DNA of 64,000 nt, taken from positions 116,161 through 180,160 of the forward strand of contig JBJCIZ010000282.1 in NCBI GenBank assembly GCA_051294375.1, given 5' to 3'. The number at the start of each line of letters is the position of its first letter. Position 1 is the stretch's first letter. The DNA comes from Paraspadella gotoi. Taxonomy: Eukaryota; Animalia; Chaetognatha. The notes under the pieces are model-generated. The model had not been told where the DNA came from. It made no database searches and worked only from the letters and a program-made list of their open reading frames with translations. Of this stretch, positions 1 through 64,000 are shown piece after piece. A program made the translations under genes and the position numbers.

Positions 1-127
1 CCATCCATCCAATCATGAGTAATTGGTGTTTTTTGCTAAGATGGGACGGACGGATGGACGGACGGACTGACGGACATCATATTTTTTGCATAATTTATCA
101 TAATTCGATGTTCTAACATGATATAAG

Positions 128-822
128 TAGGAGTCTACGTCGTTCTTAGAAAATCTGACTACCAAACAATGTAAACGCTCCTGGGAAAAATTCAGGTAAA
201 CAATAGATGTAAAAACACTCGATTCCAATCCTGTTGCATCTGAAGGGCTCGCATTTTTTTTCTCTTGACAAATAACCATCATTTTGACATCAAACCATCA
301 GATTCAAATGGACTGGTCCTCTCGGGAAAATATTTTCGACGCAATTTTTATATATAAAATAAAGGGATTTCTCAACTTCAATACAATGTCAACGCATTTA
401 ACATATGTTGTGATTTTACAATAAACTTCAAAATTCAGGAATCCGATAGCCATATATCTGAAGGGCTCTCAAAAATTATCTTTATATTTTATTTAGTTAT
501 TTTAATATGATCTTGATTCATGGTAAAATGAATTTAGTCCATTTTGGTGTGAAATTTTTATTTAAAGTAAAAGTAAAAAGACGAGCTAACAATCAGAATT
601 CTAAGAGTTTTCAACCGGGAGTCAGATTCGGAAAAAATCTTATATGACGAAAATCTTTCCAAAGAAGGGGTGGATTTTCCGAAGATTTTAGTTAATATTT
701 TCTATATTTATGGTCGGGATTTTTTGAAACTTAAAAATAGCAATATTGCCATCATTCTACATTGGCCAGTCAAAGAATATATTAAAAAAACCTCTGACTT
801 TTTTCGTCAGAGCTGAGTCCTA
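128..822 (+). mobile_element. Non-autonomous DNA transposon (hAT-like MITE family 1) inserted in a HINE repeat
   Basis: Ends TAGGAGTC...GAGTCCTA. Near-identical to 14774-15495, with a partial reverse copy at ~13340-13755. It interrupts the HINE motif catgatataag|ttagtgcccgac. Confidence 0.7.
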
Positions 823-3589
823 ATATAGTTAGTGCCCGACTAATATTGAGGGGGCGGACCGACGGACCGACAAAGTGAATTATAAAGATAAATTTATCAA
901 TCAAATAATTCATGTTTGTTGCAACAACAACTTCGGCAATTATAGCAAATACTACAACCACAACTACCACCGTAACTATCATAACAACCATAAATAGCCA
1001 TAACCTGCATTATCACAAGAATTAAAACATACCAACATAAAAAAAACTATAAATCATAAATTTTGTAGGCAAAATTTGCCATAACTCATCAAATTCCCGC
1101 CTTGTTTGCTCAAACTTATTATTTTGTCATCACTTTTATTAGCAACAAAGTCCTATTTCGTGAAGGATGACACTGTTGAAAATAAAAAAAAGTTTTTAGT
1201 AATGAATTACGTTACCAAATACTTTTCAAAGCTTTTTATATACCATCATCATGGAGAATAAAAAGTCTGCCTCCATTTTCTCGACTTAGGTGTCGAGATT
1301 TGTAATCAAGTTATCTTCTGCTTTTTCCTCCGCTTCTCCTCTCTCTCATGAACCAGAGACGCGACTTCTATTTCTAAGCAAATACAAACAAAGAAAGTAA
1401 AAACATCACTTTTATCAGAGTGAGACGGACCTTGTGTTTAAAAAAAGACACACACAACTATTAAGAAACAATGAACAAGTAATATAAGTTTATATTTACA
1501 TGAGAGAAAAGAAAATATCTCGCAAGTCGTCACTTGTTCCACTATCAAGCGCAGCTTATATGATCCTCTTTGCTAGGATTTACAGAAAAACTCCTTCATG
1601 GGCTTTGATAATTCAGTAAACAGCCTTTTAGCCATTTCTCCTCTTTTAGCACAGGCCTTTTTCCGTTTGCTGCGCGTCTCTTTTTAAACTTCTCTCTCTC
1701 TCTTACTCTTTCTCTCTCTATCTCTCTATCTCTCTCTCTCTCTCTTCCTTTCTCACAACTGTCTCACTCTTCCCTTTGTTTGTCTTTCTCTTTCTCTACT
1801 AATGCATAAAAAAAATTCCCAAACTGTATTGAATCAAAATTTGAATTGTAGATCAAGAACAATAAAGCGTTATAAAAGTTCTAAGCTAAACTTTAATTAA
1901 AATTTTAAAAGTCCTTTTTGTAGCGATTTTTTTTTAGGTTTGGATCGTCATAAAAAATATAACTCTTTTAAAAATTCTTTTATTAAGTTGGTAAAAAATT
2001 AGAAAACCTATATTTTTAAATAAAAATAAAATTTTTATACATTGATTTTTTATTTTTAATTTTAAACCCATTTTCATCATAATATTATAATAATACGTAT
2101 ATGTCGACCATTTGAAACCCGATGCTAGAAAAAATTCGCTAACCAAAAACTTAAATATATTTTAACATTTTGAGAAGATATCATATCTTTTGGTTTACTT
2201 CTACATAAACAGTGAGAGAGAAAAGATTGCGTGGAAAATGATATCTCAGCTCATTTAATATTTTTATATTGATATATTTTCCGATCTGTAGCGTAAGAAA
2301 TATCTTCTTGGGGAACAATTAAAGTTATAAGGTACTAATTTATAACTACCTTAGTTTTAAGAATAGTCAATGGCAAAATATATTACTTTTAAGAAATTAT
2401 AATCAATATTTCTGAATCAAATTTTACAGGAATTTTTTGTGATACCCATCTTTTTACCATCTACCAACTAAAAGTAAAAGAGAAGCTAATGATTGGAATT
2501 CTATGAGTTTTCAACCGGTAGTCAGTTTCAGGAAAAAAATTTTATGGTCAAAATCTTCCATCAAAAGGGTGGAATTTTCGAATATTTTGGTTAATATTTT
2601 TATTTGAAACTTTAAAACTTCCCTTTACGGTGTTTTAAAGGATCACATCGAATAAATATTCTTTTAAAAATGTGCTTACCGATTCAACTTGACACTTTTC
2701 TTATTTATTAATTTTGTTTTTGTTTTATTAATTAAAAAAGAAATATTTAAAACGGATGTTTACATGTAAATAAAATTTTACATATAAATAAAATTTGTAA
2801 TAACTGATAACGACGATGTATTTCTTGATGTGTTTACGAACTGTTAAGCTGAATGACTGTTCCTCTTAATCCTAATATTGAGATATAGATAGCGGTAGCC
2901 GACCAAATTCAAATTTTAATGGGAACAGCATTAAACTAATCCATTATTGGTATTAATTATTGTATTAAAATATTTTTTTGCAAAAATGTTTCAAACCATA
3001 AGTAATTCGCTAATTAATATTATTATATTGCTATATAATGTCAAAAATTTTTTTGGATATTTTAAGTTTTTTTAATTGATTTTGATAGAGTTAAGCAAAA
3101 AATATAATTACAACTTTTTAAAATTTTGATGTTTTATTACTAAAAATTAGTAAAAACTCCTAAAATCATCGGATGATGATGATGATGATGATTTTTTAAG
3201 GTTTGTCCCAATTTTGACCCACTTATCATCAAAATATTGAAAAAAGAATTATACTTTGTGTAGACAACTTTTTATAAGCTATCTGAATCTGCTTTTAAAA
3301 ATACAAAATTTTATCTATAAATAAATATTAAAAAAATAATTAGTAATGTTTCTAGCCATTTTAGAAAATTTTGGTCCATTGAAAGTTTTCTCAGAAATGT
3401 ATAAAGTTTCATTTGGAAAGGTTCTCAAATCAAACTTCTGATCCACCCCATTGACAAAGTTTGGCTCTAATATAGACGAGGCATCACCAAATGGTGATTC
3501 TTTAAATGATTTTGTTTTATTAAAAAAAAGTATTTAATTGATGTCAAACAGGCAAGAATTTAGAAATTCACTTAACATATATATATGTG

Positions 3590-3725
3590 TGATGGCTTTA
3601 GTGTGAGGCATCTCCCGACAGCTGGCGCTCAGGCCTTTAGACCTGCAGTAACCACCCTCATCACCAGCACTATCACAATGTGAGGATTGAACCCAGAACT
3701 CACAGTTGGTAAGCGAGTACTTGTG
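3590..3725 (-). mobile_element. tRNA-derived SINE-like fragment
   Basis: The minus strand reads ...gtactcgcttaccaactgtgagttctGGGTTCAATCCtcac, a B-box with a tRNA-like anticodon arm. No full cloverleaf. Confidence 0.35.
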
Positions 3726-5685
3726 GCAAATTTAATATTTGCCACAATATTACATTTTTTATTTAGTTCAGCTACGAATTTGAACTAAATAGGTCTTATA
3801 CCTGATAATTTAACTATCGTAAATATTATTATTAGAAATCTTCAATAAAATTGACTTCGTAAGTGCTCCATTCAAGAAATTGTTCGAAAAGACAGTTCAT
3901 TGTATTTCCGTAGAAGTCTTAACAAATTACAAATCAGAATGACTCAATGATAAAGGAAAACCCTTTGCTCTTCTTTTTTTCCTCCTCCTCATCCTCCTCC
4001 TCCTCCTTATTCAGCGATCCAAGTCAAGTCTATTTCTGTATCTTGTCTTCTTCAATTTCATCGTCGCAGCCTTTGGCTTCGGTTTAAGGCCCGGAGTCTT
4101 CTGCTCTTCCTTCTCCTTTAGATCCAAGCTAATGTCTCGCTCTTCCTCGAGTCGCGCATCTTTCTCCCCTTGAATCCCTTGTTCCTCTCGTTTCTTTTTC
4201 TTTGAGAATTCCATTTAATAACGAGGTGTCAATGGTCGTCGTCGTCGTCGTCGTCGCCTTCATCCTTTCCGTTGTCGTCGTCTTCGTTTTCCTGTGGCGT
4301 CGACGTCTTCTTCTCGTTGTTTCTATTATCAGCGTTTCATCTTTGAAGCTCAACGTGGAAGAGAGAGAAAAAGTCTATGGACTTTTGATTCTATTCATTC
4401 TCAGAAGCCATCGTCGTTGTCGTCATCGTCGTCGTCGTCGTCGTCTTCTTCTCTTCCTCAGGAATAAGAGCGGGATTTTTCACGGAAATCGCGAACGATG
4501 ATCCCGCGTTAAGGAGTCGTCGTCGTCGTCGTCGTCGTCGTAGGTGTCGTAGCCTTGTGAAGGAAATCAACTGCTACAAATTCGCGGCGAATGATGAGTC
4601 TTGACATCCGAAGAAGAATCAGGTTTTATATTATAATTATTTTTCGCGCTTTAGTTTTGCAACATCTCAACTGAACTAAAAATAAAGAATATTTATCAGA
4701 AAAATAGTTTGAAAATATTTTAAAAAGCTTTAAAAAAGACTTTTATGTTTTCATCACAGAACAATTTTTATTTTCTTATTTTCATCAATCACTCCATCGG
4801 AACTGTCATTGTTGTTTCAGCATAAAAAATAGTTTTAATATGAATTTTTATAATGGAAACCTTATTCAAACTCGGGTAAATGATTTAGACTTCAGCGCAA
4901 CCTACTCTCATTTTAACACATGATGCGACTACAACTAGAACAAGCTGAACTACCACAACAACCAAAAAAGTCCTAATTAGCCTAATACAGCCTATCTCAG
5001 TAGGGTGAGTCAAAAATTAAATTAGAGCACCTGCTATAACGAAATTTAAAAAAAATTAATGAACAAAAAATTTAAAATAAAATTACATTTATAACTTAGT
5101 TATTAATGTTTAAATATTTACTTATAGATAAGAAAGGTTAAAGTCTTTTCTACAAAATTAATTTTTAGATCCAGATTCAGATAGATTATAAAAAGTTGTC
5201 CGTGCAAAGTGTAATTCGTTTTTTAATATTTTGAGTAAGTTAAGTAAATTAAAAACAGGAAAAACCATAAAAATTTATCATCCTCATCATTATAACGTAG
5301 TGAAGATTATGTACAAGAATGATAAAAGTCAATTATGAACAACGTATGATCAATGAACATTAATTTATAAAAAAGATCAATTTTATGTTTTTTTGAGTTA
5401 GTAGTCTGGCAAGCTTCCTATAGGACGGGTTGGAATATCTTTACAAAACCTTGGGAATATTACCTTGGTACCAAAATAAGAGATTTGAGATTTTTTGTCC
5501 ACAAAGCCAAATGGTTCGTAATAAAAATCGTGTTACTCCAATATGCAAATGAGATTAACGTTTTACAGTAATATTCTAATTTTATAAAAACTTACATTGT
5601 GTATTAACTCTCTTTTCGTTGTTGTTGGTATTAAGGAGAAAACAGTTTTTGAATTTATACGATTTTTTATAGACAAATTATTAGT

Positions 5686-5730
5686 CAGGATATGTTTCTG
5701 CTCACATTGGTTAGAGCCTTCATCAGCAGT
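5686..5730 (-). ncRNA. Minimal hammerhead ribozyme-like motif in a Penelope-type pseudo-LTR
   Basis: Minus strand: CTGATGA-ag-GCTC-taaccaatgt-GAGC-a-GAAAC-at-ATC. The catalytic core is present but stem I is weak. Confidence 0.5.
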
Positions 5731-5770
5731 TTTGAAAATCAACAATTTTTTCTCTGTCAAAGTTAAGTTT

Positions 5771-5815
<45 letters not shown>

Positions 5816-5847
5816 CAGCAAAGAATAGGGTATGGGACAGTGGTCAG

Positions 5848-6840
5848 TAAGGCGTAGTAAAATTTCTAAATTTAANNNNNNNNNNNNNNNNNNNNNNNNN
5901 NNNNNNNNNNNNNNNNNNNNNNNNNNNNNNNNNNNNNNNNNNNNNNNNNNNNNNNNNNNNNNNNNNNNNNNNNNNNNNNNNNNNNNNNNNNNNNNNNNNN
6001 NNNNNNNNNNNNNNNNNNNNNNNNNNNNNNNNNNNNNNNNNNNNNNNNNNNNNNNNNNNNNNNNNNNNNNNNNNNNNNNNNNNNNNNNNNNNNNNNNNNN
6101 NNNNNNNNNNNNNNNNNNNNNNNNNNNNNNNNNNNNNNNNNNNNNNNNNNNNNNNNNNNNNNNNNNNNNNNNNNNNNNNNNNNNNNNNNNNNNNNNNNNN
6201 NNNNNNNNNNNNNNNNNNNNNNNNNNNNNNNNNNNNNNNNNNNNNNNNNNNNNNNNNNNNNNNNNNNNNNNNNNNNNNNNNNNNNNNNNNNNNNNNNNNN
6301 NNNNNNNNNNNNNNNNNNNNNNNNNNNNNNNNNNNNNNNNNNNNNNNNNNNNNNNNNNNNNNNNNNNNNNNNNNNNNNNNNNNNNNNNNNNNNNNNNNNN
6401 CTTTAATTACAATTCTAAAGTGAGGAACGAACAACATTATACTAATGAACATATATATATAAAAAAATTTATAATAAATTTACAATTTACGCAGTAGGCC
6501 ATATTTATACTAGTACTAATCCAATAAATGTTAAAATTTCAAAACAGTTTTTTTAAAGTTTTTTTTGCAGATTTGGATTCGTCATAAAAAGTTGATAAAA
6601 GAAATATAACCGATAAAGAAAAACATCGATTTGGGAAACAGTGCTAATTTTATTTAGACCATGCATTCAAACCATTTAGCTGGTTCATTATTCAAGGCCA
6701 GAAATTCTCTGGCCTTGAATAATGAACCAGCTAAATGGTTTAAATGCATGGTCTAAATAAAATTAGCACTGTTTCCCAAATTGATGTTTTTCTTTATCAA
6801 ACTAATCGGTGCATGAGATGACACTTTTCACTACGCCTTA
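5848..6840 (-). mobile_element. hAT-like MITE family 2 (spans an N gap)
   Basis: TIRs TAAGGCGTAGT...ACTACGCCTTA with an 8-bp TSD GTGGTCAG at 5840-5847 and 6841-6848. Confidence 0.8.
6613..6798. repeat. Near-perfect ~185-bp palindrome
   Basis: gataaagaaaaacatcgatttggg...caaggccaga-aattc-tctggccttg...gatgtttttctttatc; arms are ~90 bp with only a couple of mismatches. Confidence 0.9.
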
Positions 6841-6915
6841 GTGGTCAGATGTGAGGACAGCTGAAGTTTAGGACAGGGAAAGAGGAGTAAGTTTTGTGAA
6901 AAATGAAAAGAGAGA

Positions 6916-6957
<42 letters not shown>

Positions 6958-7282
6958 GAGACAACCTATGACAATGTCCTCCATTTGAAATGACAAAAAA
7001 CTATTAAGACAGAGAGAGATACAGTTCAAACAGTTTTTTGTTTTGCTCACAAACATTTTGGTACCGTTTACTTGAATCATAGTTTGTTTTTGTTTACAAA
7101 CAACAAATTTTATTTTTTTAAACTGATATGTTTTGACCATTTTTCGAGTCTTCATTGTTTTCGCCAAAAATTGTTTTCTACTTACTTTCAAATAACCTTA
7201 CTTCGTTTCTCTTCACATTCTCTCTGTCTTTCCTTTTTAAACCTTCACCTTTTAAAGGATGTTGAAGTGCTTCGTCCCTTAA

Positions 7283-8521
7283 GGCCTGGGATCACTGGCC
7301 AAAAGTTATAATGAGCTTGTATTCGAAAAGTAGAGGTCAGGTTGATTCTGAAAATGTATTCACTTTATCTTCTCTTTCGAATCCATTGCTGTTTTTTCGA
7401 ATTTTATAATACTATATAAAATAAAAGAAACCTTTCGGAAGAGTTGCGGCCCAAACGGCTAAGGGGATTTTCACGAAACTTTACAATAAATTTACTTGAG
7501 GACAAGGGTCCCAATTCTATGAGAGGGATTTTTCAAATTAACTTATCTTCATAAGAAAAAAAAGAATAAGAAAATTTTGGCATTAAATTCTAAATATCTT
7601 GAAAACTAGTAACATTTCCAAAATCCCTCTCATAGAATTTCTCCCACCTTTCCATACTTATAAAAAATAATTTTAGTTTATTTTTATTTCCAACGGTTTT
7701 AGCTCCAACTCTTTTGTTTATTTATTTTTTTTTCTGTAGATTTTACAGAACTGAAAGTCGAGCAAAGAACTTTAAAATCAATACGCTTTTCCGAAATCTA
7801 TTTTCATTTCTAGTGTTAAATGATGGCTTTACCGATCTTTAAAGTTTTATCAAATTTTGTACAATTTTTTTTAAATTAACAAATGGCTGTGGCTGGGGAA
7901 AGCAGTCAGTAAACAAGGAGGAATGCTGCAAAGTGTTTATTTTTTTTTTCTCAGTCTTGTTTTGAACCAGTTTGAACCTGGGGAACAGAAACTAAATGTC
8001 AAAAGCAGAGCATGAGCTGGTTCGTCGCTGTGAATCTGTGGCAGTCTATGGCACCATTGAGGGTTGTTATCAAAGTGGACCCAACTTCAGATGCCAGGGG
8101 ACGAATGTCTTTGAATTTGACAATTTTACAATTTTTAATCATTTTTTTTTGTAAAAAATGATAATAGACATCCTTATATAAGCGTTCTGCTCTCTCTCTA
8201 CATAAACATTTATGTTTTAATTATTAATTGATTCTATAACATAATTGGAATGACTTGGTTTTAGTTGTTAGTATTACACTGCTGTTAATTGAAAAAAAAA
8301 TTAAAATAAATTGCGTTTAAAATGACTTTATCGTGTTGGATGAATTTTTAAGGTTTACTGATAAAAAAAATTGCCCGATTTTTAGTTGCCTCTTGACTAG
8401 CATGAACACTTAATCAAATTTAGAGTTTTTTTTTTTTGAAATGTGAAGGGAATACACTTTCTTTGACATAATAATAATTGTACAAAGCTTTATGCAATTC
8501 TTGTTTGAATGATCCCAGGCC
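7283..8521 (+). mobile_element. Kolobok-like non-autonomous DNA transposon
   Basis: TTAA|GGCCTGGGATCA...TGATCCCAGGCC|TTAA (RR...YY termini, TTAA TSD). Further copies at 23412-24674 and ~24680-25743, and end fragments at ~8840-8978 and ~14610-15615. Confidence 0.75.
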
Positions 8522-10342
8522 TTAAAAATATAAAAAATCAGGATTTCTCTTGAATTATTTTTTAAAAATTTATAAAACATGGTAAGAAGGTTCATTTAAT
8601 CAGGCTTAACAAGAATCTGTAAAAAAAAATTGATAACGTTTAGCACCCCCTCTATGATGTTGAAGTTGCTTGTCAACAACATACGCAGACAAGCACTTAA
8701 AATTAATCAATTTGAACCAAACTTCATGGATGGGTCAATTACCATCTGCTCTATCTGTTAAAAAAACCATCAAAAACGGATCATTTTTTGACCTTTTAAA
8801 TAAACGTTAAAAACAATTGTCCATAATTAAAACCATAGTATTATAAAATTCGAAAAAACAGCAATGGATTCGAAGAGAAGATAAAGTGAATACATTTTCA
8901 GAATCAACTGGACCTCTACTTTTCGAATACAAGCTTTATTTAATCCTAATTATAACTTTTGGCCAGTGATCCCAGGCCTTAAGCGACGATGGAAGCAGCA
9001 AAAGAGACATTTTTTTTTGCCAGCGTTTTAGTCCGCTGCTTCAGGAGCCGCAGCAAGTGGGCATCTATGGAAAAATTAAGTCAAAATTATACTGTGGGAA
9101 TGAATAAACGAGACTGTGAAAGAGTCTTGATTGAATGCTTGCAAGGAACTGCTGTCATTATCTTCGAAAATCGGGGAAAATAAAGTAGCCACTTTCACAT
9201 CGAATTGTTTATTGTGTTAAAATATTTTTTTAGCAAAAATGTTCCGAACCATGAGTTTCGCTAATTTTATTTATTATATTGTTATATAAAAAATTTGGGG
9301 GGATTTTTCAAGTTTTTTTAATTAATTGATAGAGCTAAAAAAGTTAAACAAAAAATATAATTATAACTTTTTAAAATTTTGATCTTTTATTACAGAAAAT
9401 TAGAAAAAACTGTTAAAATCATTGTTTGATGATGATGAGGATGATTTTTTAAATATTGAAAAAAGAATTATACTTTATGTAGACAACTTCTTATAAGCTA
9501 TCTGAATTGTCTTTTAAAAATATAAAGTTCCCAAAACAAATTTTGACATTTCCTATCTATAAATAAATATTAAAAAATATTTATAATGCTTTGAGCCATT
9601 TTAAAAAAAATTTTGGACCATTAACATTTTTTTAGAAATGTATAAAGTTTTATTTTGGAAGGTTTCAAAATCGAATTTCTATCCCACCCCATTGCCCTAC
9701 TTTTATCAACTTTTCGTGAGGAATTCGAATCTGCTTTCAAAAATAAGAAAAAAAAATAAAATTTTTACATTTTCTATATATAAATATAGGCTAATGCGAA
9801 AATTTCAAAATACAAAATAACTTTTTTTATTTAAAAATATTTACAGGTGCAAGCCTGTTCGTGAATTTTGATTCTACTTGGTTTTTATATTTTTGAAACG
9901 CTCTACTAGACACGGGACGCTTTCTATCAAAACTCTTAGCATCGAGTTTATTAACTTCCAAAGTGCTTAGCTCGGCTTGTTATAGTTTTTTTTAACTCAG
10001 TCATAAAAAATTATAAGAACATTTTTTTTTAAATGCATCTCTCCTATCTCACCTCACCATACCATTTTAATCATATTTTAATTTTACAAAAAAAAAAGAA
10101 AAAAAGCTAAATTTTGTAATAATATGTTATATTTTCGGTTTTTATATTGAAGTGGGTGAAAGTTTCGGCAACTTATTTATTTTACAATATAGTAAATAAC
10201 TGAAACATTATTAAACTGATATGGAGGAAAAAAGTAAATGTCACTGAAATAACATTAGATTTTTTCATTACGTGATTTCACAATTGGAAAGTTGAAATGA
10301 AAAAACTTCACTGAGCTTCTTCTTCATCGTCGCTCATCACAG

Positions 10343-10850
10343 CATCAACCTGAAGTCGTTTAACATTTCGTCTCTGGTGGGCTCACCACCTCCATCATCT
10401 GTCTCGCACTCTCGCCCACCACCTTCTTCCATCCCTCCATCATCTGTCTCACTCTCTCGTCCTCCCTCCCCTCCGCCTTTTTCTCCCTTCTCCACCTCCT
10501 CTTTTCTCCCGTCTCATCATCCTCATCATCTTCCTATCAACATGACTCTCATTGGATCCTCGCCACTGCATCATCAACTTCATCACAATGAAGGAGGAGG
10601 AGGAGGAGGAGGAGGAAGAGGAGGAGGAGCCTCTCCCACTGACGAGGGGCAGAGACGACGGACTCCGAGCGATGGAAGCGGTGCCACTTCGGGTGGGGGC
10701 GCTACTTCGCGCGGCTCTTCTATTGGCGTCCCGTCATTGACCTTGGGAGATGTGCCGCTGGGGCTGACAGCGAACGCGGTTGGTGGAGGACCATTGAGTC
10801 CAGCTTCTTCAAAAGATGACCACGTCAAGAGGCCAATGAACGCCTTCATG
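10343..10850 (+). CDS. SoxB2: SoxB2 (Sox14/Sox21-like) HMG-box transcription factor, first visible coding exon
   Basis: Pro/Ser/His/Gly-rich ORF ending DDHVKRPMNAFM, then donor GTAAGT at 10851 (phase 0). The 5' boundary is inferred from a pyrimidine tract plus CAG at 10340-10342. The first in-frame ATG is at 10542. Confidence 0.85.
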
Positions 10851-12038
10851 GTAAGTGTTCGTTTGAAGCGCCATATAACTTGGTGCAGCCTTTCTCAGTA
10901 GAGTGAGTCAAAAATTTGATTTGAGTACTTGCTCAAACGAAAATTTAAACATTTTTAGTCGGATCTGCTTATCAGCAGATTCCGACTCTATAATTCACTT
11001 TGTCGGTCTGTCGGTCCAACCCATAAACTTGTCGGTAAATCACTTTTATCATCTCAGAACATTGAATTATGATACATTACAAAACAATAATAATTTAATT
11101 AATAAATTAATTAATTTGATCCGAAATGTTTGTTTTTAAGTCTTTTCATCACTGACCAAGACAAAAGCAACGACGACGATGATGGCGACGACGACAATAA
11201 TGCCAATAAGGATTGACTTGATTGATGGATTAATTGATTAAATAATTAATTAATTTATAAAGAAATTGATTGATTGAATAATTAATTAATAGATAACTAA
11301 ATAAATTGTTTGATTGAATAAATAATTGATTGATTAATTGACCAATTAATTAATTATTTATCAAGTAATTGACTAATTGATTAATTAACTGATTAATTAT
11401 TTGATTATTTAATTATTACATCTTGCATTTACATTAAATATAAAAGAAAAAGAAGCATAATCAATTAGTGAAACAGATTTTTTGTTTTTTCCATTTAAAC
11501 ACATTTCGATTCCATCAAAACTTCATAGCCAGCTCAATCACACACTTCCCTACCCGCACACAAAATTTCATTCTAATCAATCCATCCAATCACGAGAAAT
11601 TGGTGTTTTTTGCTAAGGTGGGACGGACGTACGGACGGACATCGTTTTTTTGCATAATTTATCATAATTCGATGTTTTTACATGATATAAGTGAATGCCC
11701 GACAGGATTGGGGGGCTGATAAGCAGATCCAACTAAAAAACTAAAAAACTAAAAAAATAATGATGTCCATCTGTCTGTCAGTTTGTCTGTTTGTCTGTCT
11801 GAGTGTCTGTCCCATCTTAGCAATAAACTCCAATACTCAAGATTAGATGGATAGATTGGATTTACATCTTGTGTGTGGGTAGGAAAGTGTGTGATTGAGT
11901 TGGGTATAAAGTTTTGAGTTTAACTGAAAAAAAAACAACAAAAGTTACATTTATTTGATTTGCGGAGATTGGTGATTATTTGTTGTCCTTGGAGGGATGT
12001 TCTCCTTTCCTTTGAAGTTCCCTCCCTTATTGCCTATC

Positions 12039-13200
12039 TTTTTAGTCGGATCTGCTTATCAGCAGATCCCGGCTCCTATAATTCACTTTGCGTGTCGTCG
12101 TGTCCACCCCTCAATATTGTCGGGCACTAACTTATATCATGTCAGAACATCGGATTATGATGAATTATGCAAAAAAAATGATGTCCGTCCGTCCGTCTGT
12201 CCGTCCGTCCCACCTTAGCAAAAAACACCAATTACTCGTGATTGTTGGATGGATTGGAATGAAATTTTGTGTGTGGGTAGGGAAGTGTGTGGTTGAGCTG
12301 TATATGAAGTTTCGATGGAATCGTCCGAGTGGAAATGAGTTTAAATGGAAAAAATAAAAAATAAATTTCACTATTTGAACACAATTACTCAAGAGGTAGG
12401 GCGATTGACTTAAAACTTTGTATTTGCATAGGAAAGTGTGTGATTGAGCTGAAATCAAGTTTCGATGGAATCGTTTGAGTGGAAATGAGTTAAAATGGAA
12501 AAAAACAAAAAAACTGTTTCACTAATTGATTATGCTTCTTTTTTCCTTTTATATATTAAATGTAAATGAAGGATGTATTAATAAATCAAATAATTAATCA
12601 GTTAATTAATCAATTAGTCAATTAATTAATCAGTCAATCAATCGTGCATCCGTCCCATCTGAGCAAAAAGATTAATAACTCGTGATTGGCTGGTTGGATT
12701 GGAATAAAGTTTGTGTGTGGGTAGGACAATGTGACATGAAGCTGGATATAAAGTTTCGATGGAATCGTGGGAGTGGAAATGAGTTTAAATGGAAAAAACA
12801 TAAGTTGCATTTACTAAAATCTTTTTACTTATTTAACCAATAAATAAATATCTATTTATCATAATTGGATGAATAGATTAGTTGAAATTTTGTGTGTGGT
12901 AGGAAAGTGTTGACGAACTTGATACAAGTTTCGGTGGAAACGTAACGAGTGGAAATGAGTTTAAATAAAAAAAATATGAGTCACATTTACTTGAATCTTT
13001 TTGTTTTCACGATCTTGTTAGTCCTGTAATGTTACTTATTTAACCCATAATTACTCGAATTAATAGATTAAAAAGAAAGTGTGTGAAGAAGCTAGATATA
13101 AAGTTTTGACGGAATTGTGCCTGTGGAAATCAGTTTAAATGGAGAAAAACATAATTCACATTTTCTTGAATCTTTTTTATTTATGATTACTAATAAATGT
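12039..13200 (+). mobile_element. HINE/DINE-1-like (Helentron-associated) non-autonomous repeat
   Basis: Starts in a T-run with the palindrome AGTCGGATCTGCT-TATC-AGCAGATCCCGGCT, has a (GTCC)n microsatellite and internal repeated blocks. Other copies or pieces at 1-127, ~10953-11740, ~14170-14608, ~40188-40280, 45622-47153 and 55276-59265. Confidence 0.7.
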
Positions 13201-13756
13201 TTTAATTAATTAATTATTGAAAAAAGATACAATTTAAAAAAATTATGCAAGTTGAAAAAAATTATGCAAGTTGAAAAATTATGCAAGTTGAAATTATGCA
13301 ATTGAAAAAATGATGCAAGTTAAAATAATATCGTATCATATTAAAATAACTAAATAAATGTAAAGAAAAATTTTTAGAGACCCTTCAGACATATGGCTAT
13401 CAGATTCCTGAATTTTTTGAAGTTTATTGTAAAATCACAACATATGTTAAATGCCTTGACATTGTATTGAAGTTGAAAATCCCTTTATTTTATATATAAA
13501 AATTGCGTCAAAAATATTTTCTCGAGCGGACCAGTACATTTGAATCAAATGGTTTGATGTCAAAATGATGGTTATTTGTCAAGAGAAAAAAAATGCGAGC
13601 CCTTCAGACGTAACAGAATCGGAATCGAGTGTTTTTACATCTATTTTTTACCTGAATTTTTCCAAGGGGCGTTGACATTATTTGGTAGTCAGATTTTAAC
13701 GAAAATCTCCATTGAAAAAGTCTTCCTCAATTTCTAAGAACGACGTAGACTCCTAC

Positions 13757-14140
13757 TTAACTATTTATCCACTAGACAATTGTTAAAGTTTACTAATTTT
13801 AGTTTCAAAGCATTTATCTTTGTTGTACATTGCACAATGTGTCATTTATTATTTATTTATCCCTGTTCTCTCTCTCTCTCTAAGTTTCACTTCTTTTCAT
13901 AACTTATTCAATCTGTCCTCACCTTGACCTGTCCTCTCATCTGACCACTATTCTGTCTCACCACTTTGTTGGAAAACTTTACCCTATTCTCTCTCTCTCT
14001 CTTCTTATGCACAAATTTTAAACCATTCTGTCAAAACGCTGATGAAGGCTTGTAAAACAAGTCGAAACATGTCTGTTCAACTATAAATAAAATTCATTGC
14101 AAACAAAAACTTTGTCAATTCTCTAATTAATAGTAACAAC
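13757..14140 (+). mobile_element. Penelope-like element pseudo-LTR fragment
   Basis: Reverse-complement match to ~44150-44560, which lies downstream of a GIY-YIG ORF. Contains a hammerhead motif. Confidence 0.65.
14035..14077 (+). ncRNA. Minimal type I hammerhead ribozyme
   Basis: AACG-CTGATGA-a-GGCTTG-taaaa-CAAGTC-GAAAC-at-GTC-TGTT: intact core, stem II, GUC cleavage triplet and a short stem I (AACG/TGTT). Confidence 0.7.
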
Positions 14141-14773
14141 GAAAAAAGAAAGGATTACTTCAATATGCATATTTTATCATAATTCGATGTTCTGACATGA
14201 TATAAGTTAGTGCCTGACAATATTGAGGGGGCGGACCGACGGACCGACAAAGTGAATTATAGAGTCGGGATCTGCTGATACGACTAAAAAACAAAGAACC
14301 TGTTTCACTAATTGATTATGCTTCTTTTTCTTTTTATTTTAAATGTAAATACAAGATGTATAAATTAATCAAATAATAATAATCAGTTAATTAATCAATT
14401 AGTCAATTAATTAGTAAATAATTAATTAATCCATCAATTAATCAATCAAAACAATCCTTTCAGATCAAATTGCCTAATTAATTTAATAATTAACTTGAAT
14501 AAATTAATTATTAATTAATTAAATAATTAACTTGAATTAATTATTAATTAACTAATTAATTACCGATAATGATCGTGGGCAGATCCAACATTTTTGCTCA
14601 AACTTGTTTTTCTTATGAAGAATTGTGAATTTGAAAAATCCCTCTCATAGAATTGGGACCCTTGTCCTCAAGTAAATTTATGTAAAATTTCATGTAAATC
14701 CGCTTAGCTGAAACTCTTCCAAAAGGTTTCTTTTATTTTATATAGTATTATAAAATTCGAAAAAACAGCAATG

Positions 14774-15495
14774 TAGGAGTCTACGTCGTTCTTAGAAATC
14801 AGAGAAGACTTTTTCAATGAAAATTTTTGCTAAAATCTGACTACCAAACAATGTAAACGCTCCTGGGAAAAATTCAGGTAAACAATAGATGTAAAAACAC
14901 TCAATTCCAATCCTGTTGCATCTGAAGGGCTCGCATTTTTTTCTCTTGACAAATAACCATCATTTTGACATCAAACCATCAGATTCAAATGGACTGGTCC
15001 GCTCGGGAAAATATTTTCGACGCAATTTTTATATATAAAATAAAGGGATTTCTCAACTTCAATACAATGTCAACGCATTTAACATATGTTGTGATTTTAC
15101 AATAAACTTCAAATTCAGGAATCCGATAGCCATATATCTGAAGGGCTCTCAAAATTTTTCTTTATATTTTATTTAGTTATTTTAATATGATCTGATCATG
15201 GTAAAATGAATTAGTCCATTTTGGTGAAATTTTTATTTAAAGTAAAAGTAAAAGACGAGCTAACAATCAGAATTCTAAGAGTTTTCAACCGGGAGTCAGA
15301 TTCGGAAAAAATCTTATATGGCGAAAATCTTCCAAAGAAGGGGTGGATTTTCCGAAGATTTTGGTTAATATTTTCTATATTTATGGTCGGATTTTTTTGA
15401 AACTTAAAAAAAGCAATATTGCCATCATTCTACATTGGCCAGTCAAAGAATATATTAAAAAAACCTCTGACTTTTTTCGTCAGAGCTGAGTCCTA
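14774..15495 (+). mobile_element. hAT-like MITE family 1 inserted into a Kolobok-like copy
   Basis: Same sequence as 128-822. Target CAGCAATG is duplicated (14766-14773 and 15498-15505). Confidence 0.75.
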
Positions 15496-15619
15496 TGCAG
15501 CAATGGATTCGAAGAGAAGATAAAGTGAATACATTTTCAGAATCAACTAGACCTCTACTTTCCGAAAACAAGCTTTATTTCAACCTAATTATAATTTTTG
15601 GCCAGATCCCAGGCCTTAA

Positions 15620-17400
15620 GCGGCGCCACCTAACTCGTAAATAATCGAAGCAGGCCCAATGAACTCAACAGAGGAGAAATGAACGACAAACCAACGAATC
15701 AAGGACAGCAGGCCCGCCACAAGAAAGCCAACCAGCCAAGAAAATAGCAGCTCCACCTAACTCACCTAAGGAAGCCGACCAGGAGCTGCCGGCGAGGAGA
15801 AGCCTGGAGGAAGAGGTAGGACATGAGCACATCAGGAATCACCAAGGCTGGCAGACCACGCAACGGTAGAACTGACAACGCCAGCCGGGCAAAGCTGTGT
15901 CGCCAATGAAAGTAATTAAGAAAGAGAGTTGAACATAGACTCGGCCATCAAAGCTTCGGTTGACATCGACACCCTCGAACTGGACCAAGATCTGCTAGAG
16001 AATGTCCGGCGTTATTCCTCACTCCTTCAAATCAAGGATGAGATCAAAACCTGGCAGAACAATTGCGATGAAATTAGGACAGCAAGAGAAATCTACAAAA
16101 GTCATGGAGGTGGCGGTCTCAGGACACATCTGTAATCGGGGGAGAGAAAGTCACGCCCACGCAGATCTTCCTCCTCTGAAATGTGGAGGATTTAGAAATA
16201 ACCAGAGACGAGATTCTTTGCATCATTGGGTTCACCGCCACCAGCCGCTCAACCAGATATATCGTCCCACAACAGAACCTGAAAGAAGTAGTAAAAAAGA
16301 TACACAAAAACTGGGACACCCAGGGAGGGACCGATCGGCCTACCTAGCGTCGCAGTACATAGCCACGCCAAATATGGTAAATGCGTGTAGAGAGGTTGTG
16401 CTCGAATGCAATTGTTGCAGACACGCCACCGACGAAATGCAGTTCAATGAAACCGAATCGAGACTGACGGCGGCGCAGATCCCCTGGGAATCATTGAGCA
16501 TCGACGTGATGCACTTACCCCCCAGCGGGGGCTCCAACCATGTTTTGGTAGCCTCAGACAACGCCTCAGTCTATACCTGGGCGATCCCACAGAGGCAAGC
16601 CGATGCGCAGCACATTGTCAAGGCCCTTGACACAAATATTTTCTTGTTGCACAGAAACTATCTCGAAATAATCTTTGACGGCGCTACGTCATTAAATGGC
16701 GAAGAAATGAGAAGTATCCTAAGCCTGCTAGACATGAGTGGAAGGCATATCCTTGTCTAAAAAAACAGCAATCGCACCGAGAGACATCGACTGTATGTAA
16801 CAGGCACTCAGAAAAACACTAAACGACAACTGGCTGAGGGTCTTACCTTACCTGGTCCTCACCCTTAATGCAACGCCAATAACAGGTTGGAAAACAAATA
16901 TGTCGCCACATGAACTACAATTCGGAAACAGGCCAAGGATAATAGAGCTGCCTGATGAGGAGTCATATGAATGCTTGGTGGACTACGCACGAGAGACGAG
17001 CGGACAATTAACAAGAAGCACAAAAACAAATAGCCAAACAAAGATTCCATAGGCACAAGCAAGCAAAGCAAGGAAATCGTTTCAGGAATCCAAAAAGGGT
17101 CAAGGCGGGCAATTGCGTCTATGTTAGGCGAGACCTGTTGCAAACAGGCGCCGCTCCAACCCAAAACAAGGTGAGAACGATATACACACAAGGTGATCGA
17201 ATCAAGAGGAAATCACTACCTTGTGGACGTCAACGGTAAGCATTCCCTCTACCATAGGCGCCGCCTCACACTGAAAAGCGGCGACTCTGACGACTTCAGA
17301 ACCTAAGTAAGTTGTGAAGCAAAAGAAATAGGCTGTACAATGCTTATTGCTTTTCCAGAGGTCTCTCTCTGCCTCGGCGAGTAGAGACGGGGGAGTCATT
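15620..17400 (+). pseudogene. Degraded Gypsy-like pol 3' end (integrase) followed by a polypurine tract
   Basis: HHCC remnant LGHPGRDR...CNCC, PWESLSIDVMH, IFDGA and LNATP motifs. Clearly homologous to 53624-55042. PPT gagacgggggag at ~17384-17395. Confidence 0.8.
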
Positions 17401-19039
17401 GTGCGACCGTGGTGCGTCGGGACATCCTACCATCCACAATTTAGCAAGAAGGTTCAAGGGTTCAAGAGATTGACTTTTTGTTTATTCACTCTTTTTTTTC
17501 GTTGTTTTGTCTTGCATATTTTTTTTTTCGTGGTTTTTAAATGAGTTGAAATAAAGATGAAGTTCTTTTACAACAACAATTACATTTATTTTTTTGTAAT
17601 GTCTTTACACTATATTTCTCTATTATAACAATTATATATTGGTATTATTGATTTGGGTATCTGACATAAAATACAATGAAAGTTCATCAGCCATTTTAAA
17701 CGTCAAAGTTAAGGTAAAAAGGCTTGTGCGTCTGCATAATTAAACTATATCTAATAATTAAATAAACATATTTAAATTAATACTTTTGAAATAAATAATA
17801 AAAAAGAACATATAACATATCTAGCAAATTGATAAAATTAGTTTGTTATCTTTAGAACTAAATTTTTTGCTGTTTTTGGTAACTTCCGGTTTGTAAAAAT
17901 AGTTTTCAACATAATAAGCACCTAAAACTTATTTTTTTTAATATATTAACTAACTTGCAATGCAATTTTCTAGTCAGGAATGAACTAATTATATTTAAAA
18001 ATTAAATTTAAATAGAACTTGTTCAAAAAATCTACGAATATTTGTGAATTTTAAAAAAGTCTAACAAAAGTCATATATTCAGATAAAACGGAAAAAAAAA
18101 AAAGAAAGAATGCCGTTCTCCTGAGATTTTCTATCTTAAAAAGAATCGGATTTAAATGTGTCTACTGTACATACTACATATATGTAAATACTAAATACTA
18201 TTGTGAATAGCATCAAAAATGAAAAAGCATTCCAAACCAAAGCAGAGAAAGAGTAAATAATAAAAAGTAACAGAGAAAGTTTCACAGTACGATAAATCCA
18301 AAAGAAAGAAAATAAATAAGAAAGAAAGAAAAAAAGAAAGAAAAGGAATCGAGAGGAAGTTTCACAAAACCATAAATCCAAAAGGAAGAAAAATGAGAAA
18401 GAAGGAAAAGTGAAAACAAGAAAAATGAGAGAGAATGAAGAGTGAAAACAAAAGATGAAAAGGAGGAGAAAAACGAAATAAGAAAACTCAAACCTCAGAT
18501 AAACTTGCCCGTTTAAACTTACCGAATGAACGATTATCAAATCAAACAACTAAACAAATATGTTAACAAAAAAAAAGAAACAAAGGGCAGGATCGCAATC
18601 AGAAACAAATATACTCACATCGAGGGGACCAGGGAAGATAACATTTCACTTTCGACCTAATATCAGAAAAACTTGAGATAAAGTTTTCAAAAATAAAGGC
18701 ATAAAGTCAGAAGGGGGATCAAATGATCCCAACACCCCAAGAGGGGCGTCCAACTAGCAACGAGCACTTCGCACTACCTGGAGGAGGAAGGGGGCAGGCC
18801 AGACGCTCGAGACGACGAGCTGAGCGCCTGAAAAAGTAAAGGGAAGAACAGTCACAAACACTCTCCTTCCTCAAAAGAAGACACAACCAAACAAAGTAAG
18901 AAAGGAAAAAAAATTCTAAAAAGTAAAAGTACGAGGTGCCAATCCTGATCAGCGACCACTCCAGAGTGTTACAACCAATCCAGTGGAAGGCAAAGAGGGC
19001 ATGAACCTGCTAACTCACCACGTGGAGACAACAGAAGCC

Positions 19040-20971
19040 GATGGCTCGTGCACAGGCGAGTCATTAAAATTCCATGGTCGGCTATACAATTCAGAGAACG
19101 CCAAACTGTCCTCAAATCTGACCTGTACAGGAGAAAGGTCAGGGTGAGTGATCACATCGACTCAAAGACGCGCTCCTGTGACATTGCAAAACATTGCCTG
19201 GAAGGACACCCGATGCCAAGCGGTTGTGGGCTACAAAGGAATGTACAGTAGAGCGTAGTGAAAGTTATGTACAGAAATTCTAAAAGTCAATTATGAACAA
19301 CATACCATCAGTGAATATTAATTTGTAAAAAAAAAATAATTTTGTTTTTTAATTTTCGCAGTAGGCTATATTTATATATATATCCTTTTAAAATCGAAAA
19401 AATTTAAAATAAGCTTTTCTTAATTTTGATTACAGATTTGAATTCCTCGTCAAAAGTTAATAAAAGAAAATATAAATCATTTTTAAAAATTCTTTCATTA
19501 AGTGGGTTAAAAAAAACTATATTAAATATATAAAAAGTTAATTTTCAGCTTAAAATATAGCTTTTTCTAATTTTTGACCCACTAAATGAAGGAATTTTTC
19601 AAAACAAGTTATAAATTCTTTTTATCAACTTTTTATGACGAATCTAAATCTACAAAAAAAATCTTAGAAAAAACTTTTTTGAAATTTTAACATTTATTGG
19701 ATTAGTACTAGTATAAATATGGCCTACTGCATAAATTATAAAATTTATTATAATAATAATATAATATTATGTTATTCATTCCTCACTTTTAGAATTTTAA
19801 TTAAACTTAAATTTAGAAATTTTACTACGCCTTAATGTACAGGTCTGAGGACGGGATAATAAGATCCATCTCAGGGGCTGACTTCAGGATGACCATCAAC
19901 CGATGCCACAACAGCACAGGAGCGCCGACGCCATGCGGCGATATTCTGAGAGGAGCAGACCCATAAAGCAGCTGTTGGTCAAGCTGCTCAAGGGTCAGAT
20001 ATGCCGACGTCGCCAAGGGCTTAGAGAACTGCATGGTCGTCTGTGGCGGAACCAGCAACACTGCTTTCACATTGCGACTTACTGGACAAAAAACCAGAAA
20101 GGCGAGTTTGATAGTAGAAGAAACATCTTCACCCCACTTCTTCTACGCAGAAAGCCAAATGCCCGGCCTGATCGGGGACACAACCGTCATGACGGCTCTG
20201 CACAAAACTGCGTCACACCTAGCATGAGACAACCAGAGGAACATGGACTCGTTGACAGAAGGGGTGAGACACGAATTATGTGTAACCAGGGCCAGAGAAG
20301 CAAGAATAGCCGCCATCAAAGCTCACCGATCCCTGGCAGCCATGGCATTTGTAGACCGCGGGGAAATAGCAGTGCTAAGAGGAGAGTTGCTGGAAACGGC
20401 CAGATGCTGACAGACCCTGGCGCTTCGAAGGGAAACAGAAAAATGATTCCAAGACATGCCAGTGTCGTACGGTGGGCTGGAAGTATACCAACACGCCATC
20501 TACAATCACGTGATCGACTCTTCCTTCGAAACTCCATGCCCGTCGCCGCCAGTCTATCAACAAGGGAGCTCCTTCGTGGATAGCGAAGGAGAGATCTTCA
20601 AGTATGAAGCCCCTTGAACGATTCTTACAGATCGCCAGAATCATGTGACCAATGAGGTCACGATATACAAGGAGGTCGGCCAGTTCATGGACTGACACGC
20701 AAAATTCATAGGACAGTCCCAGGCCTTCAACGAGCGCCTGGGCGAAATCACAGCCGGCTCGCCCTCCTCGTTTATCTGGATGATCTTTGGGGACTCGCCT
20801 CTCATTGATGTGTGGAACTGGCTGGTGAATTTCGCCCTTCTCATCGGGATCGCCGGGATAGCCAGCGTCATCGCGATCTGCATCTGTTGTGGGTGTTGTA
20901 GCTCCGCCACAGGATGCGTCCAACGACAGGCCGAGGCCATTGGCCAAAACGTGGATGCCGCCATCGGATGA
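19040..20971 (+). pseudogene. Degraded env-like class III glycoprotein (copy 1), interrupted by a MITE
   Basis: Reads DGSCTGESLKFH...HELCVTRARE...RGELLETARC...FQDMPVSYGGLEVYQHAIYNHVIDSSFETPC through stops, then a TM segment WLVNFALLIGIAGIASVIAICICC. Aligns with 59523-60974. Confidence 0.75.
19249..19834 (+). mobile_element. hAT-like MITE family 2
   Basis: TAGAGCGTAGT...ACTACGCCTTA with an 8-bp TSD ATGTACAG (19241-19248 and 19835-19842). Confidence 0.85.
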
Positions 20972-21503
20972 GCAACGAGATGAGACTGACGGATAGTCTA
21001 AGACCTGGCCCGCTCATCTGCCAGGGTGCGGGTGGCGTCAGCGTAAATGGGGTTATATATATCTCTCTCGATGGGGAACAAGCGATCCAGCAAATGAGAA
21101 GACGAGGAGTGGGACTAGGTCAAAGGGAGGGACCGAGCTCATGGGCTGAGGGCTGTAAGAAGGAGAAAGACTTTAGTTTGCAATTCGCCCTTGGCCCGAT
21201 TGGTTGTTCATTTTTTTTTATCTACCGTTTTACTGTGAATAAATGTAAAATAGATTGCCGTGAAATCAAAACATTCAAACTTTATTTAACCACTTCCAAA
21301 TTAGCCAAAACGGCAAAGTTATTATAACAGAGAAGAAATAGTGGGAATCATGTTATTATTGAAAAAAAAAATTCAACGATTAAACAATTATTTAATAATT
21401 TTCTAGAAGTCAGTCTTACCTGCATCGTGTTTTTACTAATTAAAAAAAATCACTATAAGTTGGCCAGCACTCAAATTATGCAAACTTAAAAATATTTTTT
21501 TAG

Positions 21504-21689
<186 letters not shown>

Positions 21690-21829
21690 TAAGTTCAGGA
21701 GTGAAGTGAAAGTTTGAAATCAAAATGTACCTAAAAGTAAAGAAGCCAATTTAATTAAAGTTTGTTTCCTTTGTTTTAGTTGTTACAAACCTTAATTAAA
21801 TAATTATACATTAGTATTGACTTTACATT

Positions 21830-22115
21830 TGTGGATAAGGCGCTACGTGGGCTGAAGATGACTGTCCGTAATCTCTATAACCCCCTCTAGCAGCAATGGA
21901 ATGGGTTCCTGGGCTTGGAACCAGGCTCGAGGGTTTGCCATGCCCCCAAGGCAGCTTACGGCCGTCCTGACGCTTCCCGCAGGGTAGGTACCGGGTTGGG
22001 ATTGAACCCGGTACCTAGAGGTCATGAGCTGATGGCTTTACTCAATGAGCCACCGGGTCACAACTGAAAGTGTCATGATTCTAGGCGGGGTGAACCTAGG
22101 CAATGCCCGACTACA
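21830..22115 (-). mobile_element. ~290-bp TG...CA solo-LTR-like element containing a tRNA-like Pol III cassette
   Basis: Minus strand TGTAGTCGGG...TTATCCACA with a 4-bp TSD (CATT at 21826-21829 and 22116-22119). Internal A-box TGGCTCATTGAG and B-box GGTTCAATCC. Second copy at 30217-30513. Confidence 0.7.
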
Positions 22116-22316
22116 CATTCTTATACAAAGATCGCGCCAATTAAATTGTAATATATTTTATACAATAAAATTTTTTCTCAATTAAATGGCTCTTTTTATA
22201 AGATAGTGTTGCTATCATATGGAAAAATGTTGTTAAACCGTGTTGTTAAACCGAAAGAATTTGTTTTTAGTTCTGCTCTTTAAGTTGTGAATGTTCACAA
22301 TGCTTATAATTCATAT

Positions 22317-22600
22317 CATCGCAGGAAAATCAACCAAATCTAAAGCAGAATTGGATTGAAGGATCGGGCAATCTCCACAGAATCGGAATAGTCGAATCAT
22401 GATTGGTCAAAGTAGAATCGGAATTGACCAATCAGCTTGCAGAACTAATGGAACTGTCAAAACAACTCTTGCATTCAATCCTCCTTTCTAGATATAAATA
22501 TACTTAGCTTTCCTTAGTTTCAATAGAATTGATCTGGACTCCTGTGTGCGTCTCACCGTCACCTTTTATTCTCAGAATAAATCTCGTTTTTGATTTCACC
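22317..22600 (+). mobile_element. LTR type A fragment (env-bearing family), 3'-truncated
   Basis: Starts CATCGCAGGA and matches 61009-61290 (CCAAT, TATAAA, AATAAA). Confidence 0.75.
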
Positions 22601-25600
22601 CCCTTCACCAAACTCGCCAACCTCCATCTGACTTGGGCACGCAGAGAATGGGCGAGGACCAGGAACTCTTCGATCTCTTGGCGATGCCGAGCGCTACCAT
22701 CTTCTCCAGCTCGGCTTTGGCGAAAGCCAATTTGTCTGGATGAAGGCGCCGGGCTTGGGCTTGGCATGGGCGGCCATAAGTTGGAATGTGGTGGTGCACT
22801 CCATGCTTGGGCTCCTTTAGCTTGAAGGGTGGTGTGGAGAGTGAGGGGTACTTGTCGAGGAGTTGGTAAAAAATATCCTCATTCCGTCATCAAAGTTGAC
22901 ATGAGATGGAGCAGACCCGCAGGTGACTGCACAGGGGATTGTCGAGTAGTCTCGAAGGTCCAAGAGCAAGCTGTCTCAATGGTTCGGAGCGAGTTAGTAT
23001 TCTCCAAGGAAGTCGGCTCCAAGAATGCTTTGAGTGATATCCACGATGAGTATGTCGAATGGGAAGATTCTTGGGCCAAGAATTACCCTTCTATGTGCCA
23101 CTTCGTAACATGCTATCAGGCTACCATTTGCTGCTTGAAGCTGCACCCCGGTTGGCCCTGCTGCTCGTTGCTCCGGTGTTGGGGGGATTAGTGAAAGTAA
23201 TGCCCCGCCATTGATTAACCAATGATGTCCGTCGCTGGCGTCGACGACATGCAGGAGGAAAGAGTCTGGGGAGTCGGCATTTGAGCGGGGCACAGCGTCC
23301 ACCTGCGCTGCCCCGCTGGTCCGTTTCCCGTCTTCGCATCTTTCTTTTTCAAGAAATCAGCTCTGCAGGCGCAGCAGCGCTCGCACTTGAGAGCTGAGTA
23401 ACCAAACTTAAGGCCTGGGATCATTCAAACAAGAATTGCATAAAGCTTTGTACAATCTATTATTATGTCAAAGAAAGTGTATTCCCTTCACGTTTCAAAA
23501 AAAAAAACTATATTTGATTAAGGTTCAGCTTCAAGAGGCAACTAAAAATCGGGCAATTTTTTTATCAGTAAACCTTAAAAATTTCATCCAACACGGTAAA
23601 GTCATTTTTAAACGCAAATTTTTTATTTTTCTTTTAATTAACAGCACCTACCTCAGTGTAATGCTAACAACTAAAACCAAGTCATTCCAATTATGTTATA
23701 GAAGTAATTAATGATGAAAACATAAACGTTTATGTAGACGAGAGAGCAGAACGCTTATATAGGATGTCTATTATCATTTTATTACAAAAAAGAATGATTA
23801 AAAATGTAAAATTTAAAGACATTCATCCACTGCAACTGAAGTAGGGTCCACTTTGATAACAACCCTCAATGGTGCCATAGACTGCCACAGATTCACCAGA
23901 CGGACCAGCCTCATGCTCTGCTTTTGACATTTAGTTTCTGTTCCCCAGGTTTCAAAACTGGTTCAAAACAAGACTGAGAAAAAAATAAATAAATACTTTG
24001 CAGCATTCCTCCTTGTTTACTGACTGCTTTCCCCCAGCCACAGCCATTTGTTAATAAAAAAAATTGTACAAAATTTGGATAAAACTTTAAAGATCGGTAA
24101 AGCAATCATTTAAACTAGAAATGAAAATAGATTTCGGAAAAGCATATCATTTTAAAGTTCTTTTGCTCGGACTTTCAGTTTTGTAAAATCTACAGAAAAA
24201 AAAAATAAATAAATAACAAAAAGAGTTGGAGACTAAAACCGTTTTAAATAAAAAATAAACTAAAATTAATTTTTTTATTAAGTATGGAATGGGAGAAAAT
24301 TCTATGAGAGGGATTTTGAAAAAATGTTACTAGTTTTCAAGATATTTAGAATTTAATGCCAAAATTTTCTTATTCTTTTTTTTTTCTTATGAAGATAAGT
24401 GAATTTGAAAAATCCCTTCTCATAGAAGTTGGGACCCTTGTCCTCAAGTAAATTTTTTGTTAAAATTTCATGAAAATCCGCTTAGCCCGTTTGGGCCGCA
24501 ACTCTTCGAAAGGTTTCTTTTTATTTTATATAGTTATATAAAATTCGAAAAAAACAGCAATGGATTCGAAGAGAAGATAAAGGAATACATTTTCAGATCA
24601 TCTGGACCTTCTACTTTCCGAATATAAGCTTTTTTTTAATCCTAATTATAACTTTTTGGCCGTGATCCCAGGCCTTAAATTTTACATAAATTTACTTGAG
24701 GACAAGGGTCCCAATTCTATGAGAGGGATTTTCCAAATTCACAATTCTTTCATAAGAAAAAAAAAAAGAATAAGAAAATTTTGGCATTAAATTCTAAATA
24801 TCTTGAAAACTAGTAACATTTTCCAAATCCCTCTCATAGAATTTCTCCCCACCTTTCCATACTTAAAAAAAATAATTTTAGTTTATTTTTATTTCAAACG
24901 GTTTTAGCTCCAAACTCTTTTTTTGTTTATTTATTTATTATTTTTTTTTCTGTTAGATTTTACAGAACTGAAAGTCAAGCAAAGAACTTTAAAATCGTTA
25001 CACTTTTCCGAAATCTATTTTCATTTCTAGTTTAAATGATGGCTTTACCAATCTTTAAAGTTTTATCCAAATTTTGTTACAATTTTTTTTTAAATTAAAA
25101 ATGGCTGTGGGCTGGGGAAAGCACAAGGAGGAATGCTGCAAGTGTTTATTTATTTTTTTTCTCAGTCTTGTTTTAACCAGTTTTGACCTGGGAACAGAAA
25201 CTAAATGTCAAAAGCAGAGCATGAGGCTGTGTCTGTCTGTGGAATCCTGTGGCAGTCTATGGCACCATTAGGGTTGTTATCAAAGTGGACCCACTTCAGA
25301 TGCCAGGGGACCAAATGTCTTTGAATTTTACAATTTTACAATTTTTAATCATTCTTTTTTGTAATAAAATGATAATAGACATCCTTATATAAGCGTTCTG
25401 CTCTCTCTCTACATAAACGTTTATGTTTTCATCATTAATATATTCTATAACATAATTGGAATGACTTGGTTTTAGTTGTTAGTATTACACTGAGGTAGGT
25501 GCTGTTTAATTGAAAAAAAAAAATTAAAAATTTGCGTTTAAAAATGACTTTACCGTGTTGGATGAAATTTTTAAGTTTTTACTGATAAAAAAATTGCCCG

Positions 25601-26549
25601 ATTTTTAGTTGCCTCTTGAAGCTGAACCTTAATCAAATTTAGAGGTTTTTTTTTTTGAAACATGAAGGGAATACACTTGTCTTTTGACATAATAATAAAT
25701 TGTACAAAGCTTTATGCAAATCTTGTTTGAATGATCCCAGGCCTTAAGGTGGTAGCGGCAAATCTGCTTCAGTTTCTGATTGGATGGTCGGGAGTTGGTG
25801 GACGGGCCGCTTGACAGGCGGGAGCTGTTTGCCAATCCACTTGGAAAAGTCGATCTCCAGTTGCCTGTCGATGAGCGCCTGCGATCGTTGCGCTGGCTTC
25901 CTACGGCGTTAATTTCTGCTTCGCCGTCGCTATTGGTTCCCTGGTCGTTGACGAGCTGTTCAAGGAGCAGCCAATTGTGGACGGCCATCTGGGTCGAAAA
26001 ACTTGTCAGCCTCGTTGGCCAACTCTGAAGCGGTCATGGAATCAATTTTTCCCTCGAGCAAGCGCCTAATTTCAATGGGGAGGCCTCTGACGACTGTCTC
26101 CTTCCGATCCGATGGTCCGATGATCCGATGGTCACAGCCTTGATTTTCTCTTCTAAGCGAGCAAAATGCTGCGACGGGCAGAGGCCATCACGGCCAAAAC
26201 CGTCGAGGATGGACGCCAGTTGACGTGGAGTAGTGCCATACTCTTTTTTAAGGTACTGGACGAATTCATTCCAGCGAGCTTTGGTTTGCTCGCTGTAAAG
26301 AAAGGCGTTTATGCGCGGGTTTGCATTGACGTCGATTTTTGACTCCAAATGGGCGAATTTTTCTTTTGAATCGCGGATGTTAGCTCGCACGTAGGCCGCC
26401 TCAACCCTTCGAAGCCAAATGTCAATATTTTTTTAATCAAAGGCGGGCAGTTCAGGCTTCTTCTTCTTTTCAAGGGCGGCGAGAGCGATGGCGAGGGCCG
26501 TACAAAGGGCTTCCGTCTCGCTGGAGGCGGAGGCAAAAGCGGTCGCCAT
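22601..26549 (-). mobile_element. Degraded Ty3/Gypsy element (CsRN1/Kabuki-like gag-PR-RT start)
   Basis: gag LPAFD*KNIDIWLRRVEAAY; CHCC knuckle ICRYHLKFGYSALKC, rebuilt across the insertion; protease WLINGGALLSLIP...ILGADFL; RT start ARRLHPDKL...SSWSSPILCVPKSDGGWR. Confidence 0.85.
23412..25743. mobile_element. Two inverted Kolobok-like copies inserted at one TTAA in the Gypsy gag
   Basis: TTAA at 23408-23411 and 25744-25747. A complete reverse copy at 23412-24674 is followed by a truncated forward copy. Confidence 0.8.
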
Positions 26550-28090
26550 GTCCCCGTTGACGTGTGCAATAGAGTGGAGCACTCAAGAATAAAAAAATTA
26601 TTTGAATGATCGAACAATGATATTTAGATGTGAGATAGTATGATTAACTAGTACAAAAAATATTTTGTTCATATTATCTCGGGAACAGAATAGTAAAATA
26701 TAATATATTTGTAGCCATTGTATTAATCCTTTCAGCTTCGTTGAGTTTAGAGATTTAAGCAAAGTTCGAAAATAAGTTCAACGATTTTATTTGTGTACGG
26801 ACATGTTTCAAACTTTGCTTAAATATATTTGTAGTAATATCCTTATAAAATAGTAAATTTTGTTTTCAAGCGCCCTGTCCCTTCTTAACTCAGTACGACC
26901 ACCGGGGCTAGAACCGGACCTTTGGGTTGGGAGCGCGAATGACTTGCCTCTGGCACCAATGGCGAGATGAACGGTGGTGGATTTTACGATAACGAGATTA
27001 TTCTGAGAATAAAATGCGTGATGTGGACCACGCAGGAGTCCAGATCAATTCTACTGAAACTAGATAGGCGTAGGAAATTTTTACGGTTCATAGAATTTCA
27101 GTTTCTCTATTCATCACACAGAAAACAGGTAAAACTAAAAGAATATTTTTAACGTTTACCTTTGAATCGCGCGGAATTTTAAGTTATCTTTTCTGCATTG
27201 ATTAATTTTCCTTAACAAATATTTTGTTTGCATACGGCAAATTTTCCAAGAGATGTGAAAGATCTTTCACACACTTTCACTGGAAATTCACGTATGCGCT
27301 GCCACAAACATCGGAGAACAGCTTTTTAAAAAATCCTTCAAAAGCGTTTAAACCTTGTTTTTTACTCTTTTTTTTTTACTTTTATCATAAATTTTAGATT
27401 TTCCGATATTCTGATGACTCTGGTTTGACGGCGACAACTATAGACCTTCATCAGGATGTTTCTATGAAGAAGTTTTTGACTAATTTTATTATGATCTGCA
27501 AAGAGTGAAAACTCTGCCAAAAAGTTCCTCTTTTTTCTTGTCTCTCTTGCTCTGATTTTTCACCTGTTACTTCATGTGCTTCTTTCTCCTCTTATTTCTT
27601 TCTTCCTACCATTTAAGGAAAATGCTCATGGGTTTTTGGATGAAATCAAAACAAGATTTATTCTGCAAATAAATGGTGATGGTGAAGACACAGGAGTCGC
27701 AGATCAATTTCTACTGAAACTAAGGAAGCTTAGGTCCTATTTTATTATCTAAGGAAGAGGATCGAAGGCAGCAGAAGTCATTTTTTACATATCATTGTTT
27801 TTGCAAGCTGATTTGGTTCGAATCCTGAATTCTGGCCTTTGACCAATCGACTGATTCCTGCGATTCCAGATCTGGGAGATCTTCCGATCCTTTGATCCGA
27901 TTCTTGCTTTGGGTATGTTGATTTTCTTAGTGGACTGCATACCTAGCAATGACCTTGAATTTTGAATTCAAGGTTTAAGAAATAAACCAATATCGATATT
28001 TTAATAGATTTTTTACCCCGTTTTATGTGTGATGCTCCTGATGGTGGCTTGGTGAAGTATTCCTAATTTAATCTCGCCGTTGATTAATTA

Positions 28091-28758
28091 TGTTTGGACT
28101 AAAACCCACCAACCGTTCATCAGCGGCCCATTTGGTGGCCGGATGGCAAGTCATTTCGCCTCTCCCAACCCAAAGGTCCGGGGTTCTAGCCAGTGGTCGT
28201 TCTGTGCAGTTTTAAGAGGACGGGGCGCTAACCCGCCTGTAACATTGTGTTACACCTGATCCGAAGTCAGTGGACTGCTTATATTGACGGTTTCTATCAC
28301 TAACTCATAACAATTAATTACTGTCTCTTCATTGGTGAGCCCGATTCCCGAACACACAGCCAACAACAACACTTTCAGGCGAATGCCTCACCGTGGCGAT
28401 GCACTTTCCGCCCTCAACACATCAGGACGACATGCCTCAACTTTTGTGACGCACTTCCACCAACAAACAACAATTCATGAAGAGACGCAAACAGACATCT
28501 TCCTACGGGAGGGGGGGATGTATGGTGCGACTAAACCCACCAACTCGTTCATTCAGCGGCCATGTGCCGAGGCAAGTCATTCGCCTCCCAACCAAAGGTC
28601 CGGGGTTTCTAGCCCGGTGGTTCGTCTGGCAGTTTAAGAGGGACGGGGCGCTTAACCCGCTGTTAAACATGGTGTTTACAGCCTGATCGAAGCTCAGGGA
28701 CTGCTTATTATTGAACGGTTCTATCACTAACTCATACACAATAATTACTGTCTCTTCA
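28091..28758 (+). mobile_element. TRIM (LTR-PBS-short internal-PPT-LTR)
   Basis: ~240-bp TG...CA direct repeats at 28091-28331 and ~28519-28758. PBS-like TGGTGAGCCCG, PPT GGGAGGGGGGGA, ~190-bp non-coding interior. Confidence 0.8.
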
Positions 28759-30216
28759 ATAATGGTCTAAGTCAGGTTAATGGGTCTGCCTGTAGGTTTT
28801 AGTCTCTGAGGTTCAAAAGGCGTAAGGTTTATTTTCCTTGGAAAACTATTTCAACTCTCTGCCAAGCGCCTTTAATCCTAAGTTTGTCTTGCTTATTTTT
28901 ATTATGGCTGCCTTAGACCTTTATCTTTTTCGCCTAACCTTTGATAAGCGTGTGCTTTAATTTGGGTTTGGTTTCTTTTCCTGCTTTTTCTTCTTTGATT
29001 AACAACAACGGGATAGTACAATTTTCATTTATTTACAGTATAGTATCATCTTCAGCAGATCCAATTCTAAATCTGTGGCGTTTGGAACTCGGGACCTTCC
29101 AAGGCCCAGGAGCTGGAAACTTCAGCCAGATTCGCCACTGGACTGTCAGTTAAAGATTTATTTACTATAAATAATTAATAACAATTCAACTACTCTTTCA
29201 AGGGGAGATTGCATTCTTTTTTATGATAAGACAAAGGAACACTGTTTAGCGCAAACTAATCATCTTGGTTATATTTGTCAGATTTTTTCATTGTTATTCC
29301 ATTAATCTTGGAAACCTTTTAAATCATCCAGAGAAAAATTAACTAGCCTTACTAAACTTGTTATTATGTTTTCTTTAATTGTTAATGCTTATTATAATTA
29401 TTTAATTAATTTAATATAGTTATGATTAGATATTAGATATTTTTAATTGCTTGTTCATGCCAAAGCTTTTGGAATATCTATATGGGCTTTGATTATTTGT
29501 ATTTAGGTACTATTTTTATAAAATGAACACAAGCAAGATTGTTTGGAAAAACTTTTAGCAAAGCTTGATAAACTTTTGTATGCCGCAGTGTGTCAACGGC
29601 ATCCGCCACTATCAGTCAGGGACTCTCAAGACCGATCTTCAACTGGCGCCATCCACATTTGGTCATCCGCGACGTCGGACCTATTCCACTTCTGAAAACA
29701 AGCCAAGCACCGATTAACATCGATGAGCGGACTCCCGCGAGACGCGGCAAACCTCTCGACTCCGCCACAAGCAAATCACAACGATCCTTTGATATTTTGG
29801 CCGCGCTGCCAGAAGCTCACTATTAAAATTCGGTTAACTAATTTTAGTCGGCGCCCTTCGCCGCGCCAACCTTCCGACTTCTCGCCCACAGCGCCGGATC
29901 CGCCGCGCCCTTGCACACTAGGGTGGAGTGATGAAGAGATTCTGAAGTGACTTGAACATTATTTTCTTTGCTGGGCCTATGGGACATATAATTAATGGAA
30001 TTTTTAAATCCTTTTAAAAATTTTTTTAGCATAACAGTTAGCCAAATTCAATTATTTATGTAGTAATATTCCTTATAAAATCGTTCAAATTTCAAAATAA
30101 TTTTTTTATTTTTTAGAAAACTTGATTTGGATTCGCTGTAATAAAACTAAGAAACTATAAAATATGATTTTAATGTTTAGGATCACAAAAAATGACTTAA
30201 AACGTTTTAACATATA

Positions 30217-30513
30217 TGTTTAGGTCGGGCATTGCCTAGGTTCACCCCGCCTCATAAGCATGACACCTTCAGTTCCTGACCGGTGGCTCATTGAGTAAAA
30301 GCCATCAGCTCATGACCACTAAGGTACCGGGTTCAATTCCTAACTTTGCGTACTACCCTGCGGGAAGGCCGTAGGACGCGCCGTAAGCCGCCTTGGGGCG
30401 TTGATCACCCCTCAAGCCTGGTTCAAGCTCCAGGACCCGTTCCATGGCTATAAAGGGTGTTAAAGAAAGTTACGAATAAGTTCATCTTCAGCCCACTTAG
30501 CGCCTTATCCACA
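30217..30513 (+). mobile_element. Second copy of the tRNA-cassette TG...CA element
   Basis: TG...TTATCCACA with TSD TATA (30213-30216 and 30514-30517). A- and B-boxes at ~30284-30340. Confidence 0.65.
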
Positions 30514-32449
30514 TATATAAGTTTCTACTACAGAGAATAAAAAAAGTCAGGAATTTTCACCTTTTTTCTTATTTTTAAACATTTGAAGATGACAGAATTT
30601 TTGATAACATGTGTTATATTTTTGATTCAACTTTTTTATGAAGGAATCTGAATCTTTATTAAAAGTTATGAAATTATTTTTTAAATTTCNNNNNNNNNNN
30701 NNNNNNNNNNNNNNAAAAAAATTATTTTGAAATTTGACGATTTTATAAGGATAAATAATAAATAATTAAATAATTGAATTTGCTATACTGTTATGCTAAA
30801 AAAATTTTTAAAAGGATTTAAAATTCATTAATTATATGTCCATAGGCAGCAAAAAAATAATGTTCAATCACTCAATCTCTTCATCACTCCACCCTAGTGT
30901 GCAAGGGCGCGGCGATCCGGCGCTGTGGGCGAGAAGTCGAAGGTTGGCGCGGCGAGGGCGCCGACTAAATTAGTTAACGAATTTTCAAGTGAGCTTCGGC
31001 CGCGGCCAAATATCAAAGGATCGTTGTGATTTGCTTGTTGGCGGAGTCGAGAGGTTTGCCGCGTCTCGCGGGAGTCGCTCATCGATGTAATCGGTGCTTG
31101 GCTTGTTTCAGAAGGTTGGAATAGGTCCGACGTCGCGGATGACCAATGTGGATGGCGCCAGTTGAAGATCGTCTTGAGAGTCTGACTGGAAGTGGCGATG
31201 ACGTTGACACACTTGGCGCATACAAAGTTTATCAAGCTTTGGCTAAAAGTTTTCCAAAACCAATCTTGCTTGGTTCATTTATAAAATAGTACCTTAATAA
31301 AATAATCAAAGCATATAGATATTCCAAAAGCTTTGGCTGACAAGCAATTAAAATATCTATATCTATCAATAACTATAATTAATTAATTAATAATTATAAT
31401 AAGCATTAACAATTAAAGGAAAACATAATAACAAGTTTAGTAAGGCTAGTTAATTTTTCTCTGGATGATTTAAAATGGTTTCCAAGCTTAATGGAATAAC
31501 AATGAAAAAATCTGACAAATATAACCAGATGATTAGTTTTGCCTAACAGTGTTCCTTTGTCTTATCATAACAAAAGATCAATTCCCTTGTAAAAGAGAAT
31601 TGTTATAATTATTTATAGTAAATAAAATCTTTAACTGACCCAGTGGCGAATCTGGCTGAGTTCCAGCTCCTGGGCTGGAAGGTCCCGAGTTCAAACCCAC
31701 AGATTTAGAATTGGATTCTGCTGAAGATAGTGAATGAGCACGTTGATCGGTACTGTTAAAGACATGAAATATGTGAGGTGTGTTGGTTGTTATAATCAAG
31801 AAGAAAAGGGTGAAAGAGCACACAACATTGACACGCTCTACTCCAAAGGTTTAGGCAAAAGGATAAGTGTCTAAGGCGCCCATAGATATAATAAGCTCAA
31901 AAAGATTTCTTACGGATTAACAGGTCTTAGCATTAAAGTTGAAAAGATGAAGTTTAACAATAGTGTAAATAACTACGGGACTTTGACTCAGGAGACTAAA
32001 ACTACAGGACAGACCCATTAACCTGACTTATGACATTATTGAAGAGACAGTAAGTTATTGTTATGAGTTAGTGATAGAACCGTTCAATATAAAGCAGTCC
32101 CTGAGCTTCGGATAGGCTGTAACACCATGTTACAGGCGGGTTAAGGCGCCCGTCCCTCTTAACTGCAGACAGAAGAGCCACCGGGCTAGACAGACCTTTG
32201 GTATTGGGCACGCGCACATGACTTGCCTCCGGACAATTGGCCGGCTGTGATTAGACACGGTTGGTGGGTTTTAGTCGACTCATATTTTGCAGCGAGTTCA
32301 ATTAAGGAATACTCTTCACAGATGCCCACCATCAAGGCGAGCATTCACGGCAATAAAACGGGGTAAAAAATCTATGTATCAAAATATCATCATTGGTATT
32401 ATTGTCTTTTAAACCTTGAATTCAAAATTCAAGTCATTGCTATGGATAG

Positions 32450-32755
32450 CATCGAAGAAAAAAACCTAACACAGCGAATCGGATCAAAGGATCGGAAGAT
32501 CTCCGAGAATTGGAATCAGAGGAATCATGATATGGTCAAAGGCGGAATCAGATTCGACAATCAGCTTGGCAAAACAATGAATTGTAAAAATGACTCTTGC
32601 CTTCGATCCTCTTCCTTAGATATAAATAAACTAGCTTCCTTAGTTTCAGTAGATTGATCTGGACTCCTGTGTGTGTCTCCATCACCATTTTATTTGCAGA
32701 ATAAATCTTGTTTTGATTTCATCCAAAAACCCATGAGTTTTAGCTCCGTAAAATG
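32450..32755 (+). mobile_element. Solo LTR type A within an older gag relic of the same family
   Basis: CATCG...AAATG, matching 61009-61305. The mirror copy is at ~27610-27940 on the minus strand. Sequence is noisy. Confidence 0.65.
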
Positions 32756-33354
32756 GTTGAGGATAAGAAAGATAAAGTAGTTGGTAGAACGAAGCACATG
32801 AGTAAGGTGAAAATCAGAGAAAGAGAGAAAGAAAAGAGACTTTTGGCAGAGTTTTCACTCTTTGCAGATCATAAAATTAGTCAAAAACTTCTTCATAGTA
32901 AACATCCTGATAAGGTATAGTTGTCGCCATCAAACCAGAGTCATCAGAATATTCGGAAAATCTAAAATTTATGATAAAAGTAAAAAAAAAAGAGTAAAAA
33001 CAGTTAAACGCTTTAAGGATTTTTAAAAAGACTGTTCTCATTTTGTGCACGCCATACCGTGAATTTCAGTAAAGTGGTGAAAGATCTTTACATCCTCTTG
33101 AATTTGCCGTATGCAAACAAAATATTTGTTTAAGGAAAATTAATCAAATGAAGAAAAGATAACTTAAATCGCGAATTCAAACGTGGTAAACGTTAAAAAT
33201 ATTCTTTTTAGGTTTTACTGTTTTCTGTGTGATGAATAGAAACTGAAATTTATGAACCGTAAAATTTCCTATCGCCTATCTAGTTTCAGTAGAATTGATC
33301 TGGACTCCTGCGTGTGTCTCACATCACCATTTTATTCTCAGAATAAATCTCGTT

Positions 33355-34080
33355 ATCGTAAAATCCACCAACCGTTCATCTGGGCGCATTTGGTGCCGTA
33401 GAGGCCAAGTCATTCTGCCTCCTCAACCAAAGGAGTCCGTGGGGTTTCTTAGCCCGGTTGTTCGTTTCGATCTGGGCAGTTAAGCAGCTTCGGGACAGGC
33501 GCGCTTTTGAAGACCTGCCTGGTATACACGGATGTTTGTCTGACACCTGAAATCCAGAAGCTCATGGGATCTGCTTTATATGGAACGAGGTTCTGTCTCA
33601 TTTAACATTATAACTAATTTCTATCTGTCTCTTCATTGGTGAGCCCGACTTTCCGAACACAACCAGCGACAACAACCACTTTCAGGCGACATGCCTCTCA
33701 ACCTGGCCAATGCCACTTTCCGCACAACAAACATCATCAGGCAACATGCTCTCAACTTGGTGACGAAACTTTCCACCAACAACAACCTCAATTCACTGAA
33801 GAGACGCAACAGACTTTCTTCCCTACGGGAGGGGGGGATGTGATTGGTGACTAAAATCCACCAACCGTTCATCAGCGGCCATTGGTGCCAGAGGCAAGTC
33901 ATTCGCCTTCCCAACCCAAAGGTCCAGGTTTCTAGCCCGGTGGTCGTTCTGGCAGTTTAAGAGGGACGCGGGCGTCTTAAACCACCTGTAACACGGTGTT
34001 ACAGCCTGATCCGAAGCTCAGGGACTGCTTATATGGAACGGTTCTGTCATTAACATATAACAATTATCACTGTCTCTTCA
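33355..34080 (+). mobile_element. TRIM copy inserted in the 5' LTR of element A
   Basis: LTR-TGGTGAGCCCG-internal-PPT-LTR (33839-34080) with a 5-bp TSD TCGTT at 33350-33354 and 34081-34085. Confidence 0.85.
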
Positions 34081-37000
34081 TCGTTTTGATTTCATCCAAA
34101 AACCCATGAGTTTTTCCTTTAAATGTGGTTGATAGGACTTCTGGGCAAGGACTCACCCACTCCTTCCGGAAAAAGCAAACAAGACCACGCCATCCCCAAA
34201 ATGGATCCCGTGCCCTCAACTTCCACCGCCGCTGGAAAACCTCCGCCGGTAATCCCACTGCCAAAAGGAAATTGGACGGAATGGCGGGATCCCAACAAAA
34301 CAACGCCCAAGTTGTTTCACGACGACGACGGTAGCAGTGCAGAGGACGACTTAATCCGTACGTTCGAGATGCCACCTGAATTGGCAAAGCATTGCAGACC
34401 CACCACGAAAGATGGAGTCATCGCAAAACAGATCATGCAGGTCGTTAATGACGCAAATATCCAAAATCAAAATAAAATAGATTCTCTCGCCAAAGAACTT
34501 CACGCCATGGACAAAAACATGGTAGAAGCTGGCCGCCATTCTTGCAGACTTGGCATCAACATTGAAGAAGCATCACGAGCTACAGCGCCTCCACCGGTGG
34601 CGTCTCTCAATACATTGAGATGCCCTTATGATGCAATCTCATCAAACATCAGCCCATAATAAAGGCCAGACCTCACGACGACGCCAGATCGGAAGGCGAC
34701 GCCAGCGAGCCGCCGGGCTACACTTCTGGTGAACGCCCAATCAAATTGGAGAAAAGACGAAAAAATGAAACCCCGGAGCAATATCTCAGAAACTTTTACC
34801 AAGCTTACAGATAAAGAGAGATTTACAATCGAAATCAACAATAGCCGCTGGCTCGGACTTCGCGCGATCTTTGAGGCCTCTTCCTTGTCGATAGCTGAGG
34901 CAGACAAGTTGGCAGTGCTCTCCGTCGACCCGTCAGTCCACTCCAGATACGGAGTTGCCCTCGTGAACGAAGCTCTCCAAAAATACGAAAACGTTCGAGA
35001 AAAGGATAAACCATCCATTCCAGATTACGCCCCGCAGCTCCTCATTAAAGCCCTGGAACCATATATGCAGGGCATAACAACAAAAACCCTGGAATGGACT
35101 TAGTTGCTGGAACGTCAGCAATACCTTGACCTTGGCCGGGAAATCGAATACAGGTTAAAAGGTTACCTGACAAGCGGCATCGAGTCCGAAAGGATCAGAA
35201 AAACGGTGAACACGGTCTCTGGCGACGATAAAGAGAAGCTGGTCAGCGCCCTCATCACAAAAGGCCTCACCGACCAAGATCCTACAGCCAGCGCCACAGC
35301 CTTCTACCAAGGGACCATGTTCCAGGAGCTAAACAACATTAACGAGTCTATTAAGGAGATGCGGCACCAAATGGGTAAACCCACACGTTTCAAGGACGAT
35401 CAGGGAGAACGACGCCGTGATGACCCCCGCTTTAACGACCGCCGTTTCGATGATCGACGCCAAGATGAGCGCCGCTACGACGAACGCCAGCGTGGAGACG
35501 TAAGACGTTTCGAGAGAGGCACCGCCTCAAAAGAAACCTGGAAAAACGACAAAGGTGGCCGGAACTGGCGTGAAGACAACAAAAAAGGAAAAAGATTTTC
35601 GAAATTTGGAAAAAGACGAGACATAGTTTTCGTAAATAATGAATTAGAAATTGACTCTGCTGATGATTATACCTTCACTGTAAATAAAGAAAAATTAGAT
35701 TACCTCATTGTCGTTAATCAAAGAAAAAGAAAGGTAGAAGGAAACAAAAACCAGCTAAAGCAAGCTTACTAAGAACTGGGAAAGAAGATAAGTTCAAAGG
35801 AGGCCTTCATTGAAAACAAACAAGACGTTCTCAGAATTAAGAGTCGAGCAAAAATCGCAAATAATTTCAAGGGGAAATCTACTTCAGCAAAGATGCACAA
35901 ATTGCTTAACACCTAAACGCGAGACGAATTAATAGTAATAAACAAGATGATCCATCACATGGGATGGAAAGCCTGGAACGAATACAGTGAGGCCGAACAA
36001 AGGGCCAAAATAAAACGATCCAAAGCCTGTGCCAAGCTCGCCCGAAGGGCGGAACGGAAGGAAACAAACAACAACGCTCCTGTTTCTCCTCTTCTTCCTT
36101 CTCCTCCTCCTCTTCCCTCCCTTGTACAGGTCTTTCCTCCTTCATCCCCTCCATCTCCACCCTTACCTCCATCTCGACCAACAAATAGGCCAAACCCTGC
36201 AAGACGACACAAGCGGCTTGGACTCAGGAAATTAAGACCTATAGGTGGACCCTCGAACCCGACTTATGACATTATCAAAGGCGAGTTCAACAGGGAATCT
36301 CTTCACCAAGCACCATCAGAAGAATAGAAACTGAAATCCACGAACCTGAAAATTTTCTGGCGCCTCAACCAACCACCGAAACGACAAAGGACGAAAAAGA
36401 ATTGCCCCCTTACCAACTGGAGTAAATACGAGAGTCATCACTGAAATCAAGGGCCCAGAGCCATGCGACGACACCGGAAACTCATTCCACGCCGGAAAGA
36501 ACAGTTACATCCCCATCGTCATTGGCGGAGCTCCAGCAAGCTGCTTGTATGATACTATCCCAAGAAAATTTGTCGGGAAATGGGGCCTCGCCACTCAAAT
36601 TTATCACGGCAAGGCATTAAAGCTCTCGACAGTAACAGAAACCATCATGCTAACTGAAATGATAAATATCAGAATAATGTTCCAAACTTGGATCTTAAAT
36701 ACCGTCTTTTACATCTCGGCCAACGAAAATGACCAGGACATCATCATCGGCACAGCAATCACCAATCCTTGACCACCCAACCAAATGTGGGTGGTACAAC
36801 CATCAAAAACAAGAGATGACTTGCAAATGGCATCAATGGATGGCAAACCCATCACTCATCTCTCTCAAAATAAGCATGAAGCCCTCAAAGCGGCAAGTTG
36901 GATGGCCAGAAGAAATAATGATGACCAGATCGAACTCCCACTTCACGTCAAAAAAGGAAAAGATGGCCAAACAAGGTTAACTGCTGACCGAACTTATTGG

Positions 37001-37827
37001 AAAACCTTAGCCAGCTCTAGATGAATTATCCAATCATCAAATGGTAAAAACATTCATATAGTGAACGGAGATGACCTCAGGGACGGCGTCGAGCTAGAAG
37101 CCAACCCAGGGAAATGGGGCCACGCCCTCCCCCTCATAACAAATGAGGCAAAAGCTGAGATGGGCCTCCAGACCAACAACACCGTCAAACCGGTCCAGGC
37201 TTACTTTGGTGGAGACAAACCTCACCTCAGAAAAGTGAGGAAAGAAAATATCCCGCCAACGACCATCGTCCACCACAAACCGACAGAAGAGGAACTAGAA
37301 GCGGTTAGAAAAGCTGGTCAGGCACAAAAAGAGAAACATGACGCTAGAGGAAAGGAGGCATTTTTAAAACCTTTCAAGGATGTCGACCCATCCCTAGCAG
37401 AGAAAGCGCCACTAGTATGCGAAATAGTCTGGGACTACAGAGACGTATTTGGCGAAAGCATCAATGACTGCAAGGAAGGTTTTTTAAACTATAAAGTCAA
37501 CCTTGGATTCTCTGAGGAGGATCTCTCGAAACCATGCTTCGTGAACCAAGGACCAGTTAAGAAAGCAGCATTGGAAGTTTACAAAAACGCAGGGATCGTG
37601 TCGAGAACAAGAAGAGAGGCATACTCAAATGCATTCCTAATAAAGAAACCAGGCCATATTGCAGAAGGACAAGATGAAATGTCCGATAAAACATTTGCAA
37701 AGCATTGGAGACTGATATGCGACTTATCTGCTGTCAACAACATTTCCACTTATGCAACTGAACCACAAACAATAACGTCAATCCTTGAACAATATAAACC
37801 TCACGAGCTCCAATGCTCACTAGACAT

Positions 37828-38437
37828 TAAGGCGTAGTGAAAGTTACATAGAAAATTCTAAAAGTCAATTATGAACAACATACCATCAGTGAACATTAAT
37901 TTGTAAAAAAAATTAATTTTATGTTTTTTAATTTTCGCAGTAGGCTATATTTATATATAGTACTATCCTTATAAAATCGAAAAATTTCAAAATAGGGTTT
38001 TCTTAATTTTGATTGCAGATTTGAATTCCTCGTCAAAAGTTGATAAAAGAAAATATAATTCATTTTTAAAAATTCTTTCATTAAGTGGGTTAAAAATTTA
38101 AAAAACTATATTTAATATATAAAAAATTAATTTTCAGCTTAAAATATAGCTTTTTCTAATTTTTGACCCACTTAATGAAGGAATTTTTCAAAAAGAGTTA
38201 TATTTCTTTTTATCAACTTTTTATGACGAATCCAAATCTGCAAAAAAATCTTTAAAAAAACTGTTTTGAAATTTTAACATTTATTGGTTTAGTACTAGTA
38301 TAAATATGGCCTACTGCGTAAATTGTAAAATTTATTATAATTTTTTTTTATACATAAATTTCATAAGTATAATGTTGTTCGTTCCTCACTTTTAGAATTT
38401 TAATTAAAGTTAAACTTAGGAATTTTACTACGCCTTA
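37828..38437 (+). mobile_element. hAT-like MITE family 2 inside the RT
   Basis: TAAGGCGTAGT...ACTACGCCTTA with an 8-bp TSD CTAGACAT. Removing it restores the RT motif CSLDILACFNQ. Confidence 0.9.
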
Positions 38438-41400
38438 CTAGACATCTTGGCTTGTTTCAACCAAGTAAATTTCACGGAGAGATGCAAAAGCGTCACCACC
38501 TTCGCCGGAGCTGGTCATAACTGGTGGATGAATAAGCTCCCAATGGGAGGTGTCAACAGTGTAAATGTTCTACAAGCCATTCTTGATGAAATTTTCAAGG
38601 ATCTTGAAAAAGACGTAAAGAGTTTCAAATCAGCGGAAGACATGGCCGAAAGGTTACACGAGCTACTGCAAAAATGCAGAGACAAGAATGTGGTCCTCAA
38701 ATGGACAAAGAGCATACTACTTCGAAAAGAGGACATCAAGATCCTCGGCTTCAGTATTTAAAACAGCAAGCTCCTTCCCCAAAGAGAGAAGCTCGAAGCC
38801 GCGGAAATCAAACTCAAAAACATAAAAACTCAAAAGGATCTGAGAGCCATGTTAGCCTCACTCAACTACTACAGGTGCTTTACACACAGGTTCTGTTATA
38901 TAGCGCAACCATTACATGCACTCACGTTGCTAGATAAGGATTTCAAGTTTACCAAAAAACATAAATAAATGCTACAACTCCTCATTGAAGATATCAAAAC
39001 TTCACCAGGTTTAAATTTTCTCAATGACCAGAGAATCAGGCAAGGCTCTTACAAAATTTATGCCGATGCAAGCTCCACAGCAATGGGCGGGCTAATCACA
39101 GCCGACGGAGTCGAATACCCGCTCTCTTTCCACTCGAAATCCGAATCAAGCACATCAACATCCTCGAGACGTTGGCCTTCAATATGATGGTGAGGAAGTA
39201 CAAGGGCAACACTTGCGGCCGGAGAGTCACCTTAGTCACAGACTCACAATACTTCAAGAGAGTCATGGATCTCCAGCACGACAAGCAGCAACTACTCCCC
39301 ACAAATGTCCTCCGATGGATAACGGAAATAAAGCAAGAGTGCCAACCAAAGGAAGTTATGCTAGTTAAAAGTGAGGACAATCCAGCCAATTTCCTCACCC
39401 GCTTCACCGAACAGGGACAAATCACACCCTTAGATACTCTCTTCTTCCCTGCTGGCTTTGACGTTTAAGGCAACTACGAGCCCAGATATGCTGAAAATCC
39501 AGCGGGAGACAGCAAAACGCCAACTCATCTCAACCTCATCACGGGCCACGCCCCAACACTCACCTTGATGGCACAACTCCTCGAGCAGGAAACCAAAATT
39601 TCAGAACAAGGTTTTTTGAATTCACAAGACAAAGCTTCGAAAAGAGAAATAAAAATATGGAGAAGCTCTACGGAAAAACAAAAACAAAAGACGCAGACAC
39701 CTTTGTGCGCACAATATTGGCAAAAGACTGGACCCTTGGTCATCCAGAACTCGAAATGCTGGCCGAAATGACTGGCATAAACATTACCATGCTTGACGAA
39801 GACAACACAAGCCAAACGGGTTGTAAGTACGAACGTTATTATCGGGCAGACCATGCGGACAGGACCATAAATGTTTTCAGAACCATCACTGGTCAGGTTA
39901 TCCTAGTAGGCGACTCTGAGAGATGAAACCAATTACGCCCGATCAAGCCTAATGACTTAAAAGTCATTGAGCTAAATAGGCTAAAACCCACTGAAAACAG
40001 GGGAAGACCAAAGAAACAAAGAGCAAGAATAAAACACATCAGCAAAGTGCCAACGGATCTTTTGAACATAAACATCCAGGAACAAACAGAAACCAAAAGG
40101 GCCAGGAAAGCACCCTCAGATTTGCTACTCATTAACCTAGCGAACATTGTAACTATTCCTACTCAAGGCAGTGTTGACGATGTAGTAAACAAGTTTGAGC
40201 AAACAATGTCGGATCTGACTACGATAATTAATTAATTAATTAATCGATTAATTAATTAATTAATAATTAATTTTAATGTGTAATAATTAATTTTAAATTT
40301 ATATTCAACTTATCATCATTATATTATATAATATTATATTTCATAATAAAATTTATTTAAAAATAAAAGCGGTTTTAATAAAAAATATAAAGTCTACATC
40401 AAAAATATATTATTCAAAATTCAAATTAAGTATTGATTTAATTATTATTTTTATTAAAAAATCCTTTAATATTATATTCACAATTATAAGATTACGATCA
40501 AAGGAAAACCAGCAAAGTACTCGAGTCAACGTTGGAAAACTCTGAGCAGTTCCTTTCCGGTCATTTTGTTTTCAAGTTTTATATCAGTCAATGTCTTCTA
40601 TCCAGACCAACAAAGCAACCCTAATAAAATGAGTTCGTGACCTTCATCTGGTGGTAAATTAAAAATTTGGGGTAACTTCCTACTGAGGAAGGGTTTTTTT
40701 AAGTTTACTAAGAATATTTAAAACTGGTTGCGTAAGCTCTTCTTAGAAATTTATTTTCTTTGAAAAATACCTAGGAACCTCAAAAAAACCTACGTCCACA
40801 TGACTTACGTTTTTATTCAATTAAAACTGACGTTCCTATAAATTCCGTTGGATTTCGTTTAATTTGAAATTTATAAACGACAAATTGCTCTTTTGATTCT
40901 CAGCTTTTGGTCCCGCGTTGCGTCCTTCTTTTTCGCGTGTCGAGGTTTTTAACTGTTGTTTTTTAAAGGAAAAAAACTTGAACAAATATTAGGAAAAAAA
41001 AAACTTTTCAAAAACAGCAACTTCTTAAGTTTAACATGTAATTATAGTTTCAAAATGTACGTATTTATTTTAAAGTTCCTGCGAAATAATTCGTTTATTA
41101 AATAACTAAATTCAATTAATGCTCAATGATTTACGTTTTGTGACCTCTTTTTATTTCTTAAATTGCGTGTCATTTTTACTTTACTTTATTTATTGATTTA
41201 TTTATTTATTTATTTTATTTTATTTATTTATTTATTTATTTTATTTAATTTATTTATTTATTTATTTTATTATTTTATTTAATTTTTTTATTTTATTTCC
41301 CTTTAATTAATCTATTTATTTATTTATTTATTTATTACTTCATGTATTAATTTTTCGATTTATTTTATTTTTTATTGCATCTATTTATTTATTTATTTTA

Positions 41401-42087
41401 TTTATTTATTTTATTTATTTAGGTTATTTTACCATCATATAATTGTTTTCATTTTTATTTATTTAATTTCTGTCTATTTATTTATTTATTCTATTTAGTT
41501 CATTTATTTTTTTTATTCTATTATCTATTCGAACGATCTGGCAGTGAACCGCCCTTCCCTTTTTAATGCTATATATTTGATTTTTAAACAAATGTGGCTC
41601 CTCTTCCTTTCAAATGGAAAAGTCCGTTTTCCCATTTGTCGGACGCAGAACTTATACCAGGAAAGGAATACAACTGACGGTGATACATGACGGATCTCAC
41701 AACATACGGAGTTTCCTTTTCGGATCCCGCGTTGGGAAACCATCTCACCACAATGGATTTCTGGCCGTTGGTGAAATTTTCCGAAACGAATTTGTATTAT
41801 CTGTTTCGGTTTTCGCGAGCGGCTTTAATCTCCATCATACATAATCAATTCGTAAGCGATCGTTCAGTAGTACAAACACTCTCTCTCTCTCTCTCTCTCT
41901 TTCCTTCTCTCTCTCTTCTTTTTCATTTTTCTTCTCTCGTCTGACTGACTCCTCTCTGCACTCNNNNNNNNNNNNNNNNNNNNNNNNNTCGATGTCCTTG
42001 AAAATTGGGTAGGACAGTTATATAAAATGTTTTGGTATTACATTTATCAAAACAAACAAATATCCTCTATTTTATTTTATGTCTCCT

Positions 42088-42131
<44 letters not shown>

Positions 42132-42644
42132 TTTTCTGCAATTGCGACGATCTTTATGCTTTTCAGATTTTTTTTAACTTGCATCATTTTTTCACATTAA
42201 TTAATTAATTAATTCATTAATTAATCAAAACATTTATTAGTAATCATTAATATTAAAGATTCAAGTAAATGTGACTTATGTTTTTTCCATCTAAACTCAT
42301 TTTCCCTGGCACAATTCCGTCAATACTTTATATATTATTATATATTAATAATATTTAAAAGCTTCAGTGCAACAACCCAATGAACTAATTCAAAAAGTTA
42401 TATTGAAAATCGATTTAGTAGTAAAAGGAAAAAAAATTTAAAGAGAACTAGAAGTTATAAAAAGTGTTCAATTACTTACTAGATATTAGGCCTTACTAGA
42501 TATATTGCATGTGATTAAACAATGTTATCGAATAATAATTTATCAATTTTATGTATTTTGTAAGTATTTTAAGTATTTTTATTCAGTGAGTAAAATAACA
42601 ACTTTTTTATTCGCTAATTTTATCTCGGACTCTCTCTCTTTCTA

Positions 42645-42681
<37 letters not shown>

Positions 42682-42747
42682 AATTGCGACGATCCTTATG
42701 CTCATTTTACTGCTCTCTCTCTCTCTCTTCTTTGCAATTGCAACGAT

Positions 42748-45310
42748 CACTCTTTGCAGATCATAAAATTGTCAAAAACTTCTTCATAGCAAACATCCTG
42801 ATAAGGTATAGTTGTCGCCGTCAAACCAGAGTCATCAGAATATTCGGAAAATCTCAAAATTTATGATAAAAGTAAAAAAAGAAGAGTAAAAACAGTTAAA
42901 CGCTTTAAGGATTTTTAAAAAAGACTGTTCTCATTTTGTGCAGGCCATACCGTGAATTTCAGTAAAGTGGTGAAAAGATCTTTACATCCTCTTGAATTTG
43001 CCGTAAGCGAACAAAATATTTGTTTAGGGAAAATTAATCAAAATTCCTTTAGATATTACCGTTTTATGCGTGATGATAGAAACTGAAATTCATGAACCGC
43101 CTTAGCCTTAGCCAGCTCGCAAAACGACAAAGGACGAGAAAGAGTTGCCCTCTTTACCAACTAAAGTGCAAGGGTCGTCACTGAAATCAAGGAACCAGCG
43201 CCACGTGATGACACTGGAAACGCACTATGCTGGGAAAAACAGTTATATCCTTGTCGTCATTGGCGGAAGCCCGGCAAGCTGCTTGTATGATACGGGGTCT
43301 CTATAAACACTATCCCAAGCAAATTTGTCGAGAAATGGGGCTTAGCTACTCAAATTTATCGCGGAAGAGCGCTAAAGCTTGAAACAGCAACAGGAACCAT
43401 CACGCTGACGGAGATGATAAATATCAGAATAATCAATATCAATTATAGAGTGGTGTGATGTTAAAAACTTAGTAGGCATCCTCCGTGGACTCGTGGAGTG
43501 TGAAAAGTTGTTAATTTTTCTCTTCCAATCAATGGGCGTAACCTGGCGTTAACAAACAGTACTGACCGAATCTAACGTGTAGCGACGAACTAACAAAAGA
43601 TCAGTGTTTATATAACGACGCGTATACGACTTCTCTTTACAAGTACCATTGGCTTTAACTATAATAATTCATTTTTATCCTTTTTACTCAAATAATTAAG
43701 AGTAATTTAAAAGTAATAAATAGTCCCTTTTTTATCTTTACAGACCACGCAGGAAGCCAAAATCGTTGTTAAAGAAAGCGGAAGTATTAACTGTGGAGGA
43801 TTGAATCCATTATTTTCATCCCATATGGACACAGTGGGTTACCGCACACTCAATGCTTACCCCCCATTGGGGTTTGGTTATCCTTTTGTTCCATCTATTC
43901 CTTCCCACTCAATATTTGGGGCTGCGCCTGGGAGTATCATCACTGGCTCTGGATTTGGATTTACTCATTCAGGATCACATGGGATACCTGCTGGATCAAA
44001 TTCTTCACCTGCTGCAGGTTTTATGTACAACATGTTCACGGTAGGGCAGAGAGGATGTGAAAGAAACAAAAAAGTGCCATCTCTGAAACCAATAAAATCT
44101 TAACGTATACCCATGAAACACTTAATATGGTAGGTCAGTAAATTCGATAAAGGCAGGATTTTTTTAAATTTTTAGAGAATTGACAAAGTTTTTGTTTACA
44201 ACGAATTTTATTTAAATTGAACAGACATGTTTCAACTTGCTTTACAAGCCTTCATCATCGTTTTGACAGTTTGATTGAAATTTTTGCATAAGAAGGGAGG
44301 AGAGAGAGATAGAGAGTAGGCTAAAAGTTTTCCAACAAAGTGGTGAGACAGAATAGTGGTCAGATGAGAGGACAGGGTAAGGTTGAGGACAGATTGAATA
44401 AGTTGTGAAAAAGAAGTGAACTTAGAGAGAGAGAGAGACAACAGGGATAAATAAATAATAATGATACATTGTGCAATGTACAACAAAGATAAATACTTTG
44501 AGAAAAAAAAACTAAAATTAGTTAAATTTAACAATTATCTAATGGATAAATAGTTAACTAGGGATAGAAAATGAAATATGAAATGAAATTGTAAAAATGT
44601 GAGAATTTTAAAGTGTTAAGTGATTATAAAGTGAAATTTAAAGAGTAAGAAAAAGCTCAAAATGAGCTGGTCCCCCTTGGTTTATGCAAATGAAGGGCAT
44701 GGACAACGGTGACGGGTCATTGGCGCGTCAATGGCTGAGAGGAGAGTGCGACTGAACCAATAAATTCTGCACCAGGGATTGTACCAGGCGGAAAAATTCC
44801 CAATGCCACTCTTTTTGTCTCTCTGACCTGATACACCTGCCGGCTGCCATCTTCTCGCCTGCTGGCAAGGCGGGCGATTGTCCATTCTTGCCGCTTTTGC
44901 GACAGGAATGATTGACTCCTCTCCTTCCTCCTGAAGCCATCGTTTTGGCGGCGCTCAGTCTACAGTGAGAGGGGCTGAGTTACTGCATTTGAAGGAGAGG
45001 CATCATTTGCCCATTGCCTGCGTAAGGGTCTCCACTTGTCTCGTTGAGTGGAGACAGGGGAATCATTGTGCAGGCGTGGTGGCAGCGGGGCCTCCACTAC
45101 GCTTTTGATAAGCAAATCATAGCTTGGAGGGAGATCAAATCGTCCTCCATCATGGTTCAAAGAGGGCTCGAGGGCTTTGATGTAGATTGCCTCTCTAATA
45201 CCTCTTGAGAACCAGTTTGGGTCATGGGACAGCATGAGACAATCTGATTCCCTGAACAGACGGCCTGTTTCTGCTGAATGCTCAGCTATTGTGGACAAGT
45301 AGTGACCTCG
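42748..45310 (+). repeat. Direct duplication of 61394-64000 (gag/PR relic, Sox terminal exon, Penelope fragment)
   Basis: Near-identical over ~2.6 kb apart from small indels; the match runs to the window end. Confidence 0.9.
43744..44103 (+). pseudogene. SoxB2: SoxB2 terminal exon, frameshifted copy
   Basis: Acceptor tttacAG at 43742-43743. Reads (R)PRRKPKSLLKK, then GCGGAAG versus GCGGGAAG in the second copy, giving AEVLTVED* with TGA at 43802-43804. May be a sequencing error. Confidence 0.7.
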
Positions 45311-45410
45311 GGCATCACAATAAGGCTTTTTGTGTTGCTGGAATCGATCTGTAAGAGACTTGCCTGTCTCGCCCACGTACATGGTGACAATTTTACAAGC
45401 GCCGGTAGAA
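44150..45410 (-). mobile_element. Penelope-like element 3' fragment (GIY-YIG endonuclease + pseudo-LTR)
   Basis: YVGETGKSLTDRFQQH...STIAEHS...RGIREAIYIK...PSLNHDGG. Downstream hammerhead relic at 44220-44262 has its core mutated to ATGATGA. Confidence 0.85.
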
Positions 45411-45621
45411 ATACGCTGTCATTTTCAAAACCAGTGGTTATTTCATTGATTTTAGAATTTAGTTAGGTAGAAAATACTAAAACTATTTATGTGTTAAAAT
45501 TTTATATTGATCAGTTAAGATATGCCTTGACAGTGAGTGGAGAAAGTTGGCTTGTCAAATCGGGTTTCATTTTCCAACTCACTGTTTTTAAAATTCAATT
45601 TTTTTGGGGAACTTTTAACAC

Positions 45622-46325
45622 TTTTTTAGTCGGATCTGCTTATCAGCAGATCCCGACTCTATAACTCACTTTTTCGGTCCGTCGGTCCGCCCCCTCAATA
45701 TTGTCGGGCACACACTTATATCATGTCAGAACATCGAATTATGATAAATTATGCAAAAAAATACTTCGGCGTTCCGTCCGTCCGTCCGTCCGTCCGTCCC
45801 ACCTTAGCAAAAAACTCCAATTACCCGTGATTGGATGGATGGATTGGTATGAATTTTGTGTGTGGGTAGGAAACTATTGTGATTGAGATGGATATGAAGT
45901 TTCGAGGGAATCGTGCGAGTGGAAATGGGTTTAAATGGAAAAAAAAATATATTTCACTATTTGAACGCCAATTGCTCATGAGTGGATAGTGCAATTGACT
46001 TGAAATTTTGTATGATGGTAGGAGAAGTGTGTGATTGAGCCGATATAAAGTTTCGATGGAATCGTGCGAGTGAAATGAGTTAAAATGGAAAAAACAAAAG
46101 TCATATTTACTTGAAGTATTTTTACTTAAATTTACTCATAATTATTTTGTTTATTAAAAATTGGATAGATAAATCGAATTGAATTTTGTGTGTGGGTAGG
46201 AAAGTATGTGATAAAGCTGGATAAAAATTTTTTTGATGGAATCGTAGGAGTGGAAAAGAGTTCAAATTAGAAAACCAAAAGACACATTTATTTGAATTTT
46301 TTAAGTTTCTCTCTCTCTCTCTCTC

Positions 46326-46356
<31 letters not shown>

Positions 46357-47153
46357 GTGATTTTGATTGACCAAATTATGCTAAATTGACACAAATCCAA
46401 ATTATGCCAGTTGACCAAATTCTGCAAGTTAATCAAGTTTGCAAGTTGACAAATTATGCTGTTGACAAATTATGCCAGTTGACCAAATTAGGCCAGTTGA
46501 TAAAATTATGCCAGTTAACCAAATTATGCCGGTTGACCAAATTATCTTAATTGATCAAATTATGTCAGTTGACCAAATTATGTCAGTTGACCAAATTATG
46601 TCAGTAGACCAAATTATGTCAGTTAACCAAATTATGTCATGTTGACCAAATTATGCAAGTTGATTAAATTATGCAAGTTGACCAAGATTAGCTTATTACC
46701 ACTTAATTATCGATAGACCTGGAATTTTGTATGTGAGTAGAAAAGTGTGTGATTGAACAGGAAACCAAGTTTCGATGGAATCTTTTGAGTGGAAATGAGT
46801 TTAAATGGAAAAAAACAAAAAACCTGTTTCACTAATTGATTATGCTTCTTTTTTCTTTTATATTAAATGTATATGCAGGATGTATTAATAAGTCAAATAA
46901 TTAATCAGTTAATTAATCAATTAGTCAATTAATTAATCAATAATTAATTAATCAGTCAATCAATACCAGCTCCAATAATCCGAATTTTGTGTGTGGGTAG
47001 GAAAGTGTGTGATAAAGCTGGATATAAAGTTTCGACGGAATCGTATTGAGTGGAAATGAGTTTAAGTGGAAAAAAACATAAGTCGCATTTACTAAAATCT
47101 TTTTACTTATTTTAACCAATAAGTACTCTAATTAATCATAATTGGATGGATAG
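45622..47153 (+). mobile_element. HINE/DINE-1-like copy with an internal tandem array, interrupted by LTR element B
   Basis: Same 5' palindrome and (GTCC)n as the other copies. Cut at ...GGATGGATAG by LTR B. Confidence 0.7.
46365..46685 (+). repeat. 18-bp tandem array GTTGACCAAATTATGYCA
   Basis: Head-to-tail units with no spacers. A related shorter array is at ~13240-13320. Confidence 0.9.
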
Positions 47154-50027
47154 CATCACAGAGGAATGAAACCCGGAAACAGAGGAAAGGATTAAGGAAG
47201 AGGATTCCGGAAGAGGAAGAAGATTCTGGAATGATTTCGAATGGGATTTTGGAAGCCAAAACCAGAAAAGGAACAATAGTTTCCGGAAGAGGAAAAAGAA
47301 GGTTCCAGAAGAGGAAGAGGAGGATTCCGGAAGAGGAATCTGGCTTCGTCTACTTACCCTTTATAATAGCCTCTGTTTCTGCTTTGATTCACTCTGTCTG
47401 AAAATTGACACCGTCTTCATGTCTATTTTCTGAGAATAAAATTCCACTTTGGTTTCATATAGAAATCCCTGTCTGTTTACTTAAATGTGGTGACAGGAGT
47501 GGACTCGACTCACCACGTCTCCAAGAAGAATCAAGCCTTACCTCGACCACACAACCCCTAAAAGAAAATGGACTACACCTCTGCCCCCGCCATTCCTCCA
47601 GCCAAGCCAGGATGGAACCTTTTCCAGTGGAAAAAAGGGGCTGCGGCACAATCAACTGACGCCGCAAGCACAGAAGACGGTAGCAGTGCCCGGGACAAAG
47701 TGGAGTTCAAAACATTCAAGCTGGATGGAGCTCTAAGGGATCACTGCCAATTGGACAATGACCAGGCGGAAATCACCCGCCAAATCTTAAAGATCGTCAA
47801 TGACGTCAACCAGCAGACACAACAAAATCTTGATAACTTGAGCCAAAGAGTCAAAGACAGTGAAGCAGGCCTTGGCTCAAAGCTGGATAAACTCAAAGAC
47901 ATGATGAAGACTATGATATCTTGGCGCAACAACCAAGACCCCAACACCATAAAGGCGGGACAACTCCGTGCTACTGGACTGCAAAATCAACCCCATGATG
48001 CCTTGCGGGACAACCTCTTGGCAAGATGGAATCTGAAAGCAAAAGAGTGACCCACCCTCCTATACTCTAGTCGATCATCCCATCAGGCTTGAGAAAAGGA
48101 GGGCTGACGAATCACCACAAGACTTTCTGCGCAGCTTCTATGAGGCTTTTAAGGACTCTCCAGCCCAAGACAAAATCGACCAGCAATTACGAGCCCTACT
48201 GGCGCGAGACAAGATTGCAGCCAGTTCATAGAACCTATCGACCAATCTATGTGGCTAGGACTTTGTGCACTCTGCAAAGAATCATCAGTGAGCATCACAG
48301 AAGCACTTGCTGAAGCCAAAATTGAAAGTTAATCCACAAGTACATGCCAAATATGGGCTTGCCCTTGTCAACGAAGCAAAGGAGAACTTCGAAACTGTCA
48401 GGGAGAAGGACAGAGCCTCCATCCCAGGACTTTGTCGCCCAAATGCTTGTGGAGGCTCTTGAGCCCTATGTCCCAGGCATCACTTCGGAAACTCTGGAAT
48501 GGACCCAGATGCTTGAGAGAGGAGAAACCCGCGACCTTGGCAGGGTAATTGAATATAAGTTGCGGGCTACCTCAAAAAGAACCCTAACAATCCCAACCGA
48601 AAAATCATTAAGTCAACATTAGAGGATGACAACAAGAAGCTCACCAACATACTATTACGGGACCAGGATTCAAGAAGCAGCACTTTGGACCCACAACAAA
48701 GCACCATGCTCCAGGCACTCAAAGGCATGAACAAAGCAATGAAAGAACTGAAAGAGGGGCTTGAAAAATCAAACCGCTCTGGCAACCTCAGCAACCTCCA
48801 AGACTACCACAGCTCGGATCTCCAATGTAATAAAAGAGAAAAAACCAAAAATCGTGGATGTGAAAGCCAGGAAAGGCAATCTGGAGAAAAGAAAGGGCCC
48901 CGGCCCCACCCTTGGATACAGGCGTGATATTGTGGACCAAACTAATAGAGTTGAAAAGGACGCCACCAACCCATCCAATAAAAATAAAGACAACTGTGTT
49001 TCAAACAAATCACCAAAAACAGCTGAAAGAAGTTTACAAAAACCTTGGCAAAAGAGTCATGGAGATTAAGGACCCAAAGTGTAAGCCATGATTCAATAGC
49101 CAGGATTAAAGACCTTGCTGAAACGGCAAACAGGCTTAAAGGAAAGTCCACGGCTTCGCGGATGTACAAACTGTTTAAGCCCCTGAAAGCAAAGGAGCTT
49201 GCCCTCGCCAACAAGCATCTCCATAAACTGGGATGGAAGGGCTGGAACAAGGCGGACAATGCTGAGAGACGGGCCATCATCACAAGGTCGAGAGCTTGTG
49301 CCAAATTGGCAAGGAGGGCACACAGAGAGGCTCAAATATTGAGTGACAAGCCGATTCCTGATCTGCAACCACCGGCACCCGCCGACCCTCTTCCTGCTGC
49401 CTATCCTCACCACCAGCCTATCACCAGCCCATCGACTGCCCCCGAATGCACTAAGTCGCCTAATCCTGAGAAACCCAGAAAACCGACCAAACCCGATAAA
49501 AACGTGGAGAAAGACTGGGACTCAGAAAGCTTCAACCGACTGGCAGTAAGAATAACCCAACTTACCGCATAGTAGCTGGCGAGCAGAATGGAGAATCGCT
49601 CCACCAGGCAACCATCAGGCGTGTGGAGATGGAATGCCACCAACCAGAAACATTCCCTGCTTTCTCATCAAAACCTGAAACAACCAAGGATGAGGTGGAT
49701 ATGCCTGCGCTGCCAGAAAGGATGGCCAGTGCTATACAAGGGGACCAAGGACCGGAACCCAGAGACGACACGGGACTTGCCTGTCATACAGGCAAAAACA
49801 GCTACATACCAGCAGTCATCGCGGGAGCACCTGCTAGTTGCCTGTATGACACAGGTGCATCTGTAAACACGGTCCACGAAAATTTCTTGAAAAGTGGGGC
49901 CTGTCAAGCAAGATCTACCATGGAACTCCTTTACGCCTCTCAACAGCCACTGGCACTATCACCCTCACCGAGAGGATCAACCTTCGAATTATGTTTCAAA
50001 AATGGGTCCTCTTCACAGTATTTTATG
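47154..50027 (+). mobile_element. LTR retrotransposon element B: 5' LTR (47154-47487), PBS, gag, protease
   Basis: LTR CATCAC...TTAAATG; PBS TGGTGACAGGAGTGG. gag from 47568 is homologous to element A (ALEPY.PGIT..TLEWT; GWKGWN...SRACAKLARRA). PR PASCLYDTGASVN. Confidence 0.85.
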
Positions 50028-50232
50028 CTCACTGACCACCGAACCGAACGGACGTATGCTCCGATCCCTCCGATTTTTTTCACGTTTTTCGGACTTAGAA
50101 AAAACAAGCCAAGAAAACCAAGCCAACTACGAAATCTCAACTGTTGATTTAAATGACCTATTCTAATAATTCACAGAATCAAACTAACTTTTAAAACAAT
50201 CATTATAACCAATAATCTATTACAATGATTGA

Positions 50233-51774
50233 TTGATTGGTAAATCTTTTCAGCCAAATCACACCGATATGTCAACGAAAACAAAAGACGCAACTTCTCA
50301 GTCTCAAAAAACTCGTAACAAAAATAAAAATTCAAGTAAAGATGCTTCTGATTCTAACTCAGAAAATCAAAACTCGCAAGACTGTGAAGTTACTGAGGTT
50401 TTACTGCCGGAGACTCGTCTTTTTCAAGAATTAGAAACACTCCAGCCTGAAAGAAAAGCAGCATTTGCACGACTCTTGGTGAACTCGGGCTACAAAATAA
50501 ACGAAAATGTTTTTGATAAAAAAATCTCTGAACAAGATAAAAACGATATTCATGACCTTCGAAAAACTGTAATTGTGTCGACAACCCTCCCACAAGAGAT
50601 CAGAAAATCTCGTCCAGGAGTGCTCTCTGTGGTAGACGAAGCTTTCCATGGCTCAGCCGAATTCGACGAATTAAAAATCACTCAGCGTGGAGACTTAATC
50701 ATACTCGCCAAGACTGATAAAGATTTTAACTCGCTTATGAAACCTGACAATTGGCGACATAGTAAATATGATTTCATTCCAAAGCTTAATCCACAAAACA
50801 CTGTCTCTCATTATGTTCTTATTAAAGGTATTGATCCTGCGTACTCAGAGGATGAAATCAAAACCGCTATGGTTTCAAAAGGATTTAGCCCAAGCTTCAT
50901 AAGAAGGCTCACAACTGGTTCGACAGGAGAACCGAGTTGGAATGTCAAGGTAACGCTCAATTCCCTGAAAGAAAAAGAATCAATCCTGAAAAACAAAATA
51001 AACATGTTTCATAAAGTCCATAATGTTACAGAATATTTTGTAAATAAAATACTACAATGTTATAAATGTCAAAAATATGGTCATGGCTCTAATGCTTGTC
51101 AACAAGAGATACAAATTTGTCTTCGTTGTGCAGGTCAACACTCTCACAAAAACTGTGATAGAAGCTTTTCAGACACTAAATGTGCTAACTGTGGTGGCCG
51201 CCATGCAGCTAATTCGAAATCCTGCCCTATTTACGAAGAGGCCTGCCGTATCCAAACCAAATCTTCCTCTGTTGCTGCTAATCTCACTCAGACAAAATCT
51301 TATGCCAATGCAATCCAAAATCAGGTCACTACTTCTTCCACTAGACTTCATGCAGAAGATTTAGAAAAGATTAGTCTTTGCGTTGTCCATGTTTTGCGTG
51401 AAATGGGAATAGGTACAGAAATACAGAAAGAAAATATTGTCTCGTCTATCAAAAGGACTGTGAATGAAATACAACATACAGTAGTAAATCAAAAACAGAA
51501 GACAAGTCTCTCAACTTCGTCAATTACAATTCCAAAAAATATAAATTCAACACAATCTTCTGAAAACGTACAAGGTGAGATGGAGATCCTCTTGTCAACC
51601 CAAGAGGTCATCTCTGATTGGGCAATGGATGAAGATTTTTCTCTATCTCAAGATCAAAGTCAAGCCAAAGAAAATGATTCTCAGTCCCAAAGCGGTCTTT
51701 TGAACCCAGAAAACCAAGGAAGGCACCAGCTGCTTTTAAGGAAAGGAAAACCTGGACGTCCTCCTAAAAACTGA
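50233..51774 (+). CDS. LINE ORF1 (gag-like, three CCHC zinc knuckles); probable ATG at 50269
   Basis: CYKCQKYGHGSNAC, CLRCAGQHSHKNC and CANCGGRHAANSKSC. Uninterrupted frame, typical of I/Jockey-group ORF1. Confidence 0.9.
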   Translation: MIGKSFQPNHTDMSTKTKDATSQSQKTRNKNKNSSKDASDSNSENQNSQDCEVTEVLLPETRLFQELETLQPERKAAFARLLVNSGYKINENVFDKKISEQDKNDIHDLRKTVIVSTTLPQEIRKSRPGVLSVVDEAFHGSAEFDELKITQRGDLIILAKTDKDFNSLMKPDNWRHSKYDFIPKLNPQNTVSHYVLIKGIDPAYSEDEIKTAMVSKGFSPSFIRRLTTGSTGEPSWNVKVTLNSLKEKESILKNKINMFHKVHNVTEYFVNKILQCYKCQKYGHGSNACQQEIQICLRCAGQHSHKNCDRSFSDTKCANCGGRHAANSKSCPIYEEACRIQTKSSSVAANLTQTKSYANAIQNQVTTSSTRLHAEDLEKISLCVVHVLREMGIGTEIQKENIVSSIKRTVNEIQHTVVNQKQKTSLSTSSITIPKNINSTQSSENVQGEMEILLSTQEVISDWAMDEDFSLSQDQSQAKENDSQSQSGLLNPENQGRHQLLLRKGKPGRPPKN

Positions 51775-51778
51775 TAAA

Positions 51779-53613
51779 ATGGCCTCCAAATCCTTGCCTG
51801 TTGCTGTCCTTCAGCTAAACACTAACGGTAGACCAACAAGACTTGTTGAACTTTTAAATCTAATAGAAAATCTAAACAAACAATATTCGTTATTTTTGGT
51901 GTTCAATGACATTAGATGCAGTTCAAAGGATCTATTTGTTTTGAAAAAATTTAAAACATTCATTAATGAATCAGTAACTTCGGCAGGAGGTGTAATGATC
52001 GCTACTCCCAGCCATCTTCCTGCTGCTGAGATTAAGTTTCACAATCAACCAAAAGAAAGTCTTATTGTCGAAACGCTGTTAAAAGATAATGAAAAATTCG
52101 TTCTATGCACGACATACAACCACCCAGGAGAACACTTACACGAATCTTTATTTCATGCTTTCAACAATTTTTCAAATAAACCTAATGTAGTCTCCAGTAT
52201 CCTAGTTGGCGATTTAAACTCTCCCCACTCTGAACTCTGCGGAAGAACAGACTCTCCACAAGGTGAACAACTCTTAAATTTTATATCTAAGTTTAATTTT
52301 ATACTGCTAAACAGTAATTTACCCACATTTATAAGTAAATCTACTGGTCTCACAAACACTCTAGACATCGCACTAACAGTATCAAAATTCTCTGATAAAA
52401 TTCTCTCATGTGCAAGCCTTGAAGACGTCGGCAGTGACCATCTTCCACTACTAATAACCACAAAAACCCAATCAATAAAAAAAGACATTTTAATAAACAA
52501 GACTAATTGGTCAGAATTTCGTAAATCTTGTGACAATAACTTACTAAATTTCACTACCGATCTCATCTCAAAAGATCAAGCAGATCTTGCTGTCAACAAA
52601 TTTACTGAAACATTGAAAAATGCTTTTACCCAAAATACCACTAGCAAAACTCACAAATCCTATAACTTCATTATTTCATCATCTGAATTAAAAAATCTAA
52701 TAAAAAGAAAAAGATTTCTTGCACGAAAAATTACAAAAGCTAGTAAATTAGGATTTACAAGTAATCCAATCTTGAAAGTCGAATTTAATTATCTATGTCG
52801 CAAAGTAAGGACATTGAATAAAAAATCCTTATGTGAGCACTATTTTAAAAAAGCAAATGGCATTTTAAATGAAAAAGACCCCGCAAAGAAATGGAAACTC
52901 ATAAATAACTTAACAAATCTTAAAACAATCTCTCCCCCAGATGCTATGCTCAAAAGACCTGATGGCACTCAGGCCGTTGACAACAAAAGCAATCTCAAAA
53001 TACACGCAGAAAACTTAAAATCAATTATGGGAAAATCACCAGTTCCTCCAGGAAATGAAGATTGGGTTAAAAAGGTCGAAAAACTAATAGACGAATTTTC
53101 ACACTTTCTTAAACCTGGCAATGGCTCAGTCATGGCCGATGTTGAATTTGAGAATTTTGTCAGAGATTCTTTAGACCCTCAAAATATTTATGAAACAATA
53201 AAATCTCTAAAAAGAATTTCTGCTCCAGGTCCAGATGGCATCACTCATAACATGCTAAAAAATTGCTCTAGCAATACAATTACTATATTAGCTTCCATTT
53301 ACAAATCATGTTTATTACTCGGTTATTTTCCAGACACGTGGAAAGTCGCCAACATTAGGGTAATCCCCAAAACAGGAAAAGATCCCACCAATCCACGAAA
53401 CTACCGACCTATCAGCCTCCTTTCAGTTCTTGGAAAATTACTTGAACGACTAATATTACCCGGGCTCATTAGCATGCTAGACAAACGAGGAAAACGGCGC
53501 ATACTGCAGTCTGGCTTCAAAAAAGGAAGGTCTGCACCGGAAAATATTATTCGCCTTGTCGAGGATGCTCATGCGGGTTTCAAGGCTAGAGGAGGAACTA
53601 TTCTCGTAACTCT
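51779..53613 (+). CDS. LINE ORF2, APE endonuclease + start of RT (truncated at the N gap)
   Basis: LQLNTNG, VGDLNSPH, LDIAL, GSDHLP; SAPGPDGI, FPDTWK, NYRPISLLSVLGKLLERLI, QSGFKKGRS. Confidence 0.92.
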
Positions 53614-53623
53614 NNNNNNNNNN

Positions 53624-55042
53624 CCGACTAAAAAAGTTCCAATAAGTTGGCCAGGGGCAGAAGAGGAAGCTTTCATCGACAGCTCCATGGAAGCGGATGT
53701 CGACGTCACTCCACAAGAACTCAAAGAGGAAATGCAAAATCCACACAAAAAGAATTTTTCTCTAATTCCGATGGCACGAGAAGTCAGAGAATGGTAACAG
53801 GCGAATGAATCCTTCAAAAACGTCATCAACGAATTAAAAAAAGGCAATAAAAAGAAAGCGAAAGATCTACTCAGCAAAAAAAAAAAGGAAAAAGGAAAAA
53901 ACGCCGTCAAACTACCTCGACGACCTCGAAGTCACGCCAGACGACATCCTCATCATCAAGGGCTTTAAAGGAGATGCCCCTACCCACAGATTCGTGGTCC
54001 CTCCCGAAAAGGCTGAAATGATAACAAAACGCCTCCACGACCATTTCGGGCACCCAAGACGAGATAGAACGGCCTTCATCACGGCTCAGTACATCTCGGC
54101 GCCGTGACTGACGACCGCGGTGGCGAAAGTTGTAAGAAATTGAGAAAATTGCGCAATGGCGACTGACCAACAAAAGAACAATGAAACACCGTCAGCATCG
54201 AACCTCGCTATTTCGCCATGGGAATCTTTATGCATCGATGTGATGCACTTCCCTACCGTCTCCGGCTACAAATACGTCCTCATTGCCTCTGACAATGCTT
54301 CTGCATATACTTGGGCTATTCCGCTCAAGTGAGCGGACGCAGATAGCGTCGTCAAGGCTTTAGACGAAAAGATCTTCCTCCTTCACGGATCTTACCTCAA
54401 AATCAACTTTGATGGCGCCACTCAACTCAACGGATCCACAATGAGATCAATTCTAAATCTCTTAGACATCGTCGGCCGAAAGGTTTTAGTGGGAAGAAAG
54501 AACAGCAACAGGGCCGAGAGGGACATTGGCAGAATCAGGCAGGCCTTGCGCAAAGCCATCGAAAATCAGCTATATCATTGGCTCGATGTACTCCCTCAAT
54601 TAATGTTGCTCTTAAATGCCACACCAATATTCATTGGAAAACCGACATGTCACCTCACGAAATCCAGTTCGGAAATAGGCCAAGAATCATCGAAAATGCT
54701 GACGATTACACAAAAAGATCATTAGTCGATTACGTAAGACGCAGGGCGGACAAACGCGAGAAAGCCGAGAGAAAACTAGCGGAGCAAAGGCAAAACCTTT
54801 TCAGACAAAGCTCTCGACGAAATCCTTACAGAAAACCGCAAAAGATAAAAGTAGGGGACTTAGTTCTGGCAAGACGTGACCTCGTGACCACGGGTGCAAC
54901 CCTCACCGAAAACAAAGTCAAACTTATATACACTCAAAAAGACGAAAATCATTACGTCATCATCATAAATGGCCAAAGATCAAAATATCACAGACGACGG
55001 TTAAAACCCTACCCTGCGCAAAACGATGACCAAATTGAATAA
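53624..55042 (+). pseudogene. Degraded LTR retrotransposon integrase
   Basis: LHDHFGHPRRDR (HHCC part), PWESLCIDVMH, NFDGA, SNRAER (DDE), YHWLDVLP...LNATP, IKVGDLVL; contains stops and a frameshift. Confidence 0.88.
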
Positions 55043-55275
55043 AAGAAAAAAAGAATGCTTCACCAAATAAGCCATTTTAGCCGTAGTAATAAAAATAAAT
55101 ATTATGTATATAAAAATAAACAAACAACGTACGTTTTTCTCGCACTCATCACATCGTCTCCTTAGTCGCCTCACCCCTCGTCATCTGGTCCCCAAGAAAA
55201 GGAGAAGAAAATCACAGTGCAACTCACTCAAAATCCCGAAACGTCAAGCTCAAGAAGAAAAGGCGAGATTCCAAG

Positions 55276-58200
55276 TTTTTAGTCGGATCTGCTTATCAGC
55301 AGATCCCGACTCTATAATTCACTTTGTCGGTCCATCGGTCCGCTCCCTCAATATTGTCGGGCACTAACTTATATCATGTCAGAACATCGAATTATGATAA
55401 ATTATGCAAAAAAAATGTCCGTCCGTCCGTCCGTCCGTCCGTCCCACCTTAGCAAAAAACACCAATTACTCGTGATTGGATGGATGAATTTGAAAAAAAA
55501 TTGTGTGTGGGTAGGGAAGTGTGTGATTGAGCTGGATATAAAGTTTCGATGGAATCGTCCGAGTGGAAATGAGTTTAAATGGAAAAAACAAAAAATATAA
55601 TTCACTCTTTGAATACCAATTGCTCATGAGTGGATGGGGCGATTGACCTGGAATTTTGAATGTGAGTAGGAAAGTGTGTGATTGAACAGGAAATCAAGTT
55701 TTGATGGAATCGTTTGAGTGGAAATGAGTTTAAATGGAAAAAAACAAAAAACCTGTTTCATTCATTGATTATGATTTTTTTTCCTTTTATATTAAATGTA
55801 TATGCAGGATGTATTAATAAATCAAATAATTAATCAGTTAATTAATCAATTAGTCAATTAATTAATCACTAATTAATTAATCAGTCAATCAATCCGTCCA
55901 TCCATCCCACCTTAGCAAAAAGCCCCAATAACTCGTGATTGGCTTGTTGGATTGGAATGAAATTTTGTGTATGGGTAGTAGACCTTGCCATATATGAAAA
56001 GTTTTGAAATCAAAAAACGAGTATTGTGTAAAAGGTGCCCATTAGGCCGGAACAGGTTGAAAACTAGAAGTTCTCTCAAATAAATAATGGTTAAGTGACT
56101 GTTAGAGATAATGAAAATGAAAATAATTTTTAAAATTTATCTTATTAATTAGCGCACGGAAGCATTTAAAAATTATTTAATTACTACATAAAGTTTAAAA
56201 TTTTTTTTTAAATTTTCAATTTTTTTAAATAGAATCTGATAGAGCTTTAAAAGTTAGATAGAGATTATTAATACAAATTTTTTAATTTTTTTTGTTTTAT
56301 TGATAAAAATTTTAAAAAAACTATGAAATGATGATGATGCTGATGTTTTTTAAGGTTTTTTCTATTTTTAACCAATTTATTGTCAAAATTTAAAAAAATT
56401 GTAGTACTAACCTTCATTTAACTTTTCAAGCTCTATAAAAATCCGTTCTTAAAAAATAAAATTTAAAAAAAAAAAAATTTATTATTTGTTATATATTAAT
56501 AAATATTTAAAAGCTTCAGTGCAACAACCCAAAGAACTAATTCAAAAAGTTGCATTGAAAATCGATTTAATAATAGAAGGAAAAAAGGAATTTTTTTGAG
56601 AGAACTAAAAGTTATAAAAAGTGTTCAATTTTGGCCCGCCTTAGTGCCCATACATCATAATAATTTTTTGAACATTTTTTTTCAAAAAAAAATTTACAGT
56701 AAATGCTGCCAACTTTAAAAAAATTGAAAAAAAATAGTAAAAAATGGACTTTTTGCTAAATATCTTTAAAAGCTTTATTGCTAGAGGGACGAAACCCAAA
56801 CTATCTTGTAGAGCGGAAAATTTGACTATGTTACATACCTTGCATTAAGTAAAATTTTTTTTAAAACCCTAAGTTGTAGTTCATTCAAATAGCGATGTCG
56901 ATGGCAATTCACGCATGAGTCGCAGTTGTGGTTCTAGGGCTTTGGCGATGTCGCCAGTCCCCCCACTGGCGACCTCGCCAGTGATAAAGTATGCAAATAT
57001 AATGCAAAAAGGCGCAGCTAACACGGGGATGAGCACACCTACAGGCTCCTCTCCCAACCCTAACCCTAAACCAAACCTCCCGTTTAACTCTGTGCCTCTC
57101 CCCTAACCCTAACCAGGCTGGGGCTCCCGTACATCTTTCCCGTGCCTCAACCCACCCTAACCGCCTTCAATGCATCAACCATGGGTCCCTCCCCCAACCC
57201 TAAACAAGCCTCCTGTTCAACTCCATGCCTCTCCCCTAACCCTAACCCAGGCCCGGCCTTCCGTACATCTCCGTACCTCAACCCAAACCGCCTTTGATGC
57301 ATCACCATGGGTCCCTCCCCAACCCTAACCCTAAACCAAGCCTCCCGTTCACTCCATGCCTCTCCACTAACCATAACCCAGGCCCGGCTTCCTGTACATC
57401 TCCGTACCTCAACCCTAACCCTAATCGAATTTGATATATAACCCACGGGCCTCTCTCCCAACCCTAACCCTAAACCGGCGCCCAGGCCTCCCGTATATCT
57501 CCGTGCCTCAACCCTAATCCCTAATGTCCCTCGCCAGTACCTTCCTAAGCCTAACCCTAACGCGGGCCTCTTGGTCATCACCAACACCCTCCCTACCCCT
57601 ATCCTAAAATTGACATTAATAATAAGCCTAAAATAACTTAACTTAACTCAACCCTAAACTAAACTACTCAACCTAACCCAAACTACTCAACCCTAACCAC
57701 TACCAACTCAACCCTAACCCAACCAACTAAACCCTAACCCTAACCCTAATCTGAGTTTAGTTTAGGCGAAATCGCCATAACTAGAATGCTAGATGTCAAT
57801 CGGCGAAATCGCCAAATCGCCAAATTTTAGGGATAGGGGTAGGGAGGTGTTGTTGATGACCAAGAGGCCCGCGTTAGGGTTAGGCTTAGGGAAGGTACTG
57901 GCGTGGGACATTAGGGATTAGGGTTGAGGCACGAGATGTACGGGAGGCCTGGGCCGGTTTAGGGTTAGGGTTGGGAGAGAGGCCTGTGGGTTATATATCA
58001 AAGGCGTTAGGGTTAGAGTTGAGGTACGGAGATGTACCGGGAAGCCGGCCTGGGTTAGGGTTAGGGAAGAGGCATGGAGTTGACGGGAGAGCTTGGTTTA
58101 GGGGTTAGGGTTGGGGAGGGACCATGGTTGATGCATCAAAGGCGGTTAGGGTTAGGGTTGAGGTACGGAGATGTACGGGAGGCCGGGCCTGGGGTTAGGG

Positions 58201-59265
58201 TTAGGGGAGAGGCATGGGTTGAACGGGAGGCTTGGTTTAGGGTTAGGGTTGGGGAGGGACCCATGGTTGATGCATGGAAGGCGGTAGGGTTGAGGCATGG
58301 AGATGTACGGGAGGCCCGGCCTGGTTTAGGGTTAGGGGAGAGGCCAGAGTTGAACGGGAGGTTGGTTTAGGGTTAGGGTTGGAGAATAGCGTGATGCTCA
58401 TCCCGTGTTAGCTGCGCTTTTCATTATATTCGCGTACTTTTATCACTGGCGAGGTCGCCAGTGGGGGGTCTGGCGACATCGCCAAATCCCTGGCGATATC
58501 GCCATGGCAAAGTCGCCAACCAACTAGAACCTTTGATTAAGCAATATATTTAACACAAATTATAATTCAACTCGGTTCTGGAGACAAAGGTAATTTATGA
58601 AAAAAATAGAATAACTAGTTTTCTTTCTTTGGCACTCTAGATGATGACTTTTTTTTCTCGATTGGTAAGCAGCAAGCAACTCTTCTCTCAGTTGCTTAAC
58701 TTTCATTAATTTTACTCTTTTTGTGCGATGAAGCTGGATATAAAATTTCAACGGAATCGTGTGAGTGGATATGAGTTTGAATGGAAAAAACATAAGTCGC
58801 ATTTACTGAAATCTTTTTACTTATTTTAACCAATAAATACTCTAAATAATCATAATTGGATGGATAGATTGAGTTCAAATTTTGTGTGTGGGTAGGAAAA
58901 TGTGTGACAAAGCTTAATATAAAGTTTCGGTACGAGTGGAAATGAGTTTAAATGAAGAAACATATGAGTCACATTTACTTGACACTTTTTACTTATTTTA
59001 ACCCATAATAGATTGAGATGAAATTTTGTGAGCGGGAAGGAAAGTTTGTGAAGAAGCTAGATATAAAGTTTTGACGGAATTGTGCCAGTGGAAATGAGTT
59101 TAAATGGAGAAAATATAAGTCACATTTACTTTATTTTAAGGACTTCAATGATGATAAGCTGTATATAAATTTATAATTAATTATTAAAATTAATTAATTA
59201 ATCGATTAATTAATTAATTGATTAATTTTCGTAGGCAGTTCCGACATTGTTTGCTCAAACTTGTT
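55276..59265 (+). mobile_element. HINE/DINE-1-like copy with both ends, between IN and env, carrying nested inserts
   Basis: 5' TTTTTAGTCGGATCTG; 3' CAGTTCCGAC (sub-TIR) plus the hairpin GTTTG-CT-CAAAC and TTGTT. Confidence 0.7.
56930..58531. mobile_element. Foldback/MITE-like element with long inverted arms rich in telomeric hexamers
   Basis: GGTTCTAG...CTAGAACC termini. Arms at ~56930-57610 and ~57823-58531. CCCTAA variants on the left, TTAGGG variants on the right. Confidence 0.75.
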
Positions 59266-59522
59266 CTTCTGAATCCTCACCTACGCGATTTAATTCTAAA
59301 AAGATCGTCTCAGATACTCTTTCTAAAAAGATTGTCAAAAAAAATCGCAAAGTGAGAAAAGAAGAAAAACAATGGAAATAAGGAAAACAGCGTGCCTTAC
59401 TCCGCTTTACCTAGCGGGTAAGACCAAAAGAAATAGCCCAAAGACAAGACAAGCATTGGAAACGGCGTGCCTTACTCCGCTTTACCTAGCGGGTAAGGCG
59501 AAAAGGTAACCACGAAACAACT

Positions 59523-60974
59523 TTGCTTGACCCTCAGCATTGTGACTCGGCCAAACCTAAGCCCACTAGAATAGAAAGAGGCGAGTTGGTTTTCTTGCCG
59601 GGAAAATCACAACACGACGGAAAAGGTTGTGATATAGTCATCACAGCAAAAGGGAGCATCTGCGGATGGTGGTCTATCCAGTACCCGAACCTGGACGCCG
59701 TCGATTACTTCACAACAAAAATGCCTTGATATGCACAAAGGCATCCCCATAACGCTGGACAACGCCCCAATAAGGTTGAAAACAAAAATGGCGTCATGCA
59801 GGCCGTTCCCCTACCTAGTTTAAAACTAGGAAGCAATCTCCACAAAGTTATCATCGGCTCTACAGACGCTGATGGTTATTGCTCGGGAGAAAAACTATTG
59901 TTCCACGATTACGTTTACGACGGAGAGAGGGCCGAAGTCATCATAAATGTCACGCTCTACAAACAAAGATCGACATCAGAAATACCGAGGAGTTGCCACT
60001 AAAAAAGCAATGCAACAAAATAGCACAAAGATGCACTTACCCAGGAAGTATCCTTGTCTGGGAAGAGACGGAATGCAGAGCCAGGAGGGCCTCCGCTGGC
60101 CCAATAGAACGATCAGAGGATGGCTTCATAAGGTTGCTCGGCCCAAAGGACAAAGCCCTGGTGTTGAAAAATTGCACCCAAAGACGCGGCAACGCCCCTT
60201 GCAGCCAGAACAAAGACATCGACCTAGGTTTCAGGCAATGCTGGAGAGCATGTTAACCAAAACCTTGAGCAAAGAAATCTGCAAATTAAAGGTAGAGGAA
60301 GCAACAGCCGTCGCTTCAAAAGCCCCCGCTGACCCATTTTCCGTCACATTTTTAGAAAGAGGCGTCATCACGCTCCTCCGCGGCGAGTTACTAGTGACAG
60401 CCAAGTGTGACCTCACACTGGCACGCACACGAAAAACCGGGGCTTGCTTCAAGAACCTCCCGGTGAAATTCAGAGGCAAGGACGTTTACCGTCATGCCAT
60501 TTACCATCACGTTGTGGAAACCTCAACTCAAACAGCTTGTGATCCATCGCCTATTTACATGCAACGCGGAGATTACAAGACAAAGTCTGGCGACACAATC
60601 CAAAATTACATCAAAATCTCCTCCTACATCCCAAAACCAGATCACCTTGTATCCACGGAGATGGACCCTTTCTTACGAATCCAGGATTTCCTGAACCAGC
60701 ATCACAATTACCAGGCAAAGGTCAAAGACTTCAACAACTACATAGACAAATACAGACACGGTTCCACCTACTCCAGTCTAAAAAAGCTCATCGGGAAAAT
60801 GCCCAACTGGGATTGGTTGCCTGATGCCACAATATCATCCCATTTTTAATTATCATCTTAGCAATCACGGTGATGATTATCCTTACCTGTCTCGTCTGTT
60901 GGCGAAAACGACAACCAAGAGAATCCCAAATCGAATCCGACAGACAAGTCTTCAGACCTCGCACGGTCAACTGA
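59523..60974 (+). pseudogene. env-like class III fusion glycoprotein (copy 2), frameshifted
   Basis: GCDIVITAKGSICGWWS; DGYCSG; C...C...LVWEETEC; EICKLK; RGELLVTAKC...RKTGACFKNLPVKF...TQTACDP; TM IIPFLIIILAITVMIILTCLVCWRKR. Followed directly by the PPT and LTR. Confidence 0.8.
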
Positions 60975-61008
60975 CCCCTCCCGTGCTCCTAGGGGAGAGG
61001 GGAGATCA

Positions 61009-61305
61009 CATCGCAGGAGAATCAACCTAACCCAAAGCAGAATCGAATCGAAGGATCGGAAGATCTCCGTAGAATCAGAATTGAGGAATCATGATTGGTC
61101 AAAGGCAGAATCGGATTCGACCAATCAGCTTGCAAAAACAATGAATTTTAAAAATGACTCTTGCCTTCAATCCTCTTCCTTAGATATAAATAGACCTAGC
61201 TTCCTTAGTTTCAGTAGAATTGATCTGGACTCCTGTGTGTGTCTCACGTCACCATTTTATTTTCAGAATAAATCTCATTTTGATTTCATCCATTTTCCTT
61301 AAATG
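61009..61305 (+). mobile_element. 3' LTR type A
   Basis: Follows PPT AGGGGAGAGGGGAGA (60991-61005). CATCGCAGG...CTTAAATG, with inverted and direct CCAAT boxes, TATAAATA and AATAAA. Confidence 0.85.
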
Positions 61306-62426
61306 GTAGGAAAGAAAGAATAAGAGGAGAAAGAAGCACATGAGTAAGGTGAAAATCAGAGAGAGAAAGAAAAGAGACTTTTGGCAGAGTTTTCACTCTT
61401 TGCAGATCATAAAATTTGTCAAAAACTTCTTCATAGCAAACATCCTGATAAGGTATAGTTGTCGCCGTCAAACCAGAGTCATCAGAATATTCGGAAAATC
61501 TCAAATTTATGATAAAAGTAAAAAAAGAAGAGTAAAAACAGTTAAATGCTTTAAGGATTTTTAAAAAGACTGTTCTCATTTTGTGCAGGCCATACCGTGA
61601 ATTTCAGTAAAGTGGTGAAAGATCTTTACATCCTCTTGAATTTGCCGTAAGCGAACAAAATATTTGTTTAGGGAAAATTAATCAAAATTAAATCGTGAAT
61701 TCAAACGCGGTAAACGTTAAAAATATTCCTTTTAGATATTACCGTTTTATGCGTGATGAATAGAAACTGAAATTCATGAACCGCCTTAGCCTTAGCCAGC
61801 TCGCAAAACGACAAAGGACGAGAAAGAGTTGCCCTCTTTACCAACTAAAGTGCAAGGGTCGTCACTGAAATCAAGGAACCAGCGCCACGTGATGACACCG
61901 GAAACGCACTATGCTGGGAAAAACAGTTATATCCTTGTCGTCATTGGCGGAAGCCCGGCAAGCTGCTTGTATGATACGGGGTCTCTATAAACACTATCCC
62001 AAGCAAATTTGTCGAGAAATGGGGCTTAGCTACTCAAATTTATCGCGGAAGAGCGCTAAAGCTTGAAACAGCAACAGGAACCATCACGCTGACGGAGATG
62101 ATAAATATCAGAATAATCAATATCAATTATAGAGTGGTGTGATGTTAAAAACTTAGTAGGCATCCTCCGTGGACTCGTGGAGTGTGAAAAGTTGTTAATT
62201 TTTCTCTTCCATCAATGGGCGTAACCTGGCGTTAACAAACAGTACTGACCGAATCTAACGTGTAGCGACGAACTAACAAAAGATCAGTGTTTATATAACG
62301 ACGCGTATACGACTTCTCTTTACAAGTACCATTGGCTTTAACTATAATAATTCATTTTTATCCTTTTTACTCAAATAATTAAGAGTAATTTAAAAGTAAT
62401 AAATAGTCCCTTTTTTATCTTTACAG

Positions 62427-62787
62427 ACCACGCAGGAAGCCAAAATCGTTGTTAAAGAAAGCGGGAAGTATTAACTGTGGAGGATTGAATCCATTATTTT
62501 CATCCCATATGGACACAGTGGGTTACCGCACACTCAATGCTTACCCCCCATTGGGGTTTGGTTATCCTTTTGTTCCATCTATTCCTTCCCACTCAATATT
62601 TGGGGCTGCGCCTGGGAGTATCATCACTGGCTCTGGATTTGGATTTACTCATTCAGGATCACATGGGATACCTGCTGGATCAAATTCTTCACCTGCTGCA
62701 GGTTTTATGTACAACATGTTCACGGTAGGGCAGAGAGGATGTGAAAGAAACAAAAAAGTGCCATCTCTGAAACCAATAAAATCTTAA
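62427..62787 (+). CDS. SoxB2: SoxB2 terminal exon, intact copy
   Basis: Acceptor tttacAG at 62425-62426. The phase-2 join gives YRPRRKPKSLLKK (group B2 signature), followed by a Gly/Ser/Pro/Phe-rich tail to TAA. A possible extra donor ACG|gtaggg is at 62725. Confidence 0.85.
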
Positions 62788-62829
62788 CGTATACCCATGA
62801 AACACTTAATATGGTAGGTCAGTAAAATT

Positions 62830-64000
62830 CGATAAAGGCAGGATTTTTTTTAAATTTTAGAGAATTGTTTTTGTTTTTGTTTTTGTTTACAACGAATTTT
62901 ATTTAAATTGAACAGACATGTTTCAACTTGCTTTACAAGCCTTCATCATCGTTTTGACAGTTTGATTTGAAATTTTTGCATAAGAAGGGAGGAGAGAGAG
63001 ATAGAGAGTAGGCTAAAAGTTTTCCAACAAAGTGGTGAGACAGAATAGTGGTCAGATGAGAGGACAGGGTAAGGTGAGGACAGATTGAATAAGTTGTGAA
63101 AAAGAAGTGAAACTTAGAGAGAGAGAGAGACAACAGGGATAAATAAATAATAAATGATACATTGTGCAATGTACAACAAAGATAAATACTTTGAGAAAAA
63201 AAAACTAAAATTAGTTAAATTTAACAATTATCTAATGGATAAATAGTTAACTAAGGGATAGAAAATGAAATATGAAATGAAATTTGTAAAAATGTGAGAA
63301 TTTTAAGTGTTAAGTGATTATAAAGTGAAATTTAAAGAGTAAGAAAAAGCTCAAAATGAGCTGGTCCCCCTTGGTTTATGCAAATGAAGGGCATGGACAA
63401 CGGTGACGGGTCATTGGCGCGTCAATGGCTGAGAGGAGAGTGCGACTGAACCAATAAATTCTGCACCAGGGATTGTACCAGGCGGAAAAATTCCCAATGC
63501 CACTCTTTTGTCTCTCTGACCTGATACACCTGCCGGCTGCCCTCTTCTCGCCTGCTGGCAAGGCGGGCGATTGTCCATTCTTGCCGCTTTTGCGACAGGA
63601 ATGATTGACTCCTCTCCTTCCTCCTGAAGCCATCGTTTTGGGCGGCGCTCAGTCTACAGTGAGAGGGGCTGAGTTACTGCATTTGAAGGAGAGGCATCAT
63701 TTGCCCATTGCCTGCGTAAGGGTCTCCACTTGTCTCGTTGAGTGGAGACAGGGGAATCATTGTGCAGGCGTGGCAGCGGGGCCTCCACTACGCTTTTGAT
63801 AAGCAAATCATAGCTTGGAGGGAGATCAAATCGTCCTCCATCATGGTTCAAAGAGGGCTCGAGGGCTTTGATGTAGATTGCCTCTCTAATACCTTTGAGA
63901 ACCAGTTTGGGTCATGGGACAGCATGAGACAATCTGATTCCCTGAACAGACGGCCTGTTTCTGCTGAATGCTCAGCTATTGTGGACAAGTAGTGACCTCG
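62830..64000 (-). mobile_element. Penelope-like fragment, duplicate copy
   Basis: Near-identical to 44150-45310. Confidence 0.8.

What the first reader, a model, noticed from the sequence alone, without database searches (positions are those of the whole stretch)
21830..22115. LTR-like element carrying an internal tRNA(CAT)-like Pol III cassette
Seen: two copies (here and 30217-30513) with TG...CA ends and different 4-bp TSDs (CATT; TATA) and no A-tail. About 50 bp inside is gacccgg-TGGCTCATTGAGTAAAGCCA-tcagctCATga...ccGGGTTCAATCCc. Established: SINEs start at the tRNA head and have variable TSDs, while Cassandra TRIMs carry 5S Pol III cassettes in their LTRs. Inference: an integrase-mobilised, tRNA-based analogue of Cassandra.
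Basis: partly seen in the sequence, partly recalled or inferred. Interest (0 to 1): 0.7.

Follow-up and report, generated by a model that had tools for sequence, protein, structure and literature searches.

The report
tRNA-bearing solo LTR family (Helenus-type)
Two copies of a common 290-base repeat that carries a decayed tRNA look-alike sit in an intron of an animal Sox gene; they are likely left-over ends of a small retrotransposon of the "Helenus" kind described in 2024, so probably a new family of a known kind rather than a new mechanism.

Summary
21830-22115 (286 bp, TSD CATT) and 30217-30513 (297 bp, TSD TATA) are inverted, 83%-identical copies with TG...CA ends and no tail. A box-A/box-B pair in tRNA register, with CAT at the anticodon position, starts 56-60 bp inside. 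It is degenerate: ARAGORN and Rfam do not call a tRNA. Public contigs show an abundant family: in run X1, 64 and 124 contigs leave the element exactly at its two ends into unrelated flanks. The proposed 'tRNA analogue of Cassandra' is already published as Helenus/TRIMp3 (Kojima 2024, PMC10886601): animal families make 4-bp TSDs, LTRs run 104-323 bp, and several are known from LTRs alone. No two-LTR copy with PBS and PPT was found, so TRIM status and Pol III transcription are inferred. The host is an animal with no close annotated relative found. This scan noted the same kind of element before on other DNA (planarian, Basidiobolus). Verdict: new member of a known kind.

The parts
21830..22115 (-). 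Copy 1: 286-bp TG...CA unit, probable solo LTR; strand given is that of the tRNA-like cassette
   Evidence: sharp family ends at 21830 and 22115 in public contigs
21826..21829 (+). Left target-site duplication CATT of copy 1
22116..22119 (+). Right target-site duplication CATT of copy 1
21988..22059 (-). Degenerate tRNA-like cassette, 72 nt in canonical register (acceptor 5/7, D 3/4, anticodon stem 2/5, T stem 2/5 pairs)
   Evidence: no cloverleaf as MFE; not called by ARAGORN or Rfam
22041..22052 (-). Box A-like motif (TGGCT met; the YGG of most Helenus is replaced by TGAG)
   Evidence: motif definition from PMC10886601 section 3.5
22022..22028 (-). Anticodon-loop-like CTCATGA (CAT at positions 34-36)
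21999..22008 (-). Box B-like motif GGTTCAATCC
30217..30513 (+). Copy 2: 297-bp TG...CA unit, probable solo LTR
30213..30216 (+). Left target-site duplication TATA of copy 2
30514..30517 (+). Right target-site duplication TATA of copy 2
30277..30350 (+). tRNA-like cassette of copy 2 (box A 30284-30295, box B 30330-30339)
21504..21688 (+). Host context: HMG-box exon of a SoxB gene; both copies lie in the intron that follows, copy 1 starting 141 bp after the splice donor

Best explanation
The two copies are likely solo LTRs of a short non-autonomous LTR retrotransposon (a Helenus-type TRIM) whose LTR carries a decayed tRNA-derived segment predicted to act as an internal RNA polymerase III promoter. 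Shown: a multi-copy ~290-bp family with fixed TG...CA ends, 4-bp TSDs in both window copies, no tail, no TIRs, and an A/B-box cassette that no longer folds as a tRNA. Inferred: a parent of the form LTR-PBS-short internal part-PPT-LTR is transcribed by Pol III from the 5' LTR cassette (neither copy has a T4 stop on the cassette strand, so read-through is possible). It would be reverse-transcribed and integrated in trans by a Gypsy-type helper, giving the 4-bp TSD, and then reduced to one LTR by recombination between the LTRs, which keeps the TSD.
For: TG...CA ends and exact 4-bp TSDs in 2 of 2 copies. In the 4 runs, loose ends pile up exactly at 22115 (124, 119, 101, 22 contigs) and 21830 (64, 52, 41, 18) with flank agreement of only 0.39-0.45, i.e. 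fixed ends and unrelated flanks. At 96% likeness the summed contig depth peaks over the cassette (22023-22041) in 4 of 4 runs; none of the 31 variant rows falls in box A or B; between the two copies the A-to-B core is 53/57 identical against 197/246 elsewhere (Fisher p = 0.02). Helenus as published: animal TSD 4 bp, LTR 104-323 bp, non-functional tRNA, families known from solo LTRs alone (PMC10886601). Several animal Helenus LTRs begin TGTAG on the tRNA strand, as copy 1 does. The host carries broken Gypsy-like RT and integrase frames in this window.
Against: No two-LTR copy: no PBS or PPT next to either copy, and no end-to-start joint among the joints listed (15 of 79 shown; all 4). Box A lacks the YGG of most Helenus. 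A standard tRNA model does not detect the cassette. The depletion of family variants in the core is not significant (0 of 11 polymorphic sites, p = 0.13). No sequence likeness to a published Helenus family was found with 11 short motifs. The cassette lies in the 5' half with ~160 bp behind it, whereas in most published LTRs that I saw it lies near the 3' end (Helenus-1_MLe is an exception).
Confidence: 0.7

Rival explanations
1. Solo LTRs of an ordinary, long (autonomous or large non-autonomous) Gypsy element whose LTR once took up a tRNA-derived SINE; the cassette would be a passenger and transcription would be by Pol II.
For: Ends and 4-bp TSDs fit any Gypsy solo LTR; the internal part was never seen, so its length is unknown.
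Against: The core is better conserved than the rest between the copies (p = 0.02) and shows the depth peak at 96% likeness, which a passenger would not predict. The unit has no match to the Gypsy-like repeats of the window.
Confidence: 0.14
2. A unit that moves as a single LTR-like piece with no internal part (for example through tandem or circular one-LTR intermediates, or by cut-and-paste with a Gypsy-like or Ginger-like integrase that needs only the terminal bases).
For: All junction classes seen lead into unrelated flanks, none into a shared internal sequence. Ginger2 also gives TGTNR ends and 4-bp TSDs at RTATAY sites (PMC2836005), and the site of copy 2 fits that pattern.
Against: Contigs collapse a shared internal part into a few records, so its absence from consensus rows proves little. 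Published Helenus families have LTR-to-internal ratios up to about 20:1 (Table S3). No TIR: 8 of the first 30 terminal bases match against 40-270 bp in Ginger. The site of copy 1 is not RTATAY.
Confidence: 0.1
3. An ordinary tRNA-derived SINE with chance TG/CA ends and short TSDs.
For: A/B boxes, 290 bp, high copy number and no T4 on the cassette strand are SINE-like.
Against: 56-60 bp of leader before the tRNA-like part, no A-rich or simple-repeat tail, fixed ends at both sides in many contigs, and a 4-bp TSD in 2 of 2 copies.
Confidence: 0.05

Closest known systems
Helenus (tRNA-bearing TRIM, 'TRIMp3'), animal families; Kojima 2024, PMC10886601 (main text read whole; supplement parts 1, 10, 11 of 11 and motif searches)
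   Same: tRNA-like segment with boxes A and B inside a TG...CA LTR-sized unit; not a working tRNA; 4-bp TSD; 286-297 bp lies within the 104-323 bp range of animal LTRs; LTR-only families are included there.
   Different: No internal part (PBS, PPT) seen here; box A lacks YGG; cassette in the 5' half; no motif match to the published consensus sequences; the host seems not to be one of the listed species (inferred).
Cassandra and Ajax (5S-bearing TRIMs), as described in PMC10886601
   Same: Small-RNA-derived Pol III promoter inside an LTR of a non-autonomous element.
   Different: They carry 5S sequence (Ajax with 5-bp TSD); Rfam finds no 5S match here and the motifs are tRNA-type A/B boxes.
Ginger1/Ginger2 DNA transposons; PMC2836005 (passages)
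   Same: TGTNR ends and 4-bp TSDs.
   Different: They have 40-270 bp TIRs; this unit has none.
tRNA-derived SINEs (SINE2)
   Same: A/B-box cassette, length, abundance.
   Different: Here the cassette is internal, both ends are fixed, there is no tail and the TSD is 4 bp.

Membership tests
Helenus (animal) | tRNA-derived segment inside the LTR with box A TRGCY and box B GGTTC | tested here: met
   TGGCT and GGTTC at 44-47 nt spacing in 2 of 2 copies, canonical register
Helenus (animal) | YGG in box A (stated for most, not all, families) | tested here: not met
   TGAG in both copies; the paper says 'most'
Helenus (animal) | LTR with fixed TG...CA ends, about 100-320 bp | tested here: met
   286 and 297 bp; sharp ends in 4 of 4 runs; range from Table S1
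Helenus (animal) | 4-bp target-site duplication | tested here: met
   2 of 2 window copies; other copies could not be checked
Helenus (animal) | Short full-length form: two LTRs around a non-coding internal part with PBS and PPT | tested here: inconclusive
   None next to the window copies, no end-to-start joint among those listed; no genome held
Helenus (animal) | Cassette not a functional tRNA | tested here: met
   ARAGORN 0 genes, no Rfam tRNA hit at E<=10, broken stems
Helenus (animal) | Transcription by RNA polymerase III (predicted, not validated, for Helenus itself) | not testable with these tools
   No raw RNA reads on offer
Helenus (animal) | Mobilisation by a Gypsy helper sharing the PBS | not testable with these tools
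   Needs the internal part; broken RT and integrase frames are in the window
tRNA-derived SINE | Starts at the tRNA head; 3' tail; variable TSD | tested here: not met
   56-60 bp leader, no tail, 4-bp TSD twice, fixed ends
Ginger DNA transposon (non-autonomous) | Terminal inverted repeats of 40-270 bp | tested here: not met
   3-4 of the first 5 and 8 of the first 30 bases match; definition from PMC2836005
Cassandra / Ajax | 5S rRNA-derived segment in the LTR | tested here: not met
   No 5S hit in Rfam scans at E<=10

The most novel reading that the evidence does not exclude
The family has no internal part at all and spreads as a single 290-bp LTR-like unit: a Pol III transcript of one LTR that is copied and integrated by a borrowed Gypsy-type integrase without a PBS or PPT, a hybrid between a SINE and an LTR element.
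Probability: 0.08. Interest if true: 0.7.

Novelty: new member of a known kind. Interest (0 to 1): 0.24.

Why it matters
Modestly. It would add one more independent, abundant family and probably a new animal host to the Helenus/TRIMp3 group, supporting repeated capture of tRNA promoters by LTR elements. No Helenus has been shown to be transcribed by Pol III (PMC10886601, section 4.1), and an abundant family is a convenient test case. Only the single-unit reading (probability about 0.08) would be a new mechanism.

Tried and rejected
No whole genome is held, so no genome-wide TSD or paired-copy count. Collection scans: viral contigs 0 hits; metagenome contigs 1 hit, L001, which matches only 20-23 bases of the element and was rejected as chance; prokaryote genomes 0 hits. 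No RNA holder listed; run X9 is only guessed to be RNA and is kept as contigs, so it says nothing on expression. Summed contig depth (about 1e6 against about 100 in the flanks) is not a copy number and was not used as one. A joint 22113 to 21995 with 16 letters between (runs X1 and X4) holds a G-run that looks like a PPT or a tRNA-Pro PBS, but a similar G-run lies inside the element itself, so it may be a nested, deleted copy: left undecided. Weak Rfam hits to Plastid-ycf2 in both copies (15-16 bits, E 1.3-1.7, far below the 65.7 cut-off) fall on the strand opposite the cassette; from recall that model may be an antisense plastid tRNA(CAU), but the scores are at chance level. Whole-element folding is not consistent (z -2.04 and -0.15). 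No internal direct repeats, so the unit is not itself a mini-TRIM with two short LTRs. No empty-site joint for copy 1 was listed in any of the 8 runs laid; its flanks were absent from X8 and X9 and partial in X6 and X7, which proves nothing. Host: the HMG exon is 95-98% identical to SoxB of many phyla, the last Sox exon found no relative, the LINE ORF2 found two unnamed relatives at 29%; the phylum stays open. Paper searches showed no report of this family, but without a host name they cannot exclude one, and Repbase/Dfam could not be searched.

Full report
Observation. Copy 1 runs 21830-22115 (286 bp) between two CATT; copy 2 runs 30217-30513 (297 bp) between two TATA. Both start TGT and end ACA. 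They are inverted to each other, 83.1% identical over 296 columns, and are the only 2 full-length matches in the window by blastn and nhmmer. They are 53-56% G+C against 21-32% in their flanks. Of duplication lengths 2-8 bp only 4 bp fits both copies; a 4-mer match by chance runs at 0.76% window-wide and 0.8-1.4% locally. There is no tail and no terminal inverted repeat beyond 3-4 of the first 5 bases (8 of 30).

The cassette. It reads on the minus strand of copy 1 and the plus strand of copy 2. A box-A-like TGGCTCATTGAG and a box-B-like GGTTCAAT(C/T)C lie 44-47 nt apart. Such a pair arose in 3 of 5000 and 6 of 5000 shuffles; the patterns were recalled and the A-box was loosened after seeing the sequence, and the same scan found 2 other such places in the window. 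Counted from the A box, copy 1 gives a 72-nt canonical tRNA register with CTCATGA as the anticodon loop; the stems pair 5/7 (acceptor), 3/4 (D), 2/5 (anticodon) and 2/5 (T), and in copy 2 4/7, 3/4, 2/5 and 3/5. Neither folds as a cloverleaf. ARAGORN finds 0 genes and Rfam gives no tRNA or 5S hit at E<=10. So it is a decayed tRNA derivative with promoter boxes; 'tRNA(CAT)' is a positional reading only. Neither copy has a T4 run on the cassette strand (not tested against chance).

The family. Nine runs of one coded organism hold the stretch. At 80% likeness 5847, 5621, 2326 and 489 contigs were laid in X1, X4, X5 and X9. Of the 24 loose-end rows shown (1020 hidden), the largest in each run is at 22115 (124, 119, 101, 22 contigs) and 21830 follows closely (64, 52, 41, 18), with flank agreement of 0.39-0.45. 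Internal rows at 21907, 21992 and 22095 (17-52 contigs, agreement 0.49-0.77) continue in element-like sequence and look like indel subfamilies; one of them has a GATCGATCC form of box B, which still fits the recalled box-B consensus. The family therefore has at least a hundred-odd distinct insertions with fixed ends. At 96% likeness summed depth peaks over the cassette in 4 of 4 further runs. Between the two window copies the A-to-B core is 53/57 identical against 197/246 elsewhere (p = 0.02; p = 0.06 if the 5' acceptor strand is included). Against this: the lack of family-polymorphic sites in the core is not significant (0 of 11, p = 0.13).

What was not found. No PBS or PPT flanks either copy. 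No contig joint from the end of one unit to the start of the next was listed (15 of 79 joints shown, 4 of 4). One joint with a 16-letter G-rich insert is ambiguous. No whole genome is held and scans of three collections gave 0, 1 (chance) and 0 hits. A full-length element is thus neither shown nor excluded, since contigs collapse shared sequence.

Context. Both copies lie in the second intron of a SoxB gene: first exon ending 10850, HMG exon 21504-21688, last exon from 62427, with a near-identical duplicate near 43.7 kb. The intron is full of broken retroelements, including Gypsy-like RT and integrase frames and a LINE. The host is an animal; no close annotated relative was found.

Comparison with what is known. 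[quoted passage not shown] Animal families occur in six phyla, make 4-bp TSDs, are inferred to use Gypsy helpers, have LTRs of 104-323 bp, and mostly do not encode a working tRNA; several families are listed without an internal part; Pol III use is not validated. This element meets the LTR-level features except the YGG of box A. Eleven short motifs found no related family in Data S1: nine had 0 hits, one hit a wasp internal region once, and CTCATGA occurs 35 times, mostly in fungal cassettes. As Helenus is defined by structure and thought to have several origins, this suggests an independent family. Ginger transposons share the ends and TSD length but need long TIRs (PMC2836005, passages). Troyka has CG ends and 3-bp TSDs (PMC12440569, abstract). 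Two later papers only cite Helenus (PMC13570524 and PMC12859917, passages); PMC10946416 was seen in listings only. Earlier notes of this scan describe the same kind in a planarian and in Basidiobolus; none matches this sequence, and I had reached Helenus before reading them.

Verdict. A real, abundant repeat family that works most likely like a Helenus solo LTR (0.7). Membership rests on LTR-level features; the full-length form is untested. New member of a known kind; interest 0.24.

Noticed in passing
window 10543-62787: SoxB gene (last exon begins PRRKPKSLLKK, SoxB2-like by recall) split by two introns of about 10.6 kb and 40.7 kb, one inside the HMG box; many bilaterian SoxB genes are intronless (recalled).
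   Followed up: partly
window 42747-45310 and 61393-64000: A 2.6-kb duplicate at 97% identity (long stretches 100%) that includes the last Sox exon; either a recent duplication or an assembly artefact.
   Followed up: no
window 26919-33433: Copy 2 sits in the spacer of a large imperfect inverted arrangement (28528-30107 with 30715-32277, 84%; 26919-28331 with 32040-33433, 82%), next to a 25-base N gap. Other long inverted pairs lie at 23407-25748 and 56936-58491, suggesting fold-back elements.
   Followed up: partly
window 31630-31720 (+) and its mirror near 29048-29230 (-): A second, unrelated A-box/B-box tRNA-like segment within the arms of that inverted arrangement; possibly another SINE or tRNA-bearing element.
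   Followed up: partly
window 59947-60849: Frame with a Pfam Monjiviricetes_fusion hit (E 2.9e-09) downstream of broken Gypsy-like frames: an env-bearing retroelement remnant.
   Followed up: no
window 50233-53797: LINE with a 513-aa ORF1 and an endonuclease-RT ORF2 whose closest database relatives are only 29% identical.
   Followed up: partly
window 11784-13219, 45623-47153, 55276-55978, 58722-59131: A family with internal tandem subrepeats of about 150-170 bp and a TCCG microsatellite, resembling Helentron/DINE-type elements by recall.
   Followed up: no
window 21985-22017: A 13-bp perfect hairpin encloses the box-B loop in copy 1; its outer arms persist in a contig subfamily but are decayed in copy 2.
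   Followed up: partly
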